From: Nitrospiria bacterium | Lineage (GTDB): Bacteria > Nitrospirota > Nitrospiria > JACQCE01 | NCBI GenBank assembly: GCA_041484905.1 | Contig: JBGPIL010000001.1 | Location: 1 to 33,544, forward strand | Direction of reading: 5' to 3' | DNA length: 33,544 nt | Part shown: piece after piece, positions 1-33,544 of the stretch | Layout of the letters: the number at the start of each line of letters is the position of its first letter | Position numbering within the stretch: the first letter of the stretch is position 1 | Translations under genes and position numbers: made by a program | The notes under the pieces: model-generated | The model's database searches: none | Told to the model about the DNA's origin: nothing | What the model saw: the letters and a program-made list of their open reading frames with translations, nothing else

Positions 1-1
1 C

Positions 2-499
2 GGCGACGGCACCGATTGCGTGATCGACAGCGGGAATCCGAATTGCACCGGGGGGGGGCAGGGTTTTTCCGTGGGGCTGCCGCCGGATGGAGAGGATGGG
101 ATCGTTGACGGCATCAGTGATACCCACCTGCTGAATTTTTCGCCCCCGGGGCCGAACATCCATACGGGCCATCTGTCGGTTAGCGCGGGCGGCTGTGTGG
201 CCCCCACTCCGGCGGCCCATGATACCAATGTCAATCTTGCTGTCGGTTGTACCGACGAATTTGTCGGCGTGGAGGGTGTCACGGCGCCCTACGCCGTCTG
301 GTATTATGACAGAAGTAATTTGGGGACCAATCCGAATGCCGATGTCTTTCGCTGCAACCTCCGTTGCCATGGCGTGGTGATGGCCACCTGTTTCTATCGA
401 CCGGACGGCTTGGGGGCCGGTCCTGATGTGAGTCCCGGTAATTTTTGGTGCGCGGGTGGAGACGATCAGCGACCGAGAAGCGTCTTTGGTGACCAGTAG
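2..499 (+). CDS. C-terminal fragment of a Cys/Gly-rich hypothetical exported protein (ORF runs off the left edge)
   Basis: Frame 2 is open from nt 2 to the TAG at 497-499. The tracked ORF 20..499 only begins at an internal GTG. No domain I can name; rich in Cys, Gly, Asp and Pro. Confidence 0.4.
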   Translation, partial: GDGTDCVIDSGNPNCTGGGQGFSVGLPPDGEDGIVDGISDTHLLNFSPPGPNIHTGHLSVSAGGCVAPTPAAHDTNVNLAVGCTDEFVGVEGVTAPYAVWYYDRSNLGTNPNADVFRCNLRCHGVVMATCFYRPDGLGAGPDVSPGNFWCAGGDDQRPRSVFGDQ

Positions 500-551
500 G
501 CTGGGATGTACGGCGAAGACCGGTAGTGGCATGGACGGTCGGTGATCACGC

Positions 552-1388
552 ATGCGTCGAGAGCCATGGGTAGGGGTTGTTGTGACGGGATTGACCGTGG
601 GGATGTGGGCAGGGATGGTGTTGGGTGGGGAATCGGAGACGAAACCACCGCTTTCCCAAGACGAGATGGCGCTGGTTCCGGCGGGTCCTTTTATGATGGG
701 CAGTCAAGCCGATGCCAAGTATGTTGGATTTCATGTCGGCGTTGATGAATTGCCCCAGCATGAGGTCGTCCTGCCTGCGTTTTCCATCGATCGCTTTGAA
801 GTGACCAACGCGCAGTACGCAAAATTTATCCACGCCACGGGGCGGCCGTTGCCCTCGGATCCGAAGGATCCGGATTATTATCGATGGCAAGGCCCGGCGC
901 CGCCGGCCGGGCAGGAGCTCTATCCGGTCATGTATGTCAATTGGTATGACGCGCAAGCCTATTGCGAATGGGCGGGCAAGCGGCTGCCGACGGAAGAGGA
1001 ATGGGAGAAGGCGGCGAGGGGGGCAGATCAACGCGCCTGGCCGTGGGGCAACGAGTTTGACGGCGCCAAGTGCAACAGCGTGGAAGCCGGTCTGAAATGG
1101 TCGGCGCCCGTCGGCAGCTTTCCCCAAGGCGACAGCCCCTACGGCATCCATGACATGTGCGGCAACGTGGCGGAATGGACGTCATCGTGGTACAAGCCCT
1201 ACCCCGGCAGCACGCTGAAACGGCCGGCCTTTGGCGAACACTTCAAAGTGGCGAGAGGCGGAGCCTGGGCCTTGCCGGCCGAGCCGTGGTCTCGGGCGAC
1301 CAACCGCAACCTGGCCCAGCCGCCGGATTATAAGCATCGGTCGTTGGGATTCCGGTGTGCGAAGGATGTGAAGAGCCGTAAGGGGTGA
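552..1388 (+). CDS. FGE-sulfatase-fold protein (SUMF1/EgtB/PvdO family), exported; paralogue 1 of 3
   Basis: 278-aa ORF with a hydrophobic N-terminus (WVGVVVTGLTVGMWAGMVLGG). Family motifs: LVPAGPFMMGS, DELPQHEVVLPAFSIDRFEVTNAQY, VNWYDAQAYCEWAGKRLPTEEEWEKAARG, GNVAEWTSSWY, RGGAW, GFRCAKD. Confidence 0.85.
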   Translation: MRREPWVGVVVTGLTVGMWAGMVLGGESETKPPLSQDEMALVPAGPFMMGSQADAKYVGFHVGVDELPQHEVVLPAFSIDRFEVTNAQYAKFIHATGRPLPSDPKDPDYYRWQGPAPPAGQELYPVMYVNWYDAQAYCEWAGKRLPTEEEWEKAARGADQRAWPWGNEFDGAKCNSVEAGLKWSAPVGSFPQGDSPYGIHDMCGNVAEWTSSWYKPYPGSTLKRPAFGEHFKVARGGAWALPAEPWSRATNRNLAQPPDYKHRSLGFRCAKDVKSRKG

Positions 1389-1409
1389 GGGGTCAGGCGT
1401 GAGGGGAAA
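1382..1409. repeat. Tandem heptanucleotide array (4 units)
   Basis: GGGGTGA GGGGTCA GGCGTGA GGGGAAA. It spans the TGA of 552..1388 and the GTG at 1399. GGCGTGAGG (1396-1404) is the exact complement of CCTCACGCC (1497-1505). Confidence 0.7.
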
Positions 1410-1419
1410 AATAAAAGAA

Positions 1420-2235
1420 ATGTGGTATACAAGTTTTACCGTGATTATTTTTTGTTTTCTCTCGGCTTGCTCAGTTTTTACTCCTTACGCCTTACGCCTC
1501 ACGCCTCATGAAGTTGTTCCTCCCGGCATGGTCCTCATTCCCGCGGGGGAATTCCTCATGGGCAGCAAGCCGGCCGATGGGGCCGTCGGCATCCAGATCG
1601 GCGTTGACGAACTGCCCCAACAGAGGGTTTTTCTCAAGGGTTTTTTTATCGATCGATATGAGGTGACCAACAGCCGCTACCTCGCCTATGTGGAGGCGAC
1701 CGGCGCCTACCGTCCGGCCACCTGGAAAGGCGGCCGGCTTCCCGATGGGCAGGAGAACTTTCCCGTCGTTGATACCGATTGGTATGACGCGAGAGCCTAC
1801 TGCGCATGGGCGGGAAAGCGATTGCCCACTGAATCGGAATGGGAAAAGGCGGCTCGAGGAACGGATGGCCGGTTGTTTCCGTGGGGTAACCAGTTTGATC
1901 TGAAGAAGGCCAATACGATGGAGTCAGGGCTCGGCTGGACGAAAGCCGTCGGGAGTTATCCCGATAACGTCAGCCCCTACGGCGTGTACGACATGATCGG
2001 CAACGTCGCCGAATGGGTGGACGATTGGTATCATCCCTATCCCGGCAGCACGCTCATGCGGGACGCCTTTGGCAAGCATCCCGTGCTGCGTGGCGGCTCG
2101 TGGGCAACGCCGGTCTATCCCTTCTCGCGTGTCGCCGCCCGTCTGCCGTTCGAGCAACGGCCCTCGAATGAACGCAGCGACCATTGGCATACCGGTTTTG
2201 ATAAAGGGTTTCGCTGCGCGGAAAATTTGAACTGA
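1420..2235 (+). CDS. FGE-sulfatase-fold lipoprotein; paralogue 2 of 3
   Basis: The tracked ORF 1399..2235 starts at GTG. The ATG at 1420 gives MWYTSFTVIIFCFLSAC, a lipoprotein-type signal with lipobox. Motifs: IPAGEFLMGS, DELPQQRV, EVTNSRY, WYDARAYCAWAGKRLPTESEWEKAARG, GNVAEWVDDWY, RGGSW, GFRCAE. Confidence 0.85.
   Translation: MWYTSFTVIIFCFLSACSVFTPYALRLTPHEVVPPGMVLIPAGEFLMGSKPADGAVGIQIGVDELPQQRVFLKGFFIDRYEVTNSRYLAYVEATGAYRPATWKGGRLPDGQENFPVVDTDWYDARAYCAWAGKRLPTESEWEKAARGTDGRLFPWGNQFDLKKANTMESGLGWTKAVGSYPDNVSPYGVYDMIGNVAEWVDDWYHPYPGSTLMRDAFGKHPVLRGGSWATPVYPFSRVAARLPFEQRPSNERSDHWHTGFDKGFRCAENLN
1483..1510. repeat. Intragenic tandem heptanucleotide array (4 units)
   Basis: CCTTACG CCTTACG CCTCACG CCTCATG, directly after the lipobox Cys codon. 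It is translated as TPYALRLTPHE. Confidence 0.75.
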
Positions 2236-2241
2236 TGGGGG

Positions 2242-2269
2242 ACAGTAGACAGTAGACAGGGAAGCAGTG
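2242..2269. repeat. Tandem heptanucleotide array (about 4 units)
   Basis: ACAGTAG ACAGTAG ACAGGGA AGCAGTG, starting 6 nt after the TGA of 1420..2235. Confidence 0.6.
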
Positions 2270-2295
2270 CTAAGGAAAAGAAGGGTACGACGGAA

Positions 2296-2322
2296 GGCTC
2301 GCTGAGGCGGGCCTTATTTTTT
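2296..2322 (+). terminator. Rho-independent terminator between convergent genes
   Basis: GGCTCGC-TGAG-GCGGGCC forms a 7-bp stem (one G.U pair, 4-nt loop), followed by TTATTTTTT. It lies between the + gene ending at 2235 and the - gene ending at 2314. Flanking AA/TT could extend the stem. Confidence 0.6.
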
Positions 2323-2889
2323 GGGGTGTTTCGTCACTCCGCCTGTCCCGCCGGAGGTGTCGCCCGATCCTCCGCCGCCTTGATTGGACGTGCTTCCCAC
2401 GCCTTGGCCCTGGCCGCCCTGGCTGGTGGTCTGGGTGTGACTCTCGGCGCATTTTACCTCAATCGGCGGATCATGGTGGATCTTGACGATCATCTCATAG
2501 CCGCCCTTGTCACGGTTCGGCCGTCGAGTGGCGGGAGCAATGGTGATGGAATCGACGGAGGCGTTGATCAGTCCCCCCAACCCCCATCGTGCGCCTCCCG
2601 GGAGCCTCGGATAGAGATGGGTTTCGCTCAGATAGAAAACCATGGCGACCAGTTGGTTCTGGTAAAAGCCCAGCATCGGTGTGTCATTTCCCGTAAATGT
2701 CTGGAGGACATGGGGCGGCGCCCAGAGCTGGCCGACCTGACTGTCGCAAGCGGAGACTTGGAGATAGTTTCTTGGCGGAGCTGACGGAAGCCCCGCCTTC
2801 CCGGCCGCCTGTGACGCGCCGCCGGTTGTTGAGAGCCATGCGGCCAGGAGGAGGACGATCAGAAAGGGTTTTGAACGATGCCTCAACAT
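2314..2889 (-). CDS. Secreted hypothetical protein with Gly/Ser/Thr-rich C-terminal tail
   Basis: Signal peptide MLRHRSKPFLIVLLLAAWLSTTGGASQAAG. Paralogous to 2883..3305 (GGYEMIVKIHHD vs GSYYEMWLTVDRG; LGFYQNQLVAMVFYLSE vs VLFYHGGELIKILVLLKE). Its start overlaps the upstream stop (ATGTTGA). The competing + ORF 2326..2784 has no such support. Confidence 0.6.
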   Translation of the reverse strand: MLRHRSKPFLIVLLLAAWLSTTGGASQAAGKAGLPSAPPRNYLQVSACDSQVGQLWAPPHVLQTFTGNDTPMLGFYQNQLVAMVFYLSETHLYPRLPGGARWGLGGLINASVDSITIAPATRRPNRDKGGYEMIVKIHHDPPIEVKCAESHTQTTSQGGQGQGVGSTSNQGGGGSGDTSGGTGGVTKHPKK

Positions 2890-3305
2890 GGGAGTAGTGC
2901 TCCGCGCCGCCCCCGATCAACGGTGAGCCACATCTCATAATAGGATCCACGTTGTCGAGTAATGGGGTTTTGTTGAGAGAAGGCGAACCCCATGTCGGTA
3001 ATCGGGATACCGCCAAACTCGTTCAGGACGGTCAGGGTGTGTCCGGCTTTGATATCCTCTTCCTTGAGCAGAACAAGAATTTTGATCAATTCGCCGCCGT
3101 GATAAAAGAGCACGGGGCCCTCTCCCTGTTGCTGGCCACCCTGATACGGGGTGCCCAGACCTGGCGCACAGGCGCCTAGCGGCCGATAGGATGACGGCGG
3201 AACATGCAGGGCGGCCGCTTCCAGGCCGAAAATCTGAGGGGCGTCAAGGAACAGCAGCCCTATCAGCCCGATCCCCATTGTCGTCCACAGCCGCATCAGG
3301 CACAC
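2883..3305 (-). CDS. Small secreted hypothetical protein (paralogue of 2314..2889)
   Basis: Hydrophobic N-terminus (MRLWTTMGIGLIGLLFLDAP). Shares sequence blocks with the downstream gene and overlaps it by 7 nt. The exact start (3305, 3296 or 3278) is uncertain. Confidence 0.55.
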   Translation of the reverse strand: MCLMRLWTTMGIGLIGLLFLDAPQIFGLEAAALHVPPSSYRPLGACAPGLGTPYQGGQQQGEGPVLFYHGGELIKILVLLKEEDIKAGHTLTVLNEFGGIPITDMGFAFSQQNPITRQRGSYYEMWLTVDRGRRGALLPC

Positions 3306-3351
3306 TCTCCCGACCAGGATGATGCCACGTTAGCACCTCTCTGGATGAAAA

Positions 3352-4410
3352 TCAACGTGACGGCTGGGACGGCTCCAGCTCAAGCAGCCACGGCTCCTCA
3401 TGGCCCGAACGGTTAGAGGTAAAGATGAGGCGCCGTCCATCGGGGCTCCAGCGGGCATAATGGTCGGCCGCCGGATGGCGGGTCAGTTGCTGGGGTGTGG
3501 GAGGCGCATGGTGGATCAAGCCTGATGGCCGCTCGGAATCGTTCGAGGGCGGGGCGCCAAAATCCGGCACGGCCATGACCCAAATATCTTCGTTGCCCGA
3601 TCGATTTGATGTAAACGCGATGAACCGCCCGTCAGGACTCCAGGCGGGATCCCTGTCTATTCCGGGATCGTGCGTGAGTTGATGGACAAGCGGAGGAAAC
3701 GGTGGACGCCCTGGCTCGAATGGCGAAAGCTCCGCGATCCAAATCTCCGGATTGCCCGTTCGGTCTGACGTGAATGCCAGCAATTTCCCGTCAGGACTCC
3801 ACGCAGGTTGTGAACGGAGAATATCCTCGGTCGAAAGCACGTGGACGGCACGGTCTGCAAGGCGCATGGTTCTGAGTTCTTTGTAAGGAGGACCGGTGGG
3901 CAGAAATTCGAACGCAATCTGCGAGCCATCCGGACTCCAAGACGGAGAAAAATACTTCCCATCCCCTCGGCTCAACCGTTCGATCATCTCGGGGTGTTCG
4001 GGATCGATCAGCCACAGATCGGGCCAGATGCGGTTGACCCGGTCGGAAGTAAAGAGCAGCCGTCGGCCGTCCGGGCTCCAGGCCGCCGCGTCATCGCGGG
4101 AAGGCTCGTGCGTGAGCTGTTGAAGATGCGTGCCGTCAACCCCCATGGTCCAGACGTCCCAATTGCCGCTGAGATTCCGCATCAGCGCCAGCCGTGTGCC
4201 ATCGGGGCTCCAGGAAGTCACGTACTGGTCGCCCTCGAGCGTGGCGATGGCGGATTCGCGGGTCACGATAAACAGTGTGGTCGGCAGGTGCCAGCGCCAG
4301 GGAAACCGTGCGCACCCGAATACGACCAGGCAGCCGATGAGCGGGAGGATGAAACGCTGGGAGAAATGAACCGTGCGAGCCGGCCGGGCGGCTCTACGGC
4401 TGGGGGACAT
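3352..4410 (-). CDS. PD40/TolB-like beta-propeller repeat protein (tandem paralogue 4)
   Basis: Repeated blades of the type WSPDG(T/R/S)xxA(F/L)xSxRxGxxDIW: SWSPDGTRLALMRNLSGNWDVW, WSPDGRRLLFTSDR, WSPDGSQIAFE, WSPDGKLLAFTSDRTGNPEIW, WSPDGRFIAFTSNRSGNEDIW, WSPDGRRLIFTSNRSG. I place the start at the ATG at 4410 (MSPSRRAARPART...LIGCLVVFGC) rather than 4497, because the longer form overlaps the upstream gene by about 100 nt. Confidence 0.8.
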   Translation of the reverse strand: MSPSRRAARPARTVHFSQRFILPLIGCLVVFGCARFPWRWHLPTTLFIVTRESAIATLEGDQYVTSWSPDGTRLALMRNLSGNWDVWTMGVDGTHLQQLTHEPSRDDAAAWSPDGRRLLFTSDRVNRIWPDLWLIDPEHPEMIERLSRGDGKYFSPSWSPDGSQIAFEFLPTGPPYKELRTMRLADRAVHVLSTEDILRSQPAWSPDGKLLAFTSDRTGNPEIWIAELSPFEPGRPPFPPLVHQLTHDPGIDRDPAWSPDGRFIAFTSNRSGNEDIWVMAVPDFGAPPSNDSERPSGLIHHAPPTPQQLTRHPAADHYARWSPDGRRLIFTSNRSGHEEPWLLELEPSQPSR

Positions 4411-5377
4411 CGATGACCCACACCTCATAGTGGCCCGTCCGGTTTGAGCCGAAGGCCAGCCGCTTGCCGTCGGGACTCCAGACGGCGTTGCGATCATGGG
4501 CGGGGTTGGTCGTCACTTGCCGAAGGCCGGTGCCGTCCGGCTGCATCAGCCAGATGTCCCGATTACCCGATTGATCCGACGTTAACGCGATCCATCGGCC
4601 GTCCGGACTCCAGACGGGCCGCCAGCCATTGGCGTCACCGATCGTTAATTGCGTGGGTTTCTCTCGGGTGGTGGTGTCGTAACGCCACAGATGGCTCTGG
4701 CCCGGTTCAAAAGTGTCGTCCGGTGTTGAAGAGAGCAGTCCGATGGTCACCACATCTTTGATTTTTGAAAACCGCCTGGAGGGGAACACCAAGTACCGCC
4801 CATCAGGACTCCAGGCCGGCGACCAGTCCCCGAAGCCGCCCGTGAACAGACGCTGCTGCTCCGTGCCGTCCGGATTCATCGTCCAGACGCCGACCTCGCC
4901 ATCGCGGGTGGAAATGAAGGCGATCTTCTGTCCGTCCGGCCTCCAGACGGGCCAGCGATCCTCGGCCGGTTCCGTCGTCAACCGATGCAGATTCTCCCCC
5001 GTGCGGGAAATGGTCCAGATATCGAAGTTCCCGTTGCGGCGTGAATAGAAGGCGATGGTCCGCTCGTCCGGGCTGAACGACGGGCTGAAGATGTCGAAGG
5101 GCGGATGGCCCAAGACCGGATGGGGCTCCTTCCCGTTCGGCGGCACGGCCCACAGCTCCCAATAGGCGTCCTGATGCGAGGCGACGTAGAGGGTGGCTCC
5201 GTCATGGCTCCAGTAGACCGGCACCGAATCCACGCCCATTCGGCTCACCTGGCGGGCGCCATCGGCGGTGAGCGCGTTGTGTCCGCCGGGCAACAGTTGG
5301 CAGGCTGACAGCGCGCTGCCGAGAAGCAGGAAGAGGACGAAAAAAATGGGGACAGGTTTATTTGTTATATTTTTCAC
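4394..5377 (-). CDS. PD40/TolB-like beta-propeller lipoprotein (tandem paralogue 3)
   Basis: PD40 blades: FSPDERTIAFYSRRNGNFDIW, WRPDGQKIAFISTRDGEVGVW, WSPDGRYLVF, WSPDGRWIALTSDQSGNRDIW, WSPDGKRLAFGSNRTGHYEVW. The likely start is a GTG at 5377 (or 5383), preceded by GAGGTG, giving VKNITNKPVPIFFVLFLLLGSALSAC (lipobox). The tracked start at 5563 would overlap the upstream gene. Confidence 0.8.
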   Translation of the reverse strand: MKNITNKPVPIFFVLFLLLGSALSACQLLPGGHNALTADGARQVSRMGVDSVPVYWSHDGATLYVASHQDAYWELWAVPPNGKEPHPVLGHPPFDIFSPSFSPDERTIAFYSRRNGNFDIWTISRTGENLHRLTTEPAEDRWPVWRPDGQKIAFISTRDGEVGVWTMNPDGTEQQRLFTGGFGDWSPAWSPDGRYLVFPSRRFSKIKDVVTIGLLSSTPDDTFEPGQSHLWRYDTTTREKPTQLTIGDANGWRPVWSPDGRWIALTSDQSGNRDIWLMQPDGTGLRQVTTNPAHDRNAVWSPDGKRLAFGSNRTGHYEVWVIDVPQP

Positions 5378-5429
5378 ATTCACCTCAAGCCAACATGTCA
5401 AAATAATTCTGTCCAGATATTTCCTGTGG

Positions 5430-6428
5430 TCATGACAGTGAAAAGATGGCGATTGTCCCCCGGCCGGATCGGTCGACCGAGGTAAAGGCCAGGCTGGCGC
5501 CGTCCGGGCTCCAGGCGAGATAGAAATAGCCGATCCCCTCGATGAAGTCATGGTTGATGTCATACTTCGGCGCCCACCGGCCGGAGAGCTGGTGCGTGAC
5601 CCTGACCGGATTGGTGCCGTCCGTGTTCATCACCCAGATGTCCCGCGACCCGTTGCGCTCCGAGACAAAGGCGATCTTGCTGCCGTCCGGGCTCAAGGCC
5701 GGAATCATATCCCGCTCCGGCGTGTCAGTCAGCCGCGTGTAAGGGCCTTTTGGCGTCGCATCGGATGGAATCCGGTACAAATCGCCGTGGCCGGATCGGG
5801 TGGAGACGAAGGTGATGTTCGACCCGTCTACGCTCCACGCCGGTCCCCAGTCGCCGTTGCCCCCGGTGGTGAGCTTGCGCTGTTCGCTGCCGTCGGCGTT
5901 CATCGTATAGACGCTGTATTCCAGGTCCCGGTACGAGACGAACGCGATCTTGCGTCCATCCCGGCTCCACGCCGGCGCCAAATCGGCAAGCGGATGAGTC
6001 GTCAGTTGATGCAGAACGGGTTCGGCGGCATTGGCCGCCGGCGCCTCCATCGCCCAGATATCCCAATTGCCGTTTCGCGTGGAGGCGAAGGCGATCTGAT
6101 TTCCATCAGGACTCCAGGCGGGGTAGCGGTCGTCGCCCTTCCCGGTGGTGAGCTGGCGCAGGCCGGTGCCGTCCCGATTGATCATCCAGAGTTTGTACGA
6201 GCCGGATTCGTTAGACACAAACGCCAAGCGGGCGCCGTCAGGACTCCAGGTCGGCGTCAAATGATCCGACGCATCATGGGTCAGGTAGGTGACGTGGCGG
6301 CCCTGGCCGGCGAAGTCAAAATGCGTCCCAAGGTCGTCGATCGCCTGACACCCTGCCAGCAGTCCGAAGGCGAGTGCGGCGCTGACCGCGAGAGAGGATC
6401 GATGGAAAGAGTGGCGGTTCCTGTTCAT
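5430..6428 (-). CDS. PD40/TolB-like beta-propeller lipoprotein (tandem paralogue 2)
   Basis: Start MNRNRHSFHRSSLAVSAALAFGLLAGC (lipobox). Its ATG overlaps the upstream TGA (ATGA at 6425-6428). Blades: WSPDGARLAFVSNESGSYKLW, WSPDGNQIAFASTRNGNWDIW, WSRDGRKIAFVS, WSVDGSNITFVSTRSGHGDLY, LSPDGSKIAFVSERNGSRDIW, WSPDGASLAFTS. Confidence 0.85.
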   Translation of the reverse strand: MNRNRHSFHRSSLAVSAALAFGLLAGCQAIDDLGTHFDFAGQGRHVTYLTHDASDHLTPTWSPDGARLAFVSNESGSYKLWMINRDGTGLRQLTTGKGDDRYPAWSPDGNQIAFASTRNGNWDIWAMEAPAANAAEPVLHQLTTHPLADLAPAWSRDGRKIAFVSYRDLEYSVYTMNADGSEQRKLTTGGNGDWGPAWSVDGSNITFVSTRSGHGDLYRIPSDATPKGPYTRLTDTPERDMIPALSPDGSKIAFVSERNGSRDIWVMNTDGTNPVRVTHQLSGRWAPKYDINHDFIEGIGYFYLAWSPDGASLAFTSVDRSGRGTIAIFSLS

Positions 6429-7486
6429 GGCGCGAGAAAGGGGGTGACGTCGACCACCCAGATGTCCCAGTTGCCGGTGCGGTCGGAGGTGAAGACGAGT
6501 CGTTTCCCATCGGGACTCCACATGGGCAGGCGGTCCTGTGCGGGATGGCGGGTGATCTGCCGCTGGCCCGTTCCATCCGCCCGCATGATCCAGATATCCC
6601 GGTTGCCGGCCTTATCGGAAACATAGGCAATCCATTTGCCGTCCGGGCTCCAGGCGGGATGCCATTCGTGCGCCTTGTCCGTTGTGATTTGCGTCAAGAC
6701 CTTGGTGGCGATATCGACGGTGAAAATGTCGCCGTCGCCGGTCGGTTCCTCCAACTCTTCCCCGATGGAAAAGACCTGTCGAACGTAATCGGGAACTTTG
6801 CCGCCGTTGCGGGCCATGATCTCTTCTTTATGCGCTCTGGTGGAAGCAAAGGCGATCCGGGTGCCGTCCGGACTCCAGGAGGGGACATAGTCGCCGAAGC
6901 CGCCGCTGGTGACCATCTCCTGATTGGAACCGTCGGTGTTCATCGTCCACACTTCGACTCCCTCGTTGCGCGTGGAGACGAAGGCGATTTTTTTGCCGGT
7001 GGGGCTCCAGGTTGGATAAACGTCATGAGCTTTGGTTGTTGTGGTCAACAGCTTCAACCCCTGGCCATCTGTTCCGACCGACCAAATGTTGTTCAGCCCG
7101 GGCGTATTGGCGTGAAAGGCAATCCGGCTGCCGTCGGGATCCCACGTCGGATTGAAGGCCCGCATCGTCCGGGGCGTAATCTGATGCTTGTGCTGGCCGT
7201 CCGCATCCATGATCCAGACGCCGACGCCGATGCCCTTTACAAAGGCGGTATAGGCGATTTTCGTGCCGTCAGGGCTGAAGACCGGCGCGTAGTCGTCGCC
7301 GTGGTTGGTGGTTAATTGAATTTCGTTCAGACCGGGCGTGCTCAATGATCGATGTCCCGGAAGCGAACAGCCTGAGACAGTCAGCCCGCAGGCGATGAGA
7401 CTGCACAGGAGAATCGCGATCGTCGAGCGGGGAAACAACGCCGTCATAAACCTGCTTAGTATAATCACCGGAGAAGAAGGTGTCAA
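6425..7486 (-). CDS. PD40/TolB-like beta-propeller lipoprotein (tandem paralogue 1)
   Basis: N-terminus ...MTALFPRSTIAILLCSLIACGLTVSGC (lipobox; start 7486 or 7447). Blades: FSPDGTKIAYTA, WDPDGSRIAFHANTPGLNNIW, WSPTGKKIAFVSTRNEGVEVW, WSPDGTRIAFAS, WSPDGKWIAYVSDKAGNRDIW, WSPDGKRLVFTSDRTGNWDIW. Confidence 0.85.
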   Translation of the reverse strand: MTPSSPVIILSRFMTALFPRSTIAILLCSLIACGLTVSGCSLPGHRSLSTPGLNEIQLTTNHGDDYAPVFSPDGTKIAYTAFVKGIGVGVWIMDADGQHKHQITPRTMRAFNPTWDPDGSRIAFHANTPGLNNIWSVGTDGQGLKLLTTTTKAHDVYPTWSPTGKKIAFVSTRNEGVEVWTMNTDGSNQEMVTSGGFGDYVPSWSPDGTRIAFASTRAHKEEIMARNGGKVPDYVRQVFSIGEELEEPTGDGDIFTVDIATKVLTQITTDKAHEWHPAWSPDGKWIAYVSDKAGNRDIWIMRADGTGQRQITRHPAQDRLPMWSPDGKRLVFTSDRTGNWDIWVVDVTPFLAP

Positions 7487-7512
7487 CAGGCCATGGGGAT
7501 CATCGCAAGGGG

Positions 7513-7530
7513 ACCGGCCGGCTGGCCGGT
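7513..7530 (-). promoter_or_regulatory. Intercistronic GC hairpin directly after the stop of 7532..9379
   Basis: ACCGGCC-GGCT-GGCCGGT is a perfect 7-bp palindromic stem. There is no U-tract on the minus strand, so it is more likely an mRNA structure or processing element than a terminator. Confidence 0.3.
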
Positions 7531-7531
7531 G

Positions 7532-9379
7532 TTAGTGTTCGACAATCGTGACGAGGGTGTTGGGAGAAATGTTCCCTTCAATCGTTTGGCGTCGACCGCT
7601 GGGCCACAGTACTTGAATCCGGTCCACGGTGTGGTGATCGCCCAATCCAAAATAGAGCGGAAGCTGGCTCTGCGACAGGTAGCCGGATTTTCCATCAAGA
7701 TAACGAACCTGGTTCTCCCCTTCAGACGTGATCTCCACGCGGGCGCCAATGGCGTTCCGATTGGACACCGTGCCGACCAGTTGGATTTTCAAGTAGTGAA
7801 TCGTGTTCTGTTGAGCCAAGTCGCTGACCAGGATTTGCGGAACGTCATTGAATTCGTTGGTGACGATGTCCAGATCACCGTCATTGTCCAGATCGAAAAT
7901 GGCCGACGACCGGGAACTGCGAGAACCGGCCACCATAGTCTGGTTCCGGCGGCATTCCTGCCGGTGGCTGTCCGTCTTTTGACAGTCCAGCGCTAGGTAG
8001 TCCGGGATCAGTGTCCCATTGGTTCTGGGCTCGATGCCAAGAACGACCGCCAGATCGGCAAAAAGGTTTCCCCCTTGATTCATCAGCAGGTAATTGTGCC
8101 CATACGGATAGGGATAGCCCATGCCGGAGGAGACAAACATATCCTGATAGCCGTCGGCGTTGACATCGTCAACGCTGAGCCCCCACGGCCAGTAAGTTTC
8201 CACTCCAATGCGATCTGAGATTTCTTCATAACGGCCGTGCCCCAGATTTTTGTAAAACGCGTTGCCCAAAATGTTGCGCCGCAGATCGCCGACTCCGCGG
8301 GGCACGCGGGCCGCCGGGAGTTTGCGCTCTTTCTCCTTCTGGCTGCTGGGCGCCAACATGTCCGAATGCATGTCGGTGGTCATGAGGTCGAGAAGCAGAT
8401 CATTATTATAGTCGAAAAACTTGACCCCCATGCTCCCCCAGGAGGTTTTGGGAAACACCCGTGAGGTGACATCCTTGAAGAACCGGCCCCCGATGTTTTC
8501 AAAAAACTGATCGTTGCCGTTCATGTTGCAGAGGTAAATATCCGGGTAGCCGTCATCGTTATAGTCGGTGATCGTGGCGTCTGCGTGCCAGCCGGATGTG
8601 ATGAATCCCGTGGCCGTGGTGACATCGCGGAATTTTCCTCCGCCGAGATTCTTGTACAACAAGCTTTTCTCCTCGAAGCGTGTGTCTGGATAGAGTTTAA
8701 AAGCCATCTCCTGCCCAACATAATAACCCTGTTCGCTCTTCTGATCGGTTGTGAAGCGGCCGACATTCACGACGAGAAGATCAAGCAGGCCGTCGTTGTC
8801 GAAGTCAAAAAAGACGGCCGCGGACGAATGGCCGGTATATTCCAGGCCGCTGCCCTTGGTGATGTCGGTGAACACGCCGTGTCCATCATTGTGCAACAGC
8901 ACGTTGCCGCCTCGGACGGTAGTGACGAAGAGGTCGTCGTTGCCATCGTTGTCAATGTCGGCGAAGGCCCCGCCGGTGGAGACCCGATCGGCCAGAGCCA
9001 TGTGTGAGGTCTCGGTGATATTCCGAAACGTGCCGTTGCCCATGTTTTTATACAGGGCGTTGCCGCCGATCTGATTCAGAAAATAGACGTCCAAGTAGCC
9101 GTCGTGATCCACATCGGCCACCAATACGCCGTTCCCGTGGTCGTAGTGGTTCGAGCGTCGGCCCGAATCGGCCGTCGGGTGATGTCTGAAGGTGATGCCC
9201 GATTGAACCTGGCGGTTTTCGAATCGAAACAACGGCCCGGCCGGCGGCCCTGTGCGGTCCGTGGGAGCGGCCGAGCGGCACCCCGATACAGCGCCGATCG
9301 AAACAATCAACGACGCCAGCATGACACGCGTGGCGATTCGGTGGAACAACGGTTGCATTGGCGATGCTATTTTTACCAT
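7532..9379 (-). CDS. CRTAC1-family FG-GAP/VCBS repeat protein with C-terminal ASPIC/UnbV domain (lipoprotein)
   Basis: FG-GAP-type Ca-binding loops: DVDHDGYLDVYF, DIDNDGNDDLFV, DFDNDGLLDLLV, DYNDDGYPDIYL, DYNNDLLLDLMT, DVNADGYQDMFV, DLDNDGDLDIV. ASPIC/UnbV block: NRNAIGARVEI, GKSGYLSQSQLPLYFGLG, VLWPSGRRQ. Lipobox AVSGC. Start at 9379 or 9358. Confidence 0.85.
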   Translation of the reverse strand: MVKIASPMQPLFHRIATRVMLASLIVSIGAVSGCRSAAPTDRTGPPAGPLFRFENRQVQSGITFRHHPTADSGRRSNHYDHGNGVLVADVDHDGYLDVYFLNQIGGNALYKNMGNGTFRNITETSHMALADRVSTGGAFADIDNDGNDDLFVTTVRGGNVLLHNDGHGVFTDITKGSGLEYTGHSSAAVFFDFDNDGLLDLLVVNVGRFTTDQKSEQGYYVGQEMAFKLYPDTRFEEKSLLYKNLGGGKFRDVTTATGFITSGWHADATITDYNDDGYPDIYLCNMNGNDQFFENIGGRFFKDVTSRVFPKTSWGSMGVKFFDYNNDLLLDLMTTDMHSDMLAPSSQKEKERKLPAARVPRGVGDLRRNILGNAFYKNLGHGRYEEISDRIGVETYWPWGLSVDDVNADGYQDMFVSSGMGYPYPYGHNYLLMNQGGNLFADLAVVLGIEPRTNGTLIPDYLALDCQKTDSHRQECRRNQTMVAGSRSSRSSAIFDLDNDGDLDIVTNEFNDVPQILVSDLAQQNTIHYLKIQLVGTVSNRNAIGARVEITSEGENQVRYLDGKSGYLSQSQLPLYFGLGDHHTVDRIQVLWPSGRRQTIEGNISPNTLVTIVEH

Positions 9380-9430
9380 AATGAGGGCCGCGATGTATCG
9401 GGCCTCAACGTCACAGAGGGGCCGATCCCG

Positions 9431-11188
9431 ATGAAAGACCGATCTTGGCCTGTTCGATTGTTGATAGGGCTGCTGCCTTTCTTACTCGGCGCCGGGCAGC
9501 CGGCGTTGCACTTCGCCGACGTGACGCGCCAGGCGGGATTGCGTTTTCAACACCAGAACGGGGCGGCCGGCCAAAAATATTTTCCGGAGACGTTCGGATC
9601 GGGCGTCTGCGTGATCGACTACAACATGGATGGCTGGCCCGATCTGTTTTTCGTCAACGGTCGAGCCTGGACCGCTCAGGAACGGCAGGCACAGGCGCGA
9701 AGCGCGCAATCCGGAAAGCCGGCCACCGGCCCGCCTTCATTCTCCGCCCTCTATCGGAACAATCATGACGGCTCATTCACCGATGTGACCCGCGAAGCCG
9801 GTTTGGCCGTCGAGCTGTATGGCACGGGCTGCGGGGTGGGGGATTATGACAACGACGGCGCCCCCGATCTGGTGGTGACGGCCTACGGCCAGACCCACCT
9901 GTTCCGAAATACCGGTCACGGACAGTTTCGGGACGTCACGGCCGAAACCGGCTTAACCGACACCGGCTGGGGAGCGTGCGCCATCTGGTTCGACTACGAC
10001 GGCGACGGCGATCTCGATCTCTTTGTCTGCCACTACGTCCAGTGGACGCCGCAGACCGATCTGGTCTGCGGATTAAGCGGCCAGGTCAAGCTCTTCTGTG
10101 GCCCCGATCCCTATCGCGGAGAGTCCAATCGCCTCTACCGCAACGATGTTGTTGACGGCAAGCGGCTGTTCACCGACGTGACCCAAGCAGCCGGGTTGTT
10201 GAATCCGAAGGGCAAGACGCTGGGCGCATCATTGCTCGATTACAACAATGACGGCCGGCTCGATCTGGCCCTCTCGAACGATCAGGTGCCGAATTTCCTC
10301 TACCGCAATAACGGCGACGGAACATTGACGGATGAGAGTGTCATCCTGGGCACCTCGGTCGGCCGGTTCGGCATGGCCAAGGCGGGAATGGGCATCGACG
10401 CAGCCGACCTGCTCAATAACGGCTCGATCGGCATCCTCGTCGGCAACTTCGCCAAGGAGGGACTCACGCTCCATCAGCTTGAACGGCGCGCCCGGCCCTC
10501 CGAGCCCTCCTCAAACAAGGAGCTGTTGGCGCCGCTGGCTCCGGCGACGGTGTTCAAAGACCAGGCGCCCCGACTGGGACTGACCGCGCCGAGCCTGCCG
10601 TTCCTCACCTTCGGCGTGGCGTTCTTTGACGCCGATCTGGACGGCTGGCTCGATATCGTGGCGGCGAACGGTCACATTGATGCCGAGTTGGTGAACTTCC
10701 TGGAGCGCAATGTGACCTATCGGGAGCGGCCGCTGTTCTTTTTGGCCAGGCCGGGCCAGGAGCTTCGGTATGAAGAAGCCGGGGTGTCAGCCGGCGTGTC
10801 GGCGGCCATCGTCGGCCGGGGTGTGGTCTATCTCGACTACGACCATGACGGTGATCTCGACCTGGTGTTCACCGAAAACGGCGGCCCAGCGCATCTCTAT
10901 CGGAACGAAGGCACTCCGAAAAATCACTGGCTTCGTCTCGATCTGCATGGGACCAAGAGCAACCGGGATGCCATCGGCGCCGTGGTCAAAGTCACCGCGA
11001 ACGGGATGACGCAAACGCGCATGGTCAAAACCGGCTCCAGCTATCTCTCCCAAAGTGAATTGCCGCTGACGTTCGGACTGGGGCCGGCTGAGACAGCGGA
11101 GCGGGTTGAGATCCACTGGCCAAGTGGTCAGACTCAGGTCCTGGAAAAAATCGCCGCGAATCAGCAATTGGTGGTGACGGAGCCATGA
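9431..11188 (+). CDS. CRTAC1-family FG-GAP/VCBS repeat protein with C-terminal ASPIC/UnbV domain
   Basis: The ATG at 9431 (preceded by AGAGGGG) gives the signal peptide MKDRSWPVRLLIGLLPFLLGAG. The tracked start at 9104 would overlap the divergent gene. Loops: DYNMDGWPDLFF, DYDNDGAPDLVV, DYDGDGDLDLFV, DYNNDGRLDLAL, DADLDGWLDIVA, DYDHDGDLDLVF. ASPIC block: NRDAIGAVVKV, GSSYLSQSELPLTFGLG, IHWPSGQTQ. Confidence 0.85.
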   Translation: MKDRSWPVRLLIGLLPFLLGAGQPALHFADVTRQAGLRFQHQNGAAGQKYFPETFGSGVCVIDYNMDGWPDLFFVNGRAWTAQERQAQARSAQSGKPATGPPSFSALYRNNHDGSFTDVTREAGLAVELYGTGCGVGDYDNDGAPDLVVTAYGQTHLFRNTGHGQFRDVTAETGLTDTGWGACAIWFDYDGDGDLDLFVCHYVQWTPQTDLVCGLSGQVKLFCGPDPYRGESNRLYRNDVVDGKRLFTDVTQAAGLLNPKGKTLGASLLDYNNDGRLDLALSNDQVPNFLYRNNGDGTLTDESVILGTSVGRFGMAKAGMGIDAADLLNNGSIGILVGNFAKEGLTLHQLERRARPSEPSSNKELLAPLAPATVFKDQAPRLGLTAPSLPFLTFGVAFFDADLDGWLDIVAANGHIDAELVNFLERNVTYRERPLFFLARPGQELRYEEAGVSAGVSAAIVGRGVVYLDYDHDGDLDLVFTENGGPAHLYRNEGTPKNHWLRLDLHGTKSNRDAIGAVVKVTANGMTQTRMVKTGSSYLSQSELPLTFGLGPAETAERVEIHWPSGQTQVLEKIAANQQLVVTEP

Positions 11189-12030
11189 GAAAAATAGGGT
11201 CAATGGGCAAGGATCAGGGGTGTAGGGTGAAAGAAAAAACAAAAGTCTTTGGCAGAAATCTATCCTTGATGTTTTTTGTTAGTCTCTTGCCGGCCTGTTC
11301 ATTTTTAACTCTTGCCCCTGGACCCTTGCCCCATGACCCTCCCCCCGGAATGGTTTCTATTCCGGGGGGGCCGTTTCTCATGGGCAGCACGCCGAACGAC
11401 GGCGTAGTGGGATTTGAAATCGGCGTCGATGAACTGCCGCAGCATCGCGTCGAGCTGCCCGGCTATTTCATCGACCGGTACGAGGTGACGGTCGGTGACT
11501 ATCGCAAGTTTGTCGAGCCGACCGGCCGCCTGCCCCCCAGGATTTGGGATGACCGGCGATACGCCGCTCCCTCGGAGGACCATCCCGTGATCGATGTGCG
11601 ATGGGTGGACGCCGACGCCTATTGCCGCTGGGCGGGCAAACGATTGCCGACGGAGGCGGAATGGGAAAAAGCCGCTCGCGGGACAGATGGGCGCCGTTGG
11701 CCCTGGGGGAATCAATGGCAGCCGGGGGCCGCCAATATCCAGGGCGATCGCCGTAATTGGACGGCGCCGGTTGGGAGCTATCCGTTGGACAAAAGCCCCT
11801 ATGGAGTCTTCGACATGGCCGGTAACGCCATGGAATGGACCAGCTCGTGGTATCAAGCCTACCCCGGCAGCACGCTCCGCCGTCCCGACTTCGGCCAGTT
11901 ATACAAAGTGCTCAAAGGCGGCTCGTGGATGTCGCCGGTCAACCCCTTTACCCATGCCGCCAATCGCTATGCGATCATGCCGAAGTGGGATCATCCGCAC
12001 CTCGGCTTTCGCTGTGCGAAAGACGAGTAG
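11185..12030 (+). CDS. FGE-sulfatase-fold lipoprotein; paralogue 3 of 3
   Basis: Its ATG overlaps the TGA of 9431..11188 (ATGA). Lipobox SLLPAC; alternative starts at 11203 and 11269. Motifs: SIPGGPFLMGS, DELPQHRVELPGYFIDRYEVTVGDY, VRWVDADAYCRWAGKRLPTEAEWEKAARG, GNAMEWTSSWY, KGGSW, GFRCAKDE. Confidence 0.85.
   Translation: MRKIGSMGKDQGCRVKEKTKVFGRNLSLMFFVSLLPACSFLTLAPGPLPHDPPPGMVSIPGGPFLMGSTPNDGVVGFEIGVDELPQHRVELPGYFIDRYEVTVGDYRKFVEPTGRLPPRIWDDRRYAAPSEDHPVIDVRWVDADAYCRWAGKRLPTEAEWEKAARGTDGRRWPWGNQWQPGAANIQGDRRNWTAPVGSYPLDKSPYGVFDMAGNAMEWTSSWYQAYPGSTLRRPDFGQLYKVLKGGSWMSPVNPFTHAANRYAIMPKWDHPHLGFRCAKDE
11311..11345. repeat. Intragenic degenerate heptanucleotide array (5 units)
   Basis: CTTGCCC CTGGACC CTTGCCC CATGACC CTCCCCC, directly after the lipobox Cys codon. 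It is translated as LAPGPLPHDPPP. Confidence 0.55.
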
Positions 12031-12118
12031 TTCACGGTTCATGGTTCACAGTTCATGGCAAAGAGTACAAAGAGTCCTGGCCAGGTTGGCTATGAACCAT
12101 GAACGATGAACCCTGAAC
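12030..12118 (+). repeat. Heptamer-built inverted-repeat element, copy A
   Basis: Left arm GTTCACG GTTCATG GTTCACA GTTCATG (12030-12057). The 33-nt spacer is GCAAAGAGTACAAAGAGTCCTGGCCAGGTTGGC. Right arm TATGAAC CATGAAC GATGAAC CCTGAAC (12091-12118). The arms are about 23/28 complementary. The first G is the last base of the TAG stop of 11185..12030. Confidence 0.8.
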
Positions 12119-12138
12119 GGGTGACAAACGGGTGACAG

Positions 12139-12402
12139 ATGGCGTTTGATTTTGAAAGGTTGGAGGTCTATCAGGAGGCGGTTCAGTTTGCTGATGAAAT
12201 CTACCGGCTGACCAGGAAGCTTCCTCAGGAGGAGCTATTTGGCTTAACGAGCCAGCTTCGCAGAGCAAGTGTCTCTGTCGCATTGAATATGGCAGAGGGA
12301 AGCGGGCGGCTGAAGAAGGAGTTTCGGCAGTTTCTGCGCATGGCGAGGGGATCGATCTATGAATTGATTGCGATTCTGCGGATCTCGCGGGATCAGCAAT
12401 AA
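12139..12402 (+). CDS. Four-helix-bundle protein (23S rRNA intervening-sequence protein / DGR Avd family), interrupted by an in-frame TAA
   Basis: MAFDFERLEVYQEAVQFADEIYRLTRKLPQEELFGLTSQLRRASVSVALNMAEGSGR...FLRMARGSIYEL matches the family pattern (F..L.VYQ.A, QLRRA..S...N.AEG, A.GS..E). The frame stays open after the TAA at 12400-12402 and encodes LAREDYDRCYARGEQLAKRISALIKAISS up to the TAG at 12490-12492. That gives a family-typical length of about 117 aa. Confidence 0.75.
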   Translation: MAFDFERLEVYQEAVQFADEIYRLTRKLPQEELFGLTSQLRRASVSVALNMAEGSGRLKKEFRQFLRMARGSIYELIAILRISRDQQ

Positions 12403-12484
12403 CTCGCGCGAGAGGACTATGACCGATGCTACGCCCGAGGAGAACAGTTGGCCAAACGAATCAGCGCCTTGATCAAAGCGATTA

Positions 12485-12559
12485 GTTCATAGTTGATAGC
12501 TCATGGTTCATGGTCTGCATACGCGCTTGGCCATGAACCGTGAACGGTGCACCGTGAAC
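12485..12559 (+). repeat. Heptamer-built inverted-repeat element, copy B
   Basis: Left arm GTTCATA GTTGATA GCTCATG GTTCATG (12485-12512). Spacer GTCTGCATACGCGCTTGGC. Right arm CATGAAC CGTGAAC GGTGCAC CGTGAAC (12532-12559). Confidence 0.75.
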
Positions 12560-12577
12560 CAGATTGGCTGGTTTTGC

Positions 12578-12605
12578 CGTGAACCATGAACTGTGAACCA
12601 TGAAC
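12578..12605 (+). repeat. Half-element (right-arm type only)
   Basis: CGTGAAC CATGAAC TGTGAAC CATGAAC, preceded by GGTTTTGC. There is no matching left arm. Confidence 0.65.
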
Positions 12606-12671
12606 CATACCGGCGTTGAACCAATTGAATAATAAGAGATAATTAAATGGAAGACGCCGGCAAGAACCGCC

Positions 12672-12699
12672 TTGACAAAATTGTTCGTCCTGCTACTAT
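12672..12699 (+). promoter_or_regulatory. Sigma70-type promoter for the leader of the giant gene
   Basis: TTGACA (12672-12677), a 16-nt spacer, then TACTAT (12694-12699), inside an AT-rich island. It is the best -35/-10 pair I found in the window, and the nearest downstream gene is on the + strand. Confidence 0.55.
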
Positions 12700-12730
12700 T
12701 AACAGCAAATCGCGGGGGTTTGTGGTTTGC

Positions 12731-12758
12731 CATGAACGATGAACCATGAACTGTGAAC
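12731..12758 (+). repeat. Half-element (right-arm type only) within the leader
   Basis: CATGAAC GATGAAC CATGAAC TGTGAAC, preceded by GGTTTGT GGTTTGC. It is a near-direct repeat of 12570-12605. Confidence 0.65.
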
Positions 12759-12766
12759 CAGCCGCG

Positions 12767-12866
12767 CCACCGACAAGAGCAATCCCGGATCGAAAGGCCG
12801 GGTCGCAGAGCGAGTGGCCTAACTCCCAGGCTGTAGAGGGATAGGGTAGCACCGCCGCCGAAGTGG
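12767..12866 (+). promoter_or_regulatory. Candidate GEMM-I (c-di-GMP / cGAMP class I) riboswitch aptamer
   Basis: Hand fold:
- P1: CCACCG (12767-72) pairs with CG[AA]GUGG (12859-66).
- J1/2: ACAAGAGCAAU.
- P2: 12784-12802, with a GAAA tetraloop at 12792-95.
- J2/3: UCGCAGA.
- P3: 12810-12855, about 13 bp, containing GGCCUAAC.
- 3' end: GCCGAA (12857-62).
The order and spacing of these blocks match the GEMM-I consensus as I remember it (GGCAAAcc, cGAAAg, GACGCAAAGC, GGCCUAA, GCCGAA). Confidence 0.5.
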
Positions 12867-12900
12867 ATGATATGAAGCAGAGGGACGAAGGCCAACCTGT

Positions 12901-12935
12901 ACGAACCTCCCCCGAGGAGTCGTGCGGGTTTTTTT
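12901..12935 (+). terminator. Possible intrinsic terminator / riboswitch expression platform
   Basis: ACGA-AC-CUCC cccga GGAG-UCGU is an 8-bp stem with a 2-nt bulge. Alternatively CCCG...CGGG pairs. Either is followed by GCGGG and T7 (12929-12935). The stem is weak, and the tract lies upstream of the probable start of the giant gene. Confidence 0.35.
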
Positions 12936-13066
12936 GTGCCCTGCGTGAGCACGCCCAGCGAATCTGTCGTCACATGAGCGCTCAATCGACTTCATCGAAT
13001 CATCGTCGCCTTCTTTTCTCCTCTACTGGTCAGCATCTACCCTTGGCTTATCACCCTGCACGCCTC

Positions 13067-16000
13067 ATGAAAAAACGGGACGCGTCCCTCCTTGTTCGAA
13101 GCCATGTTGTTGTGTTGGGTCTGGCCTTCCTCAGCTTCTTCATCGCCTTGCCCGATAAGGCGCAGGCGGCGACAAAAGACTGGAGCTGCACCGCCGCTAC
13201 GACAGCTTGGGCGACAGGATCGAACTGGGTGGGAGGTGTGGCGCCGACCAATGACCTGACGACAGACATTGCTCGGTTTAATTGTACGAGTTATACAAGT
13301 CAGCCTAATGCCGGCACGACCAGCATCGCTGGAATTGTTATTGGCGATGGCGCCACGGCCACTGCCGCGTTGACGATCAGCGGGACGGCTCTGAGCATCG
13401 GAGCTTCAGGTGTCGTCAAAAATGCCGCTTCAGGCACCGCCACGATCAGTACGGCCACCACACTAGGCGCCGCGTTGCCCTTTACCAACAACTCCGCCAC
13501 TTTACTAACTGTCGGTGCTGGGGCGATCACCAACGGCGCCAATCTTTTAACGGTGAACGGCTCCGGCAACGTCACGATTACGGGCGTAATCGGCAACGGC
13601 GCCGGAGGGGTGACCATGAGCGGCACGGGCACACTGACCCTCCAGGGCGCCAACACCTACTCAGGGGTGACGACGCTGAACGCGGGGACCTTGAAGGCCA
13701 CGACGAGCGCCAGCGCCCTGGGCGCGGGAACGTTGACGCTGGCCGGCGGAACGTTGCAACTGGCCAATGCCGCAACGCTGTCGTTCGGCCGCAACACCAC
13801 CGTGACGGCCAACAGCGCGATTATCTCGGATAAGCTGGCCGCCGGCGCGGGGGTGACCTTCACGCTGGGCACCCTGAGCATCGGGGCGAACACGTTAACG
13901 ATCAGTGCGGGGACCAATGCCACCAGCGGGACGGCGGGGATCACCTTCGGGGCCGTCACGCTGACGGGCGCGGCGACGATCAATAGTGCGACCGCTGCAA
14001 GCGGTTCGTCGGCCGTCAGCCTCGTGACGCTATCGGGCGGGGTGACCAACGGAGGCTTTCTCCTCACGCTTGGCGGTGCCGGTAATACCACGTCCAGCCT
14101 GGTGGCGATTTCCGGCGCGGGGGGCGTGACCAAGAACGACGCAGGCACCTTGACATACTCAATTGCCGAGACCTACACGGGCGCAACTACGATCAATGGT
14201 GGGACCGTGCTCGCAAATGCGACGAACGCGATCGGCAGCAGCAGCGCGGTGACGGTCGCCTCGGGAGCGACGTTGGATCTGCGGTTTGCCGACACGATCG
14301 GATCGTTGGCCGGTGCCGGAACCGTGACGAAGGGGGCGGTGGGGGCCATCACGTTGACGGTCGGCGGGGACAATACGTCAACGACCTTCTCAGGAGTGAT
14401 TCAAAACGGCAGCGGCACTCTCGCCGTGACCAAGACGGGCACGGGCAACCAGACCTTCTCGGGGGCGAATACCTATTCGGGCACCACGACCGTCAGTGCG
14501 GGCACCCTGACTGCCGCAAATACCCAGGCATTGGGGACCGGGACGCTGACACTGTCCGGCGGGACGTTGGACCTGGCGACCGACACGAGCATCAACGCCT
14601 ACAACACCACGGTCTCCCTCACCAGCACGATCATCTCGGATCGGGCCACGGCGGGCGCGGCCGTGACCCACACGCTGGGGACCCTGACCATAAGCGCCAA
14701 CCAGACACTCAATCTCACACTGGGTGGCAATGTGACCAGCGGCACGGCGGGGCTGACGTTTGGGACCACCACGCTGTCGAATGTTGGAGTGGTCTTTAAC
14801 ACGGCGGCGAGCACCAACCTGACGCTGGGGGCCTTGACCGGCAACTTCAGCTTCTCGAAGCAGAACAGCGGCCAATTGACGCTGAACACGGCCAGCGCTC
14901 GCACGAGCGGCGCCGTGACACTCTCCGGCGGCACGACGGTGCTCGGTGATCCCAGCGCCTTGGGCACCACCGGTGTGACCCTGACGCTCTCCGGCGGGAC
15001 GCTGGATCTGGCGACCGACAGCAGTGTCAACGCCTACAACACCACGCTCTCCGCCGGCACCACCAACGGAATCGTCTCGGATCGGGCCACGGCGGGCGCG
15101 GCCATCACCCATACCCTGGGAACCCTGAGCACCAACAACGCCCAGCTCAATGTGACCGTGGGCGGCAATGTGACGAGCGGCACGGCGGGGCTGACGTTTG
15201 GCACGACCACACTTGTAGCCGCGACCCCGATTTTCGACACGGCGGCCAACACCAATCTGACCCTGGGGGCGGTGGGCGGTAATGTTGCCTTCACCAAACA
15301 GAACAGCGGGCAACTGACCTTGAACACGGCAAGCACGCGCACTTTGGCTGCCGGTACGACGACCCTGACGGCGGGTACGTTGAAGCTGGGGACGGGCAAC
15401 GCGCTGAACACCGTCGCCTCGTCGCTGAACCTCAACGGCGGGACGCTGGTGTTGGCCGTGGATGCAAATACGACGTTCAATGGGACCAACGTGGTGGCGG
15501 GTGGGGGAACGGTGCAGGTGAATCGCGCAACGGCGGGGGCTGGCGTCACCGACACGCTGGGGACACTGAGCATCGGCAACGTTCAGCTCAATGTGACCGT
15601 GGGTGGCAACGTCACCAGCGGGACGGCGGGGCTGACGTTTGGGGCGACCACACTCTCGGCCGCGACCCCGATTTTCGACACCGCCTCGAGCACGAACCTG
15701 ACGCTGGGGGCCTTGAGCGGCAATTTCGCCTTCACCAAGCAGAACAGTGGTCAATTGACCCTGAACACGGCCAGTGCCCGGACGCTCGGCGCCGTGACGC
15801 TGGCCGGCGGCACGACGGTGCTCGGTGCGAGCACCGCCTTGGGCAGCGCCGCCGTCCCCCTGACGCTCTCAGGCGGGACGCTGGATCTGGCCATTAATGG
15901 CAGCGTCAGCTCCCACAACACCACGGTGACAGCCGACACCACGATTATTTCGGATCGGGCCACGGCGGGCGCGGGAGTGACCCATGCCTTGGGGGGCCTG

Positions 16001-19000
16001 ACCATCGGGGCGCAGACGTTAACGATCAGCGCCGGGGCGAATGTGACGAGCGGCACGGCGGGGGTCAGCTTTGGTGCGAGCCTTGGGACGACCCTGACGG
16101 GGGCGGCGACCTTCATTAGCGCGAGCAGCTCTCCGGCCGTCAGCCTGCTGACCGTCAGAGGGGGCAACGCAGGCGCAAACACGATGACATTTGATGGAGC
16201 TGGGGATTCAACGGTGTGGATAACGGGGTTTTCAGGGACTGGCGGTCTCGTCAAGAACGGATCGGGCACGTTGACCCTCAGCATCAACAATAGCTACAGC
16301 GGCACCACCACGATCAATGCGGGGACTGTGACCGAGAATATCGCCGGCGGGGCGCTGGCCGGCGCGGTGACCATCGCCGGCGGCACCCTGGACATGGCGG
16401 CGATCTCCGATACCGTGGGCGCCGTGACGCTGACCAGCGGCAGCATCACCGGAACGACCGGCGTCCTCACCGGCAGCTCCTACACGGTGGAGAGCGGCAC
16501 GATCAGCGCCATTCTGGGAGGAGGTGGCATCACGCTGACCAAGAATACAGCGGGGACGGTGACCCTCTCAGGGGCCAACACTTATACCGGCACGACGACG
16601 GTGAATGCGGGCACCCTGGTGGCCACGACGAGCGCCAGCGCCCTGGGGACGGGATCATTGACGCTGGCCGGCGGGACGCTGCAACTGGTCGATGACGCGG
16701 GGCTGGCGTTCAATCGCAACACGACCGTAACGACCACCAGCACGATCATCTCGGATCGGGCCACGCCGGGCGCGGGAGTGACCCACACGTTGGGGACACT
16801 GAGCATTGGAAACTTTCAACTCAATGTGACCGCGGGCGGCAATGTGACGAGCGGCACGGCGGGGCTGACGTTTGGTAATACCACCCTCTCGGCCGCGACC
16901 CCAATTTTCGACACGGCCTCGAGCACGAACCTGACGCTGGGGGCGTTAAGCGGCAACTTCGCCTTTACCAAACAGAACAGCGGCCAATTGACGCTGAACA
17001 CGGCCAGTGGTCGATCAAGCGGCACGGTGACGCTGGCCGGCGGTACCACCGTGCTCGGCAATGCGAGCGCTCTGGGCACCACCGGCGTGCCCCTGACGCT
17101 TTCCGGCGGGACGTTGGATTGGGCGATCGACACGAGCGGCAACGCCTACAACACGACGGTGACGGCTGATAGCGCGATCGTGTCGGATCGGGCCACGACG
17201 GGCGCGGGAGTGACCCATACATTAGGAACGCTGAGCATCGGAGCGCAGTTAACGATCAGCGCCGGGGCGACGAATGTGACCAGCGGCACGGCGGGGATCA
17301 CCTTCGGCGCGACGACCCTGACGGGGCCGGCGACGATCAACAGCGCCAGCAGCTCGCCAGCGAGCCTGCTGACGTTGGGGGCGGTGACCAATGGGGCGAA
17401 TCTCTTCACCTTTACGGGTGCGGGCGACAGCACGGTGGCCGGCGTCCTTGGCAATGGAAGCGGCGGTGTGACCAAGAACGGTACGGGCACGCTGACCCTC
17501 TCTGCGGCCAATACCTACACGGGCGTCACCACGATCAATAACGGTGTCGTGGCGGCGGGCAACGCGGCCGCCCTGGGGGCCACGGGAAGCGGAACGGTTG
17601 TGAACGGCGGGACGCTGGATCTGAACGGCCAGGCCGTTGGTGCGGAGCCGGTCACGCTCAACGGGACGGGCTTTGCCAGCGGCGGCGCCGTGATCAATGG
17701 CAGCGGGACGGCCGCGAGCCTGAGCGGCGCCGTGACGTTGGGCAGCGCCAGCAGTCTCGGCGGCACGGGCGACATGACGCTCAGCGGCGGGATCACCGGC
17801 GGCGCCTTCACCCTCACCAAGACCGGCAGCGGCACGACGACGCTGTCGGGCACTGTCGGCGTCGGCGCCCTGGTGCTCAATGGCGGGACGCTGGCCGGCG
17901 GGTCGAGCGCGTTGACCGTGGCCGGCAACGTCAGCGGCTCGGGCGGGATGAGCTTCACCACGGGTACCTTAACGATCGGCGGGGACAATACGGCATCGGG
18001 CCCCTTTGCCGCCGGGACGGGGACGGTCATCTATAGCAACGCCGGCGCCCACACCGTCCGGGGGATGACCTATCATCATCTGACCGTCACCGGCGGGGGG
18101 ACTTTTTCGCTCAATGTGATCACGACCGTCGGAGGGGATTTCACCATCGGCGCCTCCACCATCTTCCAGACGGCCAGTGTCCCGATGAGCGTCGGCGGTA
18201 ACTGGGCGAACAACGGCACCTTTACCGCCGGCACGGGGATGGTGACGCTCAACGGAACGGCGTTGCAAACCCTCTCCGGCGCGCTGACGGGGACATCGGC
18301 CTTCTATGATCTGACGATCACCAACACCTCCGGAGCCGATCCCAGCGTTTGCGTCGGCCCCGGACCCGATCCCACATTCACGCCGGGCGTCACCTTCTCT
18401 GTGGCGGCCAAGACGACCAATACCTTTGCCATTTCCGGCGGGAACGTCCGGGTCCAATATCTGGCCGGCGCCACCTACGCCTTCACAAACGTGAACTGGT
18501 CGGTGCCGTCGACATCGAACAAGATCACGTTCAGAAGCTCCACTCTGGGCACGCCATGGTTGTTGAATGTGCCGGGCCTGCAATTGGCCGCCTTCTACGT
18601 TGACGTGAAGGATTCGAACAATGTCATTCCGCCAAGCGCCAACCCGATCGGCGTCCTCAACGGCACCGATTGCGGGAATAACACGAACTGGACTTTTGGC
18701 ACGTCGACCAACTGGACGGCGACCAATCCCTCCGTCCTCGGCTTTGACCTCACCAGCGATACGAATCCGGCCGTCCCCTCCTCCATGGAGATCACCGGCA
18801 GCGTCCTCCAGCTCAAGGATCAATCCCCTTCATCCCCGGCCTTTTCCACCTCCTATGTCGAGGCGGTCACCGTGCCCTTCGGCGCGGGGCTGATGATCGT
18901 CCGCTGGGACAAGGTGGTGATCGAACTGCTTGGCGCCGACTTCGGCGTGGTCAAGGTCGGTTATGAATTTTCCACCAACGGCGGCGGTTCCTGGACCTGT

Positions 19001-22000
19001 GTCGATTGCGATCCGACGAACGCCGCCGCGCCGGAGCGCTTCCCGACGAACGCCACCATCAATCTCGGCGAAATCCTTCCGCTGGGCGGGACCCCCGGCA
19101 GCAATCTGATCAAATTCCATATCTATATGAAGTCGGACACCGGCTCGGCTCGGAGCCATACCGTCGGCAGTTTGTCCCTGTCGTTCAATCAGACGCTTGC
19201 GGTGACCAGCACGAACCCCTCCAGCCAGTTGCAAGGCGTCACCCAGGTGGTGCAGATCATCGGCCAAAACTTCCTGTCCGGCGCGATACCGACGATCGGC
19301 AATACCGGCTCCGGCGTCCTCGTGACTGGCGTGAGCTATTCGAGCCAGAACCGGCTGGACGCCACGGTGGCGGTCTCGTCGGTGGCTTCGGTGGGGGCGC
19401 GGGACGTGGTGGTGACCAATCCCGGCGGCTCGGCTGTCTGCTCCAACTGCTTCAGCGTCACGTTCAACCCCAATGCCCCGCCGGTGGTGACGGCGATCAC
19501 TCCAGACCACCGGACCCAGGGGGAGACCGCCCAGACCGTGACGATCGACGGAGGCAATTTTATCGATGGATCGTCTCTCTCGTTCAGCACCACGGCGATC
19601 ACCGTCGATTCGGTGACGATTAATCCGGCCTGCATCAGCGGGTCGCCCTGCACATCGTTCACCGCCGTGATTTCCATCGCCCAGAACGCCCTGCCCGGCA
19701 GTTACTATGTCACCGTCACGGCGCCCGGCGGCGCCTCCGGCACCAGCGACAGTCCACTCTTTACCATCGACGCCGGCCCGCAGGTGACCAGCGTCGTGCC
19801 CGCTTCCGGCACGCCCGGCACGACGATCCCGGCCGTCATCAACGGCGCCAATTTTGAAAGCGGGGCGACGGCCAGCTTCGGCGCCGGCGTCACGAACAAC
19901 TGTGCGTATACCTCCGCCGTCCTGCTGACCTGCACGACCGTGCAGATCGGCGCGGCGGCCCTGCCCGGCACGAGGGACGTCACCGTGACCAATCCGACCG
20001 GCGGGACGATCCGGGGCTCGGGGACCAAGACGGCGGGTTTTCTTGTCTCGACGACGCCGAACCCCGTCAGCGTCACGCCGCCGTTGCTGGGGCCGGGCGC
20101 GACCGGGCAGTCGCTGACGGTCAACAGCCCCACCGCGACCTTTGCCTCCGGCGCGACGGTGACCTTCGGCAAGCCCACCGTTGATCTGTTCAATTTGTGC
20201 AGTAATTTCACCTTCGCCAGCCCGGCATCAATCGGCTGCGTCCTGCCTCAAGAGTTGGCGGCGACCGGCAGCACGAAGGCGCTCTACCATTTTGATGCGG
20301 GCAGCGGGAGTACGGCGGCTGATTCCTCCGGCTCCGGCAATACCGGCACGATCAGCACGACCACCCGCCTCTACCTGCACGAGGCCTCCGACACCGCCGC
20401 CGGCCTGCCGGACGGAGAGCAATCGACCGACACGGCCAATGTCAACTGGACGGCGGCGAATACGATCCGCCAGATGACCGAGACGATCGGCTCGGCGCAG
20501 CAATCGCCCTCGGCCAATACGCTGGCCCAGACCGCCCAGCAGTTGCACTTTATCCGGATGTGGACAAGCCCGCCGTTGGCCGCCCAGACGATTCCGAATA
20601 CCACCACCTGGACATTGAACTTTGCCCGGTTGGAGAACAATGGTTCTGCAAATTTCCTGGCGCGAGTCCACCTCTATGTCTGGCGGCCCGGCACGGCAAC
20701 CAAGGTGGGGACGATCATCGCGCCGACCACGTGGGGGACGACAGGGTGCAACCCGGCCACAACCCCTGCCACATGCAGCGAGAATAGCTCGTCAAGCGCC
20801 GAGCAGTCGTATCACTGGACGGCGATCGCCGGCGGCAACGTGACCGTTCAAGAGGGCGATCGGCTGGTGCTGGAGTGGTGGGGCGATCTGACGCAAGGGT
20901 CGGCCACAACCTACAGCCTGAAGGGCTATTATGACGGCGCCGCCGTGACGACGGCCACGAACACAACGGTGACCAGCCAGGCCAGCTTCTTGGAAGCCTC
21001 CCAGCCCTTTGCGTTGAGCAGCGCCTGGACCGCGATGGGCAAATACTCCCCCGCGCTGACGTTTGACGGGAATAGTGATTACGTGAATGTGCCGGATTCC
21101 GCCACGCTGAGCCTGACGGGCAACTTCAGCCTGGAGGCCTGGATCAGGACCAATCTCAATACGGTCCAGCAGGGGATCATCGAAAAATTTGACGCGGCCG
21201 GAACCAACGGCTATGCCCTGCGGCTGACCGCAGCCGGGAAGCTCCAGGCTGTCACGTATGGCGCGGCGAGCAGCGCGACCGTGACCGGCGCCACCACGGT
21301 GACGAGCGGCGCCTGGCATCATGTGGCGGCGGTCTATAACGGAGCGACGATCAAGGTCTATCTGGATGGCGCGGAGGACGGGAGTGCGGCGGCGGCGGTC
21401 AATCCGACGAATGGGACGAATAGCCTGAGAATCGGCGCGGGCGGAGGAACGGCCGGGGGTTTCTACTTCAACGGCATCATTGATGAACTGGCCATCTTCA
21501 ACGCCGCCCTGCCCGCCACGGGCGCCGGAAGCGTGCAAGAGCATTATCTCGACGGCGTCAGGGCAATCCAACTCCTTGGTTCGGCCCCCTATACAACCGC
21601 GCCGCAGACGGCGACCAGCGCGGCGTTCGGGAGCGGCTATTCGATTCAAAGCTGGAACACGCTGCAGGTGACGAGCAGCGGGACCAATGACGGCCCGACG
21701 ACGATCAAGATCGCCTACAGCAAGGATGGGGGAGCCAGCTTTGTCAGCAGCAGCGGCGGGGCGGCCTTCTCCGATGGGGGGACGACAGTGACGGGCGGGG
21801 TTCAGGTGATTTCGTTGTGCAACACGGCGACCTGCGTGAACGCCTCTGATGCCACCCAAAACCGGATCAAGGTTCAGGTGACAGAGGCGTCGGGGACCGG
21901 CGCCAACCGTCCCTACGATGTAAACCAGATGAAGCTCTCCTGGACGCCGACGACCGGTATCACGATCGTCTCGCCCTTTACGACCAATGGCGCCGGCACG

Positions 22001-25000
22001 GGCGTCTCCTTCGCGGTGAATGTCGCCAACAACCTGGCGCAGGCCGTGCCGACCACGTTTGATGTGACCGTCACCAATCCCGACACCGCCGCCGGCACCT
22101 GCGTCGACTGCTTTATGGTCGCGGAGTCGCTGAGTTTCTCGCCGTCCAGCCTGGGCCAGGGGGCGCAGAACAGGAGCGTGACGATCACCGGCAGCGGCTT
22201 CCAGCCCGGCCTCGCGGTGGACTTCGGCGACGCCAACATCACCAACAACTGCGTCTACAGCTCCTCGACCCAGATCACCTGCTCGGCCGTCAACGTCGGC
22301 GGGGCCGCCACGACAGGCGTGAAGACGGTCAACGTCACCAGCGGCGGCAACGTGATCGGCACGGGCCTCTTTACGGTCAACCCTCATCCGGCGACGCTGA
22401 GTCTCACGCCAGCCAGCGCGCTGGCCAATACCAGCAATCTTCTCGTCACGTTGAACGGCGCCAATTTTCAGAGCGGGGCGACGGTGACCTTCAGCGATTC
22501 GCTGATCACCCAGCATGGATCGTCCAATTACCAGACGATTCCGACCACCTTTGTCAGCAGCAGCCAACTGACGGCGAGCATCGATATTGGAGCGGCCACA
22601 ACCGGCTATCGCGCCGTGGTGGTGACGAATACCGCCGGCGACGGCGGCGTCGGCCAGGGGGCCTACTTCTATGTTGGCGCCCTCTCGACGACCGGCGGCA
22701 TGGTGGCCTATGGGGTGAGCGGGTCGGCCGATCCGAAATTCCGGCTGCTGCAATCGGACGGCAACTGGACCTCGGAGATGGGCATCGGGAGTTATTCCGG
22801 TGAGCCGCGCTGGACGGTGCTGCGCTCCAACCCGCTCTCTTTGGAAAAAGCGTTGGCCATCGTCGATACCAATCGTGCCCTCACGCTGCTGATGTGGGGC
22901 GGCAGCGGCTGGAGCGCGCCGGTGACGGCGACGGCCTCCAGCGGGCCGACCATCTACGCCGCTCGCAGCGTTGACCTGGCCTACGAGTCCGTGTCGGGTC
23001 GTGCGTTGGCCGTCTACGGCGTGACCGGCTCGGCGCTGCCTCGTTACCGGATCTGGGATGGAACGGCGTGGAGCGCGGAGGCGAGCGTGTCGTCGACGCT
23101 CAGCACCGGCGGCGCCCCTACCTGGGTGCGTCTCGTCTCCAGGCCGGGCACGAACGAGATCGTGCTCGTCTATCAGGATACCGGCGGCGGGATCGACGCG
23201 CTGGTCTGGAACGGGAGCGCGTTCGGGAACGAACAGGTGTTGACGACGACCGCGCCCAACAGCCCGAACGTGCAACTGGCCGACGCCGCCGCCGAGCAGT
23301 TGGCCTGCGGCGCCGCCTGCCGGGTTCTTGTCGTCTGGACCGGTCAGAGCCAGGCGACGCCGGTCTCCAGAGTCTGGAATGGAAGCTGGGGGGTGCAACA
23401 GGGCGTGCCGATCAGTTTTAGTTCGAGCCTCGGCTCGTTACGGAGTGTCAGGCTGGCGGCCGATCCGGCCAGCCAGGACATCGCGCTCGGCGTAACGGCC
23501 ACCGGCGGGCAACTCTCCCTCTCTTTCTGGCACAGCGCGGCCTGGGCCACCAGCGGGACGGCTGCGCCCCAGACGGTGGCGACGATCCTGCCCTCCTCGC
23601 TGGTCAGTCAAGGCCGTCCGTTCGATCTGACCTGGCAGGGCGCCTACTCCGGCATCCCCAGCCGCCTCTACGTTGTCTATGGCGATGTGGCGCCGATGGC
23701 CAGAAACTGGACAGGGGTTGCCGGCTGGTCGGCGGAAACCAACATGGTGTCCACGTCGGCGCTGCTTGGCCAGTATCACATGGACGAAACGAGCAATCCG
23801 CTCCTTGACAGCTCCGGGAATGGAAAAGATCTGACATTGACCACGACATCGATGACCGGGCAGCCGGGTATTGCCGGCCAGTCGGTGGTTTTCGGCAGCG
23901 GCGTCTCCGCGTCGGCATCGAATACCTCGGCCCTGGGCGTGAGCGGCGCCGTTCTCACGATGTCCGCGTGGGTTTATCCGAACAGCTTCCCCTCCCAGGC
24001 GATCATCCTGAACAAGGAAAGCTCATACGGGATGGGGATCAATGGCGGTCAGCTCCAGGCGGAGATCATGACCAATCCCGGCAGCGGGTGCAGTTGGAGC
24101 TGGGTGGGATCGACGGCCCTGACGCTCAACGTGTGGCAGCATGTCGCGGTGACGTATGATGGAAGCAATATCAAATTCTACGTCAACGGGCTTCTGACAC
24201 AAACCATCTCCAAAACCGGAACCATCTGCACCTCGGCCAACGCGTTCATGATCGGCGCCCGGCCGGCCGGCAGCAATTTCATCGGCCGGATCGATGAGGT
24301 CCGAATCCTCAATGCCGCCATGACGCCGCCAGCCATGCTCCAATTGGCGGCGGATCAGCGCGGCTCGCTCAACCTGTGGGTGGGCCAACTGAACGAGGCG
24401 CCAGCCCTGCAAACCATCCTGGGCAGCGGCGCCGCCTGGTCGGCCCCCGTTTCCATTGCCGCGCCGGCTTCGGGCGCGCAGTTCGTCTCGCCGAACACCG
24501 TCTATCCCGAATCATCGATGCTGGCGATGGCCGCGGGCACGGGCGCGCCGATCCTGGCCATCTTCGGCGCCTCGCCCGGATCGGCCTATCAGGGCCAAAC
24601 GCTCGACGTCACCGTTTCGGGCGCCAATTTCGTTTGCCCGGCCGGGCCGCTGTCCTGCGATATGACGTCCAATCCGACGACCGCGACCCAGATCACGTCG
24701 TTCGGCGATCCCAACATCACCATCGCTTCAGGGACGGTCCATACCGACACCCAGACCATCGTCGTCACCATCACGATCGGCGCACCCGCCTCGGTCGGGT
24801 TCGACAACATCACCGCCGTGAACCCCGACGCCACGTCGGCGACGGGCGCGAACCTGTTTCAGGTGCTCTCTATCCTCTCCGTCGTCTCAACGACGTGCGG
24901 GACCGTGACCGATTGCGTCCTGGGCCAGGGGGCGCAGAATCAGACGGTGACGATCAGCGGCAACGGCTTCCATGACTTCAGCGTCACGGACACCGAAGCG

Positions 25001-28000
25001 CGCTTCTGCACCTCATCGGTGCCGTGCGGTTCCCCCAGTTCACCGGATATCACGCTCGGCGCTCGAACGGTGCTCAGCGGATCGATCACCTACAATAGCT
25101 CGCTCTCGGTTGCGCCAACGGCCGCCGTCGGCAACTGGAACGTGACAATCATCAACACGTCCGCATCGGTCGGCACCGTGACCGGCGCGGCCATCTTCAC
25201 CATCGTCGCCGGCCCCACGGTGATGACAGCCATTCCCAGTCAGTTTGTGACCGGCACCTCCGGCACCGTCGTCCTGTTGGGGAGCAACTTTCAGACAGGG
25301 GCGACCGCCGACTTCGGCGCCGGCGTCACGGTTACCACGCCCTGCACCGTGGGCAGCTCGACGCAGATGAGTTGCGGTATCACCGTGAGCGCTGTGGCGG
25401 CCGCCGGCGCCCGGACAGTCACGATCATCAATCCGTCGCCGCCGACCGGGAACGCGGGGCAGGGAAGCACTGCGGGCCTCTTCACGCTGATCGGCCCGCC
25501 GGTCCTGACCGATACCGCCTGCGGCAGCGTGACGCCCACCCCCTGCGAAGTGGGGCAAGGCGCGACAAAGACCATCACAATCGATGGCAGCCAGTTCACG
25601 GCGACGCCGACCGTGACCTTTACCAAGACGGCATCAACCGGCTCGGTGACCGTCAACTCGGTGACGTTCGTCAGCTCGACCCAATTGTCGGTGAGCGTGA
25701 CGGTCAGCGCCAATGCGACGGTAGGCCTCTGGGATGCGACTGTCACCAGTCCGACCGGCGGGTCGGTCACCAGCAATACGGACCCCAAGCGACTGAGCGT
25801 GGCGGCCGGCCCGCCCACGGTGACGAGCACCAGTTGCCCGTCGGGCACTCCCTGCGCGAAGTCGAGCTCCGCGACGGTGACGATCAACGGGACGAATTTC
25901 AGCAATGGCGGCGGTGCCCCGACGGTCTGCTTCAGCGGCGTCGGCATGCCTGCCTGCCCGATCACGGCCACCTACGTGAACAGCACCCAGTTGACCGTCA
26001 CCATCGATGACACCGGTGCGGCGGTCGGCGCTCACGACGTCACCGTGACGCTGGCCAACGGCGGAACGGCGACCGGCGCCGGTCTCTTTGTGCTCAGCGG
26101 CACACCGACGATTACGTCGGTCGTGGCCGCGACCAGCGCCACCAACACCGCGGCGCAGGGCCTGGTCAACGAGCTGATCACGATCAACGGCGCCAATTTT
26201 GTGAGCGCGCCGACGGTCAGTTTCAGCGGCGACGGCATCACGCCCGTCAGCCCGATCACGGCCACGTTTGTCAACGCCACCCAGGTGACCGTGACCATCA
26301 CGATTGCCGCCACCGCCACGATCGGCGCCCGGACCGTGACCGTGACCAACCCCGACGGTTCGACCGTGACGGGCCCCTCGACGCTGACCATCACCGACCC
26401 CGGGAGCTACGCCGCCTTTTGCCCTGGCGGCAACGTGACGGTGACCGGTTCGACGACTTTGACCTTTGCCGCGCCGGGCCCGGCTTACGTCTGTAATAAT
26501 GTCACGGTGAATGGTGGCGGGGTCTTAACGATCGAAAATGGCGTGACCCTTGCTGTCAATACGCTCCTGACGGTTGGCGGGGCAACCGCCGGCACCGTCA
26601 GCATCGCCTTCCAGAGCGCCTCAACGACCGACTACGGCCGGATCAATGCGAATAATATTACGGTCAACTCCAACGGTGTGATCTCGGCCGATGGGCTGGG
26701 CTGCCCGGGCAGCCAGTCGGCGCAGGATGCGGGCGGCTGTGCGGATCTGCGGACGACCGGGCAGGATACCAACAGCCTCTACCGGGAAGGCGGGGACTCC
26801 GGAGGCACCGGAGGCGGCGGGGCGCATGGCGGCGCAGGCGGCGATGGGGATACAGCCAACTCGGGGGGTAAGCAGACGTATGGGAATGCCCTGGCGCCGG
26901 TCTTGCTCGGCAGCGGCGGGGGGTTATATAGCGGGACGGGCGGCAACGGGGGCGGGGCGATCCGCTTGGATCTGGGTGGGGGTCTGACGATCAATGGCCA
27001 GATCAGCGCGAAGGGCGCCAGGAGCTCGTTTCAGGGGGGCGGCAGCGGCGGGAGTATCTATATTACGATGGTGGGGACGTTGACGGGGACGGGGACGATC
27101 GCGGCCGACGGGGCGGGGCAAGGGGGGAGCGGCCGGGGCGGCGGGGGCGGCGGGGGGCGGGTGGCGCTCTATTACAGCAATTTTGGGACGATGCCGACGG
27201 TGACGGCGGCCGGCGGGGACAATCTGGGCGGGAATGCGCCGGGGGCGGCGGGGACGGTGACGCTGGTGATCGTTGATAATCAGCCCCCTGCGCCGATCTC
27301 GCCGTTGAAGCTGGTGCCCTTATCGGTGACCTCCGTATCGGCCAAGCTGCAATGGACGGCGACGGGGAATAACGGTGCGCTGGGCACGGCGACCGTCTAT
27401 GATCTGCGGTATGTCGTCGGCGCGGCGGCTGTCATGAGCGACACCTCGTATCAGACGGCGTTTCAAGTGGGTGGAGTGCCGGCGCCGGCCGTGTCGGGCA
27501 CGGTCCAGAGCTTCACGGTGACCGGGTTGACGCCGGCCACGAACTACTGTTTTGCGATCAAGGCCAGCGATGCGGCCGGCAATATCGGCGCGCTGGATGT
27601 GACGGGGACTTATTCAATAGATGGGACGGACGGCACGACGTCCACCGCCTGCTTCACGACTCAGGCGCCCGATACGACGCCGCCGGCGGCGGTGAGCGAC
27701 CTTGCGACGGCATTGGTGACAAGCGGGGGCTACACTTATACCGACCGGGTGAAGTTGACCTGGACGGCCGTGGGCGATGACAACAACAGCGGCACGGCCA
27801 CAAGTTATGAGCTGCGCTATTCGACTTCACCGATCAACGCCGGTAACTTTGCCTCAGCGGTCTTGGTCTCCGGCGTGCCCGCGCCGTCAATCGCCGGCAC
27901 CTACCCGGAACCTGCGCCCAGCGGCTTCATCATGACCGGCCTGCAATCGGGCCTGACCTATTACTTCGCGATCAAGGTGAAGGATGAGGTGCCCAATACC

Positions 28001-29524
28001 TCCCCGCTCTCCAACGTGCCCTCGCAGCCGATTCCGCTCGATACGACGCCGCCGGCCGCCATCACCACACTGGCCCTCGGCACCGTGACCGCCAGTTCGA
28101 TCGATCTGACCTTCACCTCGCCGGGCGATGACGGCTCGCCGGCGCCCTGTCCCTGCGGCACGCCGGTGAGCTATATCGTGAAATATTCGACCACGGCGAT
28201 CGGCGACCAAACGGCCTTTAATGCGGCCGCGACCTTTGGCGGTTCACTCGTGCCGCTGGCCGCGGGCCAGTCGCAGTCGGTCACGGTCGGCGGGTTGACC
28301 CCGGCCACGACCTATTACTTTGCGGTCGAAGCGGTCGATGAGAAGGGCAATCAGGGCGGACTGAGCAACATCCCGGTGACGGCGACGACGCTGACGGTGC
28401 TGGACACTATCCCGCCGGGGGCGATCACCGACCTGCAGGTGGTGGCGGTGACCGACAGAACCGTCCAGCTCCAGTGGACGGCCAAGGGCAACGACGGCGA
28501 TGCGGTCGGTACCGCGCTGGCCTATGATCTGCGCTGGTCGCATAAACCGATCAAGGACCCGGCCGATCCCACCTGGAATGCTCAGACGGATACGGCGTTT
28601 GATAGCGCCACGCCGGTGACGCCGGCTCCGCCGCTGCCCGGCCCGCCGGGCTCCGGCCAGTCGATGACCGTGACGCTCGAATCGGTCCAGTTCATGACGT
28701 CGAACACGGCCTACTACTTTGCGATCAAGGCGATCGACGGCGGCGGCAACCGGTCGACGCTCGTCGACAGCAACAACCATACCGTGACGGGCGTGTTGAC
28801 GAACAGCAACGTGGATGGGAGCTGCGCGGTTCCCTACTGCAGCGCGCGGACGGCGCAGCGGATACAGTGGGACCTCGTCTCGGTGCCGTTGCAAGGGCCG
28901 CTGTCGCCCACCACGATCTTCGGCCCGATTGACGGCCAGACCGATCCGTGCGGCGCCGGCGATCTGCCGTGTCTCTATTCGTGGCTCTCGACGGGCCTGA
29001 CGGCCGCCGACGGCAGCTATCAGCTGATGGATCCCTGCCCGTCCAACTGTGTCACGGCGGGCCAGGGCTATTTCTTCTACACGCTCAGCCTCGTGCCGCT
29101 GACGGCCAGCGGGACGGTGGTGGCCGGCGATTCTCCGGATGCGCACCTGGGCGTAACGCACTTCCATCTGCCGTTGCAGCAGGGCTGGAATATCATCGGC
29201 AATCCGTTCCAGGGGACGTCGTCCAATGGAGACGTGCTGTTGTCCAGCACCTCTGTGCGCAAGATCGGCGCGACCTGCAGCCCCTCCACGTCGGATACGG
29301 TCTACCCATTTGCCACCGCCGTCGACCCCAACGGAATCCCGAATGACGGCGATGAATGGGTCGGCAATGCGATCTATGTCCTGACCGCCGGCGACGGGGC
29401 GACCTTCAATGCCGCGGCGTACAATGACACGACGCCTGCTGTTTTGGAGCCGTGGCAGTCTTACTGGTTCCAGGTCCTCAAGAATGATTGCAGCTATGAG
29501 TTGTTGATCCCGAAGCCGAATTGA
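13067..29524 (+). CDS. Giant (5,485-aa) secreted multidomain surface/adhesin-like protein
   Basis: The tracked ORF is 12863..29524. The ATG at 13067 gives a classical signal peptide, MKKRDASLLVRSHVVVLGLAFLSFFIALPDKAQA|A; alternative starts are 12872 and 12975.
Domains by motif:
- About 13170-18050: autotransporter-associated beta-strand (PATR) repeats (GTLTLSGANTYTGTTTVNAGTL...).
- 19197-20250, 21955-22680 and 24550-26400: IPT/TIG-like arrays (P.VTSV.P.SG..G....V.I.G.NF).
- 21010-21520 and 23760-24330: LamG/ConA-like domains.
- 22690-23750: W-rich propeller-like repeats.
- 26690-27260: Gly-rich module.
- 27285-28790: four FN3-like modules (DTTPP linkers, Y[DE]LR[YW]S).
- 28790-29521: unassigned C-terminal domain. 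Confidence 0.9.
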   Translation: MKKRDASLLVRSHVVVLGLAFLSFFIALPDKAQAATKDWSCTAATTAWATGSNWVGGVAPTNDLTTDIARFNCTSYTSQPNAGTTSIAGIVIGDGATATAALTISGTALSIGASGVVKNAASGTATISTATTLGAALPFTNNSATLLTVGAGAITNGANLLTVNGSGNVTITGVIGNGAGGVTMSGTGTLTLQGANTYSGVTTLNAGTLKATTSASALGAGTLTLAGGTLQLANAATLSFGRNTTVTANSAIISDKLAAGAGVTFTLGTLSIGANTLTISAGTNATSGTAGITFGAVTLTGAATINSATAASGSSAVSLVTLSGGVTNGGFLLTLGGAGNTTSSLVAISGAGGVTKNDAGTLTYSIAETYTGATTINGGTVLANATNAIGSSSAVTVASGATLDLRFADTIGSLAGAGTVTKGAVGAITLTVGGDNTSTTFSGVIQNGSGTLAVTKTGTGNQTFSGANTYSGTTTVSAGTLTAANTQALGTGTLTLSGGTLDLATDTSINAYNTTVSLTSTIISDRATAGAAVTHTLGTLTISANQTLNLTLGGNVTSGTAGLTFGTTTLSNVGVVFNTAASTNLTLGALTGNFSFSKQNSGQLTLNTASARTSGAVTLSGGTTVLGDPSALGTTGVTLTLSGGTLDLATDSSVNAYNTTLSAGTTNGIVSDRATAGAAITHTLGTLSTNNAQLNVTVGGNVTSGTAGLTFGTTTLVAATPIFDTAANTNLTLGAVGGNVAFTKQNSGQLTLNTASTRTLAAGTTTLTAGTLKLGTGNALNTVASSLNLNGGTLVLAVDANTTFNGTNVVAGGGTVQVNRATAGAGVTDTLGTLSIGNVQLNVTVGGNVTSGTAGLTFGATTLSAATPIFDTASSTNLTLGALSGNFAFTKQNSGQLTLNTASARTLGAVTLAGGTTVLGASTALGSAAVPLTLSGGTLDLAINGSVSSHNTTVTADTTIISDRATAGAGVTHALGGLTIGAQTLTISAGANVTSGTAGVSFGASLGTTLTGAATFISASSSPAVSLLTVRGGNAGANTMTFDGAGDSTVWITGFSGTGGLVKNGSGTLTLSINNSYSGTTTINAGTVTENIAGGALAGAVTIAGGTLDMAAISDTVGAVTLTSGSITGTTGVLTGSSYTVESGTISAILGGGGITLTKNTAGTVTLSGANTYTGTTTVNAGTLVATTSASALGTGSLTLAGGTLQLVDDAGLAFNRNTTVTTTSTIISDRATPGAGVTHTLGTLSIGNFQLNVTAGGNVTSGTAGLTFGNTTLSAATPIFDTASSTNLTLGALSGNFAFTKQNSGQLTLNTASGRSSGTVTLAGGTTVLGNASALGTTGVPLTLSGGTLDWAIDTSGNAYNTTVTADSAIVSDRATTGAGVTHTLGTLSIGAQLTISAGATNVTSGTAGITFGATTLTGPATINSASSSPASLLTLGAVTNGANLFTFTGAGDSTVAGVLGNGSGGVTKNGTGTLTLSAANTYTGVTTINNGVVAAGNAAALGATGSGTVVNGGTLDLNGQAVGAEPVTLNGTGFASGGAVINGSGTAASLSGAVTLGSASSLGGTGDMTLSGGITGGAFTLTKTGSGTTTLSGTVGVGALVLNGGTLAGGSSALTVAGNVSGSGGMSFTTGTLTIGGDNTASGPFAAGTGTVIYSNAGAHTVRGMTYHHLTVTGGGTFSLNVITTVGGDFTIGASTIFQTASVPMSVGGNWANNGTFTAGTGMVTLNGTALQTLSGALTGTSAFYDLTITNTSGADPSVCVGPGPDPTFTPGVTFSVAAKTTNTFAISGGNVRVQYLAGATYAFTNVNWSVPSTSNKITFRSSTLGTPWLLNVPGLQLAAFYVDVKDSNNVIPPSANPIGVLNGTDCGNNTNWTFGTSTNWTATNPSVLGFDLTSDTNPAVPSSMEITGSVLQLKDQSPSSPAFSTSYVEAVTVPFGAGLMIVRWDKVVIELLGADFGVVKVGYEFSTNGGGSWTCVDCDPTNAAAPERFPTNATINLGEILPLGGTPGSNLIKFHIYMKSDTGSARSHTVGSLSLSFNQTLAVTSTNPSSQLQGVTQVVQIIGQNFLSGAIPTIGNTGSGVLVTGVSYSSQNRLDATVAVSSVASVGARDVVVTNPGGSAVCSNCFSVTFNPNAPPVVTAITPDHRTQGETAQTVTIDGGNFIDGSSLSFSTTAITVDSVTINPACISGSPCTSFTAVISIAQNALPGSYYVTVTAPGGASGTSDSPLFTIDAGPQVTSVVPASGTPGTTIPAVINGANFESGATASFGAGVTNNCAYTSAVLLTCTTVQIGAAALPGTRDVTVTNPTGGTIRGSGTKTAGFLVSTTPNPVSVTPPLLGPGATGQSLTVNSPTATFASGATVTFGKPTVDLFNLCSNFTFASPASIGCVLPQELAATGSTKALYHFDAGSGSTAADSSGSGNTGTISTTTRLYLHEASDTAAGLPDGEQSTDTANVNWTAANTIRQMTETIGSAQQSPSANTLAQTAQQLHFIRMWTSPPLAAQTIPNTTTWTLNFARLENNGSANFLARVHLYVWRPGTATKVGTIIAPTTWGTTGCNPATTPATCSENSSSSAEQSYHWTAIAGGNVTVQEGDRLVLEWWGDLTQGSATTYSLKGYYDGAAVTTATNTTVTSQASFLEASQPFALSSAWTAMGKYSPALTFDGNSDYVNVPDSATLSLTGNFSLEAWIRTNLNTVQQGIIEKFDAAGTNGYALRLTAAGKLQAVTYGAASSATVTGATTVTSGAWHHVAAVYNGATIKVYLDGAEDGSAAAAVNPTNGTNSLRIGAGGGTAGGFYFNGIIDELAIFNAALPATGAGSVQEHYLDGVRAIQLLGSAPYTTAPQTATSAAFGSGYSIQSWNTLQVTSSGTNDGPTTIKIAYSKDGGASFVSSSGGAAFSDGGTTVTGGVQVISLCNTATCVNASDATQNRIKVQVTEASGTGANRPYDVNQMKLSWTPTTGITIVSPFTTNGAGTGVSFAVNVANNLAQAVPTTFDVTVTNPDTAAGTCVDCFMVAESLSFSPSSLGQGAQNRSVTITGSGFQPGLAVDFGDANITNNCVYSSSTQITCSAVNVGGAATTGVKTVNVTSGGNVIGTGLFTVNPHPATLSLTPASALANTSNLLVTLNGANFQSGATVTFSDSLITQHGSSNYQTIPTTFVSSSQLTASIDIGAATTGYRAVVVTNTAGDGGVGQGAYFYVGALSTTGGMVAYGVSGSADPKFRLLQSDGNWTSEMGIGSYSGEPRWTVLRSNPLSLEKALAIVDTNRALTLLMWGGSGWSAPVTATASSGPTIYAARSVDLAYESVSGRALAVYGVTGSALPRYRIWDGTAWSAEASVSSTLSTGGAPTWVRLVSRPGTNEIVLVYQDTGGGIDALVWNGSAFGNEQVLTTTAPNSPNVQLADAAAEQLACGAACRVLVVWTGQSQATPVSRVWNGSWGVQQGVPISFSSSLGSLRSVRLAADPASQDIALGVTATGGQLSLSFWHSAAWATSGTAAPQTVATILPSSLVSQGRPFDLTWQGAYSGIPSRLYVVYGDVAPMARNWTGVAGWSAETNMVSTSALLGQYHMDETSNPLLDSSGNGKDLTLTTTSMTGQPGIAGQSVVFGSGVSASASNTSALGVSGAVLTMSAWVYPNSFPSQAIILNKESSYGMGINGGQLQAEIMTNPGSGCSWSWVGSTALTLNVWQHVAVTYDGSNIKFYVNGLLTQTISKTGTICTSANAFMIGARPAGSNFIGRIDEVRILNAAMTPPAMLQLAADQRGSLNLWVGQLNEAPALQTILGSGAAWSAPVSIAAPASGAQFVSPNTVYPESSMLAMAAGTGAPILAIFGASPGSAYQGQTLDVTVSGANFVCPAGPLSCDMTSNPTTATQITSFGDPNITIASGTVHTDTQTIVVTITIGAPASVGFDNITAVNPDATSATGANLFQVLSILSVVSTTCGTVTDCVLGQGAQNQTVTISGNGFHDFSVTDTEARFCTSSVPCGSPSSPDITLGARTVLSGSITYNSSLSVAPTAAVGNWNVTIINTSASVGTVTGAAIFTIVAGPTVMTAIPSQFVTGTSGTVVLLGSNFQTGATADFGAGVTVTTPCTVGSSTQMSCGITVSAVAAAGARTVTIINPSPPTGNAGQGSTAGLFTLIGPPVLTDTACGSVTPTPCEVGQGATKTITIDGSQFTATPTVTFTKTASTGSVTVNSVTFVSSTQLSVSVTVSANATVGLWDATVTSPTGGSVTSNTDPKRLSVAAGPPTVTSTSCPSGTPCAKSSSATVTINGTNFSNGGGAPTVCFSGVGMPACPITATYVNSTQLTVTIDDTGAAVGAHDVTVTLANGGTATGAGLFVLSGTPTITSVVAATSATNTAAQGLVNELITINGANFVSAPTVSFSGDGITPVSPITATFVNATQVTVTITIAATATIGARTVTVTNPDGSTVTGPSTLTITDPGSYAAFCPGGNVTVTGSTTLTFAAPGPAYVCNNVTVNGGGVLTIENGVTLAVNTLLTVGGATAGTVSIAFQSASTTDYGRINANNITVNSNGVISADGLGCPGSQSAQDAGGCADLRTTGQDTNSLYREGGDSGGTGGGGAHGGAGGDGDTANSGGKQTYGNALAPVLLGSGGGLYSGTGGNGGGAIRLDLGGGLTINGQISAKGARSSFQGGGSGGSIYITMVGTLTGTGTIAADGAGQGGSGRGGGGGGGRVALYYSNFGTMPTVTAAGGDNLGGNAPGAAGTVTLVIVDNQPPAPISPLKLVPLSVTSVSAKLQWTATGNNGALGTATVYDLRYVVGAAAVMSDTSYQTAFQVGGVPAPAVSGTVQSFTVTGLTPATNYCFAIKASDAAGNIGALDVTGTYSIDGTDGTTSTACFTTQAPDTTPPAAVSDLATALVTSGGYTYTDRVKLTWTAVGDDNNSGTATSYELRYSTSPINAGNFASAVLVSGVPAPSIAGTYPEPAPSGFIMTGLQSGLTYYFAIKVKDEVPNTSPLSNVPSQPIPLDTTPPAAITTLALGTVTASSIDLTFTSPGDDGSPAPCPCGTPVSYIVKYSTTAIGDQTAFNAAATFGGSLVPLAAGQSQSVTVGGLTPATTYYFAVEAVDEKGNQGGLSNIPVTATTLTVLDTIPPGAITDLQVVAVTDRTVQLQWTAKGNDGDAVGTALAYDLRWSHKPIKDPADPTWNAQTDTAFDSATPVTPAPPLPGPPGSGQSMTVTLESVQFMTSNTAYYFAIKAIDGGGNRSTLVDSNNHTVTGVLTNSNVDGSCAVPYCSARTAQRIQWDLVSVPLQGPLSPTTIFGPIDGQTDPCGAGDLPCLYSWLSTGLTAADGSYQLMDPCPSNCVTAGQGYFFYTLSLVPLTASGTVVAGDSPDAHLGVTHFHLPLQQGWNIIGNPFQGTSSNGDVLLSSTSVRKIGATCSPSTSDTVYPFATAVDPNGIPNDGDEWVGNAIYVLTAGDGATFNAAAYNDTTPAVLEPWQSYWFQVLKNDCSYELLIPKPN
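13640..17300 (+). repeat. Intragenic long imperfect DNA repeats (PATR modules)
   Basis: The block GG(C/T)GGCAA(T/C)GT(G/C)AC(C/G)AGCGG(C/G)ACGGCGGGGCTGACGTTTGG recurs near 14741, 15171, 15611 and 16841, with relatives near 13920, 16050 and 17280. About 220 nt at 15556-15780 is roughly 85-90% identical by eye to 16790-17010. 13660-13920 resembles 16590-16810. Confidence 0.75.
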
Positions 29525-29533
29525 GGAAAAGAA

Positions 29534-29568
29534 GGGGTTCGGTAGGCGGTAGGCAGTAGGCGGGGATT
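29534..29568. repeat. Tandem heptanucleotide array (about 5 units)
   Basis: GGGGTTC GGTAGGC GGTAGGC AGTAGGC GGGGATT, starting 10 nt after the TGA of the giant gene. Confidence 0.6.
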
Positions 29569-29595
29569 GAAGGAAATGAAAGGGGTGTTCCAGAG

Positions 29596-30447
29596 ATGAA
29601 GACAAGCAGAGTCATAAGGAGTCTTTTCTTCCGGCTTCCGGCTCTGGGTTTCTTTGCTCTTTTCCTGGCTACAGCCTACTGGCTCCTGCCTTCTGCCGTA
29701 CTCGCCTCCGACTGGCAGCTCGGCCTCACAATCAGCGTGCCGTTCGTGGACGGGGAAGGGGGGAAGGCAACCCAGGTGTTGACCAGCGGCGCCCGGCTCA
29801 CGGCGCTGGATGGGTATGACAACACGTGGGATACGGTGACGCTCAACAGCAGCACGGCGATGGTGGCCTACTTTTATCATCCGGAATTTGCGCCGGATCT
29901 CCAGTTGTTGGCCCGAGATTTTCGATTCGACAGTTATCCCCAACAATGGGATTTCTATGTCAGCTCCGATCAGAACGGCCAGCCGGTGACGATGGCGTTG
30001 AGTTCGCCGTACCCCGCGCTGGGAAGTTGTTTGGGGATGACGCTCAGCCTGATGGATGTCACGGCGGGGACGCCAGTCGATCTAACCCAGTCGGCCTACG
30101 TCTATACCAACAATGCGGCGGTGACCCGCCATTTTCAATTGACGGCCACACAGACCGTGGAAACGCCACCGTCGGCACCGGCAAATCTTTTCAGCCCCAG
30201 AACCGGGACAACTTCCGTTCTATTGGCTTGGACGGGGAGCCTGCCCGCCAACGGCGGCTACTATGTCTATCGCAAGGATCCCGACACGGCGGCCTATCAC
30301 CGGGTGACCACAACCCTGCTCTCGGTGGCGAAATATCTGGATAGCGGCCTCCTGCCCGGCTCCTACTCCTACCTGGTCACCACCGCGACGACCACCGGCT
30401 GCGAGAGCGGTCCCTCCAACGGGGTGACCGTCACGGTCGGCCCGTAA
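29596..30447 (+). CDS. Exported hypothetical protein with C-terminal FN3-like domain
   Basis: SD-like AAAGGGGTG lies upstream. The N-terminus is a hydrophobic signal/anchor (LFFRLPALGFFALFLATAYWLLPSAVLASD). C-terminal module: PPSAPANLFSPRTGTTSVLLAWTGS...GGYYVYRKD...LDSGLLPGSYSYLVTT. Confidence 0.75.
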   Translation: MKTSRVIRSLFFRLPALGFFALFLATAYWLLPSAVLASDWQLGLTISVPFVDGEGGKATQVLTSGARLTALDGYDNTWDTVTLNSSTAMVAYFYHPEFAPDLQLLARDFRFDSYPQQWDFYVSSDQNGQPVTMALSSPYPALGSCLGMTLSLMDVTAGTPVDLTQSAYVYTNNAAVTRHFQLTATQTVETPPSAPANLFSPRTGTTSVLLAWTGSLPANGGYYVYRKDPDTAAYHRVTTTLLSVAKYLDSGLLPGSYSYLVTTATTTGCESGPSNGVTVTVGP

Positions 30448-30450
30448 TGA

Positions 30451-30564
30451 GTTCATGGTTCGTAGTTGGTTCATAGTTCACCGTTCATAGTTCATAGCAA
30501 GTTCTTGACTTGGCCATGAACCGTGAACCAGTAACCGTGAACTAACTGGCCGTGAACCGTGAAC
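30451..30564 (+). repeat. Heptamer-built inverted-repeat element, copy D
   Basis: Left arm GTTCATG GTTCGTA (GTTG) GTTCATA GTTCACC GTTCATA GTTCATA (30451-30496). The 18-nt spacer is GCAAGTTCTTGACTTGGC. Right arm CATGAAC CGTGAAC CAGTAAC CGTGAAC (TAACTGGC) CGTGAAC CGTGAAC (30515-30564). It begins 3 nt after the TAA at 30445-47. Confidence 0.8.
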
Positions 30565-30619
30565 GCATTCCCTGCTTGCCTCTGAAGAAGCCGCTGCGCC
30601 ATAATAAGCCGTCCGTGGA

Positions 30620-33394
30620 GTGAATCGGCAGATCATGAACGCAATCTGGCGGGATCGGCTCTATCCATCCGTGCTGATCGGCATCGGCCTGCTGGTCAGC
30701 ACCGCGCTCTACCTGGTCTTATTCCCCGGTCTTCGCGCGCCCTATCTCACGGTCGTCCTTCTCCATGTCGGGATCGGCCTGTTGCTGCTTCCCTTTCTAT
30801 TTGCCTATCTCTGGTCCCATCTCAAGCTGGTTTTCCCTCGACGGGGAGGTGAACGCGGGATCGGGAGCGGCCTGCTGGCGGCCGTCTGCGTGCTCCTTTG
30901 TGTGATCTTCGGCCTTTCGCTGATCGTGACCGGCGCGACGCGGCCCCACCGGCTGGAACTCTGGCTGCATGAAGCCGGCGGTGTGGGCCTCGTGTTGGGA
31001 CTGGTGCTCCACCTGATGCGACTCTCGCCGGAGAAGCGGCGGGCCGCCCTTTGGGCCGGGCCGTTCAGATGGGCTGTCATGGCCGGAGCGGCCGCCTTCG
31101 TCCTCATCGGGGCGGTTGACGTCACCGTGAGCCGGATCAAAGAGGACGGTGTGGCGCATGCCGATCTTCCTTCCGCCGATTTTTCGCCCTCGCTGGCGGC
31201 GACGGCCTCCGGCGGACTGATCCCGGCCGGGGAGTTGCTCGACCCGAAATTCTGCGGGGGTTGCCATGCCGACGCCTATCACCAATGGGAGACCTCGGCC
31301 CATCATTTCGCCTCGTTCAATAATCCCTTTTATCGCCGAAGCGTGGAATATGCGGCCGAGCGGATCGGCTCGTCGCCGACCAAGTTTTGCGGCGCCTGTC
31401 ACGATCCCTTGCTGCTCTTCTCCGGCCGGATGGATCATCCGATCGATGCGTCTCGTCCGGAAGCGCAGGCGGGGATCACCTGCCAGGTCTGTCACGGGAT
31501 TACTGAGATTCGAGATCTGCGCGGCGACGGCAGTTATACGATCGCGCCGCCGGGCCAATACCCCTTTGCCGGGAGCCGCTCCGCGCTCCTGCGGGGCGTG
31601 CATGATCTGCTGGTGCGATGGAAACCGGGGCCCCACCGGGAGGCAATGCTCAAGCCCCTTCACGCCACGCCGGAATTTTGCTCCACCTGCCACAAGGTGC
31701 ATATTCCAGAGGCGGTCAATCATTTCAAATGGAATCGCGGTCAGGACGAATATGACAACTGGCAGCACAGCGGGGTGTCCGGCAATGCGGTGTTGAGCTG
31801 GGGGCCACCTAATCCGTCGCCGAAGATCTGCCGGGATTGCCACATGCCGCCGGTGGCGTCGAGTGATTTCGGCGCGAAGCGCCGAAATCTGCAGGGGCCA
31901 GGGAAAGACGAGCCCTATACGATCAGAGATCATCGCTTCTTGGCCGCCAACACCGCGCTTCCAACGATCAATGGGAATCATGAACAACTCAACGCGACGG
32001 AAAAGTTTTTACAAGATAAGAAGGTATCCGTCGAAATCGTTGCCCTTGTTCCTTTACCCCTTACGCCTGACGCCTCACGCCTGACGCCTCACGCTCCCTG
32101 CCTCTTGCTCCTTGCCTCTTGCTCCATTCAACCCGGTGAGACCATCGATCTCCATGTGCTGGTCCGCAATCTCGGCGTCGGCCACACCTTTCCGGGCGGA
32201 ACGATTGATTCCAATGAGGCCTGGCTGGAAGTGACGGTTCATGATGCCAGGGGTCGGACCATTTTCCACCATGGCGGAATGGAGCCGGACGGATCGGTCG
32301 ACCCCAAAGCCCATTTCTACAAGGCCGTCCTGCTCGACCGCAGCGCGCAGCTCATCGACAAACGGAACGTCCACGACTGGGTGTCGACGTTCTATGCCCG
32401 CACCATCCCACCGGGGGCGAGCGATGTCGCGCGCTATCGTGTGACCATTCCATCCGATGCCGGTGATCACATCACCGTCGAGGCAACGCTCCATTACCGG
32501 AAATTTATGGACGGCTTCACCAAATTCGTTTTTGCCGGCCAACGCGCGTCCGGCCGGTCCGCTCGGGTGGATCAGTATGTCGACGAGAGCCGGTGGACCT
32601 TTTCCAGCGCGCCGGTTCCCGATCTGCCGATCGTGACGATGGCGGAGAGCCGAACAACGATCCCGGTCAAGGGGCCAGGGGCCGGGGGCCAGGGGCCGGA
32701 GTCAGACCCTTCACCTTTATCCGAAGAGACCGTCAAGGTTCTCAACAACTACGGCATCGGCCTGCTCCAGCAGCAGGATTTGCAAAACGCCTGGACCGTG
32801 TTGGAGCAGGTGACACAAGGGGCGCCGAAATTTGTGGAAGGGTATATCAACCTGGCCAGAGTCCAACTGGCCGATGGCGCGTTGGATGAAGCCGAGGCCA
32901 CGTTACAGCGCGTGCTTGTCCTGGATCCCGACTATCCCAAGGCGCTCTACCTGTTGGGTTCGATCAACCGTCAGCGGGGAAACTATGAGCGGGCGTTGGA
33001 GTTGTTCCGGCGGGTGGCCGCCCGCTATCCCAACGATCGGCTCCTCTGCAACGAGATCGCCCAGCTCTATTACCTGGAGGGGCGCTATCAGGACGCCATC
33101 ACCGAGATCACCCGCGCGCTCGCCATCGATCCCGAAAACCTGGCTGCGCACTATTATCTGATGCTGAGTTATGAAGCGATGGGGGAGAAGGAGAAAGCGC
33201 AGGAAGCCAGGACCCGATATCTCCGCTACAAGCCGACGAATCAGTCACCGAGCTGGCCGGCCGGAATCGTCTCAATCACCAGGAGGCCGATCTCGAAACC
33301 CAGCCGGCGCATGTGCATGAGTAGTCGAGTTCATGGCCTATCAGTTCATAGTTCACAGTTCATCGTTCATAGCAAATTTCTGTATTGGCCGTGA
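30620..33394 (+). CDS. Membrane-anchored multihaem (5 x CXXCH) cytochrome c fused to C-terminal TPR repeats; probable 3' frameshift
   Basis: Start is GTG 30620 or ATG 30635. The N-terminus has about 5 hydrophobic helices carrying His residues. Haem motifs: CGGCH (31253-67), CGACH, CQVCH, CSTCH, CRDCH. About 4 TPRs lie around 32730-33230 (GYINLARVQLADGALDEAEATLQRVLVLDPDYPKALYLLG...). The last ~50 codons of this frame read through repeat copy E (SRVHGLSVHSSQFIVHS). An alternative frame ends at the TAG at 33322-24. Confidence 0.85.
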   Translation: MNRQIMNAIWRDRLYPSVLIGIGLLVSTALYLVLFPGLRAPYLTVVLLHVGIGLLLLPFLFAYLWSHLKLVFPRRGGERGIGSGLLAAVCVLLCVIFGLSLIVTGATRPHRLELWLHEAGGVGLVLGLVLHLMRLSPEKRRAALWAGPFRWAVMAGAAAFVLIGAVDVTVSRIKEDGVAHADLPSADFSPSLAATASGGLIPAGELLDPKFCGGCHADAYHQWETSAHHFASFNNPFYRRSVEYAAERIGSSPTKFCGACHDPLLLFSGRMDHPIDASRPEAQAGITCQVCHGITEIRDLRGDGSYTIAPPGQYPFAGSRSALLRGVHDLLVRWKPGPHREAMLKPLHATPEFCSTCHKVHIPEAVNHFKWNRGQDEYDNWQHSGVSGNAVLSWGPPNPSPKICRDCHMPPVASSDFGAKRRNLQGPGKDEPYTIRDHRFLAANTALPTINGNHEQLNATEKFLQDKKVSVEIVALVPLPLTPDASRLTPHAPCLLLLASCSIQPGETIDLHVLVRNLGVGHTFPGGTIDSNEAWLEVTVHDARGRTIFHHGGMEPDGSVDPKAHFYKAVLLDRSAQLIDKRNVHDWVSTFYARTIPPGASDVARYRVTIPSDAGDHITVEATLHYRKFMDGFTKFVFAGQRASGRSARVDQYVDESRWTFSSAPVPDLPIVTMAESRTTIPVKGPGAGGQGPESDPSPLSEETVKVLNNYGIGLLQQQDLQNAWTVLEQVTQGAPKFVEGYINLARVQLADGALDEAEATLQRVLVLDPDYPKALYLLGSINRQRGNYERALELFRRVAARYPNDRLLCNEIAQLYYLEGRYQDAITEITRALAIDPENLAAHYYLMLSYEAMGEKEKAQEARTRYLRYKPTNQSPSWPAGIVSITRRPISKPSRRMCMSSRVHGLSVHSSQFIVHSKFLYWP
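32059..32121. repeat. Intragenic tandem heptanucleotide array (9 units, 63 nt)
   Basis: CCTTACG CCTGACG CCTCACG CCTGACG CCTCACG CTCCCTG CCTCTTG CTCCTTG CCTCTTG. Translated as LTPDASRLTPHAPCLLLLASC. The unit family is the same as at 1483-1510. Confidence 0.8.
32671..32698. repeat. Intragenic tandem heptanucleotide array (4 units)
   Basis: GGGGCCA GGGGCCG GGGGCCA GGGGCCG. Translated as GPGAGGQGP, in the linker before the TPR region. Confidence 0.75.
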
Positions 33395-33417
33395 ACTATG
33401 AACCATGAACCGTGAAC
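33329..33417 (+). repeat. Heptamer-built inverted-repeat element, copy E
   Basis: Left arm GTTCATG (GCCTATCA) GTTCATA GTTCACA GTTCATC GTTCATA (33329-33371). The 18-nt spacer is GCAAATTTCTGTATTGGC. Right arm CGTGAAC TATGAAC CATGAAC CGTGAAC (33390-33417). Confidence 0.8.
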
Positions 33418-33445
33418 GGCATTAATTATGGTGATTGTAAAAGAT

Positions 33446-33471
33446 TTGACACCAATTTATAGTGGTGTCAA
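33446..33471. promoter_or_regulatory. Perfect 9-bp inverted repeat abutting a start codon (operator- or hairpin-like)
   Basis: TTGACACCA-ATTTATAG-TGGTGTCAA. The last A is the A of the ATG at 33471. It lies in an AT-rich segment. Confidence 0.4.
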
Positions 33472-33544
33472 TGAAGCTCTCGACCTTTGAGTTCGTCGGG
33501 AAAACTGAAAATCGAGCCCGATTGTTCTTTAAAAAAGCGTGTTC
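33471..33544 (+). CDS. Possible 5' end of an ORF running off the right edge
   Basis: ATG AAG CTC TCG ACC TTT GAG TTC GTC GGG AAA ACT GAA AAT CGA GCC CGA TTG TTC TTT AAA AAA GCG TGT encodes MKLSTFEFVGKTENRARLFFKKAC.... Only 24 codons are visible and I recognise no homology. Confidence 0.2.
   Translation, partial: MKLSTFEFVGKTENRARLFFKKAC

What the first reader, a model, noticed from the sequence alone, without database searches (positions are those of the whole stretch)
12030..12118. Family of heptamer-built palindromic elements placed exactly at stop codons of + strand genes
Four full copies share one architecture: (GTTCAYR)4-6, then a spacer that starts GCAA (GTCT in copy B) and ends TTGGC, then (YRTGAAC)4-7.

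| Copy | Coordinates | Position relative to stop codon |
|---|---|---|
| A | 12030-12118 | the G of TAG is base 1 of the element |
| B | 12485-12559 | the TAG of the extended four-helix ORF lies inside unit 1 |
| D | 30451-30564 | 3 nt after TAA |
| E | 33329-33417 | 4 nt after an alternative-frame TAG |

Spacers in D and E are both 18 nt (GCAAGTTCTTGACTTGGC and GCAAATTTCTGTATTGGC). All copies have the same orientation relative to the gene they follow. None has a U-tract or any coding capacity.

Each copy can form a long imperfect hairpin in RNA or DNA. The elements resemble REP/BIME or MITE elements, but they are built from a 7-nt unit like cyanobacterial STRR repeats. I do not recognise this family.

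Possible roles: 3' mRNA stabiliser, RNase III or terminator site, protein-binding array, or a non-autonomous mobile element with a preference for stop codons.
Basis: seen in the sequence. Interest (0 to 1): 0.7.

Follow-up and report, generated by a model that had tools for sequence, protein, structure and literature searches.

The report
Heptamer-built hairpins of IVS-protein cassettes
The palindromes are real and belong to a widespread, barely described class of hairpins whose arms are tandem 7-base repeats; these hairpins normally enclose a small four-helix-bundle gene first known from intervening sequences in 23S rRNA, which points to a possible source of some of the 7-base repeats that are common in bacterial genomes.

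Summary
(GTTCAYR)n–spacer–(YRTGAAC)n palindromes sit at 12030-12118, 12485-12559, 30451-30564 and 33329-33417, each starting 0-4 nt from a stop codon. Shuffles predict none.

- two extra right arms (12578-12605, 12731-12758);
- other heptamer palindromes with different units (1382-1510, 29540-29707);
- copies A and B bracket a decayed four-helix-bundle gene (PF05635/TIGR02436, "23S rRNA IVS protein", S23p).

That layout is general. In 63 unrelated metagenomic S23p loci, the gene's flanks form an inverted repeat in 42, against 4 of 159 control positions. The arms are mostly period-7 arrays of many different units. A genuine 23S rRNA IVS (Azospirillum) and cyanobacterial plasmids show the same architecture. 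The genes lie in sense orientation inside operons, with arms abutting the neighbours' stop and start codons. Gene-less hairpins outnumber S23p genes and often share their unit. Orthologous loci lack D and E.

Best reading: A+B is an IVS-type S23p cassette, and D and E are gene-less hairpins of the same lineage. They are co-transcribed with host genes and probably processed by RNase III, as shown for the Coxiella rRNA IVS. Mobility, S23p's role and the 7-nt period remain unexplained. They are not REP, MITE, attC or DGR elements.

The parts
12030..12057 (+). Copy A left arm, (GTTCAYR)4. Base 1 is the G of the FGE-sulfatase gene's TAG. It is the 5' hairpin of the S23p cassette.
12058..12090 (+). 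Copy A spacer, 33 nt, GCAA...TTGGC.
12091..12118 (+). Copy A right arm, (NNTGAAC)4.
12139..12492 (+). Four-helix-bundle gene (PF05635 23S_rRNA_IVP / TIGR02436, 'S23p'). It is the cargo of the cassette and is decayed: in-frame TAA at 12400-12402, final TAG at 12490-12492 inside copy B.
12485..12512 (+). Copy B left arm: GTTCATA GTTGATA GCTCATG GTTCATG.
12513..12531 (+). Copy B spacer, 19 nt, ends TTGGC.
12532..12559 (+). Copy B right arm: CATGAAC CGTGAAC GGTGCAC CGTGAAC.
12578..12605 (+). Extra right arm R1, (YRTGAAC)4, preceded by TTTTGC.
   Evidence: (D20)
12731..12758 (+). Extra right arm R2, (NRTGAAC)4, preceded by GTTTGC. It lies between the predicted promoter and the c-di-GMP riboswitch.
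30451..30496 (+). Copy D left arm: 6 units with one 4-nt irregularity. It starts 3 nt after TAA 30445-30447.
30497..30514 (+). Copy D spacer: GCAAGTTCTTGACTTGGC.
30515..30564 (+). Copy D right arm: 6 units with one irregularity. The heptamers are absent at the orthologous site in L122.
33329..33371 (+). Copy E left arm. It starts 4 nt after the ancestral stop TAG 33322-33324.
33372..33389 (+). Copy E spacer: GCAAATTTCTGTATTGGC.
33390..33417 (+). Copy E right arm, (YRTGAAC)4. The site is empty in ortholog L121.
1382..1506 (+). Heptamer palindrome with a different unit: GGGGTGA/GGCGTGA arm at 1382-1406, overlapping the TGA of FGE gene 1, and TTACGCC/TCACGCC arm at 1478-1506. The loop and right arm encode the signal peptide of FGE gene 2 (in-frame ATG at 1420).
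29540..29707 (+). Heptamer palindrome with a third unit: (CGGTAGG)3 at 29540-29563, 15 nt after the giant gene's stop, and a CCTACTG-like arm at 29665-29707 inside the next gene's signal peptide. The left arm is absent from ortholog L122.

Best explanation
**What it is.** The GTTCAYR palindromes are local members of a widespread class, IVS-type hairpin cassettes. The two arms are tandem arrays of a 7-nt unit and its reverse complement. The complete form carries a roughly 115-aa four-helix-bundle gene (S23p; PF05635/TIGR02436) between the arms.

**In this window.**
- Copy A, the decayed S23p gene, copy B and the extra right arms form one such cassette. It lies directly after the stop codon of an FGE-sulfatase gene.
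- Copies D and E are gene-less hairpins of the same lineage, with the same unit and related spacers. They lie directly after the stops of two other + strand genes.

**How it works: shown here.**
- The cassettes lie in sense orientation inside co-directional gene arrays.
- The arms abut the neighbours' stop and start codons.
- The arms can pair over about 30 bp.
- Presence and absence differ between orthologous loci.
- Gene-less hairpins share units with the resident S23p cassettes.

**From the literature.** In the Coxiella 23S rRNA IVS, the stem made by the terminal repeats is cut by RNase III at the first of a variable number of tandem heptamers.

**Inferred.**
- The elements have no promoter of their own and are transcribed with the upstream host gene.
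- The arms fold into a long imperfect duplex that RNase III cleaves or that at least blocks 3' exonucleases. This sets the 3' end of the upstream mRNA and releases the S23p message.
- Unit number changes by replication slippage. The two arms stay matched by intra-hairpin template switching or gene conversion.
- Gene-less hairpins arise when the nearly identical 5' and 3' hairpins of a cassette recombine (as with a solo LTR), or by separate copying.

How new sites are colonised, and what S23p does, are unknown.
For: **Window layout**
- Arrays occur far beyond chance and fold well.
- The S23p gene lies between A and B.
- No Rfam family matches the elements.

**S23p genes in the array-seeded loci.** All 5 S23p genes in those loci and the window are flanked by heptamer arrays. 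The four with both flanks visible lie between inverted arrays; the fifth runs off its locus.

**Unbiased sample of S23p loci from metagenomes**
- Flank inverted-repeat score of 12 or more: 42/63 loci, against 4/159 control positions.
- Arrays are mostly period 7 or 14.
- 38 scored stems total 1161 aligned positions, 88% Watson-Crick.

**Same layout as the window.** GCTCATA/GTTCATA...TATGAGC/TATGAAC cassettes have a full hairpin upstream (L134, L147) or downstream (L142, L186) of the gene.

**Isolate sequences**
- Nostoc punctiforme and Calothrix plasmids show the architecture.
- So does a bona fide 23S rRNA IVS in Azospirillum lipoferum.

**Context**
- S23p genes are co-oriented with their neighbours: 55:7 upstream, 48:10 downstream.
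- In gene-less pairs the distance from stop codon to arm has a median of -1 nt and an interquartile range of -15 to +15.

**Units**
- Other arrays in S23p loci share the gene's unit in 24/99 cases, against 4.4 expected. About 5 of the 24 flank further S23p genes.
- Unit similarity tracks protein identity: 54% shared at 70% identity or more, 1-3% below 55%.

**Gain and loss**
- The E site is empty in L121.
- The D heptamers and the 29540 arm are absent in L122, although the flanks are conserved.

**Literature:** RNase III cleavage and heptamer copy-number variation in the Coxiella IVS (PMC4990558).
Against: - There are no RNA data for this organism, so RNase III processing is by analogy only.
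- Sense-strand stems carry more A.C mismatches than G.U wobbles (38 vs 19, p = 0.016). This is the opposite of what selection on the sense RNA hairpin predicts.
- The solo right arms R1 and R2 have no local partner. R2 lies in a 5' leader.
- 8 of 50 gene-less pairs lie between divergent genes.
- Loops of gene-less hairpins hold no detectable S23p remnants, so derivation from full cassettes is inferred, not shown.
- The model does not explain why the period is 7.
- In Coxiella, S23p appears not to be made (PMC4990558).
Confidence: 0.6

Rival explanations
1. The elements are selfish and depend on S23p. The pentameric four-helix-bundle protein recognises the heptamer arrays, roughly one subunit per unit, on DNA or RNA. 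It promotes copying or maintenance of its own cassette and, in trans, of gene-less hairpins. The relationship would resemble that of RAYT transposases to REP/REPIN elements.
For: - Nearly every S23p gene is flanked by arrays, while most hairpins lack the gene.
- Unit and protein co-diverge.
- Paralogous S23p genes in one locus share the unit.
- S23p is a homopentameric toroid (2GSC; PMC4990558).
- S23p has weak homology to Avd, the accessory protein of DGR reverse transcriptases.
- Hairpins are gained and lost between orthologous loci.
Against: - No catalytic motif or nucleic-acid binding is known for S23p.
- Co-divergence is equally explained by simple co-inheritance.
- At 55-70% protein identity only 15% of pairs share a unit.
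- The window also holds heptamer palindromes with two other units and no matching S23p gene.
- The window's own S23p gene is a pseudogene.
Confidence: 0.25
2. The elements are transcription terminators without a U-tract, or 3'-exonuclease barriers, maintained by host selection. They would work like REP sequences at 3' ends of mRNA, independently of RNase III and of S23p.
For: - The hairpins are stable.
- They start right after stop codons.
- Most lie in tandem or convergent gene contexts (42 of 50).
Against: - There is no U-tract, while a conventional terminator-like hairpin with a T-run is visible at about 2294-2323 (read by eye, no terminator scan run there).
- S23p cassettes usually sit between co-transcribed genes, with the right arm touching the next start codon. 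Termination there would silence the downstream gene.
- There is no sense-strand G.U excess.
- This reading does not explain the S23p association.
Confidence: 0.2
3. The elements are neutral by-products. Heptanucleotide microsatellites expand by polymerase slippage and are mirrored by template switching. They have no function, and their link to S23p is only that both accumulate in permissive intergenic DNA.
For: - Heptamers are the most over-represented long simple repeats in bacteria. Polymerase slippage has been proposed as the cause (cited in PMC4679880 and PMC4692102).
- Period 7 dominates in all the loci sets here.
- Arrays also occur inside coding sequence in this window.
Against: - Within 400 nt, inverted pairs outnumber direct pairs 68 to 9.
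- S23p flanks score 42/63 against 4/159 at control positions in the same loci.
- Placement at stop and start codons is precise.
- D and E share a spacer, which points to common descent rather than independent slippage.
Confidence: 0.12
4. The elements are REP/REPIN or MITE-type elements moved by a transposase (RAYT or other) encoded elsewhere in the genome.
For: - They are palindromic, intergenic and multicopy.
- GTAG precedes copies A and E.
- An IS200-like remnant lies near a heptamer palindrome in L122.
Against: - The window has no transposase.
- No target-site duplications are visible.
- The arms are variable-number tandem repeats, not a fixed REP sequence.
- D is preceded by GTAA, not GTAG.
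- The class uses dozens of unrelated units.
- The IS200-like remnant in L122 has its own, different inverted repeat.
Confidence: 0.03
5. The A/B region is a degenerate diversity-generating retroelement: an FGE/C-type-lectin target gene with a hairpin after its variable region, followed by avd.
For: - An FGE-sulfatase fold gene is followed at once by a hairpin and an Avd-like four-helix gene.
Against: - The window has no reverse transcriptase.
- The only repeats involving the FGE gene are about 64-72% paralog similarity (D9), so there is no template/variable repeat pair.
- The protein scores 110 bits on TIGR02436, against 16.8 bits on the Avd model, whose cutoff is 80.
- D and E follow unrelated genes.
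Confidence: 0.02

Closest known systems
23S rRNA intervening sequences (IVS) that carry an S23p ORF (Coxiella burnetii, Leptospira; here also Azospirillum lipoferum plasmid AZO_p2, L205)
   Same: - The cargo gene family is the same (PF05635/TIGR02436).
- Terminal inverted repeats form a stem around the gene.
- The stem is made of tandem heptamers: GACAGAT in Coxiella (PMC4990558), GAGGACG-type in L205.
- The gene is in sense orientation relative to the host transcript.
- The S23p ORF is often decaying.
   Different: - The window elements lie in mRNA intergenic regions next to stop codons, not in helix 25 or 45 of 23S rRNA.
- The gene has a complete hairpin on each side rather than one arm on each side.
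- D and E carry no ORF.
- RNase III cleavage is untested here.
Heptanucleotide simple-repeat families (Xanthomonas GGGAATC, cyanobacterial STRR, Geobacter metallireducens heptanucleotide sites, Beggiatoaceae TAACTGA)
   Same: - Tandem 7-nt units lie in intergenic DNA, are genome-specific and vary in number.
- In Xanthomonas campestris (Xcc) 70 of the sites form convergent inverted pairs (PMC4692102).
- In Geobacter, paired sites on opposite strands were noted (PMC2700814).
   Different: - The unit sequence differs.
- Those papers interpret the repeats as G-quadruplexes, regulator sites or translational signals.
- The passages checked in these four papers, and term searches of the paper library, found no link to S23p genes.
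- TAACTGA repeats are mostly direct and lie upstream of start codons (PMC4679880).
REP/BIME/REPIN elements and their RAYT transposases
   Same: - They are short, intergenic, hairpin-forming multicopy elements, often at the 3' ends of genes.
- A protein gene flanked by the repeats is far rarer than the repeats themselves.
   Different: - There is no Y1 transposase.
- The arms are variable tandem heptamers rather than a fixed 20-40-bp palindrome with a GTAG/CGTC head.
- The associated gene is a non-enzymatic-looking four-helix bundle.
Integron gene cassettes with attC sites
   Same: - A small promoterless ORF with an imperfect palindrome lies right after a stop codon.
- The ORF is co-oriented with the surrounding array.
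- The heptamer cores resemble GTTRRRY/RYYYAAC.
   Different: - The order of the cores is reversed: here GTTCA comes first and TGAAC last.
- The units are tandem repeats.
- There is no integrase or attI in the window.
- GTTCAYR does not fit GTTRRRY.

Membership tests
IVS-type S23p cassette (23S rRNA intervening sequence element) | Carries an ORF of the PF05635/TIGR02436 four-helix-bundle family | tested here: met
   - ORF 12139-12492: PF05635 E = 4e-33, TIGR02436 110 bits (cutoff 24), PDB 2GSC E = 2e-17.
- The ORF is decayed by an in-frame TAA.
- Not met for D and E, which have no ORF.
IVS-type S23p cassette (23S rRNA intervening sequence element) | Terminal inverted repeats that can pair into a long stem around the ORF | tested here: met
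   - A right arm against B left arm: 81% complementary over 27 nt.
- A left arm against R1 and R2: 91-100% (I3, I13, I19).
- Local hairpins: -33 to -55 kcal/mol.
IVS-type S23p cassette (23S rRNA intervening sequence element) | Stem built of tandem heptamers (described for Coxiella; seen here in the Azospirillum rRNA IVS) | tested here: met
   reference cases
IVS-type S23p cassette (23S rRNA intervening sequence element) | Inserted in helix 25 or helix 45 of the 23S rRNA gene | tested here: not met
   - The window has no rRNA (Rfam).
- The elements lie between protein-coding genes.
- They are therefore filed as an IVS-like variant, not as an rRNA IVS.
IVS-type S23p cassette (23S rRNA intervening sequence element) | Excised from the transcript by RNase III | not testable with these tools
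   [quoted passage not shown] Known only for rRNA IVSs (PMC4990558).
REP/REPIN | Fixed 20-40-bp imperfect palindrome with a conserved GTAG or CGTC head | tested here: not met
   - The arms are 4-7 tandem heptamers of variable number.
- GTAG precedes A and E only because of the TAG stop codon. D has GTAA.
REP/REPIN | A RAYT (Y1 transposase) gene flanked by the repeats in the same genome | tested here: inconclusive
   The 33.5-kb window has none. The rest of the genome is not available.
MITE | Terminal inverted repeats plus target-site duplication, and an internal sequence conserved between copies | tested here: not met
   - No direct duplication flanks A, D or E.
- Only the GCAA/TTGGC spacer ends are shared by A, D and E (B shares only TTGGC). 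D and E share 13/18 spacer positions.
Cyanobacterial STRR / heptanucleotide long simple repeats | Tandem repeats of a 7-nt unit, mainly intergenic, multicopy in the genome | tested here: met
   The STRR unit sequences and the cyanobacterial host are not met; named homologs of the window's genes are from Acidobacteriota.
Intrinsic (Rho-independent) terminator | GC-rich hairpin followed directly by a U-tract | tested here: not met
   - No T-run follows A, B, D or E.
- The terminator scan of 11900-12900 finds nothing at the elements.
Integron attC | RYYYAAC ... GTTRRRY core order, and a neighbouring intI/attI | tested here: not met
   - The order here is GTTCAYR ... YRTGAAC.
- The C at position 4 violates GTTRRRY.
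- The window has no integrase.
Diversity-generating retroelement | A reverse transcriptase and a template/variable repeat pair next to avd | tested here: not met
   - The window has no RT.
- There is no repeat of the 3' end of 11185-12030.
- The Avd model scores 16.8 bits against a cutoff of 80.

The most novel reading that the evidence does not exclude
S23p (PF05635/TIGR02436) may be the trans-acting partner of a very large, cross-phylum family of selfish elements.

- Its pentamer would read tandem 7-nt units, and the cassette would spread between gene boundaries.
- The cassette would leave behind gene-less heptamer hairpins.
- If so, a substantial part of the long-noted excess of heptanucleotide repeats in bacterial genomes (STRRs, Xanthomonas GGGAATC, Geobacter sites) would be the footprint of this one gene family.
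- The classical rRNA 'intervening sequences' would be only its rarest insertions.
Probability: 0.25. Interest if true: 0.9.

Novelty: new variant of a known kind. Interest (0 to 1): 0.7.

Why it matters
Three scattered observations have had no common explanation:
- the excess of 7-nt tandem repeats in bacterial genomes;
- the genome-specific heptamer 'palindromes' noted in Xanthomonas and Geobacter;
- the orphan four-helix-bundle 'IVS protein' family, present in many copies in many phyla.

The evidence here puts them in one architecture. An S23p gene sits inside a hairpin whose arms are heptamer arrays, inserted precisely between host genes or into rRNA. Gene-less hairpins are far more numerous than the gene.

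This makes several questions directly testable:
- whether S23p binds the repeats;
- whether RNase III cuts operon transcripts at these sites;
- how the cassettes move.

It also matters for annotation. These hairpins overlap stop codons, start codons and signal-peptide coding sequence. In this window they coincide with an extended ORF and with mis-called gene starts.

Tried and rejected
- **Source genome.** An exact-protein lookup of the FGE gene found nothing. The best homologs of the TPR/cytochrome gene are only about 70% identical. No genome-wide census of GTTCAYR copies was therefore possible.
- **Rfam.** Searches at gathering and at E ≤ 1 match only a c-di-GMP-I riboswitch, not the elements.
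- **REP/RAYT lead.** L122 holds an IS200-like remnant beside a heptamer palindrome. It has its own unrelated 21-bp inverted repeat, and no transposase occurs in the window. Rejected.
- **DGR reading** (FGE target, hairpin, Avd). There is no RT and no template repeat, and the Avd model falls far below its cutoff. Rejected.
- **attC reading.** The core order is reversed and there is no integrase. Rejected.
- **Test for selection on the sense RNA.** A G.U against A.C comparison gave the opposite sign: 19 G.U against 38 A.C. It cannot settle whether the elements act as RNA or as DNA.
- **Gene-context test of gene-less pairs.** The counts were 33 tandem, 9 convergent and 8 divergent. This is only weakly different from random placement.
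- **S23p remnants.** A profile search of the loops of gene-less hairpins found none.
- **Insertion boundaries.** Alignment of the D site with its ortholog could not define them, because the protein C-termini differ.
Full report
**1. The observation**

- Copy A is GTTCACG GTTCATG GTTCACA GTTCATG, then a 33-nt spacer (GCAA...TTGGC), then TATGAAC CATGAAC GATGAAC CCTGAAC.
- B is a degenerate version with a 19-nt spacer.
- D and E have 18-nt spacers that agree at 13 of 18 positions.
- Three consecutive GTTCANN units (up to 1 mismatch) occur 16 times in the window. None occurs in 100 dinucleotide-preserving shuffles.
- Each copy folds into a long imperfect hairpin: -33 to -55 kcal/mol, z = -4.0 to -7.8.

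The stop-codon statements hold.

- The G of TAG 12028-12030 is base 1 of A.
- D begins 3 nt after TAA 30445-30447.
- E begins 4 nt after TAG 33322-33324.
- That TAG is the ancestral stop. Both orthologs end ...HVHE*. The window gene has a 1-nt frameshift at about 33235, which makes the listed ORF 30620-33394 run into E.

- Two further right arms lie at 12578-12605 and 12731-12758.
- Heptamer palindromes with other units lie at 1382-1406/1478-1506 and at 29540-29563/29665-29707. A solo array lies at 2241-2259.

**2. Context in the window**

| Coordinates | Feature |
|---|---|
| 11185-12030 | FGE-sulfatase gene, upstream of A |
| 12139-12492 | Four-helix-bundle gene between A and B |
| 12672-12699 | Best sigma-70-like promoter (TTGACA-16-TACTAT), after B and the first extra arm |
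| 12731-12758 | Second extra right arm |
| 12768-12862 | c-di-GMP-I riboswitch |
| 12863-29524 | Gene for a 5553-aa PATR/fn3 protein |

- The four-helix-bundle gene matches PF05635 (23S_rRNA_IVP) at E = 4e-33 and TIGR02436 at 110 bits. Its closest solved structure is the Xanthomonas pentamer 2GSC. An in-frame TAA at 12400 interrupts it.
- D follows a 283-aa gene with no Pfam match. E follows a TPR/multihaem-cytochrome gene.
- The window has no transposase, integrase or reverse transcriptase.
- Named homologs of the TPR gene are from Acidobacteriota, so the source is probably an acidobacterium (inference).

**3. The architecture is general**

It returned 120 loci from Acidobacteriota, Planctomycetota, Verrucomicrobiota, Bacteroidota, Cyanobacteria, Desulfobacterota, NC10, Gemmatimonadota and others.

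- Period 7 is by far the commonest tandem-repeat period in those loci.
- Among period-7 arrays within 400 nt of each other, 68 pairs are inverted and 9 direct. The units are many and unrelated, for example AAGTCTG/ACTTCAG and GCAGTGA/TCACTGC.

So 'heptamer-built palindrome' describes a class, not one family.

**4. The key association**

All five S23p genes present in those loci and the window are flanked by heptamer arrays. The four with both flanks visible lie between an upstream array and its downstream reverse complement; the fifth runs off its locus.

I tested this on a sample that was not selected for repeats: 80 metagenomic loci found with an S23p protein profile.

- Most have tandem arrays within about 150 nt upstream and about 100 nt downstream. 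The up and down units are reverse complements: GGTTTTC/CCGAAAA, TAGCTCA/CTATGAG, CGTGATT/TCACGAA and TAGTTGG/CCAACTA. A few cassettes use period 8, 9, 15 or 16.
- An inverted-repeat score of 12 or more between the flanks occurs in 42 of 63 non-redundant loci. It occurs at 4 of 159 control positions in the same loci.
- The 38 scored stems total 1161 aligned positions, 88% Watson-Crick.

Finished sequences from isolates show the same architecture.

- Nostoc punctiforme pNPUN01 has (TCAGGAG)n ... (CTCCTGA)n.
- A Calothrix plasmid has (GGGTGTA)n ... (CTACACC)n.
- An unannotated S23p ORF lies inside a 23S rRNA gene of Azospirillum lipoferum. This is a classical IVS, and it has heptamer arms.

The Coxiella IVS paper reports tandem GACAGAT heptamers of variable number at the 5' stem. 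RNase III cleavage starts at the first repeat (PMC4990558). The window elements therefore share their construction with rRNA IVSs, but they lie in mRNA intergenic DNA.

**5. The window's layout is typical of one lineage**

The commonest unit in the metagenomic sample is GCTCATA, one base from GTTCATA. Many cassettes mix GCTCA and GTTCA units, as B's left arm does.

- In L134 and L147 a complete hairpin (left arm, spacer, right arm) precedes the gene.
- In L142 and L186 a complete hairpin follows it. L186 has the same TTTGC-YRTGARC junction as the window's extra arms.

Copy A, the S23p gene, copy B and the extra arms thus form one cassette. D and E are gene-less hairpins of the same lineage.

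**6. Placement and dynamics**

- S23p genes are co-oriented with the upstream neighbour 55:7 and with the downstream neighbour 48:10.
- In the examples read base by base, the left arm starts within a few nt of, or overlaps, the upstream stop codon. The right arm ends within a few nt of the next gene's RBS or ATG.
- For gene-less inverted pairs, the distance from the stop codon to the nearest arm has a median of -1 nt and an interquartile range of -15 to +15. One caveat applies: arrays that contain stop codons in all frames will themselves end any ORF that runs into them.
- Other period-7 arrays in S23p loci share the gene's unit in 24 of 99 cases, against 4.4 expected. About five of these flank further S23p genes.
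- Unit similarity tracks protein identity.

Orthologous loci, at roughly 50-70% protein identity, differ in content.

- L121 has an empty E site.
- L122 has a different-unit heptamer palindrome there. It lacks the D heptamers and the 29540 arm, although the neighbouring coding and promoter-like sequences align.

The hairpins are therefore gained and lost on a short evolutionary scale.

**7. Mechanism**

*Shown:* architecture, pairing potential, sense orientation inside operons, boundary placement, turnover and unit sharing.

*From the literature:* RNase III cuts the IVS stem.

*Inferred:*
- The cassettes are promoterless and ride on host transcripts.
- The arms form a duplex of about 30 bp that RNase III cleaves or that blocks exonucleases.
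- Unit number drifts by slippage, and the arms are kept matched by template switching.
- Gene-less hairpins may arise by recombination between the near-identical 5' and 3' hairpins of a cassette.

*Weak points:*
- There are no RNA data.
- Sense-strand stems hold more A.C than G.U mismatches (38 vs 19, p = 0.016), so selection on the sense RNA hairpin is not demonstrated.
- Two arms have no local partner.
- Gene-less loops hold no S23p remnants.
- Nothing explains the 7-nt period.

**8. Comparison with known families**

| Family | Verdict |
|---|---|
| rRNA IVS with S23p | Closest known kind. Cargo, inverted repeats and heptamer stem are met. rRNA location is not met. RNase III cleavage is untestable here. 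|
| Xanthomonas GGGAATC repeats (70 convergent pairs in Xcc, read as G-quadruplexes) | Likely the same phenomenon |
| Geobacter paired heptanucleotide sites | Likely the same phenomenon |
| Cyanobacterial STRRs | Likely the same phenomenon |
| REP/REPIN, MITE, attC, intrinsic terminator, DGR | Each fails at least one defining feature that was tested |

Term searches of the paper library, and the passages checked in those papers, found no link between these repeats and S23p.

**9. Verdict**

The finding is real and better than ordinary. The particular GTTCAYR family is a new member of the class. Its recognition as an IVS-type S23p cassette outside rRNA, and the general link between S23p genes and heptamer hairpins, appear undescribed in the literature I could search.

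I rate it a new variant of a known kind, with interest 0.7.

The most novel reading not excluded is that S23p is the trans-acting partner of these repeats and that this system accounts for much of the bacterial heptanucleotide-repeat excess. I give that a probability of about 0.25.

Noticed in passing
window 12768-12862: A c-di-GMP-I riboswitch (47.7 bits, gathering 35) lies directly upstream of the 5553-aa PATR/fn3 giant gene (12863-29524). It is preceded by a strong sigma-70-like promoter at 12672-12699.
   Followed up: partly
window 33230-33324: The TPR/cytochrome gene has a 1-nt frameshift at about 33235 relative to its orthologs. The ancestral stop is TAG 33322-33324, and the listed ORF instead runs into element E. 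This is either a real mutation or an assembly error.
   Followed up: yes
window 12400-12402: An in-frame TAA replaces a conserved Tyr codon in the four-helix-bundle gene, so the gene is a pseudogene or carries a sequencing error.
   Followed up: yes
window 32059-32125 and 32670-32699: Heptamer arrays lie inside the TPR/cytochrome coding sequence: CGCCTSA units followed by 14-mers, and (AGGGGCC)4. They encode low-complexity linkers. Ortholog P0001 has a shorter version of the first.
   Followed up: partly
window 1382-1510 and 29540-29707: In two other heptamer palindromes, the loop and right arm are coding sequence for the next gene's signal peptide (in-frame ATG at 1420; ATG at 29596). The left arm at 29540-29563 is absent in ortholog L122, while the partner coding sequence is conserved. 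An arm seems to have arisen opposite pre-existing coding sequence.
   Followed up: partly
window 12116-12137: An 11-nt direct repeat, AACGGGTGACA x2, ends in GACAGATG at the S23p start codon. It resembles the GACAGAT heptamers before the S23p ATG in the Coxiella IVS.
   Followed up: no
window 33446-33471: A perfect 9-bp inverted repeat, TTGACACCA-N8-TGGTGTCAA, overlaps an ATG at 33471. It looks like an operator.
   Followed up: no
L122 6072-6380: A remnant of an IS200/Y1-transposase-like gene (ALYHVTSRGNARKPI..., ...GFHYSTVSRWV) is bounded by a perfect 21-bp inverted repeat, GGGTCAGGTCTTGAATCTTGA / TCAAGATTCAAGACCTGACCC. It looks like a MITE-type deletion derivative.
   Followed up: partly
L205 (Azospirillum lipoferum 4B plasmid AZO_p2, 14401-14730): An S23p ORF inside a 23S rRNA gene, with heptamer arms. 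The record annotates nothing at that position.
   Followed up: yes
S23p loci L123-L202: The upstream arms are G-rich and C-poor, and the downstream arms are the reverse. Sense-strand stems have twice as many A.C mismatches as G.U wobbles. This asymmetry is unexplained.
   Followed up: partly

What the first reader, a model, noticed from the sequence alone, without database searches (positions are those of the whole stretch)
12767..12935. Candidate GEMM-I cyclic-dinucleotide riboswitch, with the GEMM-Ib (cGAMP-type) A at the G20-equivalent position, in the leader of the giant surface-protein operon
**Seen in the sequence.** About 60 nt downstream of the predicted transcription start, nt 12767-12866 fold by hand into a three-helix junction:
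- P1: CCACCG pairs with CG[AA]GUGG.
- J1/2: ACAAGAGCAAU.
- P2: CCCGG-A-UC GAAA GG-CCGGG, with a GNRA loop.
- J2/3: UCGCAGA.
- P3: about 13 bp, carrying GGCCUAAC where GEMM-I has its tetraloop receptor.
- 3' end: GCCGAA.

**Comparison, from memory.** V. cholerae Vc2 reads ACAGGGCAAACC - cGAAAg hairpin - GGGACGCAAAGCC - GGCCUAAAC, with a conserved GCCGA-type 3' end. That is the same blocks, order and near-identical spacing.

The base aligned with Vc2 G20 is A (12778; AGAGCAA vs AGGGCAA). In Geobacter GEMM-Ib riboswitches this change confers 3',3'-cGAMP recognition, and those riboswitches control extracellular-electron-transfer genes.

**Downstream context.** A weak hairpin plus U7 comes next, then an adhesin-like giant protein, an FN3 protein and a multihaem cytochrome. 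These are typical GEMM-regulated gene classes.

**Inference.** This surface/redox operon is under second-messenger control.
Basis: partly seen in the sequence, partly recalled or inferred. Interest (0 to 1): 0.75.

Follow-up and report, generated by a model that had tools for sequence, protein, structure and literature searches.

The report
Cyclic-dinucleotide riboswitch before giant adhesin gene
This is a real riboswitch of the well-known GEMM-I (cyclic-di-GMP-I) family, carrying the G20-to-A change; it sits ahead of a 5,485-residue surface-protein gene and a strong transcription terminator, but the sequence alone cannot say whether it senses cGAMP or c-di-GMP.

Summary
Rfam's c-di-GMP-I model (RF01051) matches window 12768-12862 (+) over its full length at 47.7 bits (gathering score 35). 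The base aligned to Vc2 G20 is A12778, and A47 (12807) and C92 (12858) are kept.

Promoter, aptamer and terminator recur in two metagenome contigs (L129, L159), in L159 ahead of another giant PATR gene. In 34 related aptamers, 95% of cells pair and 20 of 27 pairs change on both sides.

The "weak hairpin" is a strong intrinsic terminator (12895-12929, U7 12929-12935), conserved in both relatives.

The cGAMP reading is not established:
- A20 is necessary but not sufficient. Vc2 G20A and Cbe 1-2 bind c-di-GMP as well or better.
- The validated Geobacter pilM riboswitch differs outside the core.
- The closest named relative of the neighbouring 283-aa protein is a Nitrospirota MAG, not Geobacter.

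The element belongs to a subgroup (G19/A20/G48:C90) found mainly in Nitrospirota and Gemmatimonadota, upstream of secreted Ig-like/FN3 proteins.

How the aptamer controls the separate terminator is unresolved; I lean towards an ON switch. Verdict: a new member of a known kind.

The parts
12672..12699 (+). Sigma-70-type promoter-like site: TTGACA, 16 nt, TACTAT, with TG before the -10 hexamer.
   Evidence: 10 of 12 matches. The region holds 3 sites against 0.6 expected from shuffles. The same TTGACA ... TGCTAnnnT arrangement is present in L129 (1323-) and L159.
12712..12765 (+). 5' leader hairpin (GCGG 12712-15 pairing with CCGC 12762-65). Its loop holds a (NNTGAAC)x4 heptamer array at 12730-12760.
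   Evidence: MFE fold. L129 and L159 have a short GCGCGG...CCGCGC hairpin at the same place without the array. The function was not tested.
12767..12866 (+). GEMM-I (c-di-GMP-I family) aptamer including P1. Key positions: G19 12777, A20 12778, P2 12784-12802, A47 12807, G48 12808, P3 12810-12856, C90 12856, C92 12858.
   Evidence: RF01051 at 47.7 bits against a gathering score of 35. The core is identical in L129 (44.4 bits) and L159 (42.3 bits). Subgroup covariation is shown.
12778..12778 (+). A at the position of Vc2 G20. This base reads the alpha base of the ligand.
   Evidence: cmscan alignment column 11, at the highest posterior-probability symbol ('*'). It aligns with the A of the Geobacter pilM riboswitch and the G of C. 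difficile Cd1.
12889..12894 (+). Linker hexamer AGGCCA, complementary to the P3 5' strand UGGCCU (12815-20). It is a candidate strand that competes with the aptamer fold (the alternative-P3 helix), and it lies directly 5' of the terminator stem.
   Evidence: It pairs in the unconstrained MFE of all three leaders. It is kept as GGGCCA in L129 and GGGUCA in L159, and all variants can still pair with UGGCCU. Its role is inferred.
12895..12935 (+). Intrinsic terminator: stem 12895-12904 with 12920-12929, inner stem 12906-09 with 12914-17, and U7 at 12929-35.
   Evidence: Folds at about -23 kcal/mol. Pair probability is about 1.0. It is conserved in L129 and L159, with three one-sided changes that keep the pairs and no compensatory doubles.
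13067..29524 (+). Regulated gene: a 5,485-aa secreted surface protein with a signal peptide, PATR repeats, 2 Laminin_G_3 domains and fn3.
   Evidence: The mechanical ORF start (GTG 12863) runs through the leader and is not the real start.
29596..30447 (+). 283-aa secreted partner protein, a conserved companion of the giant gene.
   Evidence: Homologues follow giant genes in L153, L154, L159, L160 and L161. Homologues are annotated as, or hit, fn3.
30620..33394 (+). 924-aa membrane-anchored protein with 5 haem motifs (CXXCH) and TPR repeats. It may be a separate transcript.
   Evidence: The same gene order is seen in L153 and L161. An inverted heptamer-array element at 30469-30564 lies between it and the 283-aa gene.

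Best explanation
**What it is.** A genuine GEMM-I-family (Rfam RF01051) cyclic-dinucleotide riboswitch in the 5' leader of a giant PATR/laminin-G/fn3 surface-protein gene. The host is an uncultured bacterium. The closest named relative of one neighbouring gene's product (the 283-aa protein) is Nitrospirota, but the window's own taxonomy was not determined.

**How it most likely works.**
1. Transcription starts at the promoter at 12672-12699.
2. The aptamer (12767-12866) has pocket bases A20/A47/C92. It binds a 3',3' cyclic dinucleotide whose beta base is G.
3. The ligand is c-di-GMP and/or 3',3'-cGAMP. Which one cannot be read from the sequence.
4. Ligand binding alters the share of transcripts that stop at the conserved intrinsic terminator (12895-12935), 29 nt after P1. 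That sets expression of the adhesin-like operon.
5. The most likely link between aptamer and terminator is competition for the P3 5' strand UGGCCU. Its rivals are its native partner and the conserved linker hexamer RGGYCA, which abuts the terminator.
6. I lean towards ligand = read-through (ON), by analogy with sister aptamers and adhesin biology.

**Shown versus inferred.**
- Shown: family membership, the A20 base, the conserved promoter, aptamer and terminator, and the association with PATR giant genes.
- Inferred: ligand identity, coupling to the terminator, and polarity.
For: **Family membership.** RF01051 at 47.7 bits against a gathering score of 35, full-length.

**Two independent homologous leaders:**
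- L129: 44.4 bits.
- L159: 42.3 bits.
- Both keep the promoter, an identical aptamer core and the terminator.

**Gene association.** L159's leader precedes another PATR giant gene.

**Covariation.** In the subgroup alignment of 34 sequences, including the window:
- 95.2% of cells pair and 20 of 27 pairs change on both sides.
- 0 of 500 shuffles reach the observed values, and slid controls give 28-46%.

**Pocket bases.** A20, A47 and C92 are read from the cmscan alignment.

**Terminator.** About -23 kcal/mol with pair probability about 1.

**Alternative-P3 helix.** It is predicted in all three leaders, and it is favoured over the native aptamer by about 4-5 kcal/mol once the linker is made.

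**Sister aptamers.** 24 of 39 subgroup members have a terminator whose 5' strand is the aptamer's 3' tail, the classical ON design.

**Known precedent.** Geobacter GEMM-Ib switches are ON switches (PMC9262584; PMC6456294).
Against: - In equilibrium folding the terminator forms whether or not the aptamer is enforced.
- No classical antiterminator was found.
- The candidate linker-terminator hairpin is weak and not well conserved: -9.6, -6.9 and -4.0 kcal/mol.
- The three close leaders share an invariant core, so they give no compensatory evidence for the aptamer themselves.
- The terminator shows only one-sided changes.
- L127, the third aptamer with the same GCCGAA tail, has a design that looks more like an OFF switch.
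- No experiment supports transcription start, ligand or polarity.
Confidence: 0.75

Rival explanations
1. It is a cGAMP-selective GEMM-Ib riboswitch. A12778 pairs with the adenine of 3',3'-cGAMP and C12858 with its guanine. The operon would then be under a Hypr-GGDEF-type cGAMP pathway, as in Geobacter.
For: - The pocket triple A20/A47/C92 is the same as in validated cGAMP riboswitches.
- A 5-haem cytochrome gene lies in the same gene cluster.
- Subgroup members mostly have ON-type terminators, like the Geobacter ones.
- Authors in the field expect cGAMP riboswitches outside Geobacter (PMC8835794).
Against: - A20 alone gives bispecific or c-di-GMP-preferring binding in Vc2 G20A and Cbe 1-2 (PMC6140456).
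- A20 aptamers are widespread.
- Hypr GGDEFs are rare, 0.17% of GGDEF domains (PMC9140294).
- The sequence outside the core is unlike Geobacter pilM.
- Genes downstream of the subgroup are Ig-like/fn3 surface proteins, a typical c-di-GMP theme.
- No cyclase gene was found among the window ORFs scanned.
Confidence: 0.3
2. It senses c-di-GMP, or both c-di-GMP and cGAMP. A20 would read the G-alpha base through a protonated adenine, as shown for Vc2 G20A, Gs1761 and Cbe 1-2. The adhesin would then be switched with the ordinary biofilm signal.
For: - The protonated-adenine binding mode and nanomolar c-di-GMP affinities of A20 aptamers are reported in PMC6140456.
- The regulated genes are adhesin-like surface proteins, both here and across the subgroup.
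- The taxonomic spread of A20 aptamers far exceeds the known spread of cGAMP signalling.
Against: - Six genomes in the sample carry a G20 and an A20 aptamer within 8 kb of each other. This hints that the two types are not redundant, although none of these six belongs to the G48 subgroup.
- In Geobacter, natural A20 aptamers are up to about 1200-fold selective for cGAMP (PMC6456294).
Confidence: 0.55
3. The aptamer is real but does not control this terminator. The hairpin-U7 would be a constitutive attenuator or RNA-end element. The riboswitch would act by another route, such as Rho, RNA stability or translation 200 nt downstream.
For: - The terminator forms in every modelled state.
- There is no antiterminator.
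- No obvious Shine-Dalgarno sequence precedes ATG 13067.
Against: - Aptamer, spacing and terminator are conserved together in three leaders.
- The conserved hexamer that competes with P3 sits exactly at the foot of the terminator.
- Most sister aptamers use termination.
Confidence: 0.2
4. It is a chance resemblance or a decayed, non-functional aptamer.
For: - The score (47.7 bits) is lower than for sister aptamers (55-63 bits).
- cmscan marks non-standard base pairs.
Against: - The score is above the curated threshold, with E = 1.7e-6 for the whole window.
- All pocket bases, the GNRA loop and the receptor are kept.
- The core is 100% conserved in two other contigs whose flanks and P3 tip have diverged.
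Confidence: 0.04

Closest known systems
GEMM-I / c-di-GMP-I riboswitch (Rfam RF01051; type example V. cholerae Vc2)
   Same: - Full-length match to the model above threshold.
- Same P1-P2-P3 junction, GAAA tetraloop with a CUAA-type receptor, and the G21-C46 and C22-G45 pairs.
- A47 and C92 are kept, as is the GCCGAA tail.
- It sits in a 5' leader.
   Different: - Position 20 is A, not G.
- Position 48 is G, facing C90, where the consensus has A and U.
- P2 carries a 2-nt insertion.
- The terminator is separate from the aptamer.
GEMM-Ib / c-AMP-GMP riboswitches of Geobacter (Gs1761 upstream of pgcA; G. metallireducens pilM)
   Same: - A at position 20 with A47 and C92 retained.
- Transcriptional control through an intrinsic terminator.
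- Surface and extracellular gene targets.
   Different: - pilM has a C21-G46 / U22-G45 arrangement, a GCGA loop, no CUAA receptor and A48/U90.
- Its terminator overlaps the aptamer's 3' half and sequesters C75. Here the terminator starts 29 nt after P1.
- The host here is not a Geobacter.
- Ligand selectivity is untested.
Bispecific A20 aptamers (Vc2 G20A mutant; Clostridium beijerinckii Cbe 1-2)
   Same: The G19-A20 context (AGAGC) is identical to the sequence expected for Vc2 G20A (the Vc2 sequence is from memory and was not checked here). It is a natural A20 aptamer outside Geobacter.
   Different: It comes from a different lineage and belongs to the G48:C90 subgroup. Affinities are unknown here.
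Sister subgroup found here: G19/A20/G48:C90 aptamers of Nitrospirota and Gemmatimonadota
   Same: - Same J1/2 ...AGAGCAA, the same CGCAGAGC, the C90-GCC motif, the GNRA loop and the receptor.
- Secreted surface-protein genes lie downstream.
   Different: - In the sisters P1 starts right after GCC (tail GCCAGNG), and the terminator's 5' strand is that tail (24 of 39).
- The window, L129, L159 and L127 instead keep the canonical GCCGAA tail; a terminator separate from the aptamer was scored for the window, L129 and L127 and seen in L159's alignment.

Membership tests
GEMM-I / c-di-GMP-I (RF01051) | Covariance-model score at or above the curated gathering score (35 bits) | tested here: met
   47.7 bits, model positions 1-87 of 87, E = 1.7e-6. 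Homologues L129 score 44.4 bits and L159 42.3 bits.
GEMM-I / c-di-GMP-I (RF01051) | Three-helix junction with a GNRA tetraloop on P2 and its receptor on P3, supported by covariation | tested here: met
   GAAA at 12792-95 and CCUAAC at 12818-23. In the 34-sequence subgroup alignment, 95.2% of cells pair, 20 of 27 pairs change on both sides, 0 of 500 shuffles reach the observed values, and slid controls give 28-46%.
GEMM-I / c-di-GMP-I (RF01051) | Ligand-contacting A47 (intercalating) and C92 (Watson-Crick to G-beta) | tested here: met
   A12807 and C12858 lie in the aligned columns. Their roles are as described in PMC6140456.
GEMM-I / c-di-GMP-I (RF01051) | G at position 20 (reads G-alpha; the c-di-GMP-selective state) | tested here: not met
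   A12778 aligns to model position 11.
GEMM-I / c-di-GMP-I (RF01051) | Binds c-di-GMP | not testable with these tools
   Needs in-line probing, ITC or a gel shift.
GEMM-Ib / c-AMP-GMP riboswitch | A at position 20 with A47 and C92 retained | tested here: met
   The definition is taken from PMC6140456.
GEMM-Ib / c-AMP-GMP riboswitch | Selective binding of 3',3'-cGAMP over c-di-GMP | not testable with these tools
   The literature shows A20 is not sufficient: Vc2 G20A and Cbe 1-2 are bispecific or prefer c-di-GMP.
GEMM-Ib / c-AMP-GMP riboswitch | The host makes cGAMP (a Hypr GGDEF or DncV-type synthase in the genome) | not tested
   Only this 33.5-kb contig is available. No GGDEF or SMODS hit appears among the ORFs scanned.
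GEMM-Ib / c-AMP-GMP riboswitch | Resemblance to validated Geobacter members beyond position 20 | tested here: not met
   The alignment with G. metallireducens pilM shows a different 21-46 pair, loop, P3 and 48/90 bases.
GEMM-Ib / c-AMP-GMP riboswitch | ON switch whose terminator overlaps the 3' half of the aptamer | tested here: not met
   The terminator occupies 12895-12935 and is separate from the aptamer, which ends at 12866. The pilM design is described in PMC9262584.
GEMM-Ib / c-AMP-GMP riboswitch | Association with extracellular-electron-transfer genes | tested here: inconclusive
   The first gene is an adhesin-like PATR protein. A 5-haem cytochrome lies 17.8 kb downstream behind a repeat element. 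Genes downstream of the subgroup are Ig-like/fn3 proteins.

The most novel reading that the evidence does not exclude
The G19/A20/G48:C90 aptamers, including this one, might form a distinct specificity class. They occur mainly in Nitrospirota and Gemmatimonadota, upstream of secreted adhesin-like proteins. They could be cGAMP-selective, or selective for some other dinucleotide, outside the Desulfuromonadales. If so, they would mark an unrecognised cGAMP-type second-messenger pathway that controls cell-surface proteins in these phyla.
Probability: 0.22. Interest if true: 0.65.

Novelty: new member of a known kind. Interest (0 to 1): 0.35.

Why it matters
- **Immediate value.** It annotates a real regulatory RNA that gene callers swallow into the coding sequence. 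It places a 5,485-residue adhesin-like protein of an uncultured bacterium under cyclic-dinucleotide control.
- **Wider question.** cGAMP riboswitches are so far validated mainly in Geobacter, while cGAMP synthases are more widely spread (PMC8835794). A natural A20 subgroup in Nitrospirota and Gemmatimonadota gives a concrete set of RNAs to test for cGAMP sensing outside Geobacter.
- **If they bind c-di-GMP.** They would be further natural examples where the 'specificity' base does not set specificity.
- **A design worth dissecting.** The expression platform, with a terminator separated from the aptamer and no evident antiterminator, could be dissected experimentally.

Tried and rejected
1. **A second, degenerate riboswitch copy upstream.** Short repeats at 12258-71 and 12292-307 lie inside a 23S_rRNA_IVP ORF, and there is no Rfam signal even at E up to 10. 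These are chance matches.

2. **Orthologous leaders through the giant protein.**
   - Its N-terminus has only repeat-level hits of about 40% identity across phyla.
   - The best hit, P0001, sits in an unrelated context.
   - Giant genes are too long for the 10-kb flanks.
   - Leaders were finally reached through a DNA pattern (L129) and through contigs of 283-aa homologues (L159).

3. **Exact look-up of window proteins to name the organism.** Nothing was found. The window equals a whole unnamed NCBI contig. Homologues of the 924-aa protein are mostly unnamed or from Acidobacteriota at under 45% identity.

4. **Primary GEMM-Ib papers.** Kellenberger 2015, Nelson 2015, Ren 2015 and Hallberg 2016 are not held. 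I used secondary accounts instead.

5. **A classical antiterminator.**
   - Pairing of the aptamer's 3' half with the terminator's 5' strand was not found.
   - Pairing of the aptamer tail CCGCCGA with the terminator's 3' strand is weaker than the terminator itself, and is lost in L159.

6. **The linker-terminator hairpin as antiterminator.** It is too weak and variable: -9.6, -6.9 and -4.0 kcal/mol.

7. **The minus-strand ORF 12482-12985.** It has no Pfam hit and spans repeats, promoter and aptamer. I treat it as spurious.

Full report

Yes. A scan of the whole 33,544-base window, both strands, against all 4227 Rfam families gave one match above a gathering score:
- family RF01051 (c-di-GMP-I, that is GEMM-I), at 12768-12862 on the + strand;
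- 47.7 bits against a threshold of 35;
- E = 1.7e-6;
- the whole model matched (positions 1-87).

| Element | Sequence | Coordinates |
|---|---|---|
| P1 | CCACCG, pairing with CG and GUGG | 12767-72 with 12859-60 and 12863-66 |
| P2 | CCCGG-A-UC GAAA GG-CCGGG | 12784-12802 |
| Two-pair clamp | G21-C22 with G45-C46 | 12779-80 with 12805-06 |
| P3 | carries GGCCUAAC | 12810-12856 |
| Tail | GCCGAA | 12857-62 |

In the cmscan alignment the unpaired G just before the clamp (model position 11, Vc2 G20) is aligned with A12778, at the highest posterior-probability symbol ('*'). The intercalating A47 is A12807, and the Watson-Crick C92 is C12858.

A promoter-like TTGACA-16-TACTAT with a TG extension lies at 12672-12699.

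**2. One correction: the hairpin is not weak.**

Bases 12895-12904 pair with 12920-12929 (10 bp). An inner CCUC/GAGG stem lies at 12906-09 and 12914-17. The fold is about -23 kcal/mol and is followed by U7 at 12929-35. Its pairs have probability about 1.0 in the ensemble. The simple terminator scan missed it only because of the interior bulge.

**3. The surroundings.**

- The window is a whole, unnamed NCBI contig. A database protein 100% identical to the 283-aa ORF sits on a contig of exactly 33,544 bp.
- The gene after the leader really starts at ATG 13067. The mechanical ORF start, GTG 12863, runs through the leader.
- That gene encodes 5,485 residues: a signal peptide, PATR repeats, two Laminin_G_3 domains and fn3.
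- A 283-aa secreted protein follows. Its homologues are annotated as, or hit, fn3.
- After a 172-nt gap containing an inverted repeat element comes a 924-aa protein. It has N-terminal membrane helices, five CXXCH motifs and TPR repeats.
- The order giant / 283 aa / cytochrome-TPR recurs in L153. In L161 a fn3-containing protein, the 283-aa homologue and the cytochrome follow in the same order.
- The closest named homologue of the 283-aa protein is from a Nitrospirota MAG at 62% identity.
- Upstream genes are paralogous FGE-sulfatase, FG-GAP/ASPIC and PD40 proteins.
- No cyclic-dinucleotide enzyme was seen among the ORFs scanned.

**4. Related leaders.**

A metagenome scan for the window's J1/2 and J2/3 signature found 29 contigs. 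One of them, L129, is a close homologue of the whole leader. A second, L159, was reached through a homologue of the 283-aa protein.

All three share:
- the TTGACA...TGCTAnnnT promoter;
- a short 5' hairpin;
- an aptamer core identical from P1 to the CUAAC receptor;
- a divergent P3 tip;
- the tail CACCGCCGCCGAAGUGG;
- a linker ending in RGGYCA;
- the terminator with its U-run.

L129 and L159 pass the Rfam threshold on their own, at 44.4 and 42.3 bits.

In L159 the leader precedes another PATR giant gene with the same N-terminal motif. In both L129 and L159 it lies just downstream of a giant-gene / 283-aa module, so these operons occur in tandem.

The terminator's 8-9 bp core is kept in all three. 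Three positions change on one side only and keep the pair (U-G to C-G, A-U to G-U, U-G to U-A). There are no double compensatory changes.

**5. Covariation.**

The three close leaders are too alike to test the aptamer. I therefore aligned 34 aptamers sharing the window's signature, including the window, L129 and L127. I counted pairs for the GEMM-I fold:
- 95.2% of cells form standard pairs;
- 20 of 27 pairs change on both sides;
- 0 of 500 shuffles reach the observed values;
- sliding the partners by 1-3 columns drops pairing to 28-46%.

The fold is well supported for this subgroup.

**6. What kind of GEMM-I is it?**

Hits came from Clostridia, Bacilli, Chloroflexi, Nitrospirota, Gemmatimonadota, Desulfobulbaceae, Steroidobacteraceae and others. 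A at position 20 is therefore neither rare nor a Geobacter trait.

*A subgroup emerges.* I examined 146 distinct A20 aptamers, of which 92 had a locatable P3.
- Position 48, the base after the intercalating A47, covaries with the base just before G91-C92. G48 goes with C90 in 39 of 39 cases, and A48 goes with U90 in 45 of 53.
- Every G48 aptamer also has G19.

The window, L129, L159 and L127 belong to this G19/A20/G48:C90 subgroup.

*Taxonomy of the subgroup.* Among named genomes it comprises 9 Nitrospirota, 8 Gemmatimonadota, 2 'Deltaproteobacteria' MAGs and 2 others.

*Downstream genes of the subgroup.* They encode secreted Big_2/Big_1/fn3 proteins, polysaccharide lyases and phosphoesterases.

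*Register of the 48:90 pair.* The covariation suggests a G48-C90 pair. This fits the description of the Gs1761 crystal structure, where the base after the intercalating A opens P3 (PMC6274999). It is therefore most simply a compensatory variant of a pair next to the pocket, not a change of a ligand contact.

**7. Ligand.**

The literature I could read states (PMC6140456):
- G20 reads G-alpha by its Watson-Crick edge, C92 pairs with G-beta, and in cGAMP riboswitches G20 is replaced by A.
- The Vc2 G20A mutant is bispecific, at 53 nM for c-di-GMP and 120 nM for cGAMP.
- The natural A20 aptamer Cbe 1-2 prefers c-di-GMP, at 30 nM against 463 nM for cGAMP.
- c-di-GMP binds all A20 aptamers through a protonated adenine.
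- P1 stability, among other factors, seems to set the selectivity.

In Geobacter the pgcA riboswitch is about 1200-fold selective for cGAMP (PMC6456294).

The only validated Geobacter sequence I could obtain is pilM. Apart from A20, A47 and C92, it differs from the window in the clamp pair, the loop, the receptor and positions 48/90.

Hypr GGDEF cyclases are rare, at 0.17% of GGDEF domains (PMC9140294).

Six genomes in my sample carry a G20 and an A20 aptamer within 8 kb. This hints that the two are not always redundant, but none of those six is in the G48 subgroup.

I conclude that the pocket is of the 'AAC' type shared with cGAMP riboswitches, and that selectivity cannot be called. My estimates are:

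| Reading | Probability |
|---|---|
| cGAMP-selective | about 0.3 |
| c-di-GMP or dual | about 0.55 |
| other or none | remainder |

**8. Mechanism.**

*Sister aptamers.* Among the subgroup, 24 of 39 have a terminator whose 5' strand is the aptamer's own 3' tail (CCGCCAGAG ... CUCUGGCGG-U run). Ligand-stabilised P1 would then block termination, which is a classical ON switch. The Geobacter pilM switch works the same way.

*The window's design.* One search scored a terminator separate from the aptamer, starting about 30-40 nt downstream, in the window, L129 and L127. These three keep the canonical GCCGAA tail. L159 has the same tail and a terminator at the same place in the alignment.

*What the folding shows.*
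- In equilibrium folding the terminator forms whether or not the aptamer is enforced.
- I found no classical antiterminator.

*What is conserved.* A linker hexamer sits directly at the foot of the terminator: AGGCCA at 12889-94, GGGCCA in L129 and GGGUCA in L159. It can pair with the invariant P3 5' strand UGGCCU (12815-20).
- This alternative helix appears in the unconstrained minimum-energy fold of all three leaders.
- It beats the native aptamer by about 4-5 kcal/mol once the linker is transcribed.
- Ligand binding could overcome that margin.

*The resulting model.*
- In the ligand-bound state the freed linker can form a small hairpin with the first bases of the terminator's 5' strand: AGG-CCAA-CCU here, and GGG-N4-CCC in the other two.
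- That hairpin is weak and variable: -9.6, -6.9 and -4.0 kcal/mol.
- My best model is therefore a relay. Without ligand, the linker invades P3, the terminator's 5' strand stays free, and termination is efficient.
- With ligand, the aptamer is locked, the linker transiently holds the terminator's 5' strand, and more transcripts read through.
- This is inference from folding predictions on three sequences. The polarity could be the reverse.
- L127 has, in its terminator loop, an exact complement of its own P1 5' strand. That looks more like an OFF design.

**9. Comparison and novelty.**

- It is a member of RF01051. Every structural criterion I could test is met except G20.
- It shares the defining pocket change of GEMM-Ib.
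- The defining property of GEMM-Ib, cGAMP selectivity, cannot be tested here. Two secondary resemblances are not met: similarity to Geobacter members and an overlapping terminator.
- I therefore file it as a new member of a known kind, an A20 GEMM-I aptamer in a subgroup typical of Nitrospirota and Gemmatimonadota.
- The most novel reading still open is that this subgroup is a cGAMP-selective, or otherwise altered, class outside Geobacter.

**10. Limits.**

- The primary GEMM-Ib papers were not available.
- The genome scan was truncated.
- The source genome beyond this contig could not be reached.
- Taxonomy rests on one 62%-identical named homologue and on the taxonomic spread of the subgroup.
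- No step of transcription, binding or switching has been shown experimentally.

Noticed in passing
window 12030-12062(-), 12086-12118(+), 12485-12513(-), 12527-12559(+), 12577-12608(+), 12730-12760(+), 30469-30494(-), 30517-30564(+), 33344-33369(-), 33392-33417(+): Arrays of about four tandem heptamers (NNTGAAC, for example CCATGAACCGTGAAC...). They occur mostly as inverted pairs right after stop codons, where they can form long hairpins. One array sits in the loop of the riboswitch leader's 5' hairpin, and it is absent from the homologous leaders L129 and L159. The arrays look like a genome-specific REP-like element. None was found in the 123 loci held at that point.
   Followed up: partly
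window 12139-12402 (+): A small ORF of 87 aa between the FGE-sulfatase gene and the riboswitch promoter is a 23S_rRNA_IVP (four-helix-bundle) protein (PF05635, E = 4e-28). It is flanked on both sides by the inverted heptamer arrays, as if it were part of an inserted cassette.
   Followed up: partly
146 A20 aptamers in L005-L152 and the window (position 48 = 12808, position 90 = 12856): Position 48 covaries with the base just before G91-C92: G with C in 39 of 39 cases, A with U in 45 of 53. G48 is always accompanied by G19. This favours a 48:90 pair rather than the 49:90 pair drawn in the Rfam consensus, where cmscan flags A49-C as a mismatch. Why G19 is linked to it is unexplained.
   Followed up: partly
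L129 1-1300; L159 1-6160: The giant-gene / 283-aa modules occur in tandem. In L129 and L159 the riboswitch leader lies directly after a giant-gene C-terminus and a 283-aa homologue. In L159 it starts a second PATR giant gene.
   Followed up: partly
window 12863-13066; L159 6159-6560: The reading frame of the giant gene stays open through the terminator and part of the aptamer. The mechanical ORF here starts at GTG 12863, and the gene called on L159 (6159-9881) swallows the whole riboswitch at 6250-6353. This looks like an annotation artefact that would hide such leaders.
   Followed up: no
L127 445-640: This low-GC aptamer of the same subgroup, with the same GCCGAA tail, has a separate terminator. 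The terminator loop contains CUUAUCGGUAA, the exact complement of the aptamer's P1 5' strand and J1/2 (UUACCGAUAAG). This is a different, possibly OFF-type, expression platform.
   Followed up: no
L039, L060, L066, L090, L108, L119: In six genomes (Anaerolineales, Aquibacillus, Chloroflexia, Acetomicrobium, Thermincola, Papillibacter) a G20-type GEMM-I aptamer lies within 8 kb of an A20-type one.
   Followed up: no
L001, L003, L004 (IMG/VR contigs): Three viral contigs carry A20-type GEMM-I-like aptamers that match the pattern. A fourth hit, L002, looks like a low-complexity chance match.
   Followed up: no
window 552-12030: The upstream half of the contig is rich in paralogues: three FGE-sulfatase-domain genes, four PD40 beta-propeller genes and two FG-GAP/ASPIC genes.
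   Followed up: no
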